Assembly: GCA_002269645.1 (NCBI GenBank) | Contig: NIVC01002826.1 | Span: 1 to 64,000 of the forward strand | DNA from: Macrostomum lignano | Taxonomy: Eukaryota | Reading direction: 5' to 3' | DNA length: 64,000 bases | Part shown: piece after piece, positions 1-64,000 of the stretch | Layout: every line of letters begins with the position of its first letter | Numbering within the stretch: position 1 is the first letter of the stretch | Notes under the pieces: model-generated | What the model was told of the DNA's origin: nothing | Databases searched by the model: none | The model's input: the letters and a program-made list of their open reading frames with translations, nothing else | Translations under genes and position numbers: made by a program

Positions 1-3000
1 ATTACTAAAGCAAGCCTATCTTAATTGATTTCTTTCCTCGCAGATTCTGAAGTCAGCACGCCAGCGACATGCCTAAGAGACAAGAATGCGCTTTAACGAT
101 CAGCAGCGAGCATTCTGATCTCGCCGCTGCATCCGTCATTTGGTTCACTTGCTGCTCACAAGCCGCAGCAGCAGCAGCCGCTATCCGTGCAGGCAGTCAG
201 TCTCTTTGTGAATTTTCTGGTGGATCTGAAGAAAACCCGTCCGGCACAGGATTAAAGAGAAAGAGACGATCTGTTTTGGGTGAGTATTATCTGCTGTAGA
301 AGTATTGTACACCAGAGTACTTGTGTTACTTGGTAGAGCACAATTCAAAAGCAATGCAACAATCTCAGTGGCATTGTTGGGACACAAGCTACAAACGCAT
401 TGAATAGTAAACACAGCCCAGCCTAGCTCAAGGCTAGTAATTTGTTGGGCATTTATTGGGACATTGCAGCCAGGCTATTTTTTGAACAGCATTTGTTGGG
501 TCGCACTTATTGGGACAATACTGATTCTAATCGCGACTACTTCTGAGTTCTGACTTTTCAAAACAGACCCAGCATTAGTTGAACACGTTCTATTAAAGGG
601 TTCCTTTATAGCCTATTAATGATTACTAAAGCAAGCCTATCTTAATTGATTTCTTTTCCTCGCAGATTCTGAAGTCAGCCACGCCAGCGACATGCCTAAG
701 AGACAAGAATGCGCTTTAACGATCAGCAGCGAGCATTCTGATCTCGCCGCTGCATCCGTCATTTGGTTCACTTGCTGCTCACAAGCCGCAGCAGCAGCAG
801 CCGCTATCCGTGCAGGCAGTCAGTCTCTTTGTGAATTTTCTGGTGGATCTGAAGAAAACCCGTCCGGCACAGGATTAAAGAGAAAGAGACGATCTGTTTT
901 GGGTGAGTATTATCTGCTGTAGAAGTATTGTACACCAGAGTACTTGTGTTACTTGGTAGAGCACAATTCAAAAGCAATGCAACAATCTCAGTGGCATTGT
1001 TGGGACACAAGCTACAAACGCATTGAATAGTAAACACAGCCCAGCCTAGCTCAAGGCTAGTAATTTGTTGGGCATTTATTGGGACATTGCAGCCAGGCCT
1101 ATTTTTTGAACAGCATTTGTTGGGTCGCACTTATTGGGACAATACTGATTCTAATCGCGACTACTTCTGAGTTCTGACTTTTCAAAACAGACCCAGCATT
1201 AGTTGAACACGTTCTATTAAAGGGTTCCTTTATAGCCTATTAATGATTACTAAAGCAAGCCTATCTTAATTGATTTCTTTTCCTCGCAGATTCTGAAGTC
1301 AGCCACGCCAGCGACATGCCTAAGAGACAAGAATGCGCTTTAACGATCAGCAGCGAGCATTCTGATCTCGCCGCTGCATCCGTCATTTGGTTCACTTGCT
1401 GCTCACAAGCCGCAGCAGCAGCAGCCGCTATCCGTGCAGGCAGTCAGTCTCTTTGTGAATTTTCTGGTGGATCTGAAGAAAACCCGTCCGGCACAGGATT
1501 AAAGAGAAAGAGACGATCTGTTTTGGGTGAGTATTATCTGCTGTAGAAGTATTGTACACCAGAGTACTTGTGTTACTTGGTAGAGCACAATTCAAAAGCA
1601 ATGCAACAATCTCAGTGGCATTGTTGGGACACAAGCTACAAACGCATTGAATAGTAAACACAGCCCAGCCTAGCTCAAGGCTAGTAATTTGTTGGGCATT
1701 TATTGGGACATTGCAGCCAGGCCTATTTTTTGAACAGCATTTGTTGGGTCGCACTTATTGGGACAATACTGATTCTAATCGCGACTACTTCTGAGTTCTG
1801 ACTTTTCAAAACAGACCCAGCATTAGTTGAACACGTTCTATTAAAGGGTTCCTTTATAGCCTATTAATGATTACTAAAGCAAGCCTATCTTAATTGATTT
1901 CTTTTCCTCGCAGATTCTGAAGTCAGCCACGCCAGCGACATGCCTAAGAGACAAGAATGCGCTTTAACGATCAGCAGCGAGCATTCTGATCTCGCCGCTG
2001 CATCCGTCATTTGGTTCACTTGCTGCTCACAAGCCGCAGCAGCAGCAGCCGCTATCCGTGCAGGCAGTCAGTCTATTTGTGAATTTTCTGGTGGATCTGA
2101 AGAAAACCCGTCCGGCACAGGATTAAAGAGAAAGAGACGATCTGTTTTGGGTGAGTATTATCTGCTGTAGAAGTATTGTACACCAGAGTACTTGTGTTAC
2201 TTGGTAGAGCACAATTCAAAAGCAATGCAACAATCTCAGTGGCATTGTTGGGACACAAGCTACAAACGCATTGAATAGTAAACACAGCCCAGCCTAGCTC
2301 AAGGCTAGTAATTTGTTGGGCATTTATTGGGACATTGCAGCCAGGCCTATTTTTTGAACAGCATTTGTTGGGTCGCACTTATTGGGACAATACTGATTCT
2401 AATCGCGACTACTTCTGAGTTCTGACTTTTCAAAACAGACCCAGCATTAGTTGAACACGTTCTATTAAAGGGTTCCTTTATAGCCTATTAATGATTACTA
2501 AAGCAAGCCTATCTTAATTGATTTCTTTTCCTCGCAGATTCTGAAGTCAGCCACGCCAGCGACATGCCTAAGAGACAAGAATGCGCTTTAACGATCAGCA
2601 GCGAGCATTCTGATCTCGCCGCTGCATCCGTCATTTGGTTCACTTGCTGCTCACAAGCCGCAGCAGCAGCAGCCGCTATCCGTGCAGGCAGTCAGTCTCT
2701 TTGTGAATTTTCTGGTGGATCTGAAGAAAACCCGTCCGGCACAGGATTAAAGAGAAAGAGACGATCTGTTTTGGGTGAGTATTATCTGCTGTAGAAGTAT
2801 TGTACACCAGAGTACTTGTGTTACTTGGTAGAGCACAATTCAAAAGCAATGCAACAATCTCAGTGGCATTGTTGGGACACAAGCTACAAACGCATTGAAT
2901 AGTAAACACAGCCCAGCCTAGCTCAAGGCTAGTAATTTGTTGGGCATTTATTGGGACATTGCAGCCAGGCCTATTTTTTGAACAGCATTTGTTGGGTCGC

Positions 3001-3905
3001 ACTTATTGGGACAATACTGATTCTAATCGCGACTACTTCTGAGTTCTGACTTTTCAAAACAGACCCAGCATTAGTTGAACACGTTCTATTAAAGGGTTCC
3101 TTTATAGCCTATTAATGATTACTAAAGCAAGCCTATCTTAATTGATTTCTTTTCCTCGCAGATTCTGAAGTCAGCCACGCCAGCGACATGCCTAAGAGAC
3201 AAGAATGCGCTTTAACGATCAGCAGCGAGCATTCTGATCTCGCCGCTGCATCCGTCATTTGGTTCACTTGCTGCTCACAAGCCGCAGCAGCAGCAGCCGC
3301 TATCCGTGCAGGCAGTCAGTCTCTTTGTGAATTTTCTGGTGGATCTGAAGAAAACCCGTCCGGCACAGGATTAAAGAGAAAGAGACGATCTGTTTTGGGT
3401 GAGTATTATCTGCTGTAGAAGTATTGTACACCAGAGTACTTGTGTTACTTGGTAGAGCACAATTCAAAAGCAATGCAACAATCTCAGTGGCATTGTTGGG
3501 ACACAAGCTACAAACGCATTGAATAGTAAACACAGCCCAGCCTAGCTCAAGGCTAGTAATTTGTTGGGCATTTATTGGGACATTGCAGCCAGGCCTATTT
3601 TTTGAACAGCATTTGTTGGGTCGCACTTATTGGGACAATACTGATTCTAATCGCGACTACTTCTGAGTTCTGACTTTTCAAAACAGACCCAGCATTAGTT
3701 GAACACGTTCTATTAAAGGGTTCCTTTATAGCCTATTAATGATTACTAAAGCAAGCCTATCTTAATTGATTTCTTTTCCTCGCAGATTCTGAAGTCAGCC
3801 ACGCCAGCGACATGCCTAAGAGACAAGAATGCGCTTTAACGATCAGCAGCGAGCATTCTGATCTCGCCGCTGCATCCGTCATTTGGTTCACTTGCTGCTC
3901 ACAAG

Positions 3906-3941
<36 letters not shown>

Positions 3942-6900
3942 CTATCCGTGCAGGCAGTCAGTCTATTTGTGAATTTTCTGGTGGATCTGAAGAAAACCCG
4001 TCCGGCACAGGATTAAAGAGAAAGAGACGATCTGTTTTGGGTGAGTATTATCTGCTGTAGAAGTATTGTACACCAGAGTACTTGTGTTACTTGGTAGAGC
4101 ACAATTCAAAAGCAATGCAACAATCTCAGTGGCATTGTTGGGACACAAGCTACAAACGCATTGAATAGTAAACACAGCCCAGCCTAGCTCAAGGCTAGTA
4201 ATTTGTTGGGCATTTATTGGGACATTGCAGCCAGGCCTATTTTTTGAACAGCATTTGTTGGGTCGCACTTATTGGGACAATACTGATTCTAATCGCGACT
4301 ACTTCTGAGTTCTGACTTTTCAAAACAGACCCAGCATTAGTTGAACACGTTCTATTAAAGGGTTCCTTTATAGCCTATTAATGATTACTAAAGCAAGCCT
4401 ATCTTAATTGATTTCTTTTCCTCGCAGATTCTGAAGTCAGCCACGCCAGCGACATGCCTAAGAGACAAGAATGCGCTTTAACGATCAGCAGCGAGCATTC
4501 TGATCTCGCCGCTGCATCCGTCATTTGGTTCACTTGCTGCTCACAAGCCGCAGCAGCAGCAGCCGCTATCCGTGCAGGCAGTCAGTCTATTTGTGAATTT
4601 TCTGGTGGATCTGAAGAAAACCCGTCCGGCACAGGATTAAAGAGAAAGAGACGATCTGTTTTGGGTGAGTATTATCTGCTGTAGAAGTATTGTACACCAG
4701 AGTACTTGTGTTACTTGGTAGAGCACAATTCAAAAGCAATGCAACAATCTCAGTGGCATTGTTGGGACACAAGCTACAAACGCATTGAATAGTAAACACA
4801 GCCCAGCCTAGCTCAAGGCTAGTAATTTGTTGGGCATTTATTGGGACATTGCAGCCAGGCCTATTTTTTGAACAGCATTTGTTGGGTCGCACTTATTGGG
4901 ACAATACTGATTCTAATCGCGACTACTTCTGAGTTCTGACTTTTCAAAACAGACCCAGCATTAGTTGAACACGTTCTATTAAAGGGTTCCTTTATAGCCT
5001 ATTAATGATTACTAAAGCAAGCCTATCTTAATTGATTTCTTTTCCTCGCAGATTCTGAAGTCAGCCACGCCAGCGACATGCCTAAGAGACAAGAATGCGC
5101 TTTAACGATCAGCAGCGAGCATTCTGATCTCGCCGCTGCATCCGTCATTTGGTTCACTTGCTGCTCACAAGCCGCAGCAGCAGCAGCCGCTATCCGTGCA
5201 GGCAGTCAGTCTTTTGTGAATTTTCTGGTGGATCTGAAGAAAACCCGTCCGGCACAGGATTAAAGAGAAAGAGACGATCTGTTTTGGGTGAGTATTATCT
5301 GCTGTAGAAGTATTGTACACCAGAGTACTTGTGTTACTTGGTAGAGCACAATTCAAAAGCAATGCAACAATCTCAGTGGCATTGTTGGGACACAAGCTAC
5401 AAACGCATTGAATAGTAAACACAGCCCAGCCTAGCTCAAGGCTAGTAATTTGTTGGGCATTTATTGGGACATTGCAGCCAGGCCTATTTTTTGAACAGCA
5501 TTTGTTGGGTCGCACTTATTGGGACAATACTGATTCTAATCGCGACTACTTCTGAGTTCTGACTTTTCAAAACAGACCCAGCATTAGTTGAACACGTTCT
5601 ATTAAAGGGTTCCTTTATAGCCTATTAATGATTACTAAAGCAAGCCTATCTTAATTGATTTCTTTTCCTCGCAGATTCTGAAGTCAGCCACGCCAGCGAC
5701 ATGCCTAAGAGACAAGAATGCGCTTTAACGATCAGCAGCGAGCATTCTGATCTCGCCGCTGCATCCGTCATTTGGTTCACTTGCTGCTCACAAGCCGCAG
5801 CAGCAGCAGCCGCTATCCGTGCAGGCAGTCAGTCTATTTGTGAATTTTCTGGTGGATCTGAAGAAAACCCGTCCGGCACAGGATTAAAGAGAAAGAGACG
5901 ATCTGTTTTGGGTGAGTATTATCTGCTGTAGAAGTATTGTACACCAGAGTACTTGTGTTACTTGGTAGAGCACAATTCAAAAGCAATGCAACAATCTCAG
6001 TGGCATTGTTGGGACACAAGCTACAAACGCATTGAATAGTAAACACAGCCCAGCCTAGCTCAAGGCTAGTAATTTGTTGGGCATTTATTGGGACATTGCA
6101 GCCAGGCCTATTTTTTGAACAGCATTTGTTGGGTCGCACTTATTGGGACAATACTGATTCTAATCGCGACTACTTCTGAGTTCTGACTTTTCAAAACAGA
6201 CCCAGCATTAGTTGAACACGTTCTATTAAAGGGTTCCTTTATAGCCTATTAATGATTACTAAAGCAAGCCTATCTTAATTGATTTCTTTTCCTCGCAGAT
6301 TCTGAAGTCAGCCACGCCAGCGACATGCCTAAGAGACAAGAATGCGCTTTAACGATCAGCAGCGAGCATTCTGATCTCGCCGCTGCATCCGTCATTTGGT
6401 TCACTTGCTGCTCACAAGCCGCAGCAGCAGCAGCCGCTATCCGTGCAGGCAGTCAGTCTCTTTGTGAATTTTCTGGTGGATCTGAAGAAAACCCGTCCGG
6501 CACAGGATTAAAGAGAAAGAGACGATCTGTTTTGGGTGAGTATTATCTGCTGTAGAAGTATTGTACACCAGAGTACTTGTGTTACTTGGTAGAGCACAAT
6601 TCAAAAGCAATGCAACAATCTCAGTGGCATTGTTGGGACACAAGCTACAAACGCATTGAATAGTAAACACAGCCCAGCCTAGCTCAAGGCTAGTAATTTG
6701 TTGGGCATTTATTGGGACATTGCAGCCAGGCCTATTTTTTGAACAGCATTTGTTGGGTCGCACTTATTGGGACAATACTGATTCTAATCGCGACTACTTC
6801 TGAGTTCTGACTTTTCAAAACAGACCCAGCATTAGTTGAACACGTTCTATTAAAGGGTTCCTTTATAGCCTATTAATGATTACTAAAGCAAGCCTATCTT

Positions 6901-9900
6901 AATTGATTTCTTTTCCTCGCAGATTCTGAAGTCAGCCACGCCAGCGACATGCCTAAGAGACAAGAATGCGCTTTAACGATCAGCAGCGAGCATTCTGATC
7001 TCGCCGCTGCATCCGTCATTTGGTTCACTTGCTGCTCACAAGCCGCAGCAGCAGCAGCCGCTATCCGTGCAGGCAGTCAGTCTCTTTGTGAATTTTCTGG
7101 TGGATCTGAAGAAAACCCGTCCGGCACAGGATTAAAGAGAAAGAGACGATCTGTTTTGGGTGAGTATTATCTGCTGTAGAAGTATTGTACACCAGAGTAC
7201 TTGTGTTACTTGGTAGAGCACAATTCAAAAGCAATGCAACAATCTCAGTGGCATTGTTGGGACACAAGCTACAAACGCATTGAATAGTAAACACAGCCCA
7301 GCCTAGCTCAAGGCTAGTAATTTGTTGGGCATTTATTGGGACATTGCAGCCAGGCCTATTTTTTGAACAGCATTTGTTGGGTCGCACTTATTGGGACAAT
7401 ACTGATTCTAATCGCGACTACTTCTGAGTTCTGACTTTTCAAAACAGACCCAGCATTAGTTGAACACGTTCTATTAAAGGGTTCCTTTATAGCCTATTAA
7501 TGATTACTAAAGCAAGCCTATCTTAATTGATTTCTTTTCCTCGCAGATTCTGAAGTCAGCCACGCCAGCGACATGCCTAAGAGACAAGAATGCGCTTTAA
7601 CGATCAGCAGCGAGCATTCTGATCTCGCCGCTGCATCCGTCATTTGGTTCACTTGCTGCTCACAAGCCGCAGCAGCAGCAGCCGCTATCCGTGCAGGCAG
7701 TCAGTCTCTTTGTGAATTTTCTGGTGGATCTGAAGAAAACCCGTCCGGCACAGGATTAAAGAGAAAGAGACGATCTGTTTTGGGTGAGTATTATCTGCTG
7801 TAGAAGTATTGTACACCAGAGTACTTGTGTTACTTGGTAGAGCACAATTCAAAAGCAATGCAACAATCTCAGTGGCATTGTTGGGACACAAGCTACAAAC
7901 GCATTGAATAGTAAACACAGCCCAGCCTAGCTCAAGGCTAGTAATTTGTTGGGCATTTATTGGGACATTGCAGCCAGGCCTATTTTTTGAACAGCATTTG
8001 TTGGGTCGCACTTATTGGGACAATACTGATTCTAATCGCGACTACTTCTGAGTTCTGACTTTTCAAAACAGACCCAGCATTAGTTGAACACGTTCTATTA
8101 AAGGGTTCCTTTATAGCCTATTAATGATTACTAAAGCAAGCCTATCTTAATTGATTTCTTTTCCTCGCAGATTCTGAAGTCAGCCACGCCAGCGACATGC
8201 CTAAGAGACAAGAATGCGCTTTAACGATCAGCAGCGAGCATTCTGATCTCGCCGCTGCATCCGTCATTTGGTTCACTTGCTGCTCACAAGCCGCAGCAGC
8301 AGCAGCCGCTATCCGTGCAGGCAGTCAGTCTCTTTGTGAATTTTCTGGTGGATCTGAAGAAAACCCGTCCGGCACAGGATTAAAGAGAAAGAGACGATCT
8401 GTTTTGGGTGAGTATTATCTGCTGTAGAAGTATTGTACACCAGAGTACTTGTGTTACTTGGTAGAGCACAATTCAAAAGCAATGCAACAATCTCAGTGGC
8501 ATTGTTGGGACACAAGCTACAAACGCATTGAATAGTAAACACAGCCCAGCCTAGCTCAAGGCTAGTAATTTGTTGGGCATTTATTGGGACATTGCAGCCA
8601 GGCCTATTTTTTGAACAGCATTTGTTGGGTCGCACTTATTGGGACAATACTGATTCTAATCGCGACTACTTCTGAGTTCTGACTTTTCAAAACAGACCCA
8701 GCATTAGTTGAACACGTTCTATTAAAGGGTTCCTTTATAGCCTATTAATGATTACTAAAGCAAGCCTATCTTAATTGATTTCTTTTCCTCGCAGATTCTG
8801 AAGTCAGCCACGCCAGCGACATGCCTAAGAGACAAGAATGCGCTTTAACGATCAGCAGCGAGCATTCTGATCTCGCCGCTGCATCCGTCATTTGGTTCAC
8901 TTGCTGCTCACAAGCCGCAGCAGCAGCAGCCGCTATCCGTGCAGGCAGTCAGTCTCTTTGTGAATTTTCTGGTGGATCTGAAGAAAACCCGTCCGGCACA
9001 GGATTAAAGAGAAAGAGACGATCTGTTTTGGGTGAGTATTATCTGCTGTAGAAGTATTGTACACCAGAGTACTTGTGTTACTTGGTAGAGCACAATTCAA
9101 AAGCAATGCAACAATCTCAGTGGCATTGTTGGGACACAAGCTACAAACGCATTGAATAGTAAACACAGCCCAGCCTAGCTCAAGGCTAGTAATTTGTTGG
9201 GCATTTATTGGGACATTGCAGCCAGGCCTATTTTTTGAACAGCATTTGTTGGGTCGCACTTATTGGGACAATACTGATTCTAATCGCGACTACTTCTGAG
9301 TTCTGACTTTTCAAAACAGACCCAGCATTAGTTGAACACGTTCTATTAAAGGGTTCCTTTATAGCCTATTAATGATTACTAAAGCAAGCCTATCTTAATT
9401 GATTTCTTTTCCTCGCAGATTCTGAAGTCAGCCACGCCAGCGACATGCCTAAGAGACAAGAATGCGCTTTAACGATCAGCAGCGAGCATTCTGATCTCGC
9501 CGCTGCATCCGTCATTTGGTTCACTTGCTGCTCACAAGCCGCAGCAGCAGCAGCCGCTATCCGTGCAGGCAGTCAGTCTCTTTGTGAATTTTCTGGTGGA
9601 TCTGAAGAAAACCCGTCCGGCACAGGATTAAAGAGAAAGAGACGATCTGTTTTGGGTGAGTATTATCTGCTGTAGAAGTATTGTACACCAGAGTACTTGT
9701 GTTACTTGGTAGAGCACAATTCAAAAGCAATGCAACAATCTCAGTGGCATTGTTGGGACACAAGCTACAAACGCATTGAATAGTAAACACAGCCCAGCCT
9801 AGCTCAAGGCTAGTAATTTGTTGGGCATTTATTGGGACATTGCAGCCAGGCCTATTTTTTGAACAGCATTTGTTGGGTCGCACTTATTGGGACAATACTG

Positions 9901-12900
9901 ATTCTAATCGCGACTACTTCTGAGTTCTGACTTTTCAAAACAGACCCAGCATTAGTTGAACACGTTCTATTAAAGGGTTCCTTTATAGCCTATTAATGAT
10001 TACTAAAGCAAGCCTATCTTAATTGATTTCTTTTCCTCGCAGATTCTGAAGTCAGCCACGCCAGCGACATGCCTAAGAGACAAGAATGCGCTTTAACGAT
10101 CAGCAGCGAGCATTCTGATCTCGCCGCTGCATCCGTCATTTGGTTCACTTGCTGCTCACAAGCCGCAGCAGCAGCAGCCGCTATCCGTGCAGGCAGTCAG
10201 TCTCTTTGTGAATTTTCTGGTGGATCTGAAGAAAACCCGTCCGGCACAGGATTAAAGAGAAAGAGACGATCTGTTTTGGGTGAGTATTATCTGCTGTAGA
10301 AGTATTGTACACCAGAGTACTTGTGTTACTTGGTAGAGCACAATTCAAAAGCAATGCAACAATCTCAGTGGCATTGTTGGGACACAAGCTACAAACGCAT
10401 TGAATAGTAAACACAGCCCAGCCTAGCTCAAGGCTAGTAATTTGTTGGGCATTTATTGGGACATTGCAGCCAGGCCTATTTTTTGAACAGCATTTGTTGG
10501 GTCGCACTTATTGGGACAATACTGATTCTAATCGCGACTACTTCTGAGTTCTGACTTTTCAAAACAGACCCAGCATTAGTTGAACACGTTCTATTAAAGG
10601 GTTCCTTTATAGCCTATTAATGATTACTAAAGCAAGCCTATCTTAATTGATTTCTTTTCCTCGCAGATTCTGAAGTCAGCCACGCCAGCGACATGCCTAA
10701 GAGACAAGAATGCGCTTTAACGATCAGCAGCGAGCATTCTGATCTCGCCGCTGCATCCGTCATTTGGTTCACTTGCTGCTCACAAGCCGCAGCAGCAGCA
10801 GCCGCTATCCGTGCAGGCAGTCAGTCTCTTTGTGAATTTTCTGGTGGATCTGAAGAAAACCCGTCCGGCACAGGATTAAAGAGAAAGAGACGATCTGTTT
10901 TGGGTGAGTATTATCTGCTGTAGAAGTATTGTACACCAGAGTACTTGTGTTACTTGGTAGAGCACAATTCAAAAGCAATGCAACAATCTCAGTGGCATTG
11001 TTGGGACACAAGCTACAAACGCATTGAATAGTAAACACAGCCCAGCCTAGCTCAAGGCTAGTAATTTGTTGGGCATTTATTGGGACATTGCAGCCAGGCC
11101 TATTTTTTGAACAGCATTTGTTGGGTCGCACTTATTGGGACAATACTGATTCTAATCGCGACTACTTCTGAGTTCTGACTTTTCAAAACAGACCCAGCAT
11201 TAGTTGAACACGTTCTATTAAAGGGTTCCTTTATAGCCTATTAATGATTACTAAAGCAAGCCTATCTTAATTGATTTCTTTTCCTCGCAGATTCTGAAGT
11301 CAGCCACGCCAGCGACATGCCTAAGAGACAAGAATGCGCTTTAACGATCAGCAGCGAGCATTCTGATCTCGCCGCTGCATCCGTCATTTGGTTCACTTGC
11401 TGCTCACAAGCCGCAGCAGCAGCAGCCGCTATCCGTGCAGGCAGTCAGTCTCTTTGTGAATTTTCTGGTGGATCTGAAGAAAACCCGTCCGGCACAGGAT
11501 TAAAGAGAAAGAGACGATCTGTTTTGGGTGAGTATTATCTGCTGTAGAAGTATTGTACACCAGAGTACTTGTGTTACTTGGTAGAGCACAATTCAAAAGC
11601 AATGCAACAATCTCAGTGGCATTGTTGGGACACAAGCTACAAACGCATTGAATAGTAAACACAGCCCAGCCTAGCTCAAGGCTAGTAATTTGTTGGGCAT
11701 TTATTGGGACATTGCAGCCAGGCCTATTTTTTGAACAGCATTTGTTGGGTCGCACTTATTGGGACAATACTGATTCTAATCGCGACTACTTCTGAGTTCT
11801 GACTTTTCAAAACAGACCCAGCATTAGTTGAACACGTTCTATTAAAGGGTTCCTTTATAGCCTATTAATGATTACTAAAGCAAGCCTATCTTAATTGATT
11901 TCTTTTCCTCGCAGATTCTGAAGTCAGCCACGCCAGCGACATGCCTAAGAGACAAGAATGCGCTTTAACGATCAGCAGCGAGCATTCTGATCTCGCCGCT
12001 GCATCCGTCATTTGGTTCACTTGCTGCTCACAAGCCGCAGCAGCAGCAGCCGCTATCCGTGCAGGCAGTCAGTCTCTTTGTGAATTTTCTGGTGGATCTG
12101 AAGAAAACCCGTCCGGCACAGGATTAAAGAGAAAGAGACGATCTGTTTTGGGTGAGTATTATCTGCTGTAGAAGTATTGTACACCAGAGTACTTGTGTTA
12201 CTTGGTAGAGCACAATTCAAAAGCAATGCAACAATCTCAGTGGCATTGTTGGGACACAAGCTACAAACGCATTGAATAGTAAACACAGCCCAGCCTAGCT
12301 CAAGGCTAGTAATTTGTTGGGCATTTATTGGGACATTGCAGCCAGGCCTATTTTTTGAACAGCATTTGTTGGGTCGCACTTATTGGGACAATACTGATTC
12401 TAATCGCGACTACTTCTGAGTTCTGACTTTTCAAAACAGACCCAGCATTAGTTGAACACGTTCTATTAAAGGGTTCCTTTATAGCCTATTAATGATTACT
12501 AAAGCAAGCCTATCTTAATTGATTTCTTTTCCTCGCAGATTCTGAAGTCAGCCACGCCAGCGACATGCCTAAGAGACAAGAATGCGCTTTAACGATCAGC
12601 AGCGAGCATTCTGATCTCGCCGCTGCATCCGTCATTTGGTTCACTTGCTGCTCACAAGCCGCAGCAGCAGCAGCCGCTATCCGTGCAGGCAGTCAGTCTC
12701 TTTGTGAATTTTCTGGTGGATCTGAAGAAAACCCGTCCGGCACAGGATTAAAGAGAAAGAGACGATCTGTTTTGGGTGAGTATTATCTGCTGTAGAAGTA
12801 TTGTACACCAGAGTACTTGTGTTACTTGGTAGAGCACAATTCAAAAGCAATGCAACAATCTCAGTGGCATTGTTGGGACACAAGCTACAAACGCATTGAA

Positions 12901-14524
12901 TAGTAAACACAGCCCAGCCTAGCTCAAGGCTAGTAATTTGTTGGGCATTTATTGGGACATTGCAGCCAGGCCTATTTTTTGAACAGCATTTGTTGGGTCG
13001 CACTTATTGGGACAATACTGATTCTAATCGCGACTACTTCTGAGTTCTGACTTTTCAAAACAGACCCAGCATTAGTTGAACACGTTCTATTAAAGGGTTC
13101 CTTTATAGCCTATTAATGATTACTAAAGCAAGCCTATCTTAATTGATTTCTTTTCCTCGCAGATTCTGAAGTCAGCCACGCCAGCGACATGCCTAAGAGA
13201 CAAGAATGCGCTTTAACGATCAGCAGCGAGCATTCTGATCTCGCCGCTGCATCCGTCATTTGGTTCACTTGCTGCTCACAAGCCGCAGCAGCAGCAGCCG
13301 CTATCCGTGCAGGCAGTCAGTCTCTTTGTGAATTTTCTGGTGGATCTGAAGAAAACCCGTCCGGCACAGGATTAAAGAGAAAGAGACGATCTGTTTTGGG
13401 TGAGTATTATCTGCTGTAGAAGTATTGTACACCAGAGTACTTGTGTTACTTGGTAGAGCACAATTCAAAAGCAATGCAACAATCTCAGTGGCATTGTTGG
13501 GACACAAGCTACAAACGCATTGAATAGTAAACACAGCCCAGCCTAGCTCAAGGCTAGTAATTTGTTGGGCATTTATTGGGACATTGCAGCCAGGCCTATT
13601 TTTTGAACAGCATTTGTTGGGTCGCACTTATTGGGACAATACTGATTCTAATCGCGACTACTTCTGAGTTCTGACTTTTCAAAACAGACCCAGCATTAGT
13701 TGAACACGTTCTATTAAAGGGTTCCTTTATAGCCTATTAATGATTACTAAAGCAAGCCTATCTTAATTGATTTCTTTTCCTCGCAGATTCTGAAGTCAGC
13801 CACGCCAGCGACATGCCTAAGAGACAAGAATGCGCTTTAACGATCAGCAGCGAGCATTCTGATCTCGCCGCTGCATCCGTCATTTGGTTCACTTGCTGCT
13901 CACAAGCCGCAGCAGCAGCAGCCGCTATCCGTGCAGGCAGTCAGTCTCTTTGTGAATTTTCTGGTGGATCTGAAGAAAACCCGTCCGGCACAGGATTAAA
14001 GAGAAAGAGACGATCTGTTTTGGGTGAGTATTATCTGCTGTAGAAGTATTGTACACCAGAGTACTTGTGTTACTTGGTAGAGCACAATTCAAAAGCAATG
14101 CAACAATCTCAGTGGCATTGTTGGGACACAAGCTACAAACGCATTGAATAGTAAACACAGCCCAGCCTAGCTCAAGGCTAGTAATTTGTTGGGCATTTAT
14201 TGGGACATTGCAGCCAGGCCTATTTTTTGAACAGCATTTGTTGGGTCGCACTTATTGGGACAATACTGATTCTAATCGCGACTACTTCTGAGTTCTGACT
14301 TTTCAAAACAGACCCAGCATTAGTTGAACACGTTCTATTAAAGGGTTCCTTTATAGCCTATTAATGATTACTAAAGCAAGCCTATCTTAATTGATTTCTT
14401 TTCCTCGCAGATTCTGAAGTCAGCCACGCCAGCGACATGCCTAAGAGACAAGAATGCGCTTTAACGATCAGCAGCGAGCATTCTGATCTCGCCGCTGCAT
14501 CCGTCATTTGGTTCACTTGCTGCT

Positions 14525-14573
<49 letters not shown>

Positions 14574-17500
14574 TATCCGTGCAGGCAGTCAGTCTATTTG
14601 TGAATTTTCTGGTGGATCTGAAGAAAACCCGTCCGGCACAGGATTAAAGAGAAAGAGACGATCTGTTTTGGGTGAGTATTATCTGCTGTAGAAGTATTGT
14701 ACACCAGAGTACTTGTGTTACTTGGTAGAGCACAATTCAAAAGCAATGCAACAATCTCAGTGGCATTGTTGGGACACAAGCTACAAACGCATTGAATAGT
14801 AAACACAGCCCAGCCTAGCTCAAGGCTAGTAATTTGTTGGGCATTTATTGGGACATTGCAGCCAGGCCTATTTTTTGAACAGCATTTGTTGGGTCGCACT
14901 TATTGGGACAATACTGATTCTAATCGCGACTACTTCTGAGTTCTGACTTTTCAAAACAGACCCAGCATTAGTTGAACACGTTCTATTAAAGGGTTCCTTT
15001 ATAGCCTATTAATGATTACTAAAGCAAGCCTATCTTAATTGATTTCTTTTCCTCGCAGATTCTGAAGTCAGCCACGCCAGCGACATGCCTAAGAGACAAG
15101 AATGCGCTTTAACGATCAGCAGCGAGCATTCTGATCTCGCCGCTGCATCCGTCATTTGGTTCACTTGCTGCTCACAAGCCGCAGCAGCAGCAGCCGCTAT
15201 CCGTGCAGGCAGTCAGTCTCTTTGTGAATTTTCTGGTGGATCTGAAGAAAACCCGTCCGGCACAGGATTAAAGAGAAAGAGACGATCTGTTTTGGGTGAG
15301 TATTATCTGCTGTAGAAGTATTGTACACCAGAGTACTTGTGTTACTTGGTAGAGCACAATTCAAAAGCAATGCAACAATCTCAGTGGCATTGTTGGGACA
15401 CAAGCTACAAACGCATTGAATAGTAAACACAGCCCAGCCTAGCTCAAGGCTAGTAATTTGTTGGGCATTTATTGGGACATTGCAGCCAGGCCTATTTTTT
15501 GAACAGCATTTGTTGGGTCGCACTTATTGGGACAATACTGATTCTAATCGCGACTACTTCTGAGTTCTGACTTTTCAAAACAGACCCAGCATTAGTTGAA
15601 CACGTTCTATTAAAGGGTTCCTTTATAGCCTATTAATGATTACTAAAGCAAGCCTATCTTAATTGATTTCTTTTCCTCGCAGATTCTGAAGTCAGCCACG
15701 CCAGCGACATGCCTAAGAGACAAGAATGCGCTTTAACGATCAGCAGCGAGCATTCTGATCTCGCCGCTGCATCCGTCATTTGGTTCACTTGCTGCTCACA
15801 AGCCGCAGCAGCAGCAGCCGCTATCCGTGCAGGCAGTCAGTCTCTTTGTGAATTTTCTGGTGGATCTGAAGAAAACCCGTCCGGCACAGGATTAAAGAGA
15901 AAGAGACGATCTGTTTTGGGTGAGTATTATCTGCTGTAGAAGTATTGTACACCAGAGTACTTGTGTTACTTGGTAGAGCACAATTCAAAAGCAATGCAAC
16001 AATCTCAGTGGCATTGTTGGGACACAAGCTACAAACGCATTGAATAGTAAACACAGCCCAGCCTAGCTCAAGGCTAGTAATTTGTTGGGCATTTATTGGG
16101 ACATTGCAGCCAGGCCTATTTTTTGAACAGCATTTGTTGGGTCGCACTTATTGGGACAATACTGATTCTAATCGCGACTACTTCTGAGTTCTGACTTTTC
16201 AAAACAGACCCAGCATTAGTTGAACACGTTCTATTAAAGGGTTCCTTTATAGCCTATTAATGATTACTAAAGCAAGCCTATCTTAATTGATTTCTTTTCC
16301 TCGCAGATTCTGAAGTCAGCCACGCCAGCGACATGCCTAAGAGACAAGAATGCGCTTTAACGATCAGCAGCGAGCATTCTGATCTCGCCGCTGCATCCGT
16401 CATTTGGTTCACTTGCTGCTCACAAGCCGCAGCAGCAGCAGCCGCTATCCGTGCAGGCAGTCAGTCTCTTTGTGAATTTTCTGGTGGATCTGAAGAAAAC
16501 CCGTCCGGCACAGGATTAAAGAGAAAGAGACGATCTGTTTTGGGTGAGTATTATCTGCTGTAGAAGTATTGTACACCAGAGTACTTGTGTTACTTGGTAG
16601 AGCACAATTGAAAAGCAATGCAACAATCTCAGTGGCATTGTTGGGACACAAGCTACAAACGCATTGAATAGTAAACACAGCCCAGCCTAGCTCAAGGCTA
16701 GTAATTTGTTGGGCATTTATTGGGACATTGCAGCCAGGCCTATTTTTTGAACAGCATTTGTTGGGTCGCACTTATTGGGACAATACTGATTCTAATCGCG
16801 ACTACTTCTGAGTTCTGACTTTTCAAAACAGACCCAGCATTAGTTGAACACGTTCTATTAAAGGGTTCCTTTATAGCCTATTAATGATTACTAAAGCAAG
16901 CCTATCTTAATTGATTTCTTTTCCTCGCAGATTCTGAAGTCAGCCACGCCAGCGACATGCCTAAGAGACAAGAATGCGCTTTAACGATCAGCAGCGAGCA
17001 TTCTGATCTCGCCGCTGCATCCGTCATTTGGTTCACTTGCTGCTCACAAGCCGCAGCAGCAGCAGCCGCTATCCGTGCAGGCAGTCAGTCTCTTTGTGAA
17101 TTTTCTGGTGGATCTGAAGAAAACCCGTCCGGCACAGGATTAAAGAGAAAGAGACGATCTGTTTTGGGTGAGTATTATCTGCTGTAGAAGTATTGTACAC
17201 CAGAGTACTTGTGTTACTTGGTAGAGCACAATTGAAAAGCAATGCAACAATCTCAGTGGCATTGTTGGGACACAAGCTACAAACGCATTGAATAGTAAAC
17301 ACAGCCCAGCCTAGCTCAAGGCTAGTAATTTGTTGGGCATTTATTGGGACATTGCAGCCAGGCCTATTTTTTGAACAGCATTTGTTGGGTCGCACTTATT
17401 GGGACAATACTGATTCTAATCGCGACTACTTCTGAGTTCTGACTTTTCAAAACAGACCCAGCATTAGTTGAACACGTTCTATTAAAGGGTTCCTTTATAG

Positions 17501-17676
17501 CCTATTAATGATTACTAATGCAAGCCTATCTTAATTGATTTCTTTTCCTCGCAGATTCTGAAGTCAGCAACGCCAGCGACATGCCTAAGAGACAAGAATG
17601 CGCTTTAACGATCAGCAGCGAGCATTCTGATCTCGCCGCTGCATCCGTCATTTGGTTCACTTGCTGCTCACAAGCC

Positions 17677-17718
<42 letters not shown>

Positions 17719-17742
17719 GCTATCTGTGCAGCAGTCAGTTAA
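1..17742. repeat. 624-bp tandem macrosatellite-like array, 28 full units plus one divergent terminal unit; starts before the window
   Basis: The same ATGCCTAAGAGA recurs at 69, 692, 1316 ... 16957, 17581 with a 624-bp period. Exceptions: 623 after 69 and after 5078, 642 after 3812, 648 after 14437. Units are almost identical. Confidence 0.99.
44..17742 (+). CDS. Putative 3' portion of a repeat-protein gene: about 28 identical 79-codon phase-1 exons plus a terminal exon (17555-17742)
   Basis: Each unit has the acceptor ttcttttcctcgcag| (e.g. exon 666-902) and the donor G|gtgagt. The exon is 237 nt, open in only one frame, and phase 1 at both ends (junction G+AT=Asp). The terminal unit reads into TAA at 17740-17742, with AATAAA at 17863. 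Two units (exon at 44-279 and the unit with ATG 5078) carry 1-nt deletions. No homology recognised. Confidence 0.45.
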
Positions 17743-17945
17743 TTCATGAGTTTTTTGGCGGAGCTGGTTATTTTTTTAATTTTCTGAATCGAGAAGCCGA
17801 TTAACTGCTGTGTGCTTCACTGGAATATTATTTAGAGGACGCATTTTTTGCAGTCTGTTTCTAATAAAATCCGGTGCAATGACCGCGGTAGAGCTCTAGC
17901 ATTTGCTTTTTATAGTATTTGTGTATATTCTTTTTCAAGCTATGC

Positions 17946-18196
17946 TGGAATTGTTGGGACAGCCCTATCCACACTGGCTATGGTGGAATTGTTGGGACAG
18001 CCCTATCCACACTGGCTATGGTTGAATTGTTGGGACAGCCCTATCCACACTGGCTATGGTGGAATTGTTGGGACAGCCCTATCCACACTGGCTATGGTTG
18101 AATTGTTGGGACAGCCCTATCCACACTGGCTATGGTGGAATTGTTGGGACAGCCCTATCCACACTGGCTATGGTGAAATTGTTGGGACAGCCCCAT
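17946..18196. repeat. 38-bp minisatellite (GAATTGTTGGGACAGCCCTATCCACACTGGCTATGGT-like), about 6.5 copies
   Basis: Direct reading; unit starts at 18061 and 18099. Confidence 0.95.
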
Positions 18197-19163
18197 ACTA
18201 TAGTGTGTGCTGGCTTCTGCTATAGTGTGGTTCATTTCCGCATCCTTTTACGTAGCATTCTGTGGGTCCGAATAGCTGACATGTACCTTTTGAGTAATTC
18301 TAGTGATTGTGTCATAATCAATAAAGTACATTTTTATGAACAGTGGAGTTTCGCTACAGAATTGTTTTTTCCCAGTGGCACTAAATGTAGCAAATTTTGT
18401 TTATTCAGATCGTAAAATTTTTTTGATATGTGTCAATGTCGTTTGTCTTCGATAACCTTAAAGTCCCTTGCCATTTACCATCCTGTCTTCTATAATCTAT
18501 GATCGCTGAAATTATCTGGTGAAATTTGACGCGCTGATATTATTGCCTTAGTGGAATTCAGCAAGACACCAGGGTTTTTTAATTCTGTTTTAGACAAGTA
18601 TACATGTACAATCTGTTGTGAGTTCAATGCACCTCGAAAAATGCTTTCCAACTGTTTTCAGTAAGCCAAAAGCATGTTGTCAATAAAAATCTATTTGGTG
18701 GGTTGAAAATTGCCTGTGTGGGGACGTGTGTGTGTGTGATTTTTCGTGTGTCGGAGCAGTCCCAATATGTGCAAGTTTTTGCACACTTGGCCAATAAGTG
18801 CCTCGTGCACGTTTGTGTGTGTGTGTGTGTGTTGCCAATAGAAATGGCCAGGTGAATCCTAAGGTTGCGCCCAAGCATGACTATAAATATAGGTGCTACT
18901 GGGCAACCAGTCATATTGTTGAATATAATTGTATGTTTTTAAGTAGTAGCTGACTAAAAACTTAAGAGGACTTGTAAATTATTTTCTTCATACCCCCTTC
19001 TAGTTTTCTAGTGATATCCCCACAGTTTTAACCATAGACAGTTGCTAAAAGACAGTTGTTGTTTCACTTTCTTACACACCTTGGCACTATTTCAATTTCA
19101 TGCTTTTCTAAATGCTACAAAGGTTTCCACAACATACTATTATCATTTTTTGTCATTTAAAGT

Positions 19164-19606
19164 GAGAGCACAAACTTTACCAGCTAGAAAATTGCTAGCC
19201 AAGAAAGTTGCCAGCTAGAAAGTTGCCAGCCAAGAACTTTGCCAGCTGGAAAGTTGCTAGCTGAGAACTTTGCAAGCCGGAAAGTTGCTAGCTGGGAAAG
19301 TTGCCAGTCAAGAACTTTGCTAGCTAGAAAGGTTGCTAGCCAGAAAGTTGCTAGCCGGAAAGTTGCCAGCCAGAAGGTTGCCAACTAGCAACTTTCCAGC
19401 TAGCAACCTTCTGGCTGGCAGAAACCTTCCTAGCTGGCAACTTTCCAGCTAGCAACCTTCCAGCTGGCAAAGTTCTTGGCTGGCAACTTTCTTGTCTAGC
19501 AACTTTTTGGCTGGCAACTTTCTTGGCTAGCAACTTTCTGGCTGGCAACTTTTTTGGCTAGCAACTTTCCGGCTAGCAACTTTCTAGCTGGCAAAGTTTG
19601 TAGACC
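19164..19606. mobile_element. Foldback/MULE-like non-autonomous palindromic element with internally repetitive arms
   Basis: The left arm is built of CCAGCTAGAAAGTTG-like modules and the right arm of their reverse complements. The ends ACAAACTTTACCAGCTAGAAA and TTTCTAGCTGGCAAAGTTTGT differ by 1 mismatch. A 10-bp direct repeat CATTTAAAGT lies at 19154-19163 and 19607-19616. Confidence 0.65.
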
Positions 19607-21794
19607 CATTTAAAGTTAGTATTGTTTGTGTTCAAATGAAAAATTAATTTAATGAATGAAAGAGGAAAATTGCTTGATATCTTGGCATATATGTTGCCTT
19701 CCAAACTATAAGGCCTAAGCTATCCTTATTGTATAATAAGGCCTACTTTTGTTATATTGTTATCAACATATAATTGATCTCAACTAGGCTATAGTCCATT
19801 ATTTTCTAATAGTTTTATAGGATGTATATTAGAATGGCAACAATAAAATGGCTACATTATCTGCATATAACCATTTAGTATTTTTCTGGTTGTTATGCTA
19901 TGATATAAATGAAATTTTTGGGAATCCTCTCCACGAAATAGAAATTGTCTCTGTGAAACTGAACACTATCAAAATCCTCTTTATAAAACTGGACTCAATC
20001 AAAATTTTCTCTGTCAAACAGAACTCAACTCTCAGGATTCATTGGTTTTAAGGATTAGGATTAGAGCTACACACAGCAGCATGTAAAAAGGCGCGGCTAG
20101 AAATTGAACCAATTAAATCAATTGATTGCGTAACCAATTTCTTAGTCAGTCAGCATTAGTCTCAGTTAAAGTTAACAAAAAGATTGTGCAATATAAATCA
20201 ACCCTCTAATATACAGTGACTGACCCTCTTCCAATATGCAGTGGTAATTAGAAATTGAACCCACAAACTATTAGGGGGTCAGTCAAACCCCCACTGAATA
20301 CCCAAAATGAGTACAATCTTTGCAAAAGTTAAAAGTATAGAAATCATTTTTCAAATGCTGTGCTCTTTCTTTTCATATTTAAAGCAAACAACTTATATCC
20401 ATGAACTCAGTGTTGCAAGATATTTCTAGCAATATAAGTCTCTCAAAGTCTAATACTTAAAGAACAGTTAGCATTTGAAATTTCCCAAGTCCCCAACTGC
20501 TTGCTACATTGAGACAGAGGCTCGCAAGTTTATTCATTGAATTTCACTGCCTAGCAAGACACAAGGCTGCAAATTGAAAGGTGCCAATAATAAAACCAAT
20601 TGAATCTTGGCACAATCCTTGCTATCTGTTTACATTGTACAATTGCTATGTACACTCAGCCCAACCCTCTCCCCATTCTGGGGAAATAATTAAATTTAAC
20701 TCAACCCCCAACATGTGGGTGAGGGGTTTGTTTGCATTGATCAAATAACATGTGCACCCCCCTCAATACATTTTGATAAATTTTGTATCAAATTCATTAT
20801 TTGATACCAAATAGATAATAACAAAAATATAAAGAAATAGAAATCCTAAAAATAAAAAACTAAAGGGTCTAAAGGTTATATCATGGTAATAAAAACAAAA
20901 GTTTGTAGAATAGGATCTTTATATTAATTTGTGTTTTACTATGCCTATAATTAGAGTAGTCCTTAAGGATATATATTTGGCTACAAAAGTGAGGACAAAT
21001 GTTGAGTCCAACAAATTGAGCAAAACTATTTTAGTTTCCTATTTGGACACTATCCCAATTAATATCAAAGAGACAGTCATTGGAACAAACAGGCAATTAG
21101 ACAAAGTCATTAGAAGATATTGCAGTTATAATTCCTAGAAGAAAGCAGCAGACTTTGGTGCAAAATTAATTGTAAATCAACTATTCATTAGCACATAAAA
21201 CCTAAAGTTGGCACCCTTCTTATTTTTGTTTTACAACATATTAATAAATTGTCCATTTAGGATATTGTATAATAAAAGTAAATATAAGGATTGTGCTCTA
21301 GTCAGCTACAAGTAGGATTATTGCAATAGGCTATATGCCTATATATATTTCAATTCTTACTATTCTCCATTGGGTATTGTATAACAAAATTGGCATAAGT
21401 AATCAATTGGGATATAGGTATTATTAGACAAAAGAATGCCCCAAATTATATACAATTAAAATTTTACTTTCTTTATTTTTGTTTATGGCCCTTTTGTTAT
21501 GCTAGCCATTCTGGCTCTATGGCTATTTAATTATGTGGTCATTTTGGCCCTGTGGCCATTTGGTTGTTTGGCCATTCTACATGTGGCTTTTTGACAATAC
21601 CCTAGTTTTTTAAGATAATATTTAACAGTATATACTTTTTGTATATTTATTATATTATGTAAATCAAACCAATTTAATCTCCTTGGTTTATTTTTAATTG
21701 TACCTTTAGGCTTCAGATAGCCTATTTAGAGTCTATACTCAGTCTTACCATTAATATAATTTGATTTACTTGAGTAGTCTGATTTTCGTTAGGC

Positions 21795-23346
21795 ATGGCT
21801 GGTTCCAGCAGGTAGTTCCTCTTATATTTATATTATATCATATAATTTTTTTTGCTTTTTCTTAATTTCTTTTCTTCATTTTTAAGTTGGTCTATTTTTT
21901 TCTAGTTAATAATTGTATATTAACTAGAGGATATGGCTTGGCTTGCTAACCCAAAATTTATAAATTGACCTTTTTAATTTCATAGAAAATTATTGAAATT
22001 TAGCATAAAATTGCCACCATGCAAGGTTGATCATAGTTACCTTGGTAATACTTTGGTGATAGTCACCTCAGTGACATCTATTTCATTAATAGGTTAGGCC
22101 TACTTTGATACCAAATGTGTGTAGAACATTCACTGTCTATTATTTTTATAATTTTTATGTTTTTTAAAGTTGATAAAAGACATGCAAATTTTTATGACAT
22201 GATCACATAGTCTAGATCATAAAAATAAAAAAGTAAATTTTAAACACTTAAATGCCAAGACTTAGTGTAAAGTTCCATGTATGTATGGCCATATGCACTC
22301 ATTTTGTCAACTGGGGGGAGGGAGTCTTATACCTAGTCATTTTGTCAACTGGGGGAGTGAGTCTTATACCTAGTCATTTTGTCAACTGGGGGAGTGAGTC
22401 TTATACCTAGTCATTTTGTCAACTGGGGGGGAGGGAGTCTTATACCTAGTCATTTTGTCAACTGGGGGGAGTGAGTCTTATACCTAGTCATTTTGTCAAC
22501 TGGGGGGAGGGAGTCTTATACCTAGTCATTTTGTCAACTGGGGGGAGTGAGTCTTATACCTAGTCATTTTGTCAACAAACCACCAGGCCTAGGCATACAA
22601 ATGGGACCGGGATTAATTGATAGCAGTCAATTTATCAACAAGGCAGACTTGCCTAAAGTTGTTTCTTTAACTTAAAGATTTGACTTCTGGGTTATAATAG
22701 TAATTTTCCATTGCATGATTCAATAATGAACAATCCTAATGAGCATGGATTGCCTCTGCCATTGAGTAAATGTAAGCTTGAACTTATTTTGTTTGACTTA
22801 AATGTTAAGCATGTATGTGATACAGAGAATACATAGACTACCTTCTCCCTTCACACCGTCACAGCCCTAGACCTGGTAAAGGCATTTCTAGCCAAGGCTC
22901 AGTCAGACACCAAACCGCCCGAGTGCGCTGAACTGCCAGACAGCAACGAGGATGCTGTAATAGATGAGGCTAACAATCAGTCAGAATCAGATGATGAGCT
23001 AACTGAAGAGCAGGAGGAGGCCAATGGCAAAGTAATAGAGATGCAGTTGCAACTGTATGAGCGGCCAGATGATGCTGATGATGATGACAGTTCCTCAGCC
23101 TCATCTTCGTCAGATTCATCCGGCAGCAGCGAAGCGAATGCTGAACAAGTTGAAGATGCTGGCACTGACGCTGACGGGCACAAGCCTGCATCCTGCAGCT
23201 GCGCAGCCGGCTCGCTAGTGCCCTGCGAATCTGCCGCCTGTCCCAGGAAGCTCATTTCGGCTACTAGAAATGGGCGCCGGCGTCGCTTCCTCATTGTCGG
23301 TTCAGGCCAGCCAGCCAAGAAACCTAATATTGAGGAATTGTCTTAG
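21795..23346 (+). CDS. NOPCHAP1: NOPCHAP1/C12orf45 (DUF4598)-like protein, about 185 aa, 3 exons (21795-21811, 21986-22044, 22865-23346)
   Basis: The GT-AG junctions give a consistent frame (phase 2, then phase 1): MAGSSRKLLKFSIKLPPCKVDHSYLALDLVKAFLAKAQ...GKVIEMQLQLYE...acidic/Ser tract...KKPNIEELS*. LDLVKAFL and KVIEMQLQLYE resemble the family motifs as I recall them (LDQVQTFL, KVIQMDVALFE). Confidence 0.55.
22299..22576. repeat. 39-41-bp minisatellite (CATTTTGTCAACTGGGGG(G)AG(G/T)GAGTCTTATACCTAGT), about 7 copies, in intron 2 of the NOPCHAP1-like gene
   Basis: Direct reading; the G-run length varies between copies. Confidence 0.95.
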
Positions 23347-23409
23347 ATAGACGCTTCTGACACTGTGTACAGGTTGCAGAAGAATGCTTCACTCTGCCCG
23401 CTTCGCCCC

Positions 23410-24468
23410 AATCTCTTACTGTATGGTCACTCATCCTATGGTCACTCATCCTGTTGTCACTCACCCTATGGTCACTCACTCTATGGTCACTCATCCTATG
23501 GTCACTCACTCTATGGTCACTCATCCTATGGTCACTCACTCTATGGTCACTCATCCTGTGGTCACTCATCCTGTTGTCACTCATCCTATGGTCACTCACT
23601 CTATGGTCACTCATCCTGTTGTCACTCACCCTATGGTCACTCACTCTATGGTCACTCACTCTATGGTCACTCACTCTATGGTCACTCATCCTATGGTCAC
23701 TCACTCTATGGTCACTCATCCTGTGGTCACTCATCCTGTTGTCACTCATCCTATGGTCACTCACTCTATGGTCACTCACTCTATGGTCACTCACCCTATG
23801 GTCACTCACTCTATGGTACCTAGTCACCCTATGGTCACCACCCTATGGTCACTCACGACACTCACCCTATGGTCACTCATCCTGTTGTCACACCCTATGG
23901 TCACTCATCCTGTTGTCACTCACCCTATGGTCACTCATCCTGTTGTCACTCATCCTGTTGTCACTCATCCTATGGTCACTCACTCTATGGTCACTCACTC
24001 TATGGTCACTCACCCTATGGTCACTCACTCTATGGTCACTCACCCTATGGTCACTCATCCTGTTGTCACTCACCCTATGGTCACTCATCCTGTTGTCACT
24101 CACCCTATGGTCACTCACTCTATGGTCACTCATCCTATGGCCACTCACTCTATGGTCACTCATCCTGTGGTCACTCATCCTGTTGTCACTCATCCTATGG
24201 TCACTCACTCTATGGTCACTCACTCTATGGTACCTAGTCACCCTATGGTCACCACCCTATGGTCACTCACCCTATGGTCACTCACCCTATGGTCACTCAC
24301 TTTATGGTACCTAGTCACCCTATGGTCACCACCCTATGGTCACTCATCCTATGGTCACTCACCCTATGGTCACTCACCCTATGGTCACTCACTCTATGGT
24401 CACTCACCCTATGGTCACTCACCCTATGGTCACTCACCCTATGGTCACTCACTCTGTGGTCACTCACC
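23410..24468. repeat. 15-bp minisatellite (GGTCACTCATCCTAT and variants), about 70 copies
   Basis: Direct reading; it produces the 5-aa periodic ORFs (SDHRV, VTHPM). Confidence 0.97.
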
Positions 24469-24883
24469 GGTAATCTGTGACCTACCTCTGAGTCCGACCA
24501 GCTCCTCACTCACTGGCCAGCGAAATGTGGCAGAGTCAAGCATTTTAGTTGTCCTTAGTGCTTAGTTGTCCATATTCTTTTTTGTTATATTTCATTATAA
24601 TATATGCCTTACAATGTCTGCTAAATCTTACGAACTCAATGAAGCACTCTTGTTGGTGAAATGGTGTGTGAAAAATGAATAGATTTTAATAATAAAAATG
24701 CGATTGCATTTGATTTGTTAAATTAAAATTTGTTGCATTTTAGGAGTACCAAATTTCAATTTGGCCTATTTTGGTGTATTTCTGTCTGACTTGCACTTTT
24801 GAGTTGTTTAAAAACACAGAAAAAATCTCTGGACTTTTCAGTGATGTTACGCTGTGTTTCCATTTTTTGTGAGTGGCTTACTT

Positions 24884-25755
24884 TGGGTCACTGCTATGTC
24901 CTCAGACTGGATCACTCCCGTGTTCTTAGGCTGGGTCACTCCCGTGTCCTCAAACTGGGTCACTCCCGTGTCCTCAGACTGGGTCGCTCCCGTGTTCTTA
25001 GGCTGGGTCACTCCCGTGTCCTCAGACTGGATCACTCCCGTGTTCTTAGGCTGGGTCACTCCCGTGTCCTCAGGCTGGGTCACTCCCGTGTCCTCAGGCT
25101 GGGTCGCTCCCGTGTCCTCAAACTGGGTCACTCCCGTGTCCTCAGACTGGGTCGCTCCCGTGTTCTTAGGCTGGGTCACTCCCGTGTCCTCAAACTGGGT
25201 CGCTCCCGTGTCCTCAGGCTGGGTCACTCCCGTGTCCTCAGGCTGGGTCACTCCCGTGTCCTCCGGCTGTGTCACTCCCGTGTCCTCAGGCTGGGTCACT
25301 CCCGTGTCCTCAGGCTGTGTCACTCCCGTGTCCTCCGGCTGTGTCACTCCCGTGTCCTCAGGCTGGGTCACTCCCGTGTCCTCAGGCTGGGTCACTCCCG
25401 TGTCCTCAGGCTGGGTCAATCCCGTGTCCTCAGGCTGGGTCACTCCCGTGTTGTCAGGCTGGGTCACTCCCGTGTCCTCCGGCTGTGTCACTCCCGTGTC
25501 CTCAGGCTGGGTCACTCCCGTGTCCTCAGGCTGGGTCACTCCCGTGTCCTCAGGCTGGGTCACTCCCGTGTCCTCAGGCTGGGTCACTCCCGTGTTCTCA
25601 GGCTGGGTCACTCCCGTGTTCTCAGGCTGGGTCACTCCCGTGTTCTCAGGCTGGGTCAGTCCCGTGTTGTCAGGCTGGGTCACTCCCGTGTTCTCAGGCT
25701 GGGTCACTCCCGTGTCCTCAGGCTGGGTCACTCCCGTGTCCTCAGGCTGGGTCAT
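24884..25755. repeat. 24-bp minisatellite (CTCAGGCTGGGTCACTCCCGTGTC), about 36 copies
   Basis: Direct reading; 8-aa periodic ORFs in several frames. Confidence 0.97.
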
Positions 25756-25865
25756 CCTCCGGTTCAAATACCCCAGACGATTCGGTTTAGCAGCACTGAA
25801 ACTCAGGCATAAACTGCAACCATTGCAGAGGTCACCGCTAGGCGCTCACCTGTGCCGCAGCAATT

Positions 25866-27744
25866 ATGGTGATCACCGCCAGCTCCAGGGCGGCACTGAG
25901 AGTGCTGCTACTAGGCAGCGACCAATTCACCTCCATTCACTTGCTCCGGCTATTTGAAATGTTTCAAGTCGGTAGGCTAGCCAGACTCGAACTCATGACC
26001 GCCGGGCCCAGCCAGTGTCCCGCTAGGCGCCTGGCTACTCAGCTCAGCCTGCCCGTGCACGCCTGGCAACCAACTGGTTTTCAGTTCGATCAGTTCGACA
26101 TCGGCGTAGTGGCATCGTTTGGCCGGTTCATTCCGGCTAGCGTGCTACACCAGTGGCCTCTTGGCGCCATCAATGTGCATCCCAGCCTCCTGCCTAGGTG
26201 GCGCGGCTCAGCGCCGATCCTGTACACCATCCTGGCCGGGGATGCCTTCACTGGCGTGTCCATCACTGAGGTATCCGCCAGCGGATTCGACAAGGGTGGA
26301 GTTCTGCTCCAGCGAAGATTGGAACTGGCTGGAGACGAGACGGCGCCAATGCTGGTTGACAGGCTGGCCGGTCTGGGCTGCGACTGTCTGGAAGCGACGC
26401 TTGACGACCTGCCGGCTGCCCGGCGGGCCGCGGTGTCGCAGGCGGATCTGCCCTATGCGAGATCGCTGGCTAAAAGGTTGGTAAACCGAATGAAATTGAA
26501 TCACTTTAGAGTGAATCACTCTGAAACTGCTCATTGTGAATCACTCTGAAACTGCTTATTGTGAATCACTCTGAAACTGCTCATTGTGAATCATTCTGAA
26601 ACTGCTCATTGTGAATCACTCTGAAACTGCTCATTGTGAATCATTCTGAAACTGCTCATTGTGAATCACTCTGAAACTGCTCATTGTGAATCATTCTGAA
26701 ACTGCTCATTGTGAATCACTCTGAAACTGCTCATTGTGAATCATTCTGAAACTGCTCATTGTGAATCATTCTGAAACTGCTCATTGTGAATCACTCTGAA
26801 ACTGCTCATTGTGAATCACTCTGAAACTGCTCATTGTGAATCACTCTGAAACTGCTCATTGTGAATCACTCTGAAACTGCTCATTGTGAATCACTCTGAA
26901 ACTGCTCATTGTGAATCACTCTGAAACTGCTCATTGTGAATCACTCCCCAGCTCACTGAGAATCACTCCCCAGTTCATTGAGAATCACTCCCCAGCTCAC
27001 TGAGAGTCACTCCCCAGCTCATTAAGAATCACTCCCCAGCTCACTGAGAGTCACTCCCCAGCTCATTAAGTATCACTCCCCAGCTCATTAAGAATCACTC
27101 CCCAGCTCATTGAGAATCACTCCCCAGCTCATTGAGAATCAATCCCCAGCTCACTGAGAGTCACTCCCCAGCTTATTGAGAATCACTCCCCAGTTCACTG
27201 AGAGTCACTCCCCAGCTCATTGAGAATCACTCCCCAGCTCATTGAGAATCACTCCCCAGCTCACTGAGAATCACTCTCCTTGCCTATCAGGCCGGACCCC
27301 ACCTTCGCCCACCTGGACTGGTCCTGTATGAGCGCCGGCCAGGTGGACCGGACAGTCCGGGCAGTCGGACACGCCTGGCCGCTGCGCTGTCGCATCGAAT
27401 TCGGCGGAACTCGTCACGGACGTCGCGAAGCCCCCGTCACTCTAGCCGGCCACCGGCGTGTCAATCTCGGACAAGCGTCCGAACTGCCCGGACAGATTCG
27501 GGTAGACTTGGACAGCGGCCTGATGCTTATTGGCTGTTCGGACGGCGGCTGGGCGGGTTTCACCAGTCTGACCAGGGCGGGGAAGCCCAAGCTAACGGCC
27601 AGCGAGATGCGCAATGGCTATCTAGCTAGCCGAGGGTCCTGGGCTCGACTCATTGGCTTGCCAAACGGCTATTTCTCAGCGCCAGCTAGAAAGCCAGTGA
27701 CCTTAGCAAAGAATGATAATGCCGAGGTCTCCTATAGTTCTTGA
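25866..27744 (+). CDS. MTFMT: Mitochondrial methionyl-tRNA formyltransferase, about 354 aa, 2 exons (25866-26476, 27291-27744)
   Basis: Formyltransferase motifs are present: VLLLGSD, DIGVVASFG, INVHPSLLPRWRGSAPI, TGVSI, FDKGGVL. The phase-2 junction AG|gttggt...cctatcag|G gives YARSLAKRPDPTFAHLDW, leading into a C-terminal domain. The N-terminus and transit peptide are uncertain. Confidence 0.9.
26510..27277. repeat. Two abutting related minisatellites filling the MTFMT intron: 25-bp GTGAATCACTCTGAAACTGCTCATT (to about 26945), then 22-bp GAGAATCACTCCCCAGCTCATT
   Basis: Direct reading; both share GAATCACTC and GCTCATT. Confidence 0.95.
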
Positions 27745-28035
27745 ATATTTGTGCATTTCTAGATTCAATTTTATCTTGCGTAACGTATGTACGAGTATAT
27801 CATAAATGTTAAATTGTATTTCAGTTTTTTTATGTACGTGGTTTACTTATGGTTATTTAAAAGTGAAATAAATAGCTCGATTGTTGGCTTGCTTGAATTG
27901 CTGGGGACTTCAATTAATCCTTTATTTTCTTTTTTAATGGTGCTTTGATTTAAATAATTAAATTCGTATAAATATTTATTTAACTTGCTCTCCCTCTGTT
28001 CGAGCTTCACTTTTAGCTTGTGCGCGACTTCACCA

Positions 28036-28401
28036 TTTAGTCTGTGAGCAGCTTCCCTATTAGCCTGTGAGCAGCTTCCATATTAGCCTGTGAGCAGCTT
28101 CCCTATTAGCCTGTAGGCAGCTTCCCTATTAGCCTGTGATCAGCTTCCCTATTAGCCTGTGAGCAGCTTCCCTATTAGCCTGTGAGCAGCTTCCCTATTA
28201 GCCTGTGAGCAGCTTCACTATTAGCCTGTGAGCAGCTTCACTATTAGCCTGTGAGCAGCTTCCCTATTAGCCTGTGATCAGTTTCACTATTAGCCTGTGA
28301 GCAGCTTCCCTATTAGCCTGTGATCAGTTTCACTATTAGCCTGTGAGCAGCTTCCCTATTAGCCTGTGAGCAGCTTCCCTATTAGCCTGTGAGCAGCTTC
28401 C
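28036..28401. repeat. 23-bp minisatellite (TATTAGCCTGTGAGCAGCTTCCC), about 16 copies, just upstream of EMC7
   Basis: Direct reading. Confidence 0.95.
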
Positions 28402-28438
28402 AAAGTCGTAATCACAGCCCAAACATGCAGTTTCAGAA

Positions 28439-29125
28439 ATGACATCCAAGTGCATCTCTTTGAAAGCCCTGACAGCCCTGGCGGCATTCGCCTGCCTTCT
28501 GCCTGTCAGCCGCGGCCACACCATCGAAGGCGTCATCGAGCAGCCAATGGACGCCGATGCGGACTTCCTAGCTAAGACTCGAATCACCGTAGACTCTGGC
28601 AACTACCTGGGCTTCATTCGTGCTAATCGAACTTTTATAGTGCAGCACGTGCCCAGCGGATCCTTTGTAGTTGAAGCCATCCACCCAAACTACCTGTTCG
28701 AGCCGATGCGAGTCGATGTCGCCAGTAGCGGCAAGATCCGCGCCCGCAAGCTGAACTTCCTGCAGCCGGCGCTGGTTAAAAAGCTGACCTATCCGCTGCG
28801 CTTTGTCAGCCTAGGCCGGGCCGCGTACTTTCAGCAGCGGGAACAGCTGAGAACGCTTGACCTGCTCATGAACCCGTCTGTGCTGATCATGGTGGTGCCC
28901 ATGCTAATCCTGCTAGTTATGCCTAAGCTGATGAACACCCAGGATCCCGAGGTGCGCAAGGAGATGCAACAGCAAATGAACTTTTTTAGTAACAAGCAGA
29001 ACATGCCGGACGTTGCTGAGACTCTCAGCAATTGGTTTGGCGGCGGCGGCAGCAGCGGCAGCAGGCGATCCGGTAGCGCGTTGAAGGACGCGAAGCGACC
29101 TGGTGTGAAGAAGCGAGCCGCCTGA
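28439..29125 (+). CDS. EMC7: ER membrane protein complex subunit 7, 228 aa, single coding exon
   Basis: It has a signal peptide, GFIRANRTFIVQHVPSGSFVVEAIHPNYLFEPMRVDV, YFQQREQ, the TM segment NPSVLIMVVPMLILLVMPKLM and a basic C-terminus, all typical of EMC7. Confidence 0.92.
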   Translation: MTSKCISLKALTALAAFACLLPVSRGHTIEGVIEQPMDADADFLAKTRITVDSGNYLGFIRANRTFIVQHVPSGSFVVEAIHPNYLFEPMRVDVASSGKIRARKLNFLQPALVKKLTYPLRFVSLGRAAYFQQREQLRTLDLLMNPSVLIMVVPMLILLVMPKLMNTQDPEVRKEMQQQMNFFSNKQNMPDVAETLSNWFGGGGSSGSRRSGSALKDAKRPGVKKRAA

Positions 29126-29140
29126 GAACAGTCGATTAGT

Positions 29141-30584
29141 GTATTGCTTTTGTCAGTGAAGTTGATAAATAGCCAATCAAGTGGATAAATAGCTAATCAA
29201 GTGAATAAATAGCCAATCAAGTGGATAAATAGCTAATCAAGTGAATAAATAGCCAATCAAGTGGATAAATAGCCAATCAAGTGGATAAATAGCTAATCAA
29301 GTGAATAAATAGCTAATCAATTGGATAAATAGCCAATCAAGTGGATAAATAGCCAATCAAGTGAATAAATAGCCAATCAAGTGGATAAATAGCTAATCAA
29401 GTGAATAAATAGCTAATCAATTGGATAAATAGCCAATCAAGTGGATAAATAGCCAATCAAGTGAATAAATAGCTAATCAGTTGGATAAATAGCTAATCAA
29501 GTGAATAAATAGCTAATCAATTGGATAAATAGCCAATCAAGTGGATAAATAGCCAATCAAGTGAATAAATAGCCAATCAAGTGAATAAATAGCCAATCAA
29601 GTGGATAAATAGCCAATCAAGTGGATAAATAGCCAATCAATTGGATAAATAGCCAATCAAGTGGATAAATAGCCAATCAAGTGGATAAATAGCTAATCAA
29701 GTGAATAAATAGCTAATCAATTGGATAAATAGCCAATCAAGTGGATAAATAGCCAATCAAGTGGATAAATAGCTAATCAAGTGAATAAATAGCTAATCAA
29801 TTGGATAAATAGCCAATCAAGTGGATAAATAGCCAATCAAGTGGATAAATAGCCAATCAAGTGGATAAATAGCCAATCAAGTGAATAAATAGCTAATCAA
29901 TTGGATAAATAGCCAATCAAGTGGATAAATAGCCAATCAAGTGGATAAATAGCTAATCAAGTGAATAAATAGCTAATCAATTGGATAAATAGCCAATCAA
30001 GTGGATAAATAGCCAATCAAGTGAATAAATAGCCAATCAAGTGGATAAATAGCCAATCAAGTGGATAAATAGCCAATAAAGTGAATAAATAGCCAATAAA
30101 GTGAATAAATAGCCAATCAAGTGGATAAATAGCCAATAAAGTGAATAAATAGCCAATCAAGTGAATAAATAGCCAATAAAGTGAATAAATAGCCAATAAA
30201 GTGAATAAATAGCCAATCAAGTGGATAAATAGCCAATCAAGTGGATAAATAGCCAATAAAGTGAATAAATAGCTAATCAAGTGAATAAATAGCTAATCAA
30301 TTGGATAAATAGCCAATCAAGTGGATAAATAGCCAATCAAGTGGATAAATAGCCAATCAAGTGAATAAATAGCCAATCAAGTGGATAAATAGCCAATCAA
30401 GTGGATAAATAGCCAATCAAGTGGATAAATAGCTAATCAAGTGAATAAATAGCCAATCAAGTGGATAAATAGCCAACCCAGTGGATAAATAGCCAATCAA
30501 GTGAATAAATAGCCAATCAAGTGGATAAAAAGCCAATCTGCACTTGATCTGCTTAATTATCAACTTCACTGACAAAAGCAATAC
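29141..30584. mobile_element. TIR-bounded non-autonomous element (MITE-like) whose interior is about 68 copies of a 20-bp repeat (AATAGCCAATCAAGTGGATA and variants)
   Basis: A perfect 28-bp inverted repeat, GTATTGCTTTTGTCAGTGAAGTTGATAA, occurs at 29141-29168 and as its reverse complement at 30557-30584. No coding capacity. The TSD is not clearly resolved. Confidence 0.8.
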
Positions 30585-31180
30585 CACTGATACATAAACA
30601 GCTACAAGTTGAAGGGCGCTTCACCTCTGAAATAGTGTAATTTTCACTGGAAGCCGTGATAGGAAGTTACCATAGGAGTTACCAATAATAAAAAAGTTGT
30701 TCAACAAGTTTTTAAATGCTAGTTGAGACCGGCACACATGAAATTTTGCTTGAGAATTTCAAATTTGAGATACTGCCAACTCTGTTGCTAAATAAACTGA
30801 AAACCTCCTATCTCGCAAATGCATTTTCTGCAAAGAAGAATCAGTGAAATTTGTTGTGAATTTCTAGTGCAGCGCCCACCTACCTTAGCTGTCCATCCAT
30901 CTACTAATGATAATAAATATTAAATAAAATATGCTACCATACGTGTTGGATAATCCCTGCTTTAATTTTGCAGTTCTCTGTTGTAAAAATTTTTTTGCGT
31001 TTGAAAGTTTCAAAATTATTATTTAAAAGGGTTTGTCACCTATTAAAACTCCTGGAACTTAATTCTATGCTTCTATTATATTTTTATTCAGTTTTTATAC
31101 TCTTACTAGCACTACACTAATCTGTGCTATTTGTAAGAACTAACACGCACACTGCGCTAAGTCTTTACTCTTGACCGTTG

Positions 31181-33949
31181 AAAACGCCTCAAAGAATCGC
31201 TAAAGAGTCATTGCAAACAGCGACTCGCAGATAAAACGCCTCAAAGAATCGCTAAAGAGTCATTGCAAACAGCGACTCGCAGATAAAACGCCTCAAAGAA
31301 TCGCTAAAGAGTCATTGCAAACAGCGACTCGCAGATAAAACGCCTCAAAGAATCGCTAAAGAGTCATTGCAAACAGCGACTCGCAGATAAAACGCCTCAA
31401 AGAATCGCTAAAGAGTCATTGCAAACAGCGACTCGCAGATAAAACGCCTCAAAGAATCGCTAAAGAGTCATTGCAAACAGCGACTCGCAGATAAAACGCC
31501 TCAAAGAATCGCTAAAGAGTCATTGCAAACAGCGACTCGCAGATAAAACGCCTCAAAGAATCGCTAAAGAGTCATTGCAAACAGCGACTCGCAGATAAAA
31601 CGCCTCAAAGAATCGCTAAAGAGTCATTGCAAACAGCGACTCGCAGATAAAACGCCTCAAAGAATCGCTAAAGAGTCATTGCAAACAGCGACTCGCAGAT
31701 AAAACGCCTCAAAGAATCGCTAAAGAGTCATTGCAAACAGCGACTCGCAGATAAAACGCCTCAAAGAATCGCTAAAGAGTCATTGCAAACAGCGACTCGC
31801 AGATAAAACGCCTCAAAGAATCGCTAAAGAGTCATTGCAAACAGCGACTCGCAGATAAAACGCCTCAAAGAATCGCTAAAGAGTCATTGCAAACAGCGAC
31901 TCGCAGATAAAACGCCTCAAAGAATCGCTAAAGAGTCATTGCAAACAGCGACTCGCAGATAAAACGCCTCAAAGAATCGCTAAAGAGTCATTGCAAACAG
32001 CGACTCGCAGATAAAACGCCTCAAAGAATCGCTAAAGAGTCATTGCAAACAGCGACTCGCAGATAAAACGCCTCAAAGAATCGCTAAAGAGTCATTGCAA
32101 ACAGCGACTCGCAGATAAAACGCCTTAAAGAATCGCTAAAGAGTCATTGCAAACAGCGACTCGCAGATAAAACGCCTCAAAGAATCGCTAAAGAGTCATT
32201 GCAAACAGCGACTCGCAGATAAAACGCCTCAAAGAATCGCTAAAGAGTCATTGCAAACAGCGACTCGCAGATAAAACGCCTCAAAGAGTCGCTAAAGAGT
32301 CATTGCAAACAGCGACTCGCAGATAAAACGCCTTAAAGAATCGCTAAAGAGTCATTGCAAACAGCGACTCGCAGATAAAACGCCTCAAAGAATCGCTAAA
32401 GAGTCATTGCAAACAGCGACTCGCAGATAAAACGCCTCAAAGAATCGCTAAAGAGTCATTGCAAACAGCGACTCGCAGATAAAACGCCTCAAAGAATCGC
32501 TAAAGAGTCATTGCAAACAGCGACTCGCAGATAAAACGCCTCAAAGAATCGCTAAAGAGTCATTGCAAACAGCGACTCGCAGATAAAACGCCTCAAAGAA
32601 TCGCTAAAGAGTCATTGCAAACAGCGACTCGCAGATAAAACGCCTCAAAGAATCGCTAAAGAGTCATTGCAAACAGCGACTCGCAGATAAAACGCCTCAA
32701 AGAATCGCTAAAGAGTCATTGCAAACAGCGACTCGCAGATAAAACGCCTCAAAGAATCGCTAAAGAGTCATTGCAAACAGCGACTCGCAGATAAAACGCC
32801 TCAAAGAATCGCTAAAGAGTCATTGCAAACAGCGACTCGCAGATAAAACGCCTCAAAGAATCGCTAAAGAGTCATTGCAAACAGCGACTCGCAGATAAAA
32901 CGCCTCAAAGAATCGCTAAAGAGTCATTGCAAACAGCGACTCGCAGATAAAACGCCTCAAAGAATCGCTAAAGAGTCATTGCAAACAGCGACTCGCAGAT
33001 AAAACGCCTCAAAGAATCGCTAAAGAGTCATTGCAAACAGCGACTCGCAGATAAAACGCCTCAAAGAATCGCTAAAGAGTCATTGCAAACAGCGACTCGC
33101 AGATAAAACGCCTCAAAGAATCGCTAAAGAGTCATTGCAAACAGCGACTCGCAGATAAAACGCCTCAAAGAATCGCTAAAGAGTCATTGCAAACAGCGAC
33201 TCGCAGATAAAACGCCTCAAAGAATCGCTAAAGAGTCATTGCAAACAGCGACTCGCAGATAAAACGCCTCAAAGAATCGCTAAAGAGTCATTGCAAACAG
33301 CGACTCGCAGATAAAACGCCTCAAAGAATCGCTAAAGAGTCATTGCAAACAGCGACTCGCAGATAAAACGCCTCAAAGAATCGCTAAAGAGTCATTGCAA
33401 ACAGCGACTCGCAGATAAAACGCCTCAAAGAATCGCTAAAGAGTCATTGCAAACAGCGACTCGCAGATAAAACGCCTCAAAGAATCGCTAAAGAGTCATT
33501 GCAAACAGCGACTCGCAGATAAAACGCCTCAAAGAATCGCTAAAGAGTCATTGCAAACAGCGACTCGCAGATAAAACGCCTCAAAGAATCGCTAAAGAGT
33601 CATTGCAAACAGCGACTCGCAGATAAAACGCCTCAAAGAATCGCTAAAGAGTCATTGCAAACAGCGACTCGCAGATAAAACGCCTCAAAGAATCGCTAAA
33701 GAGTCATTGCAAACAGCGACTCGCAGATAAAACGCCTTAAAGAATCGCTAAAGAGTCATTGCAAACAGCGACTCGCAGATAAAACGCCTCAAAGAATCGC
33801 TAAAGAGTCATTGCAAACAGCGACTCGCAGATAAAACGCCTCAAAGAATCGCTAAAGAGTCATTGCAAACAGCGACTCGCAGATAAAACGCCTCAAAGAA
33901 TCGCTAAAGAGTCATTGCAAACAGCGACTCGCAGATAAAACGCCTCAAA
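31181..33949. repeat. Highly homogeneous 52-bp satellite (AAAACGCCTCAAAGAATCGCTAAAGAGTCATTGCAAACAGCGACTCGCAGAT), about 53 copies
   Basis: The period is 52 (31181 to 31441 is 5 units). Only isolated single-base variants are visible (near 32121, 32283, 32331, 33731). Confidence 0.99.
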
Positions 33950-34674
33950 TTGACTCTTAGGCGACTCTTTGACGACTTCTTGGCGGCTTAGTACCGTGGC
34001 ATCGTTTTAGAGTCGCCTATAGAGTCACTTTCATATTTTACTTGTGTTACCTACCGTGACTCTTAAGACGATTCTTGGCCTAAATACTGTTTTCAGCGGG
34101 ATGAGGATAATTAGGCACTGACAGGCATTCCCCCCCCTGTCACTTGCCAAGTTAAATTTCATTTTCTGATCGATTATTATTGTAGATTTTTGTTGCGTTA
34201 TGTGTATGCAAGATTTCTTTATCAGTAGTCATGTTGATAAAATTGGTCTATTTGGATTTGAATGTATAATAACTAAATTCATTTTTCTATGATACACTAA
34301 TTATTTTAGTTTTGCCTCTGGTTCCTTCTCTCCCCTCCCTGTGCTCCCCTGATTCTGATGCTTTTTTGTTTCCAATTTTCTGTTGCAGTTTGTGACGCAT
34401 CGATTGGTATAAGCCAACTATATTTTGGTTTTAGAGCACTGCTCACACTGGCTTTGGGTAAAGCTGTCAGTAAATATTCCTCCTGTCTATCCAAGTGTAT
34501 ACGACTTAAAAACTCTATGGTTAAATATATTAATTGCTTTTCAAGGTGGACAAGCCAAATTTGTCATGCCCAATAGGAGCTAACACGTTTGATTTTGTTG
34601 CTTAGGTATTATTTTCTTTTCAATTTTGAATGCAGTTGAGAAGACAGGGATGCTTAAGCCTCTGTCCCTCCTTG

Positions 34675-36530
34675 CCCTCGCCCCAACCCAAGGAATCGCC
34701 CCCTGCCCCAACCCAAGGAATAGCACCCCTTCCTTAACCCAAGGCATCGCCTCCGCCTGCCCCAACCCAAGGAATAGCACCCCTTCCTTAACCCAAGGCA
34801 TCGCCTCCGCCAGCCCCAACCCAAGGAATAGCACCCCTTCCTTAACCCAAGGCATCGCCTCCGCCTGCCCCAACCCAAGGAATAGCACCCCTTCCTTAAC
34901 CCAAGGCATCGCCTCCGCCTGCCCCAACCCAAGGAATAGCACCCCTTCCTTAACCCAAGGCATCGCCTCCGCCTGCCCCAACCCAAGGAATCGCCCCCCC
35001 TGCCTCAACCCAAGGAATCGCCCCCCCCCTGCCTCAACCCAAGGAATCGCCCCCTGCCCCAACCCAAGGAATAGCACCCCTTCCTTAACCCAAGGCATCG
35101 CCTCCGCCTGCCCCAACCCAAGGAATAGCACCCCTTCCTTAACCCAAGGCATCGCCTCCGCCTGCCCCAACCCAAGGAATAGCACCCCTTCCTTAACCCA
35201 AGGCATCGCCTCCGCCTGCCCCAACCCAAGGAATAGCACCCCTTCCTTAACCCAAGGCATCGCCTCCGCCTGCCCCAACCCAAGGAATCGCCCCCCCCTG
35301 CCTCAACCCAAGGAATCGCCCCCCCCTGCCTCAACCCAAGGAATCACCCCCCCCTGCCTCAACCCAAGGAATCGTCCCCTGCCCCAACCCAAGGAATCGC
35401 CCCCTGCCCCAACCCAAGGAATCGCCCCCTTCCCCAACCCAAGGAATCGCCCCCTGCCCCAACCCAAGGAATCGCCCCCTGCCCCAACCCAAGGAATCGC
35501 CCCCTTCCCCAACCCAAGGAATCGCCCCCTGCCCCAACCCAAGGAATCGCCCCCTTCCCCAACCCAAGGAATCGCCCCCTGCCCCAACCCAAGGAATCGC
35601 CTCCGCCTCCCCCAACCCAAAGAATCACCCCCTGCTCAACCCAAGGAATCGCCCCCTGCCCCAACCCAAGGAATCGCCCTCTGCCCCAACCCAAGGAATC
35701 GCCCCCTGCCCCAATTCAAGGAATCGCCCCCTTCCCCAACCCAAGGAATCGCCCCCTGCCCCAACCCAAGGCATCGCCTCCGCCTGCCCCAACCCAAGGA
35801 ATCGCCCCCTGCCCCAAACCAAGGCATCGCCTCCGCCTGCCCCAACCTAAGGAATCGCCCCCCTTCCCTAACCCAAGGCATCGCCTCCGCCTGCCCCAAC
35901 CCAAGGAATCGCCCCCTGCCCCAAACCAAGGCATCGCCTCCGCCTGCCCCAACCTAAGGAATCGCCCCCCTTCCCTAACCCAAGGAATCGCCTCCGCCTG
36001 CCCCAACCCAAGGAATCGCCCCCCCCCCCCTGCCCCAACCCAAGGAATCGCCCCCCTGCCTCAACCCAAGTAATCGTCCCCTGCCCCAACCCAAGGAATC
36101 GCCCCCTGCCCCAACCCAAGGAATCGCCCCCTTCCCTAACCCAAGGAATCGCCCCTGCCCCAACCCAAGGCATCGCCTCCGCCTGCCCCAACCCAAAGAA
36201 TCGCCCCCTGCCCCAACCCAAGGAATCGCCCCCTGCCCCAACCCAAGGAATCGCCCCCTGCCCCAACCCAAGGAATCGCCCTCTTCCCCAACCCAAGGAA
36301 TCGCCCTCTTCCCCAACCCAAGGAATCGCCCTCTTCCCCAACCCAAGGAATCGCCCCCTGCCCCAACCCAAGGAATCGCCCCCTGCCCCAACCCAAGGAA
36401 TCGCCCCCTGCCCCAACCCAAGGAATCGCCCCCTTCCCCAACCCAAGGAATCGCCCTCTTCCCCAACCCAAGGAATCGCCCCCCTCCCCCAACCCAAGGA
36501 ATTCCCCCTGCACCAACCCAAGGAATCGCC
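34675..36530. repeat. C-rich minisatellite (AACCCAAGGAATCGCCCCCTGCCCC, about 25 bp) with a 51-bp higher-order variant in the 5' part
   Basis: Direct reading; the 17-aa periodic ORF (TQGIASACPNPRNSTPSL) reflects the 51-bp dimer. Confidence 0.95.
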
Positions 36531-36612
36531 GGCAAGCCTTTATAAGTTTATTTACAAATTGGCGGGCTTGAGAAACAGGTGACCTAATTTTCCTACTTTG
36601 AAACCTGTTATC

Positions 36613-39600
36613 ATGCTCGAGCCCCGCATGGCAACTAACCAGCTGCAGCCCGGCAGCGACTCGGCATCCTCCTCCAATGCGGGCGCTGATGACGAGGAGA
36701 AGCTGCAGTTCCTCATGTCAGACCCGGAGGCGTCGCCGGACTTGGACGAACTGGGCTCGCCGTTGCCTCCGCTGCCGTTCGCCTCATCGGCCTCAGCGTC
36801 GGCGTCTCAGCCAGCTTCTGTGTCGACCTCCTTCGCGTCGTCTTCCAGCGGTGGAATCTCGGGCCGACGGCAATTCGGCCACAGTCTGGTTATTCAGCAG
36901 CAGCAGCAGCAGCCGTCTGCCATCGGCTCCGCGCCGGCAGCCACGGTCAGGCGCGAGCTGTCCCGACAGCACAGGCGGCATTCGACTTTGGCCGGCGCCG
37001 CAGCCGTTTCTACGCTGTCGCAGCGAGCCAAATCCGCCTGTCTGTCCGCTTTCGGCCTGGCCTTGGCCGGCGATCGCCGGGCAGCTGTATCGGACAAATG
37101 GAGCCAGCGCCGGCTCAACATGATGGCCAGCTACACCAGCGTACGCGTGGAGAAGCTTCAGCACCAGCAGCAGCAGCAGCAGCCGGTTGCCGAAGCCGCC
37201 GCCCCGGCTCACCACCTGTCGTTCGGCTCGCCTCAGCTAGCCGAGTACGAGTCTGTGGGCACATCGGGCTCAATCGCCGCCTACTCTCTGGTTAATCGGC
37301 AGCTGTCCTCGCCATCAGTGCGAGTCTGTCACCATCACAGTCATAGTCATCAGCCTGTCAATTTTTCTGCCGACAGCGTCGACGAAGCCAATTTTAGCAG
37401 CGGCGGCGTCTCAACCGACGAGTTTCATTTCGAACGGCCCAGCGCGGTCTCCGCTCTGCTGCGCGGCACAGCCAGCGTTATCGCGTCGTCTTCGTTGTCA
37501 TGGCGACGGCAGGGACGCTATCCTAGGCCGGAGGCTGGCTCGGCCGGCGTTGATGCCGGCTCGTCGCCCATCACGGCTCGAACGGTTGAAATGGCCCAGA
37601 TGAACAACAGCTACGACGATGACAGCGAGGAGCCTGCGGCCGCCAGCGCCAGGCTCTACAGCAACGCCTCCAACTCGGGCGGCGGCAAACTTGTCCGCTC
37701 CACAGGCCTGGCCAGAATGCTGCGCAATGGCCAACAATCTGGCGGCGGATCTCAAGCGTTGCCAACTTCGTCAACAGCCGCGGCAACCGCCGCCACCACC
37801 TTGGAGACTCCGGCTGATGCCGCCGCTGCCGGGCCGCCGGCCCCCGCTACTGCCAGCCCGTTTGACAAGCAGTTCCGATCCTACGTGCGCTCTACCAAGA
37901 AACAGCAGCAGCAAACACAACCAGGCGGCGGCGGTGGCGGCGGCACCGGATGCAGCCAAGGCCCAGCCAGCCTGTTGACCTGCTTCGGCATCCAGGTGCT
38001 TAACGATCCCAGCACTGTGGCGCTTCAGCGAGACATTGACCAGACCCTGCTGCATCGCCCGTTCTTCACTTATTGGATCACCCTGGTTCACGTGCTGGTG
38101 TTCTTTGGCACTCTGTTTACCTTCGGCTTTGCCCCGATTGGCGTTACTGTTTATAATACTCGGCTGGCAGAGATTATCACTAGGAATATGCTGTCTGCCA
38201 AGGTGAGCTTTCTGCATCTTGGCCGTCGGATTTCATTATTAAGCAAAGTTCAATTATCATCGTTTCCTCTTAATCTCCCTCAGCCCTCTCTCCGCCCTTC
38301 TCTTTCCGCTCTTCTCTTTCCGCCTTCCTATTTCCGCCCTCCTCTCTCCGCCTTTCTCTATCCACTCTCTTTACGGCCCTCCTCCACCCTTCTTCTTTCG
38401 GCCCTTCTCCATGTTCCTCTATCCGTCTATCTCCTCCCACTTCTTTCTCTCCGCATCTCGTCCCCCAGATTCGCCACCCGGTACATGTAGCTCAACTAGC
38501 TACATTCGCGGCCCCCTGCCCGCAGGTGTGCGCCATAGACTATCACAACCTGTTCATCGGGCCGCGCATGTCGGACCTGATTCGAGTGGGCGCCAAGTAC
38601 AGCCTGTGCATGCGCAGATATGAGAAGCTCTATAAGAACATTCTGGAGCAGCAGCGCCGAGCCGAGAATCTCACCGGCTGTTGCATTCACAATGACGGCT
38701 CGGCCTGCTATCAGAGCTCCGCCCCCGGCTGCTCGCCATTTATGAGCACCTGGGTGAAATGGACTGCGGATAAGCCCGGTCCGGAAAATCGAATCAGCGG
38801 CCCCGTCTGCGGTCAGGATCCGCGCACCTGTCAGGAGCCGCGCTCAAACGGTTACCAGACCTGGCCGGATGACATCACCCGGTGGCCGAACTGTCTCCTG
38901 CCGGGGGCTTCCATCTCTGCCACCGATGAACCCAACCACCTTAACTGCCCGATCAGCGCCAGGCCCTGCTGCGTTGGGATCAAAGGTGCGATAAGCGTCA
39001 CCCTGAGTACTGGGAGGAATCCCAGTTAATAGTTACTCTGAACACTCAAGAAATATCCCAAATTATCCTCACTCTGAGCACTCCGGAGAAATATCCCAAA
39101 TTATCCTCACTCTGAGCACTCCGGAGAAATCCCAAATAATCCTCACTCTGAGCACTCCGGAGAAATCCCAAATAATCCTCACTCTGAGCACTCTGGAGAA
39201 ATCCCAAATAATCCTCAGTCTGAGCACTCTGGATAAATCCCAAATAATCCTCACTCTGAGCACTCTGGAGAAATCCCAAATAATCCTCAGTCTGAGCACT
39301 CTGGAGAAATCCCAAATGATCCTCAATCTGAGCACTCTGGAGAAATCCCAAATAATCCTCAGTCTGAGGAGCACTATGGAGAAATCCTAAATGATCATCA
39401 CTCTGAGCACTCTGGAGAAATCCCAAATGATCCTCACTCTGAGCACTCCGGAGAAATCCCAAATGATCCTCACTCTGAGAACTCTGGAGAAATCCCAAAT
39501 AATCCTCAGTCTAAGGAGCACTCTGGAGAAATCCTAAATGATCCTCAATCTGAGCACTCCGGAGAAATCCCAAATAATCCTCACTCTGAGCACTCTGGAG

Positions 39601-42600
39601 AAATCCCAAATAATCCTCAGTCTGAGCACTCTGGAGAAATCCCAAATGATCCTCACTCTGAGCACTCTGGAGAAATCCCAAATGATCCTCACTCTGAGCA
39701 CTCTGGAGAAATCCCAAATGATCCTCACTCTGAGCACTCTGGAGAAATCCCAAATAATCCTCAGTCTGAGGAGCACTCTGGAGAAATCCTAAATGATCCT
39801 CAATCTGAGCACTCTGGAGAAATCCCAAATGATCCTCAATCTGAGCACTCTGGAGAAATCCCAAATAATCCTCAGTCTGAGCACTCTGGAGAAATCCCAA
39901 ATAATCCTCAGTCTGAGGAGCACTATGGAGAAATCCTAAATGATCATCACTCTGAGCACTCTGGAGAAATCCCAAATGATCCTCACTCTGAGCACTCTGG
40001 AGAAATCCCAAATAATCCTCAGTCTGAGGAGCACTATGGAGAAATCCTAAATGATCATCACTCTAGCACTTTAAAGAACTCCCAAATGATCCTCAATCTG
40101 AGCACTCTGGAGAAATCCCAAAGAATCGTCACTCTGAGCACTCTGGATAAATCCCAAAGAATCCTCACTCTGAGCACTTACTCTCAAGTTTCCCTACGTA
40201 CCCTTCAGGCGAATGCGTCCTAACAAGTCAGCACCGTTGCCAATTCCTACGCGGCACATTCTTTCCCGAGCATCACCTGTGCTCCCAGGTGAATTGCCTT
40301 AGCGACGCCTGCGGCATGCTGGGCGTCTCCGATAGGAACCACCCGAGCCAGTTCTACCGCCTGTTCACCAGCCTGTTCCTGCACGCCGGCCTCATCACCC
40401 TGGCCATCACCCTGCTGCACCATCTGCTGTTCCTGCGCCGGCTGGAGCAGCTGGCCGGCTGGCACAGGACCGCCCTGATCTACATCGGCTCCGGCGTGAT
40501 GGGCAACCTAGTGTCCATTAACTTCCTGCCCTACCTGGTGGATGTTGGCCCGACTAGTGCTCAGGTTTGAGTTCTTTTTGCTGCTTCAACTATTCAACTA
40601 CAACTACCCAGACAATCGGCCCTGAACTACCCAGACAATCGGCCCTGAACTACCCAGACAATCGGCCCTGAACTACCCAGACATCAGCCTTGAGCTACCC
40701 AGACAATCAGCCTTAAACTACCCTGAGAATCATCCTTAAACTACCCAGACAATCAGCCTTAAACTACCCAGACAATCAGCCTTAAACTACCCAGACAATC
40801 AGCCTTAAACTACCCAGACAATCAGCCTTAAACTACCCAGACAATCAGCCTTAAACTACCCAGGCAATCAGCCTTAAACTACCCTGAGAGTCAGTCTGAA
40901 ACTACCCAGACAATCAGCCTTAAGCTGATTAAGGCAATTAAGGCAATTAAGGCAATTAGTGCAATTAAAACTACCCTGGCAATCAGCCTTAAGCTACCCA
41001 GACAATCAGTCTTAAACTACCCAGACAATCAGCCTTAAACTACCCTGAGAATCAGCCTTAAACTACCCAGACAATCAGCCTTAAACTACCCAGACAATCA
41101 GCCTTAAACTACCCAGACAATCAGCCTTGAACTACCCAGACAATCAGTCTTAAACTACCCAGACAATCAGCCTTAAACTACCCTGAGAATCAGCCTTAAA
41201 CTACCCTGAGAGTCAGTCTGAAACTACCCAGACAATCAGCCTTAAACTACCCTGAGAGTCAGTCTTAAACTACCGAGACAATCAGCCTTAAACTACCCTG
41301 AGAGTCAGTCTGAAACTACCCAGACAATCAGTCTTAAGCTACCCAGACAATCAGCCTTTAACTACCCTGAGAGTCAGTCTGAAACTACCCTGAGAGTCAG
41401 TCTGAAACTACCCAGACAATCAGCCTCAAACTACCCTGAGAGTCAGTCTGAAACTACCGAGACAATCAGCCTTAAACTACCCTGAGAGTCAGTCTGAAAC
41501 TACCGAGACAATCAGCCTTAAACTACCCTGAGAGTCAGTCTGAAACTACCGAGACAATCAGCCTTAAACTACCCTGAGAGTCAGTCTGAAACTACCGAGA
41601 CAATCAGCCTTAAACTAACCTGAGAGTCAGTCTGAAACTACCCAGACAATCAGCCTCAAACTACCCTGAGAGTCAGTCTGAAACTACCCAGACAATCGGC
41701 CTTAAACTACCGAGACAATCAGCCTTAAGCTACCCAGACAATCAGCCTTAAACTACCCTGAGAGTCAGTCTGAAACTACCCAGACAATCAGTCTTAAACT
41801 ACCGAGACAATCAGCCTTAAACTACCCTGAGAATCAGTCTGAAACTACCCAGACAATCAGCCTCAAACTACCCTGAGAGTCAGTCTGAAACTACCCAGAC
41901 AATCAGCCTTAAGCTACCCTGAGAGTCAGTCTGAAACTACCCAGACAATCAGTCTTAAACTACCGAGACAATCAGCCTTAAACTACCCTGAGAATCAGTC
42001 TGAAACTACCCAGACAATCAGCCTTAAGCTACCCAGACAATCAGCCTTAAACTACCCTGAGAATCAGTCTGAAACTACCCAGACAATCAGCCTTAAGCTA
42101 CCCAGACAATCAGCCTTAAACTACCCTGAGAATCAGTCTGAAACTACCCAGACAATCAGCCTCAAACTACCCTGAGAGTCAGTCTGAAACTACCGAGACA
42201 ATCAGCCTTAAACTACCCTGAGAGTCAGTCTAAAACTACCGAGACAATCAGCCTTAAACTACCCTGAGAGTCAGTCTAAAACTACCGAGACAATCAGCCT
42301 TAAACTAACCTGAGAGTCAGTCTGAAACTACCCAGACAATCAGCCTCAAACTACCCTGAGAGTCAGTCTGAAACTACCCAGAGAATCGGCCCTGAACTAC
42401 CCCACACAGGTTGGCTCGCTGGCGCCAATCCTGATCGAGTTCGGCATGTCCTGGCGATTCGTCACCAACCGCGCCAGATCCGTGGCCATCTTCCTGCTGG
42501 CATTTGCGGTCCTGATAGGCCTGGGCCTTTTCCCCTGGTTCGACAACTTCGCCAATCTGGGCGGCCTGGCCTCCGGCTGCCTGCTGTCGGTGGTGCTGCT

Positions 42601-42892
42601 GCCGTACATTCACCGCGGCAGCACTGAGCAGAGCGCCTATCGATGCCGGCTGATCAGCGTCTGCGTCTGCTCGCTTATCTGGCTCGGCGCCTGTCTACTG
42701 TTTGGCGCCATTTTCTACTTGGCGCCAGTGAGCTCCTGCAGCTGGTGCGTGTATTTCAACTGCGCGCCGAAATGGTTCGAGTCGAATTTTAGGGAGAAAA
42801 CTTTTGTCGATTATTGCGGCAACGCCGATCTTAATCGTCTGGAGCCTACTAGGTGCATTGAACGGTTCAATACTGACATGGGGCACTTGTGA
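36613..42892 (+). CDS. RHBDF: Inactive rhomboid (iRhom/RHBDF family), about 962 aa, 4 exons (36613-38202, 38526-38985, 40209-40564, 42410-42892)
   Basis: It has a long low-complexity cytosolic N-terminus, HRPFFTYWITLVH, a Cys-rich iRhom homology domain (IGPRMSDLIRVGAKYSLCMR; GCCIHNDGSACYQS; CGQDPRTC; RPCCVGIKGEC; CSQVNC), QFYRLFTSLFLHAG, GPTSAQ and PWFDNFAN. All junctions are GT-AG and in frame. Confidence 0.93.
39045..40180. repeat. 36-bp minisatellite (CTCTGGAGAAATCCCAAATAATCCTCACTCTGAGCA) filling iRhom intron 2
   Basis: Direct reading; 12-aa periodic ORFs. Confidence 0.95.
40600..42400. repeat. 23-bp minisatellite (AAACTACCCAGACAATCAGCCTT alternating with AAACTACCCTGAGAGTCAGTCTG) filling iRhom intron 3
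   Basis: Direct reading; the two variants alternate as a 46-bp dimer in the 3' half, and a short (AATTAAGGC)n insert lies near 40928-40968. Confidence 0.95.
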
Positions 42893-43011
42893 GCTTCTTG
42901 GGGTGCTTGGGGTTCTTGGGGTGCTTCTTGCTTGTGCTTGAATACGTGCGGGCTTGTTATTGGCTCTGCTCACTGTTCTGAAAACTGCTGGGTTTAGTGT
43001 TTTGTATTCAT

Positions 43012-44118
43012 GGAGGGAGTTGGATTGTGGTGGCTGCCTGCAGGAGTTGGGTTGTGGTGGCTGCCTGCAGGAGTTGGGTTGTGGTGGCTGCCTGCAGGAG
43101 TTGGGTTGTGGTGGCTGCCTGCAGGAGTTGGGTTGGGTTGTGGTGGCTGCCTGCAGGAGTTGGGTTGGGTTGTGGTGGCTGCCTGCAGGAGTTGGATTGT
43201 GGTGGCTGCCTGCAGGAGTTGGGTTGTGGTGGCTGCCTGCAGGAGTTGGGTTGTGGTGGCTGCCTGCAGGAGTTGGGTTGGGTTGTGGTGGCTGCCTGCA
43301 GGAGTTGGGTTGGGTTGTGGTGGCTGCCTGCAGGAGTTGGATTGTGGTGGCTGCCTGCAGGAGTTGGGTTGTGGTGGCTGCCTGCAGGAGTTGGGTTGTG
43401 GTGGCTGCCTGCAGGAGTTGGGTTGTGGTGGCTGCCTGCAGGAGTTGGATTGTGGTGGCTGCCTGCAGGAGTTGGATTGTGGTGGCTGCCTGCAGGAGTT
43501 GGGTTGTGGTGGCTGCCTGCAGGAGTTGGATTGTGGTGGCTGCCTGCAGGAGTTGGATTGTGGTGGCTGCCTGCAGGAGTTGGATTGTGGTGGCTGCCTG
43601 CAGGAGTTGGATTGTGGTGGCTGCCTGCAGGAGTTGGGTTGTGGTGGCTGCCTGCAGGAGTTGGGTTGTGGTGGCTGCCTGCAGGAGTTGGGTTGTGGTG
43701 GCTGCCTGCAGGAGTTGGGTTGTGGTGGCTGCCTGCAGGAGTTGGGTTGTGGTGGCTGCCTGCAGGAGTTGGGTTGGGTTGTGGTGGCTGCCTGCAGGAG
43801 TTGGGTTGGGTTGTGGTGGCTGCCTGCAGGAGTTGGGTTGTGGTGGCTGCCTGCAGGAGTTGGGTTGTGGTGGCTGCCTGCAGGAGTTGGATTGTGGTGG
43901 CTGCCTGCAGGAGTTGGGTTGTGGTGGCTGCCTGCAGGAGTTGGATTGTGGTGGCTGCCCGCAGGAGTTGGGTTGTGTTTGCTGCCTGCAGGAGTTGGGT
44001 TGTGGTGGCTGCCTGCAGGAGTTGGGTTGTGTTTGCTGCCTGCAGGAGTTGGGTTGTGGTGGCTGCCTGCAGGAGTTGGGTTGTGGTGGCTGCCTGCAGG
44101 AGTTGGGTTGTGGTGGCT
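43012..44118. repeat. 27-bp minisatellite (GTTGGGTTGTGGTGGCTGCCTGCAGGA), about 40 copies, downstream of the iRhom stop
   Basis: Direct reading; 9-aa periodic ORFs, with some units carrying an extra GTTGG. Confidence 0.97.
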
Positions 44119-45586
44119 CATAAATAGCCAGGAACGGTAATCAAACAAGTCTGTTAACCTTATAATTACTATTTTTAAGTATTCGCTATTTCGCGCGCTC
44201 TTTCACACTCTCTAATTGTCCCATGATGCAACGCAAACAATAGCTGGCTGCATTTCTTGTATGCAGTTCCTTTTTAGCCTGGGTCTTTGTGACGGCCGAA
44301 AGTCTTTGTGTTTTTTTGTAAGAAAAGCAGCTGAGCTTCGAGTCTGTTGTTAGGCGCACCTGTGTCAGTGAAGTTGATAATGAAGCAGTGCATTTTCTGG
44401 CATAAACTAGTGAGCTACTCCTAAGCATTCAGTGTATTTTTACTGATAAGCCATATCGCTAATTTCATATTTCATATTTTCAGCTTTCAATTAATTTGTC
44501 TGCTAAAAAAAATCTAAAGTATTAACTTTTCCCTTGCAATGCTACTGCTGTGGTCGGACACGAGTAGTATGTTAATTTGTGAACAAATTGTATTCGCGCG
44601 AGTGAAATTCTGTTTGGCATTTTTTGTGGAGCTGCAATATTTATTCAGAGATAGGCCTGCACAGACGCTGGAGCGCCTACTGATATATATTTTTTCTCTA
44701 GCTATTTTATTTACATACAGGCTTTTGTCCAAGCAGATAATTTCTACCCTATAATATCATCGTCATTGTTACAATCGCAAGCTTTATTGTCTATCATTTA
44801 TGTTGTCAGATTCGTCCCCCAAAGTACATGTACGCCTAAACAAATATTCAATTATTGAAATAGTTAAAAACACGTCTATTTTACGCTATTTAAAATTGGC
44901 TTTTTGTTTATTATAAAAAAAGGAAAACAACTCGACTCTCTCTTTGTTAGAATTTCAGAACACTATTTTACTCAAAAGACCAGTGCCATCTCTAAGATGG
45001 ACATTTTGCTACTTAAATAACTTCTTGCTGTTTTCATATCAGTAGGCTGTTTATTGTGAATTTTCATGCAGTGTTTTTCAAACTATCTTCGATGCTCTAC
45101 TTGTAAGTAGCGTGCCAAGCCAATTGTTGGCAGAATTTACAGCATTGGGAGCTTGGCGCATATCGCATAAGATGGGAAGAGGCTTTGCGGGTACTATTGA
45201 CATTTTATCAATAAGTAAAAATCAGCAGATGGGAAACATTGCAGTAAGAAATAAAATCTGGCTAGAATTTTGATCGAATTGGCATGCAGGTGAGTCTTAC
45301 TAGTGTTAGTCTTTGGGAGGATTCTTGGAAGCGGGCGCTTGAGCTGCATGCTGAGTTAATTAACTATTCGTTTTAGATTCAGAGATTCTTCATGCAAAGT
45401 ACTTTAAAAACAGTAGTGCAACCTGATGCAGTCCAAGTGTCAAAAATCGATATCTAATGATAAATGATCATCCGGTTGACTTTTCGCCAACGATTCGCGC
45501 TCGTTAGCAAAAATATCTTAGATCCCATCTCTGTACACGAACACCCTCTCCTGCGCTTCAGTCGGTAAAGTTCACTTCTTTCCCGC

Positions 45587-46934
45587 TCAGACAATGACAG
45601 CCTTTGGCGCCGACGGATCCAGCGGCATCTTCTCGTCCGTGATGTACTTGGCCGACTCGGCCGGGCTGTCCAGCTCGGTGGACTGGCTGTGCCACAGTTC
45701 GAATGTCTTGCGCACAACCTCGGCGGTGACGATGTCGCCTGCGTTCTTGTTGATCACGGATAGGAGGAAGGTGCCGTCGCTGCGAATGAGGTCGTCGACG
45801 AACTCGCACTCCCAGGCCTTGTTGCGCGAGAATTTCTTGCCGTCCGAGTCGATGACTTCAGCAATCTTCAGATACTTCTTCACGATTCGTCGCCGGCTTG
45901 GGCTCACCATGAGCTTCATGAGCCACCGAGTCAGGGACACGATGTTCAGGCTCAGCATTATCACCACCCAGAACCAAATGACAACGTAGAATTTCTCGTT
46001 TAGCATGTTCACTGGCAGGACGCATTGCAGAATGTAGGACCTGGGCGCGCCAACGTTGCGCACCTCGAAGTGGCAGTAGGTCACTCTGGGGAACACATTC
46101 GTGGTCTGCCAGGTGCGATTGTTGGCTATGTCATTGAATATCTGCAGTCCGAAGCTAGTCATGTTGAGGCCCAGGTAGCTTCGCATCAGGTAGAGCTGTC
46201 CGATGCAGTTGGCGATGTAGCAGGCCTTCACCAGCACGTAAGCCGCTAGCAGGTACATTGCGAAGGCCGGCTTGCCTAGCAGGAAGGACGTCAACCGTTT
46301 GCACGCGTTCTCGTGACCGTAGCGCGATCGATAGCGGAAGAATCGCAGCAGGGAGCTGGCCAGGAAAGCCACTTTTGTCTTGCGTTCGTCGCCAACAAGG
46401 CAATCAGACTCGAGCTTGCGAGCCTGCTCAGCGAGCTGGCGCATGTCAACGCCAACGTTGGTGCTGAGCATCAGCCACAGCAGGTGAGGCACGTAGAACA
46501 GCACGGCCTGGGCCATGAGGATGAACGGCACCCATTGGTAGTAGTCTGAAATTAGACGAGTGCAAATCAGGTGTGCAATAAACTGACTCAATCCCTAGCT
46601 AGGGCGAGATGACCTAGCAAATGTACTCACAGATTGTTCTTCCCTCGCCAGGCTTGTTGGTGTGCCCAATAGGCACGTCGGGATCGAAATAGAAGGTATT
46701 CTCCACCCAGCAATAGTTCTCGGCGTACTGCATCCGTTGGTCGTCCAGTTCTTTGAGTGTCCAGCACTGGATCGGCTCAAACACGTACTGCTTCATGCCG
46801 ATGATGGTGGCGATGGCCAGCAGGATGCCAGGCGTCAGCGCGTAGTTCAGCCTGTCATAATAGTCCTCGGCTCCGTGCGGCACCGACTTGGCGGCGCCGG
46901 CTAGCTTAGTGAAGCTGCTGAGATAACCGTCCAT
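45587..46934 (-). CDS. inx: Innexin (invertebrate gap-junction protein), about 420 aa, 2 exons (46934-46631, 46545-45587)
   Basis: Innexin motifs are present: DYYDRLNY, KQYVFEPIQC, YAENYCWV, YYQWVPFIL, FPRVTYC, CVLPVNMLNEKFY..WFW. An 85-bp phase-1 GT-AG intron joins the exons in frame. Confidence 0.95.
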
Positions 46935-47724
46935 GACTGCTGGCTATAGGGATTCAGGGACTGCTAAGCTGCAGCAAGCTGAACTGGTTCCTAGGGGAGA
47001 GGCTGCTGGTTTTCAAAACAACCTACCATTATTCGCCTTTGGTGGCGTGCGTGTTTATATTATGCATGCTTGGTTGCACAGCAGGTCTGGGGTAGATGGG
47101 GTAAAGAGAGAGAGAGAGAAAGTGGTCTTTACTGGAAAGTGAACTGCAACCAGTACAACTGCCAGTGGTGACCCTGTAGCTGGTGTGTCTGTTTCACCCC
47201 CAATCTGTGTCCTGAGCGCGTCAGTCTCTCTTGGCTTTTCTGGCCACAAATTTGCATGGCCGCCTCACCTGTTCGAGCTGGGGTTTCGAATTACTTTTCT
47301 GCGCAACAAAAACCTGCCCCGAGGGAGTCGGAAATCGATGCGGACAGTCGTACCTGCGCCACTTTTCTCGATCGGGCATTTCCTTTCTTGGCTTCTCCTG
47401 TTGTCCCCCGGGTCACTTGAGTCCAATTTATTTTTCCGCACATACGCCAGCATTGCAATATTAATTGCGCATAAATTTATTACTCTGAAGTCAACGCCGC
47501 ACCAGGGACTACGCGCTGATTAATTAATTTCGAGAAGGCAAGTGTGTCGAATAAAATCACCGATGAGATGAGAGGGCTAGAAAGTGCAACTGCCGATTGG
47601 ATCAGTTGGGTTGATTGGCTGACCGTTCGCGGCATGTCTCACTGTGCTGCCCAAAGGGATATCGAATTGAGCACCGGAATGGTCTCGAAGCAAAGCTTTG
47701 GCTGACTGACTACAATTGATCGTT

Positions 47725-48220
47725 ACTAGCTATCCCTAGCTATCCTGTGGGACTGTCAAACAATCCACTGGTCCGACGGATTGCTAAGATTAGCTGGGGG
47801 TAGTTAGGAATAGCTAGTGATAGCTAAGGTTAGCTAGGAATAGTTATGGATAGTTAACGATAGCTAGGGACAGCTATGGTCAGGTAGAGATAGTTAGTGA
47901 TATCTAGGAATGGTTAGGAATACCTAGAGATAGCTAGGGATAGCTAGAGATAGCTAGGGATAGTTAGGGATAGCTTGTGATAGCTTGGGATAGTTATGGA
48001 AAGCTAGGGATACCTATATTTAGCTAGGGATAGCTTGGGATAGTTAGGGAAAGCTAGGGATAGCTTGGGATAGTTAAGGAAAACTATATTTAGCTAGGGA
48101 TAGCTTGGGATAGTTAGGGAAAGCTAGGGATAGCTTGGGATAGTTAAGGAAAACTATATTTAGCTAGGGATAGCTTGGGATGGTTAGGGAAAGCTAGGGA
48201 TAGGTATGTTAAGCTAGGGA
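47725..48220. repeat. Degenerate (TAGCTAGGGA)-type repeat with a short inverted copy at its 5' side
   Basis: CTAGCTATCCCTAGCTATCC near 47727 is the reverse complement of the GGATAGCTAGGGATAGCTAG modules at 47810-48220. Confidence 0.75.
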
Positions 48221-48640
48221 ATTTATCGCATTCAGTCAGCTTGGTACGGAGCTGGACTTCGTGGCTCCAATCCAAGGCTCCAAGGCTCCAAATTTGATCA
48301 GTTCGTCGGGATTTGCTCTCAGAAAATGCCTGAGAATATTTTGCTGCATCTGCACACCGTTTGCTTCACAAATTTTAAGTTAAATGCGACATTTCGACGA
48401 AAATTAAGGCTCAGAATTATTTACCAAAAAGGCTATTAGGATTAGAAAACTCAAAATCAGACTACAATTTACACAATAATTAACTGCGCATTTGCCAGAG
48501 CAGAACGAGTGAGTGTGCCTAGCTCATATATAATGCATTTAGTGAAGTATAAGCTCAATTCGGTTTTCAATACGAGCTAAAAATAGAAAGTAAGAAAGCA
48601 ATGAATTTTGTCCGGACATTAGAGGCCGTCTATTGGCACT

Positions 48641-49165
48641 CAATCTGTCACACCGCTGCCTCACTCTTCTTGCATCCAGTCTGTCACACCGCTGCCTCAC
48701 TCTTCTGGCACCCAGTGTGTCACACCGCTGCCTCACTCTTCTGGCACCCAGTCTGTCACACCGCTGCCTCACTCTTCTGGCACCCAGTGTGTCACACCGC
48801 TGCCTCACTCTTCTGGCACCCAGTCTGTCACACCGCTGCCTCACTCTTCTGGCACTCAATCTGTCACACCGCTACCTCACTCTTCTGGCACCCAGTGTGT
48901 CACACCGCTGCCTCACTCTTCTTGCATCCAGTCTGTCACTCCACTGCCTCACTCTTCTTGCATCCAGTCTGTCACACCGCTGCCTCACTCTTCTGGCATC
49001 CAGTCTGTCACACCACTGCCTCACTCTTCTTGCATCCAGTCTGTCACACCGCTGCCTCACTCTTCTGGCATCCAGTCTGTCACACCGCTGCCTCACTCTT
49101 CTGGCACTCTATCTGTCACTCCGCTGCTTGAATCTTCTGGCACTCTATCTGTCACACCACTGCCT
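48641..49165. repeat. 36-bp minisatellite (GTCTGTCACACCGCTGCCTCACTCTTCTGGCACCCA), about 14 copies
   Basis: Direct reading. Confidence 0.95.
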
Positions 49166-50370
49166 TTCTAAGCCACGCGATGTGATTTCGCTTTCAGTTT
49201 GCTTTCCGACACCTGTAGCCCATAAGCTACGGCCCTGACAGGTATTTTGTTTATAAAGCGCTTAGCTGATACAGACGCAGTTTGGTACCTGGAGAAGCTG
49301 CTAAACTGTAATCAGTGCGAAGCTGCACCCGAACTGTGCGTATCTGCAGTCAGCATCTCTAAACGGCTCCCTTATTTATCATTTGTTCGTTCGCAAAGCT
49401 CTACTGTGAAAGACCAGTTTTCAAAGGGCTGCACCGTTCCTTTTTATCCGAAAGCACTGCGAAATAGCTAAGTTTATAATCCAGTCTTAGGCAAAAGTAT
49501 CGAAATTTGTGAAAATTTGCCTTTACCCTGAGATCCGGTCTTGCAGTACTGGCTTTGTTTATGACTTTTCAGCTTCTGCGTCAAAAGTCGTGATGCTTTG
49601 CAGAGCCTACAGCTTCATCAATATAGCAACTAGGGTGCAGCTTTTAACTAATTGCATACAGCACGGTCTGGGTGCGTGTTAAGCTAAACGGTTGAAATTG
49701 TTGCGTGGGAAATTTATTATTCATGGCAATTAGCTATCTAATAAATATATATTTTGGGACCTGTACACCCCCATGAATGCATGTCTGGCCTCTGTTTTGG
49801 AGCCAATAAACTATTGGAGTTATTCCATAGACTGTGTTGCATGACATATATTGAGAAGCTCAACTAAAGAAAGGAGGAAATGTCGCAATTACAACAATTA
49901 CTAGAATGATGTTGAATCCTTGGTTGTTGCTGATGGAAATTTTAGTAATTAGTAATAGTTGATTAAAATAAATGACATAAAAACATAAAAAACTTCTGTT
50001 TAAGCATAGCGAATGCTTGCGTTTGCATCCGCTCAAGCGTGCACGATTCCTATCAACAAAATAACGCATGCATATACCAACCACTAGACCGCTTTTAGTA
50101 CGACTTTCGTCAGCATGTTTTTCTATACAAGCTTATTCTGTGCATTTTCAGTTGGAAATTGGAGCTAAGTCCATTTAAAGTTTTGGCCTTTTACAGTATA
50201 ATTGAACTTGTTAATTATTCAACGATTTTATAGCTCGTATAGCTCGTAAATGGATGGAATCGAGGATGATTGAGGGCCGCATTGACGGCTGCTGATATAA
50301 ATTCACGAGATCGAGTTTGCTCCGGCCCCGTTATAAAAATAGATGCTGAATATTGAAACCCGCTCCAACT

Positions 50371-53300
50371 ATGCAGACAGAGCTGTCAAGGAAACGGCAA
50401 CTGCGGGCGTTCCGTCTGCATCAGCGGCTGACTGTCAAGGAATTTTTGGACAATTCGACCATTCATGGCTTGTGGAGGCTGCAACAGCAGCAGCAGAACG
50501 AGCAGTTGGAGGACACGGATAGGTAGGAAGACAATTCAATGCAGATAAAGTCAAGTAGAAAGCAAGTAAATAAGGTGACAACTCAAATTTGAAATTTGAG
50601 CACATTCAGGCGCGCCAATACTGTACGCAGGCGCGCACTCGTACACACGCTCACACCGGGTGTACAGCGGCCCCTTGACTTTCTAATCTTCTCCGGACAA
50701 TTTTCGTGCACAAGCCGCGAATGAATGAATTTCGACGCGCACGGAATCGAGCCTGAAGTCGTGCGGCGCGACAGTCGGATGCGTTTTACCGCTGAGTTAC
50801 TGTCCCTGCACGTCTTCTCTGACCCTCAATGCAGGGGTGGGCAAACTCTGTCCGGCCCTCGGGTCCTTGGACACTTTAGAATGGCAATCCGCCCGCTCAA
50901 GGTTTGTGTCTTCTCAGTTATCTCTCCTGCTCTCCTCTCCTCTCCTCCTCTCTCCTCTCTCCTCTCCTCTCCTCTCCTCTCCTCTCCTCTCCTCTCCTCT
51001 CCTCTCCTCTCCTCTCCTCTCCTCTCCTCTCCTCTCATCTCCTCTCCTCTCATCTCCTCTCCTCTCCTCTCCTCTCATCTCCTCTCCTCTCCCCTCTCAT
51101 CTCCTCTCCACTCCTCTCTCATCTCCTCTCCTCTCCCCTCCTCTCCTCTCCTCTCCTCTCCTGCTCTCCTCTCCTCTCCTCTCCTCTCCTCTCCTCTCCT
51201 CTCCTCTCATCTCCTCTCATCTCCTCTCCTCTCCTCTCCTCTCCTGCTCTCTCTCCTCTCCTCTCATCTCCTCTCATCTCCTCTCATCTCCTCTCCTCTC
51301 CTCTCCTCTCCTCTCCTCTCCTCTCCTCTCCTGCTCTCCTCTCCTCTCCTCTCCTCTCCTCTCCTCTCCTCTCCTCTCATCTCCTCTCATCTCCTCTCCT
51401 CTCCTCTCCTCTCCTCTCCTCTCCTCTCCTGCTCTCCTCTCCTCTCATCTCCTCTCCTCTCCTCTCCTCTCATCTCCTCTCCTCTCCTCTCCTCTCTCAT
51501 CTCCTCTCCTCTCCCCTCTCATCTCCTCTCCTCTCCCCTCTCCTTTCCACTCTCAACTGACCCGCAGCCATGAGCTGGATTTTTTATCAGGCCCTTGAGG
51601 TAAAAATTTTGCCGACCCCAGCCGTAATGTATTAATTTGTTATATTACGTGCAATAATAAAAAAATTGCCCACAGGTGTCAAAACACGGCGAATTCTGCT
51701 GTTTGTTTGCAAAGCCCTCAGCAGCGGAGGTGTCACAGTAGTCGCTTAGCTTGGCCCTGCCTTCTGGTGTGCACTTTTGCCAGCCTGTGTCTGCACCTGT
51801 CCCAGCAGGTGTCCGTCTGCTATCGCTATCCGCTGCAATCGTCTACTCGCGAGCTGCCAAACGCTTTCCGTTTCCCCAGCGTCACCCTGTGCGAGGCCGG
51901 TCAGTCGCGCCTGTTCCGGCTGGCGACGCCTACGAGTCGAATCTTCAGTGACTTTGTACACCTCACTGGTTGGTTGCTCCACCTGGCATTGGAAGACAGC
52001 GGCCTGGAACTGCTGCCCGGCATTGCCAGCCGCGGTCTGCAAGCCAGGGACCTGATCATTCAGTGCCGATTGGACGGCGTCGAGTGCAGACCGGATGCGT
52101 TTCAGCGTTTCTATCATGGCCGACACGGGAACTGCTTCACTCTGGCCGGAGGCGACGGCAGCGGAGGGAGCAACGACAGCGGCCCGACGGTCGGCAAGGG
52201 GCTCAGCCTGGTGCTCTACTCGCCGGGTTCGGACCAGCACTATCGACACGCCTTGGAGATCGGCCGACGCCGCCCAGGCGACGGTCTGGAGACACTCGGC
52301 ATCCTGGTCACCGCGCACGCAGTCGGTACGGCGCCGCACATAGACGAGGATGCGGTGCTGGCGGCCGTCGGACAGACAACCGCCATCGGGCTGCGGGAAC
52401 TCCAAACCGCTCTGTGCAACACGCCCGTCCGGCCTTGCCAAGCAACTGGCGAGTTTCGAACGCAGCTCGGTGGCAGCCGAGTCTATCGAACAACTTTGGC
52501 TGACCGGCTTGACTGGCGCTCTGCCGAGCACACGCTGGTTCGGTGCGGCTGCCTGCCGATTGGCCAGGCGCTGCCCGACCGACTGCTTGGGGGCGACTCC
52601 AGTCGTCCTCCTCGCCTGTGCGTTGATGCATTCGACATCGCCCGCGGCTTCGGCTTCTTTGAAGAGCTTCGAAGGGCCCGTCGGCGCGTGTGCAACAGTT
52701 CCTCGAGCGATGGCAGCTGGGACCGTCGGCCCTGCTTGGCTCGGCTGCTTTTGCGATCGCCGAGATTACGTCGCAACTGGGACGCTCTGCGCTGCTATCA
52801 ACTCGATGAAAGCCATCAGAACGAAGAGCCGATGGAAGACCAGTGCGAGTCTACCGCCTACCAGTTCCAGATATTCACTTCGGAGCTGCCCGATTCGGAG
52901 GACGCCAATGCCACGACTGGACGCTACGATGCCCGCCTGATCTTTCAGTCGCTGAGTTCCGCATTGGCTGCGGCGGTTGCCCAGCGCGAAGTGACAGCAG
53001 ATGCAGCAGCGCCTCATTCTCTGCCAGCGGTTACGCACTCAGTTCAGGCCTTGGGTCTCCGTCCAGCCGACTGCGCTGCCATGGTCCGAAGAGCCTTCGC
53101 CAACGAGAGCCACTGCGCATTGGTGCAGGAATTCGTGTCCAGGCACATGCTCCGGGTGCAGGTGTACCCAGTGAGCTTAGACGTGGCTCGCTTCGCCGAG
53201 GAGCGAAGTTACAGCGCAGTTGACCTGCTGTCACATATGGGCGGAATTCTGGGCCTCTGGATTGGCGCTTCGGTGGTGTCCCTGTGCGAGCTGCTTGAAT

Positions 53301-53413
53301 TGGTCGCCTTCCTCTGCGCTGGAGCCGTCGGTCTCGGCGCTGGCAGACGAGGGCTGCCCTGCCTGACCGACCAGTGGACCGAGATGAATGATAAAAAAAT
53401 AGAATCTAAGTAG
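50371..53413 (+). CDS. Divergent DEG/ENaC (amiloride-sensitive sodium channel/ASIC family) subunit, about 629 aa, exons 50371-50522 and 51676-53413 (alternative acceptor 51715)
   Basis: Exon 1 (below the ORF-track size cutoff) encodes the N-terminal EFLDNSTIHGL HG motif. Exon 2 has TM1, FPSVTLC, CRLDGVEC, HGNCFTL, GLSLVL, RCGCLP and TM2 DLLSHMGGILGLWIGASVVSLCELLEL with the GAS filter. The phase-2 junction is in frame. Confidence 0.88.
50925..51545. repeat. (CTCCT)n/(CTCAT)n pentanucleotide microsatellite in the DEG/ENaC intron
   Basis: Direct reading. Confidence 0.97.
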
Positions 53414-53489
53414 ATAGTAAGGCCTAACGGAGGATAAAAGTAAGACAGAATAGGACGAGACTTCACATGACAAGTACCATACAGGACGC

Positions 53490-54975
53490 GAAGAAGAAGA
53501 CAGTGCCGCATAGGATGCGACGAGAGAAGACAGTACCATACAGGACGCGAAGAAGAAGACAGTGCCGTATAGGATGCGACGAGAGAAGACAGTGCCGCAT
53601 AGGAGGCGACGAGAGAAGACAGTGCCGCATAGGATGCGACGAGAGAAGACAGTGCCGCATAGGATGCGACGAGAGAAGACAGTGCCGCATAGGAGGCGAC
53701 GAGAGAAGACAGTACCGTATAGGAGGCGACGAGAGAAGACAGTGCCGCATAGGATGCGACGAGAGAAGACAGTACCGTACAGGATGCGACGAGAGAAGAC
53801 AGTACCGTATAGGAGGCGACGAGAGAAGACAGTGCCGCATAGGAGGCGACGAGAGAAGACAGTACTGTATAGGAGGCGACGAGAGAAGACAGTGCCGCAT
53901 AGGAGGCGACGAGAGAAGACAGTACCGTATAGGAGGCGACGAGAGAAGACAGTACCGTATAGAATGCGACGAGAGAAGACAGTACCGTATAGAATGCGAC
54001 GAGAGAAGACAGTGCCGCATAGGATGCGACGAGAGAAGACAGTACCGTACAGGATGCGACGAGAGAAGACAGTGCCGCATAGGAGGCGACGAGAGAAGAC
54101 AGTACCGTATAGGAGGCGACGAGAGAAGACAGTGCCGCATAGGATGCGACGAGAGAAGACAGTGCCGCATAGGAGGCGACGAGAGAAGACAGTACCGTAT
54201 AGGAGGCGACGAGAGAAGACAGTGCCGCATAGGAGGCGACGAGAGAAGACAGTACCGTATAGGAGGCGACGAGAGAAGACAGTGCCGCATAGGATGCGAC
54301 GAGAGAAGACAGTACCGTACAGGATGCGACGAGAGAAGACAGTACCGTATAGGAGGCGACGAGAGAAGACAGTGCCGCATAGGAGGCGACGAGAGAAGAC
54401 AGTACTGTATAGGAGGCGACGAGAGAAGACAGTGCCGCATAGGAGGCGACGAGAGAAGACAGTACCGTATAGGAGGCGACGAGAGAAGACAGTACCGTAT
54501 AGAATGCGACGAGAGAAGACAGTACCGTATAGAATGCGACGAGAGAAGACAGTGCCGCATAGGATGCGACGAGAGAAGACAGTACCGTACAGGATGCGAC
54601 GAGAGAAGACAGTGCCGCATAGGAGGCGACGAGAGAAGACAGTACCGTATAGGAGGCGACGAGAGAAGACAGTGCCGCATAGGATGCGACGAGAGAAGAC
54701 AGTGCCGCATAGGATGCGACGAGAGAAGACAGTACCGCATAGGATGCGACGAGAGAAGACAGTGCCGCATAGGAGGCGACGAGAGAAGACAGTACCGTAT
54801 AGGATGCGACGAGAGAAGACAGTACCGTATAGGATGCGACGAGAGAAGACAGTACCGTATAGGATGCGACGAGAGAAGACAGTACCGTATAGGATGCGAC
54901 GAGAGAAGACAGTACCGTATAGGATGCGACGAGAGAAGACAGTACCGTATAGGATGCGACGAGAGAAGACAGTAT
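53490..54975. repeat. 30-bp minisatellite (GAGAGAAGACAGTGCCGCATAGGATGCGAC and variants), about 49 copies
   Basis: The period is exactly 30 (two units per 60-nt line). Confidence 0.98.
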
Positions 54976-56011
54976 CGGGTAGGAAAAGATGAAAACTAAA
55001 TTAGTAAAAGGGACAAGACTGGATTTGTTAAACTACTCTCAAGTCAAGCAACAAACGGGGCAAAAAAATAACATTTGCACATTTCTACTTTTATCAGCTA
55101 GTAGCGCTAATGCGACAGATACGTGTAATTGTGCAGTGCAGCGTGCCAGAGTGTGCGAGTCAGACCCACTGTCATCTAATTTCGTAACCTCACTTTACTC
55201 GTCTGCTTCGACTGTTTTTCGGCCCCCAAGCACCGCAGTTCAAAGAGCACGCTGCCCTATTTACTGACCCTGCAGCATTGTAGAAAAACATCGGCACCAT
55301 TCGTGACTCTGCGATAACCAAGGCAACAAAACTAAGTTAAATTTTCGTCTCAGATTGCAAATGGTTTTTAAGCAGACCGCATTTTATCTTTTATTTACTA
55401 TAGGCTTAGATAAATAGTAGGTAAAGAGCTGACTGAAGTACTTCATGTGCTTTGAAGTACTCTCTTTTTGATATGCGTCATATATTAATAATCATTTTCA
55501 TAACGCAATGTACTCTTCAAAAAAATCAAACCGCTTCAACTACGCAAAGAGTTGACCGGTTCTTTGTGTATGAAAAAAATGCCAATGCATTGTTTTTGAA
55601 AAATATGTTTATTAAGAATAAAAAACTTTGCCTTGATAGTTTACGCAGATTATTAAGTCTAATGTCAATCTTTGGTACGATTGGGTCCAGCTGATAGAAT
55701 AAAATGCCTTTTTAAAAAGTCTTGCTTATACGTGGCAAAATTGTATTCTATTTTTACATAAGCGCTTAGAACAAGGCATTATAAGCTGACGATACAAAAT
55801 GTATAACAAATCAAAGTTCTATATCTGAATATTTTTCTGGAATAAGAACGAAATTCTTACGTATAGAAAGACAAGCTCTAAAAGTTTAGCGAGTTTGAAC
55901 TGAATGGACGTAGGGTTGCTGCCCACTCGCAGCTTAAAAAACCAGTTACCTGTAAATGATATGACGATAAGCGAGTCCGACCCCACTAGCTGGTCTCTCC
56001 ACGAGAGCTCG

Positions 56012-57385
56012 TCATCCTTGCAGAGCTTTGGCCAGAGTCTGCAGCTCATACTCGGCCGCCATCTCGATGAGTTCGGCCCGTCCGAAGTCGGCCGAGCCTC
56101 CGGCCAGGCAGTCGCACAGCAGCCGCTCAGCAGTGGCCAGCAGATGCGGCACCCGGAATCGAGACGCCAGGAGCAGCACCTGCTGCACATTGGTCGGCGT
56201 AACTCCGTACGTAGTTCCCGGATGCGTCAGCCTGGCCAGGAGAACCAGGTCCGAGTGGGCGGCGCCCTGAAGCACCAGTTCGCCAGAGTTGGCTGGCGCA
56301 GCCTCCAGCAAGTCGCGAATCGCCTCGGAGCAAAGTGCCACGATCTGGGGCACGCAGTACACGGGCCTCGTGTCGGCGCCGCTGTCGCCAACAAGACGGA
56401 GCGTCGCCAGCGGCGACCACTGGACTGTGAAGTCGGGCATAACGGCGCCCGTGGGCAGCTGCACTCGCGGCTGCTCTGATCGCCTCAACGCAGCAGCGGG
56501 AGGAGGAGCCACGGCTGCCTCGGCTGAGACCAGCTGCACCAGCAGGTACACGTGGTGGTGGCCGGTCTTGGCCGACAGTTTGCAGTTCATCTCCTCCAGG
56601 CGGTAGCTGGCCACCTGGTCCACAACGTGCAACAGGTACGGGCCCATCTCTTTTAGTTCGCCGCGAACATTCTGGTACACGACCTGTAATACATGACAGT
56701 ACATTTGGAACTTTGATTGGCATCTACAGGTCATGGTTCTCATGCAAATTTCATAAAAGTACAGACTTTACGATTCCTAAATATTTTAGGATTTTAAAAT
56801 AGCCTTTTATAAATTGGGGAGTATTATGCCGTGTGTTACAGTAAGTGTGTTAAAGTAAAAATAAGAATCTAGGTTTGTGGAGCCCAAGTTGGCATGACCT
56901 CTGTTGTTATTCAAGCGTACTTTGTGGATTCAAACCTTGCACAGTAAATGAGCAGCCCGCAGCAGCTCGCCGTTCAGCCGCAACACGAGATCGAAGTGCG
57001 TATGCGGCGACATGCTGATGGTGCAAGCCTCGTCAACGGCCCTCTGCGCCTGTATGGACACGAACACGCCCTCCTGAGCCTTCTTCAGCGCCTGGGCAAC
57101 TGCCGGATCCTCCACGCCATGCTGCGGCCTCGCCCCCGACGTGTCCGGGCTGGCTTTGGACAGCTGGTACTCCACAGACCGACCGGTCCGGGGCACCAGC
57201 ACCTTCACCTGCAGCGGGTTGAGCATGATGCCGCGTATCGGCCGGCTGATGACGAACTTCACCGGCTTGCTGCTCGCCGCGCCGCTCCCACCCTGCGCAG
57301 ACATCAGGGCGGAAATTCCGCCGCTGCGCGAATTGAAGGTTAACATTGAAGACGTCTGCTGCGTTGTTGTCGAGCCGCTGTTCAT
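56012..57385 (-). CDS. BTB/POZ-domain-containing protein with an unrecognised N-terminal region, about 373 aa, 2 exons (57385-56936, 56683-56012)
   Basis: The phase-0 junction AAG|gtttga...attacag|GTC is in frame. The C-terminal VYCVPQIVALCSEAIRDLL...VTPTNVQQVLLLASRFRVPHLLATAERLL...ELIEMAAEYELQTL resembles a BTB fold of the nematode/invertebrate BTB(-BACK) type. Confidence 0.65.
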
Positions 57386-58064
57386 GTTGACTGCTTCCGA
57401 GCCTGCTATTCTAATTAATACAGAGTCTTATATGCATTTAGCAGAGACGGAGTCGTGAGCGTGGACTAATTTGAGGTCTAGCACAATAAATGTCGAGTTG
57501 CAATGTACAACTGCTCTTTGCCCTTGCGTTACGCGGGCACCCAGATATAGGGACTTGGAGGAGTGGAATGGAACGAAAAGGTTTAACACTACAACCAGAG
57601 TTGCGCACTGCGTTTGTACACGCACACACGAAAATATGGGGCAGAGTTAGTGCAGTTGGCAAAACCTCAACCTCTCAAACTAAGTATCAGGGTCTGTTCT
57701 GGCAATGTACACAGGGACTGGACAGCGCGGTGGGCCGTGCTGATCTACGTACACTTTTCAGCAAACAGGTGTGACTCTCTGGAAACTACTCGCTTCAAAT
57801 TCTAACCCTCTCCATCGGCCCTAAAAGTTTTCTTAAAAAGCCAGCAAATATATCGTATATGTCTACTCGTACAGTAGTATATAAGGCAGACCAAGAGACA
57901 CGAGAACACACTTTATGGGTCAGATTTTCAAGTCTTCTTTCGATATTCAAGTAGGGCGGCGCTCAAGGCCGCTTCACAATATCGCTAGTAGTTCCGCCGG
58001 TCAACATCGTCTAAATAAATTTAAAAAATGGGTCTGAAATAGCTATGAATTGATTTGAGCATTA

Positions 58065-58190
58065 TTTGGCAGTTGTGATAGTTGGAGTTTCCAGTTTTGT
58101 GCCAGATGGCAGTTTCCAGTTGTGATAGTTGGAGTTTTCAGTTGTGATAGTTGGGAGTTTCCATCTGTGCCAGATGGAGTTTCCAGTTGT
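58065..58190. repeat. Short degenerate repeat of about 20 bp (CAGTTGTGATAGTTGGAGTTTC-like)
   Basis: Direct reading; 5-6 imperfect copies. Confidence 0.7.
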
Positions 58191-59803
58191 GCCAGCAGGG
58201 CCATTGAAGCAGGACACTTCATTCCCACACGCTGTATTCTATACATATGCTCAGTATATTACTATTAAGTAGTGCCATTTCAATACGCTTGTATAGGCAA
58301 ACCGTGGTGGCATTAATGTAAAAAACTCCCACAGTGAATTAGTTTGTCTAAAGTGTAAATCAGGCAGTGCCTCTTCAACGCCTATAGCTCAGTGCTCAGC
58401 GTGGCCCTTGTCCGTTGTTGAATCGTGAATTCAGGTGTTGAAAAGCATGTTTACACAGGAACAGCGCCTGTGTAGGCACTCGTCGACAGTATCTCCCGGT
58501 GAATTGATTTGTTGAAATTCCATAATTTCCCTGGCGAGGACAACAATAGACTTGTTTCAATTCACTCTGTGTATTTGTCTCCGGAAATGTTTGTTTCAGA
58601 GCCTCTTCTTCAACAAGTGTTGGAGCAGAATTTTTTCAACTGAAATCGAAGCTGAGCAGAGCAGAGGGAGCTTTTAAAGCTATAGAAGGGACTGGAAGTG
58701 GATTAGATTTGCGAAAAAAATTGAATCTTTAGTTTTAGTTTGTTAATAGAACAAAAGTACTTTCACAACGCTTACGATTAATCTCGCAACAACGCAGTCT
58801 CCGTCACGAAGTCCTTGCTAAAATTTATTTATTCGAGAAACTGCTGTATCGTCCCGTACTCATAATCTTTTTTACACTAAATTCTCTTCAAAATCCCCTG
58901 AGCCAAATTTATAGGAACGTAATTGGCATTTGAGGCCAACAATTAAACAGCACTGAAAATTTTGGCCGGGCCAGAACGGCCCATCCATCATGTGGAGTCT
59001 TGCCCCCCCCTCATTATATTTAATTTATCCTTTTTCCACCTGGGCGGCACCCCATCTGCATGCAGCCCTGCAGCCTCAGCTGCTGCCGCAGAAGCTCTTG
59101 AACTCGCCCTGGGACCCTCTCTTGTCCACCATATTCCGCAGCTTTAGATAAAGCCACAACCCACGCAAAAATCCTTTTCTGTAATTCATCGGTTGCCCCT
59201 ACGTCAAACAGAATACACCACCCACTCCAGACCTGCTCAGATGCTCTCTGTGCAGTCTATACCGGCTCCCAGCTGTTTGATTTGGTTTGGCAGATAAGCG
59301 GGAGTTTTTAAATAAAAAAAGTATGAATAAGGCTCTATTGTTTCCCTGAATTTACCTCAATCCCATTTTTAACCCAAAGCACACTCTATCCCCACGGTAA
59401 CCAAGCGCGCGATGATGGCTGCTGGCTCAACTCCCCCCCCCGCATGGCCTGGCCAATCGATGGATCCAGGATTAGAGTAGAGTGAACAAATATGCTCACC
59501 TGTGCGTACTAATTGCAATGCAAAGAGAGGGGGCAGGACAAAAATCTCTCAACCACTATGCAGCGGTTCTGAGCAACAGAAGGCTTCGAGCTTGGTATGT
59601 CGCTTATGAACGGTGGGTGGGTTTGGACTCTGGAGGGGGTTGGGAGTTTGGGATTCCTCGGGGATTTACAAGTGGCTGGCATTGTTGGTAGCAACCGAAA
59701 TAAATATTGAAGGTTTTCCTCAGCGAAATATAGGCAGCAACCGATGCGGTTTAGATATTCTTTCTGGCTCGTTCTCCCGTCTCTGCTACCGCATTCTGAT
59801 ACG

Positions 59804-62800
59804 ATGCGTCTGCGCCACGGATCAGCCTTGGCTGTCTGCCTGCTGGCTGTCTGCATATGTAAGACAAAGATTTTATTAACTAACATGTACCTGTACTCAG
59901 TTACACGCTTTTGCATAGTATCCGCCTCAATTGTGATAAGCCAGACAGTTACAAACGACTTCCCAGAGTATCATCAAGCAAATTTTTATTGTCTTTAAGG
60001 ACTTAAAGGGGATATCAACTTCCATGTCAGCAAATGATAAATTGCCGGACCAGTCGACTATAACCGCCGGGACGTTCTATCCAAGTCTCTTTCTTGTGCT
60101 TCGACGGCTTCTATAATCGACTGTGTCCGGAAATCTGTCGATTGCAGTCGATTCTGTCCTGAGCTTTGCTTCGGCCTCCATTCCGACGCTTGAGTTAACA
60201 TCCCCTTTGCTTCAGAAGGCAGAGCAGGTTAGCGGTAAAAACACGTCTGTATCTCGAACTACGATCCCTGATTCGGATCAGTCAGCGCCCACATTAGGTT
60301 GGCTTGTGCACAAAAATTGGCCAAACGGGGCCGTTGTCGTGCGATTCAAACCCATGATGGCCACCCCCCAAAGGCCCACAGAGAGTGTACATGCCTAACG
60401 ATTAGAAAGTCAAGCCCTCCTGCAATTATCAATTATTATTATTATTATTCCTCTTTGTTCTCGAACCATTTTCCAACCTAGCTTTGCTAGAATTTTCTAC
60501 AACATCGAACTGAATATAATCCTTTTTTGGTTCCAGTTACAGTCGTTAACGGACAGTCGTGCGACTCCAATCCGTGCCTGAATTTCACCATCTGCAACGG
60601 CTACATGGAGACTGAGTGCACCAACGCCAACAACCGGCAGTACCGCGGCTACTGTTATTTCAACCGATTCTGCACCAGCTGTGAGCTTTAATTCTATTAC
60701 TTTGTCAAGAAATCGGTCCATTTCGCAATGCTTAATACTCCTCAAGTATTAAGTTATAAACTTTTAAATTACGAGTGGAACTCCTCCTTCGGAGAAGAGA
60801 GGGGAAGAACTTCCATCGCCGGAATTCCATTCCCTGAAATCCATCAGTTGAAACTCCATGACTTGAATCCCATCTTCCAAATCATCTCCAAATCCTCTGT
60901 AAAGCCTTTTTGCTCTCCTCTTTGCCCTTTCATTTCTACAGTGTAGTCTCTTTCCTCTCGTACTCCTCAAGTATTAAGTTATAAACTTTTTAATTATTAT
61001 AACGGATGTACCTCTTTACGTGAATTTTTTTAGAGGAAGTGGAGTTAATTTTGAAACGATTGTTGGATTCATTGTTTTTTTTTCAGATGCGGAAGTGGGA
61101 GGCGATCTTACCATCACCATCGAAGGAGCTTCACCTGCTGTGGTGAGCAAAATCCTTATGTATTCTTGATTTCTTTGTAACTCATTTGCATATAGCTCGT
61201 AGCAAGCTTTATTCTTCTGAGGAACCAGAAGAATTTACAACATTTTAAACTACGAGTGTACCGGTAGTTTTTTTACTCGGCCTCAGATTCATCGGTACTA
61301 CTCTGACATCAAGAGATCGGTCATGGATGCGTACAACAGCTACTGCCGAACCGGGGACAACTATAAACGCTGCTGTCCCGGTGCCATTCGCTGGTAAATA
61401 ATTTACTGAAATGCTTCAATGATTGGGTCGCTACTAAACTAGTCAAAATGGTTTGATTTTCAGGCCCAACCAACAATCTGAAGCTAATAGCAAGTTTGCG
61501 ATGGAGGCTCCGGAGACAGAGGTCAACATCCCGGCTTCCAAGGGGGCCGAACGATCCACCATAATCATAATTAGACTGGTGCCGAGACAGAGCAGCACGC
61601 TATGCAATTCAGTCGAGTATCCGGCCACGTCTACCGTTGCGGGACAAACCTCGCTATCTAGTAGCCAGTCGTCTGGAGCTTCGATGACTTCTGCAAGCCC
61701 GACAACCTCTGGAGCTTCGATGACTTCTGCAAGCCCGACACCCTCTGGAGCTTCGATGACTTCTGCAAGCCCGACAACCTCTGGAGCTTCGATGACTTCT
61801 GCAAGCCCGACTACCTCTGGAGCTTCGATGACTTCTGCAAGCCCGACTACCTCTGGAGCTTCGATGACTTCTGCAAGCCCGACAACCTCTGGAGCTTCGA
61901 TAACTTCTGCAAGCCCGACAACCTCTGGAGCTTCGATGACTTCTGCAAGCCCGACACCCTCTGGAGCTTCGGTGACTTCTGCAAGCCCGACACCCTCTGG
62001 AGCTTCGATGACTTCTGAAAGCCCGGCTCCGTCGGGAAGCCCGGCTCCGTCGGGAAGCCCGGCTCCGTCGGGAAGCCCGGCTCCGTCGGGAAGCCCGCCT
62101 CCGTCGGGAAGCCCTCCTTCGTCGGGAAGCCCGCCTCCGTCGGAAAGCCCGCCTCCGTCGGAAAGCCCGCCTCCGTCGGGAAGCCCGCCTCCGTCGGGAA
62201 GCCCGCCTCCGTCGGGAAGCCCGCCTCCGTCGGGAAGCCCGCCTCCGTCGGGAAGCCCGCCTCCGTCGGGAAGCCCGCCTCCGTCGGGAAGCCCGCCTCC
62301 GTCGGGAAGCCCTCCTCCGTCGGGAAGCCCGCCTCCGTCGGGAAGCCCGGCTCCGTCGGGAAGCCCGCCTCCGTCGGGAAGCCCGCCTCCGTCGGGAAGC
62401 CCGGCTCCGTCGGGAAGCCCGCCTCCGTCGGGAAGCCCGCCTCCGTCGGGAAGCCCGCCTCCGTCGGGAAGCCCGCCTCCGTCGGGAAGCCCGCCTCCGT
62501 CGGGAAGCCCGCCTCCGTCGGGAAGCCCGCCTCCGTCGGGAAGCCCGGCTCCGTCGGGAAGCTCGCCTCCGTCGGGAAGCCCGCCTCCGTCGGGAAGCCC
62601 TCCTTCGTCGGGAAGCCCGCCTCCGTCGGAAAGCCCGCCTCCGTCGGAAAGCCCGCCTCCGTCGGGAAGCCCGCCTCCGTCGGGAAGCCCGGCTCCGTCG
62701 GGAAGCCCGGCTCCGTCGGGAAGCCCGGCTCCGTCGGGAAGCCCGGCTCCGTCGGGAAGCCCGGCTCCGTCGGGAAGCCCGGCTCCGTCGGGAAGCCCGG

Positions 62801-63566
62801 CTCCGTCGGGAAGCCCACCTCCGTCGGGAAGCCCGCCTCCGTCGGGAAGCCCGCCTCCGTCGGGAAGCCCGGCTCCGTCGGGAAGCCCGGCTCCGTCGGG
62901 AAGCCCGCCTCCGTCGGGAAGCCCGGCTCCGTCGGGAAGCCCGCCTCCGTCGGGAAGCCCGCCTCCGTCGGGAAGCCCGCCTCCGTCGGGAAGCCCGGCT
63001 CCGTCGGGAAGCCCGCCTCCGTCGGGAAGCCCGCCTCCGTCGGGAAGCCCGCCTCCACCGACTAGTTCTAGCAGCAGGCGCAGAAGACGCGAAGTGGATG
63101 ATCTAGACAGCCTCACCAATGAGAATGAGAACGAGTTCGATCTTTTGGAGCGTTCCAGGCGCTCCGTCGGTTCGATCATCGTCCTACCGGCCGACACGGT
63201 TAATGTTATCGCGACATCCGTTAGCTTAAATACGTAAGTCGCAGAAATTTGGGCCTACAGGCAGCAACCAAGAAATAATAAACTTTTATGGTAATAAACA
63301 CTTTCAGCGTCATTCAACGGACTCTTAGCGCCAACAACGTGTCTGTGACTGTGACTGTGACTACGTTTGGCGCCTCAAGTCCAGGTTCCAGGCCCCAGTG
63401 CAGCTTCACCTTGATCGGCCTCGCGACCGCTCTTTTTTCGCCGTCATGGCTATCTCGGCGGACAAATTTCAACGCGTGTGAGCCTCTCAAGTCAGAGTTT
63501 TCACGTCTGGAGATCGAAAGCCTTGCAAAGATTTTTAAAATCGAAATAATTTGCGGAATCTTCTGA
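59804..63566 (+). CDS. Secreted or cell-surface mucin-like glycoprotein, about 796 aa, 6 exons (59804-59858, 60537-60680, 61087-61142, 61287-61393, 61464-63233, 63308-63566)
   Basis: It starts with a signal peptide (MRLRHGSALAVCLLAVCIFTVVNG), then a Cys-rich exon (SCDSNPCLNFTICNG...C...CYFNRFC), about 9 x SGASMTSASPTT and about 58 x SGSPPP. These are followed by RRRRR and RSRR motifs and a hydrophobic C-terminal segment. All five GT-AG junctions keep the frame (phases 1,1,0,2,2). Confidence 0.8.
61672..63060 (+). repeat. Coding tandem repeats: 36-bp (SGASMTSASPTT), then 18-bp (SGSPPP/SGSPAP)
   Basis: Direct reading, in frame within exon 5 of the mucin-like gene. Confidence 0.97.
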
Positions 63567-64000
63567 AACGGCATACACTGAGAGCCCGGTTTGCTTTTAT
63601 AGAGTTCAAATAGAGTTCCAACCAATTATTTTGACCAACCGTGCGCTAGCATAGTAAAAAAATGGGTTCCTAGTCTCTCGATCGTGCCTTACACTCGTAT
63701 TAAAGCAAAAACTATTATATACAAGTCTTTTCTTGCTAAATCGTATCTATTAAAATTGATATTTTTATTAGAATCTGCATCCTGAGTTTTATAGGTTCAC
63801 GTACAGTACAAATTGTTGAGCTGAATTTAATAATTTTTCAATCGGATTCGAATTCGAATCATGATATTTTGTATCAACGCGCTGCGCTCTAATAAAATAT
63901 TTGCTTATATCAGAGCTTATCTCGCTTACTTAAACTATCTCGTCTATCTGCGCCCTATCTCACTTGAGTCCTGAAACCGGATCTAGATCGCATATCTTTT

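Follow-up and report, generated by a model that had tools for sequence, protein, structure and literature searches.

Tandem exon-intron units of Macrostomum lignano as the probable expandable region of a non-autonomous mobile element

Transposons that carry internal tandem arrays and seed satellites are represented by Tetris of Drosophila virilis, DINE-TR1, foldback elements and the bivalve pearl/CvA elements. Exon-intron cassettes in variable tandem number (VNTRs) occur in host genes, as in human LPA (kringle IV-2), DMBT1 (SRCR) and NBPF (Olduvai) and in the spider Flag silk gene, where the introns are more alike than the exons. Pack-MULE, Pack-CACTA and Helitron elements, in turn, capture gene fragments. 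Transposons with internal satellites and host genes with exon-intron VNTRs are thus already known; both kinds would be joined in a transposon in which each satellite unit is itself an exon and an intron spliced in frame. The array described here is best read, with a probability of roughly 0.6, as the expandable internal region of such a non-autonomous M. lignano mobile element, bounded by terminal inverted repeats (TIRs), and its open reading frame as a by-product.

The window, i.e. the whole stretch of DNA that was analysed, comprises the first 64,000 nucleotides of contig NIVC01002826.1 of the M. lignano genome (Mlig_3_7). The initial annotation had described its 624-bp repeat as being built of an exon and an intron, and this is upheld by 28 full units with donor, acceptor and a 237-nt open segment (Table 1). 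The anchor CGCAGATTCTGAAG occurs 29 times within positions 1–17868 at a spacing of 624 bp, with exceptions of 622, 623, 642 and 648 bp, the two longest being due to longer CAG runs. The contig begins within an intron of the array, so that the true number of units is at least 29, including the terminal exon. Tandem Repeats Finder (TRF) missed the array because its longest period was 500. The donor TTTTGG/GTGAGT is present in the 28 units and the intron runs from GTGAGT to CAG in each; 24 of the 28 exons measure 237 nt, two measure 236 nt, and the remaining two, of 255 and 261 nt, result from CAG expansion. The GC content is 51.5% in the exon and 39.8% in the intron. The consensus splice motifs of M. 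lignano are GT[G/A]AG and CAG (PMC8629364), and the splice sites of the unit, GTGAGT and CAG with symmetric phase 1-1, are canonical.

Table 1. Positions of the array and of the other element features in the window
Feature	Positions	Strand
Tandem array, 28 full units of ~624 bp (237-nt exon + 387-nt intron)	1–17554	+
Exon 1 of the window, 236 nt, CC>C deletion, frame shifted	44–279	+
Representative exon, 237 nt, phase 1-1, encodes D/SEVSHASDMPKRQECALTISSEHSDLAAASVIWFTCCSQAAAAAAAIRAGSQSLCEFSGGSEENPSGTGLKRKRRSVL; junction found in gene models	666–902	+
Representative intron, GTGAGT...polypyrimidine tract...CAG; four forward copies of the TIR-core motif TTNTTGGGNC	903–1289	+
Exon 7, 255 nt; expanded CAG run, poly-Ser reading instead of poly-Ala	3786–4040	+
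Exon 9, 236 nt; base missing at a polymorphic A/C site, unit position 162; frame shifted	5052–5287	+
13 consecutive units with one identical variant pattern	6299–14410	+
Exon 24, 261 nt; CAG run expanded by +8 codons	14411–14671	+
Terminal exon, in-frame TAA 17740–17742, AATAAA 17863–17868	17555–17890	+
38-bp minisatellite, 6.7 copies, AATTGTTGGGACA in each copy	17939–18193	+
3' TIR (reverse complement GTGCACGAGGCACTTATTGGCCAAGTGTGC...); ~29/38 matches to the 5' TIR GTGCATTAGGCATTTCTTGGGACAAGCGTG...	18773–18810	-
GTTT(GT)9 at the right-hand element end; homology with all other copies ends here	18811–18832	+

Only the frame named in the initial annotation is open in the consensus exon, with phase 1 at both ends as claimed there and stops in the other five frames. 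The unit peptide given in that annotation is encoded exactly by 21 of the 28 units, and three units carry an L to I change; AGSQSLCEFSGGSEENPSGTGLK and QECALTISSEHSDLAAASVIWFTCCSQAAAAAAAIR are examples of unit peptides. When 237 nt of exon composition are shuffled, one forward frame is open in 7% of cases, and therefore the open frame alone is weak evidence. A single ORF of more than 2200 aa, as had been proposed, is not borne out, since the conceptual ORF of the spliced units is interrupted at the two exons of 236 nt, leaving parts of 705 and 1624 aa; these 1-nt frameshifts could be PacBio consensus errors within the repeat. The 5' leader of the element lacks a start codon in frame with the units, the earliest such ATG being located within a unit. 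The reading frame of the array in the window is not continuous between a start codon and the stop of the terminal exon. Database models for the predicted leader ORF (MTWHEK...) match only via the frame-1 tail of the unit, and none supports or contradicts the predicted leader exons.

The 29th exon had been taken for a true last exon, which agrees with its position, stop codon and poly(A) signal as well as with gene models that contain it. The identical end AAICAAVS, followed by the stop, is found in all copies of subfamily A; the terminal exon of the B type is contained in model P0014. The variant pattern is identical in thirteen successive units, which points to local expansion in situ, and the last full unit carries a variant common to five loci. 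The window copy adjoins ordinary genes. Its right flank was ruled out as a site for an empty-site test, as positions 18880–19166 belong to another high-copy repeat; a related copy on contig C1533 has only GTGTGT at the corresponding point.

About 42 copies of the element, 5.6–20.8 kb in length, are present in the assembly, and they share a 5' unique part of 1.8 kb, a 3' unique part of 1.27 kb and the same boundaries. The variation in length by unit number that the initial annotation had anticipated is indeed seen among these copies, which contain from 4 to at least 29 units, and 27 of them are complete, with both TIRs, differing unit numbers and the same 5.6–20.8 kb range, inside contigs. A search of the genome with the unit gave 134 scored matches on the 10 scored contigs, the 3' 413 bp recovered at least 40 copies at 96–100% identity and the 5' 426 bp at least 40 copies among 113 candidates. 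Homology among the copies ends at the same bases on both sides, beyond which the flanks are unrelated. The TIRs are imperfect and 38 bp long, with 29 of the 38 terminal bases pairing, and GTGCACGAGGCA is the sequence at the element termini. The pattern GTGCAYNAGGCAYTTNTTGG occurs 82 times in the genome, while a reversed-pattern control occurs 0 times; there are 42 ends of the 5' type and 42 of the 3' type, which form an inverted pair wherever both lie on one contig.

That (GT)n microsatellites are the insertion sites of the element is shown by homeologous empty sites. When joined, the flanks of the copy on C3919 match C1449 contiguously, with (TG)15 in place of the element, and the insertion on C3645/C2045 is absent from C1461, which has (GT)13, and from C33. 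Filled sites read (GT)10TTT[element]GTTT(GT)5-10 as opposed to (TG)13-15 at empty sites; because insertion takes place inside (GT)n, a target-site duplication is not readable. The notion that the array is the 3' end of one giant gene fails here, as the array is dispersed about 42 times in unrelated flanks and is missing from the homeologous empty sites. It is also distinct from a classical satellite, which would form long non-coding arrays at few heterochromatic loci, as every boundary seen among the roughly 42 copies falls at the unique ends common to the element. That the array is an ordinary satellite, not transcribed and resembling splice sites by chance, or an artefact of assembly or amplification, is a highly improbable reading and already contradicted: many arrays do lie at contig ends (C2826, C690, C3156, C192, C4006, C3645 and C2045) and the assembly is redundant, but the complete copies inside contigs vary in unit number and carry both TIRs, empty sites exist, the independent ML2 assembly yields gene models with up to 5.5 units, and the splice junction is present in models derived from RNA-seq.

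The element is similar to those of the Tetris, DINE-TR1, foldback and pearl/CvA type in that it is non-autonomous and has terminal repeats and an internal array of variable unit number. As in Tetris-type elements, copies of a terminal-repeat motif are found in the array units, and many young copies are dispersed in gene-rich DNA. Unlike in those elements, the M. lignano array consists throughout of splice-competent exon-intron units whose open frame is symmetric; a leader, a terminal exon and a poly(A) signal belong to the element itself, which targets (GT)n, and no autonomous relative or superfamily is assignable. The TIR matches examined for an autonomous partner were all array-bearing copies or a 5'-only relic, and a relaxed TIR search returned only ends of subfamily D and two further ends, termed E. 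The E locus on C985 is homologous over just some 2 kb of the 5' part, at 69%, and contains no array; its single ORF of at least 100 aa has 113 aa. Pfam recognised no domain of any kind in the ORFs of the element, including the 5' leader, and Rfam gave no match in the whole window. Since no transposase or autonomous partner was found among the ORFs and TIR matches examined, nor a target-site duplication, the transposition mechanism and a role of the TIR-core motif in transposase binding are put forward by inference only.

A gene-like layout of leader exons, splice sites, stop codon and poly(A) signal would also be expected if a fragment of a host or ancestral transposase gene had been captured by a Pack-type event and then amplified in tandem, the functional parent residing elsewhere. 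The motif KRKRR can be counted toward such an origin, as it is similar to a nuclear localisation signal of the kind that transposases carry. Like Pack-MULE, Pack-CACTA and Helitron elements, the M. lignano element would be a DNA transposon whose exons and introns are transcribed and spliced, giving ORFs that are chimeric or lack a function. It differs from those elements in that the search revealed no parent gene and in that the module that looks captured is amplified in tandem up to at least 29 times. All scored unit-peptide matches (150 of 834 candidates in the genome) lie within arrays of subfamilies A–D, the 26 database proteins that contain the unit include no parent with other domains, and the ORFs of the element carry no transposase domain, which together make capture quite improbable.

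Splicing in frame across units had been predicted in the initial annotation, and the phase 1-1 junction of GTTTTGG with ATTCTGAAG is reproduced in existing gene models, for example in A0A1I8HGF2, which spans 5.5 units, and in GenBank BOX15_Mlig026960g1, which spans three units and the terminal exon. At the peptide level, the predicted junction of RSVL with D/A-SEVS is found in 26 existing M. lignano models (P0001, P0011, P0013, P0014 and P0017 among them), three of which are RNA-seq-derived GenBank models, so that splicing is real. The GenBank gene set was built from RNA-seq with StringTie/TACO (PMC5730564), and the joining of successive units in spliced transcripts is thus known here indirectly, from gene models. 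The unit is also contained in A0A1I8JGR2, A0A1I8GFZ0, PAA53853.1 (BOX15_Mlig033615g2) and BOX15_Mlig003618g1. These existing models are unnamed fragments of 70–442 aa annotated as "uncharacterized" or "secreted protein", the UniProt automatic name "Secreted protein" standing on three of them, and some take alternative splice sites with the frame switched. As they show the same peptide units and junction, the transcription unit had already been seen by annotators. The earlier remark that the unit has no recognisable homolog is therefore wrong in one sense, given its presence in 26 M. lignano database proteins; a database search found no homolog outside M. lignano. A literature search found no paper naming the gene ids Mlig033615, Mlig026960 or Mlig003618, and none on M. 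lignano satellites, tandem repeats or DNA transposons that describes the element. For multi-unit proteins Pfam returned only sub-threshold matches, no stretch passing on its own, and an AlphaFold2 model of 2.5 units, with a mean pLDDT of 42, was uninformative. Spliced-leader (SL) trans-splicing at the unit acceptor was also considered, but the context CTCGCAG misfits the [T/C]TNCAG of the species and reading from the SL ATG gives an 18-aa peptide.

The spliced models, some of them with the name "Secreted protein", are in line with a genuine protein-coding family that is carried by a mobile cassette, or dispersed as one, and yields a variable-length repeat protein starting at MPKRQEC of the first full unit, a reading that we consider doubtful. 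In one variant of it, proprotein convertases could cut at KRKRR to release peptides of about 75 aa; alternatively, KRKRR could be a repeated nuclear localisation signal. One frame of the symmetric phase 1-1 exon is free of stops in subfamilies A and B and, within D, in the C2092 copy, and changes in the length of the CAG run preserve the frame. In subfamily D, which is about 20% diverged, the ORF, its frame and 3n length are kept at one locus (240 nt, 55% aa identity), and the peptide ends SxVSxASDMPKR ... GLKRKRRSVL are conserved. A protein-guided alignment of A with D gives a dN/dS of 0.51, at a borderline chi-square p of ~0.05.

Against a selected protein, the intron outranks the exon in conservation (86.3% and 78.7% identity between A and D), and the exon is not conserved above the non-coding parts of the element, with 81–82% at the 5' end, 69–77% in the inner leader and 95.7% in the minisatellite, its best-conserved part. 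In a frame-agnostic nucleotide alignment pN/pS is 0.67 in the ORF frame, close to the 0.76 and 0.90 of the other frames; the signal of selection is not peculiar to the ORF frame. The central 57 nt of the exon differ in register between A and D, cysteine positions are not conserved between them, and the non-singleton exon variants comprise 7 non-synonymous and 2 synonymous changes. Stops and frameshifts in other copies, which the initial annotation had named in advance as evidence against the gene, are frequent: 10 of 132 sampled exons (7.6%) are frameshifted, two of these in the window array, and an in-frame TAG is found in at least 40 exons on 6 contigs among the 150 scored exon matches. In the sister subfamily C, TGG is changed to TAG in nearly every unit, yet model P0017 stops at SVI, which is the TAG site, indicating that nonsense-bearing units are still included in spliced models. 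On C2189, internal exons of D show a TAA as well as a deletion of one nucleotide. For subfamilies B, C and D, sampling was limited to pieces of 3–4 kb. Moreover, the predicted leader exons carry upstream ATGs, their sole open path ends at a stop in another frame, and no fold, domain or homolog beyond the species was found for the product.

The element resembles LPA, DMBT1, NBPF and Flag in that its unit is an exon and an intron with symmetric phases, any number of homogenised units being in frame, and the intron is conserved better than the exon, as is reported for Flag. Unit number varies between copies in M. lignano as opposed to between alleles in those genes, which are single-locus host genes with proven proteins, whereas the M. 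lignano element has about 42 copies bounded by TIRs. In contrast to those genes, whole M. lignano arrays carry nonsense codons and no clear selection on the frame is detected. A bolder version of the coding reading is a mobile "accordion gene", in which each insertion would be a transcription unit of its own and unequal exchange would tune a KRKRR-punctuated polyprotein of 4 to at least 29 repeats. We hold this to be unlikely; if true, a lineage-specific gene family would have been born in, and spread by, a DNA transposon, and the nonsense-bearing subfamily would be its decaying branch.

The preferred reading, a mobile element with an incidental ORF, accounts for the layout of a copy as follows: (GT)n-TTT, the 5' TIR, the 1.8-kb leader, N units of 237-nt exon and 387-nt intron, the terminal exon with its stop and AATAAA, the 38-bp minisatellite, the 3' TIR and GTTT-(GT)n. 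Array length would change by unequal exchange between units. The constrained sequence may be DNA that bears the TIR-core motif GCAYTTNTTGGGACA, present four times per intron and seven times in the minisatellite, so that with the one in the TIR a single element has 56 forward copies; these motifs probably serve for the binding of a transposase that is supplied in trans. The conserved exon ends would keep the exon spliceable, and the long ORF would be a by-product of a recently copied symmetric 3n exon rather than a selected protein. Transcription would then yield a repetitive RNA, spliced and polyadenylated, in which the ORF is accidental and often broken. The ORF is probably incidental, the reading frame giving no clear sign of being needed. 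The retention of splice sites over about 20% divergence in a non-autonomous DNA element is unexplained by this reading.

With an incidental ORF, the element would naturally give rise to long, repetitive spliced RNAs and to spurious "uncharacterized" or "secreted protein" entries, with 26 such models in UniProt and GenBank. With an ORF that is used, it would clearly exemplify how a mobile element creates and copies a new family of repeat proteins. Several contig ends of the Mlig_3_7 assembly are breaks caused by the element, and as a young, (GT)n-targeting insertion it is a marker by which homeologous copies within the neopolyploid genome of M. lignano differ.

The array of 624-bp units is not the 3' end of a single giant gene, as the initial annotation had proposed, but part of a dispersed element whose copies have the same ends and unrelated flanks. 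The unit has at least 134 scored matches at 96-100% identity on ten other contigs of the searched genome (764 Mb, 5269 contigs; the Mlig_3_7 assembly is described as 764 Mb in 5270 scaffolds, PMC5730564). At all loci the array starts at unit position 86, within an exon, and ends with one shared truncated unit. The copies have in common 1.8 kb upstream of the array and 1.27 kb downstream, past which the flanks are unrelated, and the right boundary in the window lies at 18832. The ends carry imperfect inverted repeats, GTGCATTAGGCATTTCTTGGGACAAGCGTG... versus the reverse complement GTGCACGAGGCACTTATTGGCCAAGTGTGC..., matching at 29 of 38 positions. The genome contains 82 matches to a degenerate 20-mer of this TIR and none to its reversed control; when mismatches are tolerated, the ends number 42 for the 5' type and 42 for the 3' type, and on contigs with both ends the two types are always paired in inverted orientation, facing each other. 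The complete copies (n=27) measure 5.6-20.8 kb, or about 4 to 28 units, and that of the window, with at least 29 units and truncated by the contig start, is among the largest. In several cases the arrays lie at contig ends, and one insertion is split between contig C3645, with its 5' half, and C2045, with its 3' half.

Subfamily A, to which the window's copy belongs, has a unit of 624 bp, subfamily B one of 636 bp with four additional Ala, and subfamily C one of 623 bp, while subfamily D is about 78% identical to A. In the D copy C2092:74909-81057, a 128-bp intron piece (unit positions 325-454) carrying TTGGGAC motifs is tandemly amplified, with over 20 copies separating one exon from the next and extending the exon-to-exon period to 2909 bp. 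At C90:277285-296545 two elements lie head to tail, ~50 bp apart, the first of subfamily B with its frame intact and the second of subfamily C with TAG in most units.

The element has moved: empty counterpart sites were found for two insertions. The flanks of the copy on contig C3919, once joined, are contiguous on C1449, which has (TG)15 where C3919 has (GT)10-TTT-[11-kb element]-GTTT-(GT)5.5. The C3645/C2045 insertion is missing at C1461, which has (GT)13, and at C33, which has a long (GT)n. The flanks of filled and empty sites are 92-94% identical, which suggests that these are homeologous copies in a neopolyploid genome. Since (GT)n surrounds every copy examined, a target-site duplication is not readable. 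No Pfam domain was found in any ORF of the element and no transposase-bearing relative among the TIR matches, mismatches allowed, the sole extra TIR family, 'E' (C985, C390), being a 5'-only relic. It is therefore termed a non-autonomous, unclassified TIR element, and the tested features of such elements are present, except that no target duplication can be read and no autonomous partner was found.

Within the element, the proposed exon and intron layout of the unit was confirmed. The array is already under way at the window start, and the anchor CGCAGATTCTGAAG occurs 29 times from 39 to 17550 at distances of 624 bp (exceptions 622, 623, 642 and 648); the array is missing from the TRF list because the longest TRF period is 500. 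Each unit contains a 237-nt segment, bordered by ...tttcttttcctcgCAG on the left and GTGAGT on the right and followed by 387 nt, and these splice motifs are those of the species' consensus, GT[G/A]AG and CAG (PMC8629364). Of the six frames, a single one is open in the consensus segment, which has a length of 3n and is in codon phase 1 at both ends; a forward frame is open in 7% of shuffles of 237 nt with the exon's composition. The GC content is 51.5% in the exon versus 39.8% in the intron, and 21 of 28 units encode exactly the peptide first reported. In the unit at 3786-4040 the CAG run is in another register and encodes 11 Ser, not poly-Ala, and the frame stays open. The 29th exon, from 17555, diverges past the CAG run and bears out the claim of a terminal exon, with an in-frame TAA at 17740-17742 and AATAAA at 17863-17868. 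The single ORF of more than 2200 aa did not hold, as the exons at 44-279 and 5052-5287 are 236 nt long and the 29-exon conceptual mRNA therefore has ORFs of 705 and 1624 aa.

A HMMER search of the full protein library with one exon translation returned nine proteins, of which the eight significant ones are all from Macrostomum lignano, and no homolog outside this species. A second protein search raised this to 26 M. lignano models, so that the unit does have relatives where none had been recognised, and these contain several units joined at the exact junction predicted, ...GLKRKRRSVL/DSEVSHASDMPKR... for A-type units and, for exons starting with C (G/CT), ...RSVL/ASEVSN.... Splicing of units to one another, known here from annotated gene models, is supported because these models are earlier and independent; the Mlig_3_7 annotation was built from RNA-seq with StringTie/TACO and a de novo transcriptome (PMC5730564). 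The unit-bearing models include three GenBank Mlig_3_7 entries: BOX15_Mlig026960g1 (P0014) has three units and the terminal exon, BOX15_Mlig003618g1 (P0017) ends after ...AAASVI, the TAG position of subfamily C, and BOX15_Mlig033615g2 (P0005) has a frameshifted tail. UniProt models of ML2, an older assembly, also use alternative donors, GGCA/GTCAGT (IRAG/N-SEVS) and AACCC/GTCCGG, and an alternative internal acceptor, CAGCAG/CGAGCA, which toggle two frames and are either real isoforms or choices of the gene predictor.

In nearly all subfamily C units TGG is changed to TAG (SVI*FTCC; at least 40 of 150 scored exon matches, six contigs), and this nonsense codon through whole arrays argues against a functional protein from the unit ORF, which is unlikely. 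In a sample of 132 A/B/C units, a frameshift was found in 10 exons and the stop in 4, and the recurrent exon substitutions are 7 non-synonymous versus 2 synonymous, about the neutral ratio. Internal D exons of contig C2189 contain TAA and a 1-nt deletion, although 1-nt deletions are possibly PacBio consensus errors within a repeat, and at one locus subfamily D has kept the frame and the 3n length. The ends of the peptide are also conserved, which favours a protein. In the exon, the conserved stretches are the two ends, beside the splice sites. Between A and D the exon (78.7% identity) is less conserved than the intron (86.3%); elsewhere in the element, identity is 81-82% at the 5' end, 69-77% in the inner leader, 95.7% in the 38-bp minisatellite and 75% in the last exon with the 3' UTR. 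The exon therefore evolves like the non-coding background, and conservation lies in the parts that carry the motif. For the same pair dN/dS is a borderline 0.51 in a protein-guided alignment, and pN/pS in a nucleotide alignment is 0.67 in the ORF frame versus 0.76 and 0.90 in the two others; A and D differ in register over the central 57 nt because of +2, -6 and +7 indels. The predicted leader has two GTAAGT donors and an acceptor, ...tttacaacag/CCAATC, which coincides with where model P0012 starts, and the sole open path through its exons ends in a stop of another frame. A long ORF would thus have to begin at MPKRQEC in the first full unit, with several ATGs preceding it. The unit peptide gave no domain and no confident fold. 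As a selected coding gene, the element falls short or is at best doubtful.

To the right, the element is directly followed by a different high-copy repeat, of which a related copy on contig C1533 has just GTGTGT in place of the element's (GT)9 end, and it adjoins ordinary host genes (window 25842-56767). Between 22299 and 63056 many of the introns and spacers that separate ordinary exons are each occupied by a different minisatellite with a unit of 5-52 bp and a length of 0.3-2.8 kb; simple and tandem repeats make up 15% in the M. lignano genome paper.

Features of the window to the right of the element
Feature	Position	Strand	Remarks
High-copy repeat	18880-19166		1209 candidate matches genome-wide; scored copies 78-93% identical
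Foldback	19157-19614		two ~220-nt arms of 15-nt tandem repeats (CCAGCTAGAAAGTTG), inverted; 190-nt arms 71% complementary, 9 nt between; may be part of the neighbouring repeat
Formyltransferase	25842-27744		22-25-bp minisatellites at 26511-27276 separate N and C domains
EMC7	28412-29125
Minisatellite	29159-30538		20 bp x 69
Minisatellite	31181-33949		52 bp x 53, 99% identity
Rhomboid-domain protein	42326-42892		long ORFs from 36583 may be part of this gene
Innexin	45587-46594	minus
ASC/DEG-ENaC channel	51599-53413
Minisatellite	53473-54974		30 bp x 50
BTB protein	56012-56767	minus
Open frame of 599 aa	61438-63237		possibly coding; 36-bp + 18-bp repeats; Ser/Pro/Thr-rich, mucin-like; DNA open in several frames, both strands

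The TIR core GCAYTTNTTGGGACA is repeated four times per intron and once per copy of the 38-bp minisatellite, always oriented as in the 5' TIR, with a count of 56 in one 10.5-kb element, and no other sequences are as well conserved between A and D. Subterminal repeats occur in other DNA transposons; by analogy, a transposase supplied in trans may bind the core repeats, and the array would be an amplified block of such binding sites. The arrangement of unit variants differs from copy to copy, the same private variant is found in the last full unit at five loci, and the window contains a run of 13 identical units (6299-14410). These patterns fit unequal exchange that lengthened and shortened the arrays internally once the element had inserted.

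Tetris, DINE-TR1 and foldback elements are transposons with an internal satellite, while LPA KIV-2 and spider Flag are exon-intron VNTRs, and in Flag the introns are more alike than the exons. The M. lignano element resembles the former in the satellite inside it, LPA KIV-2 in its exon-intron repeat unit of variable number, and Flag in the greater likeness of its introns. It works like an internal-satellite transposon and an exon-intron VNTR together.
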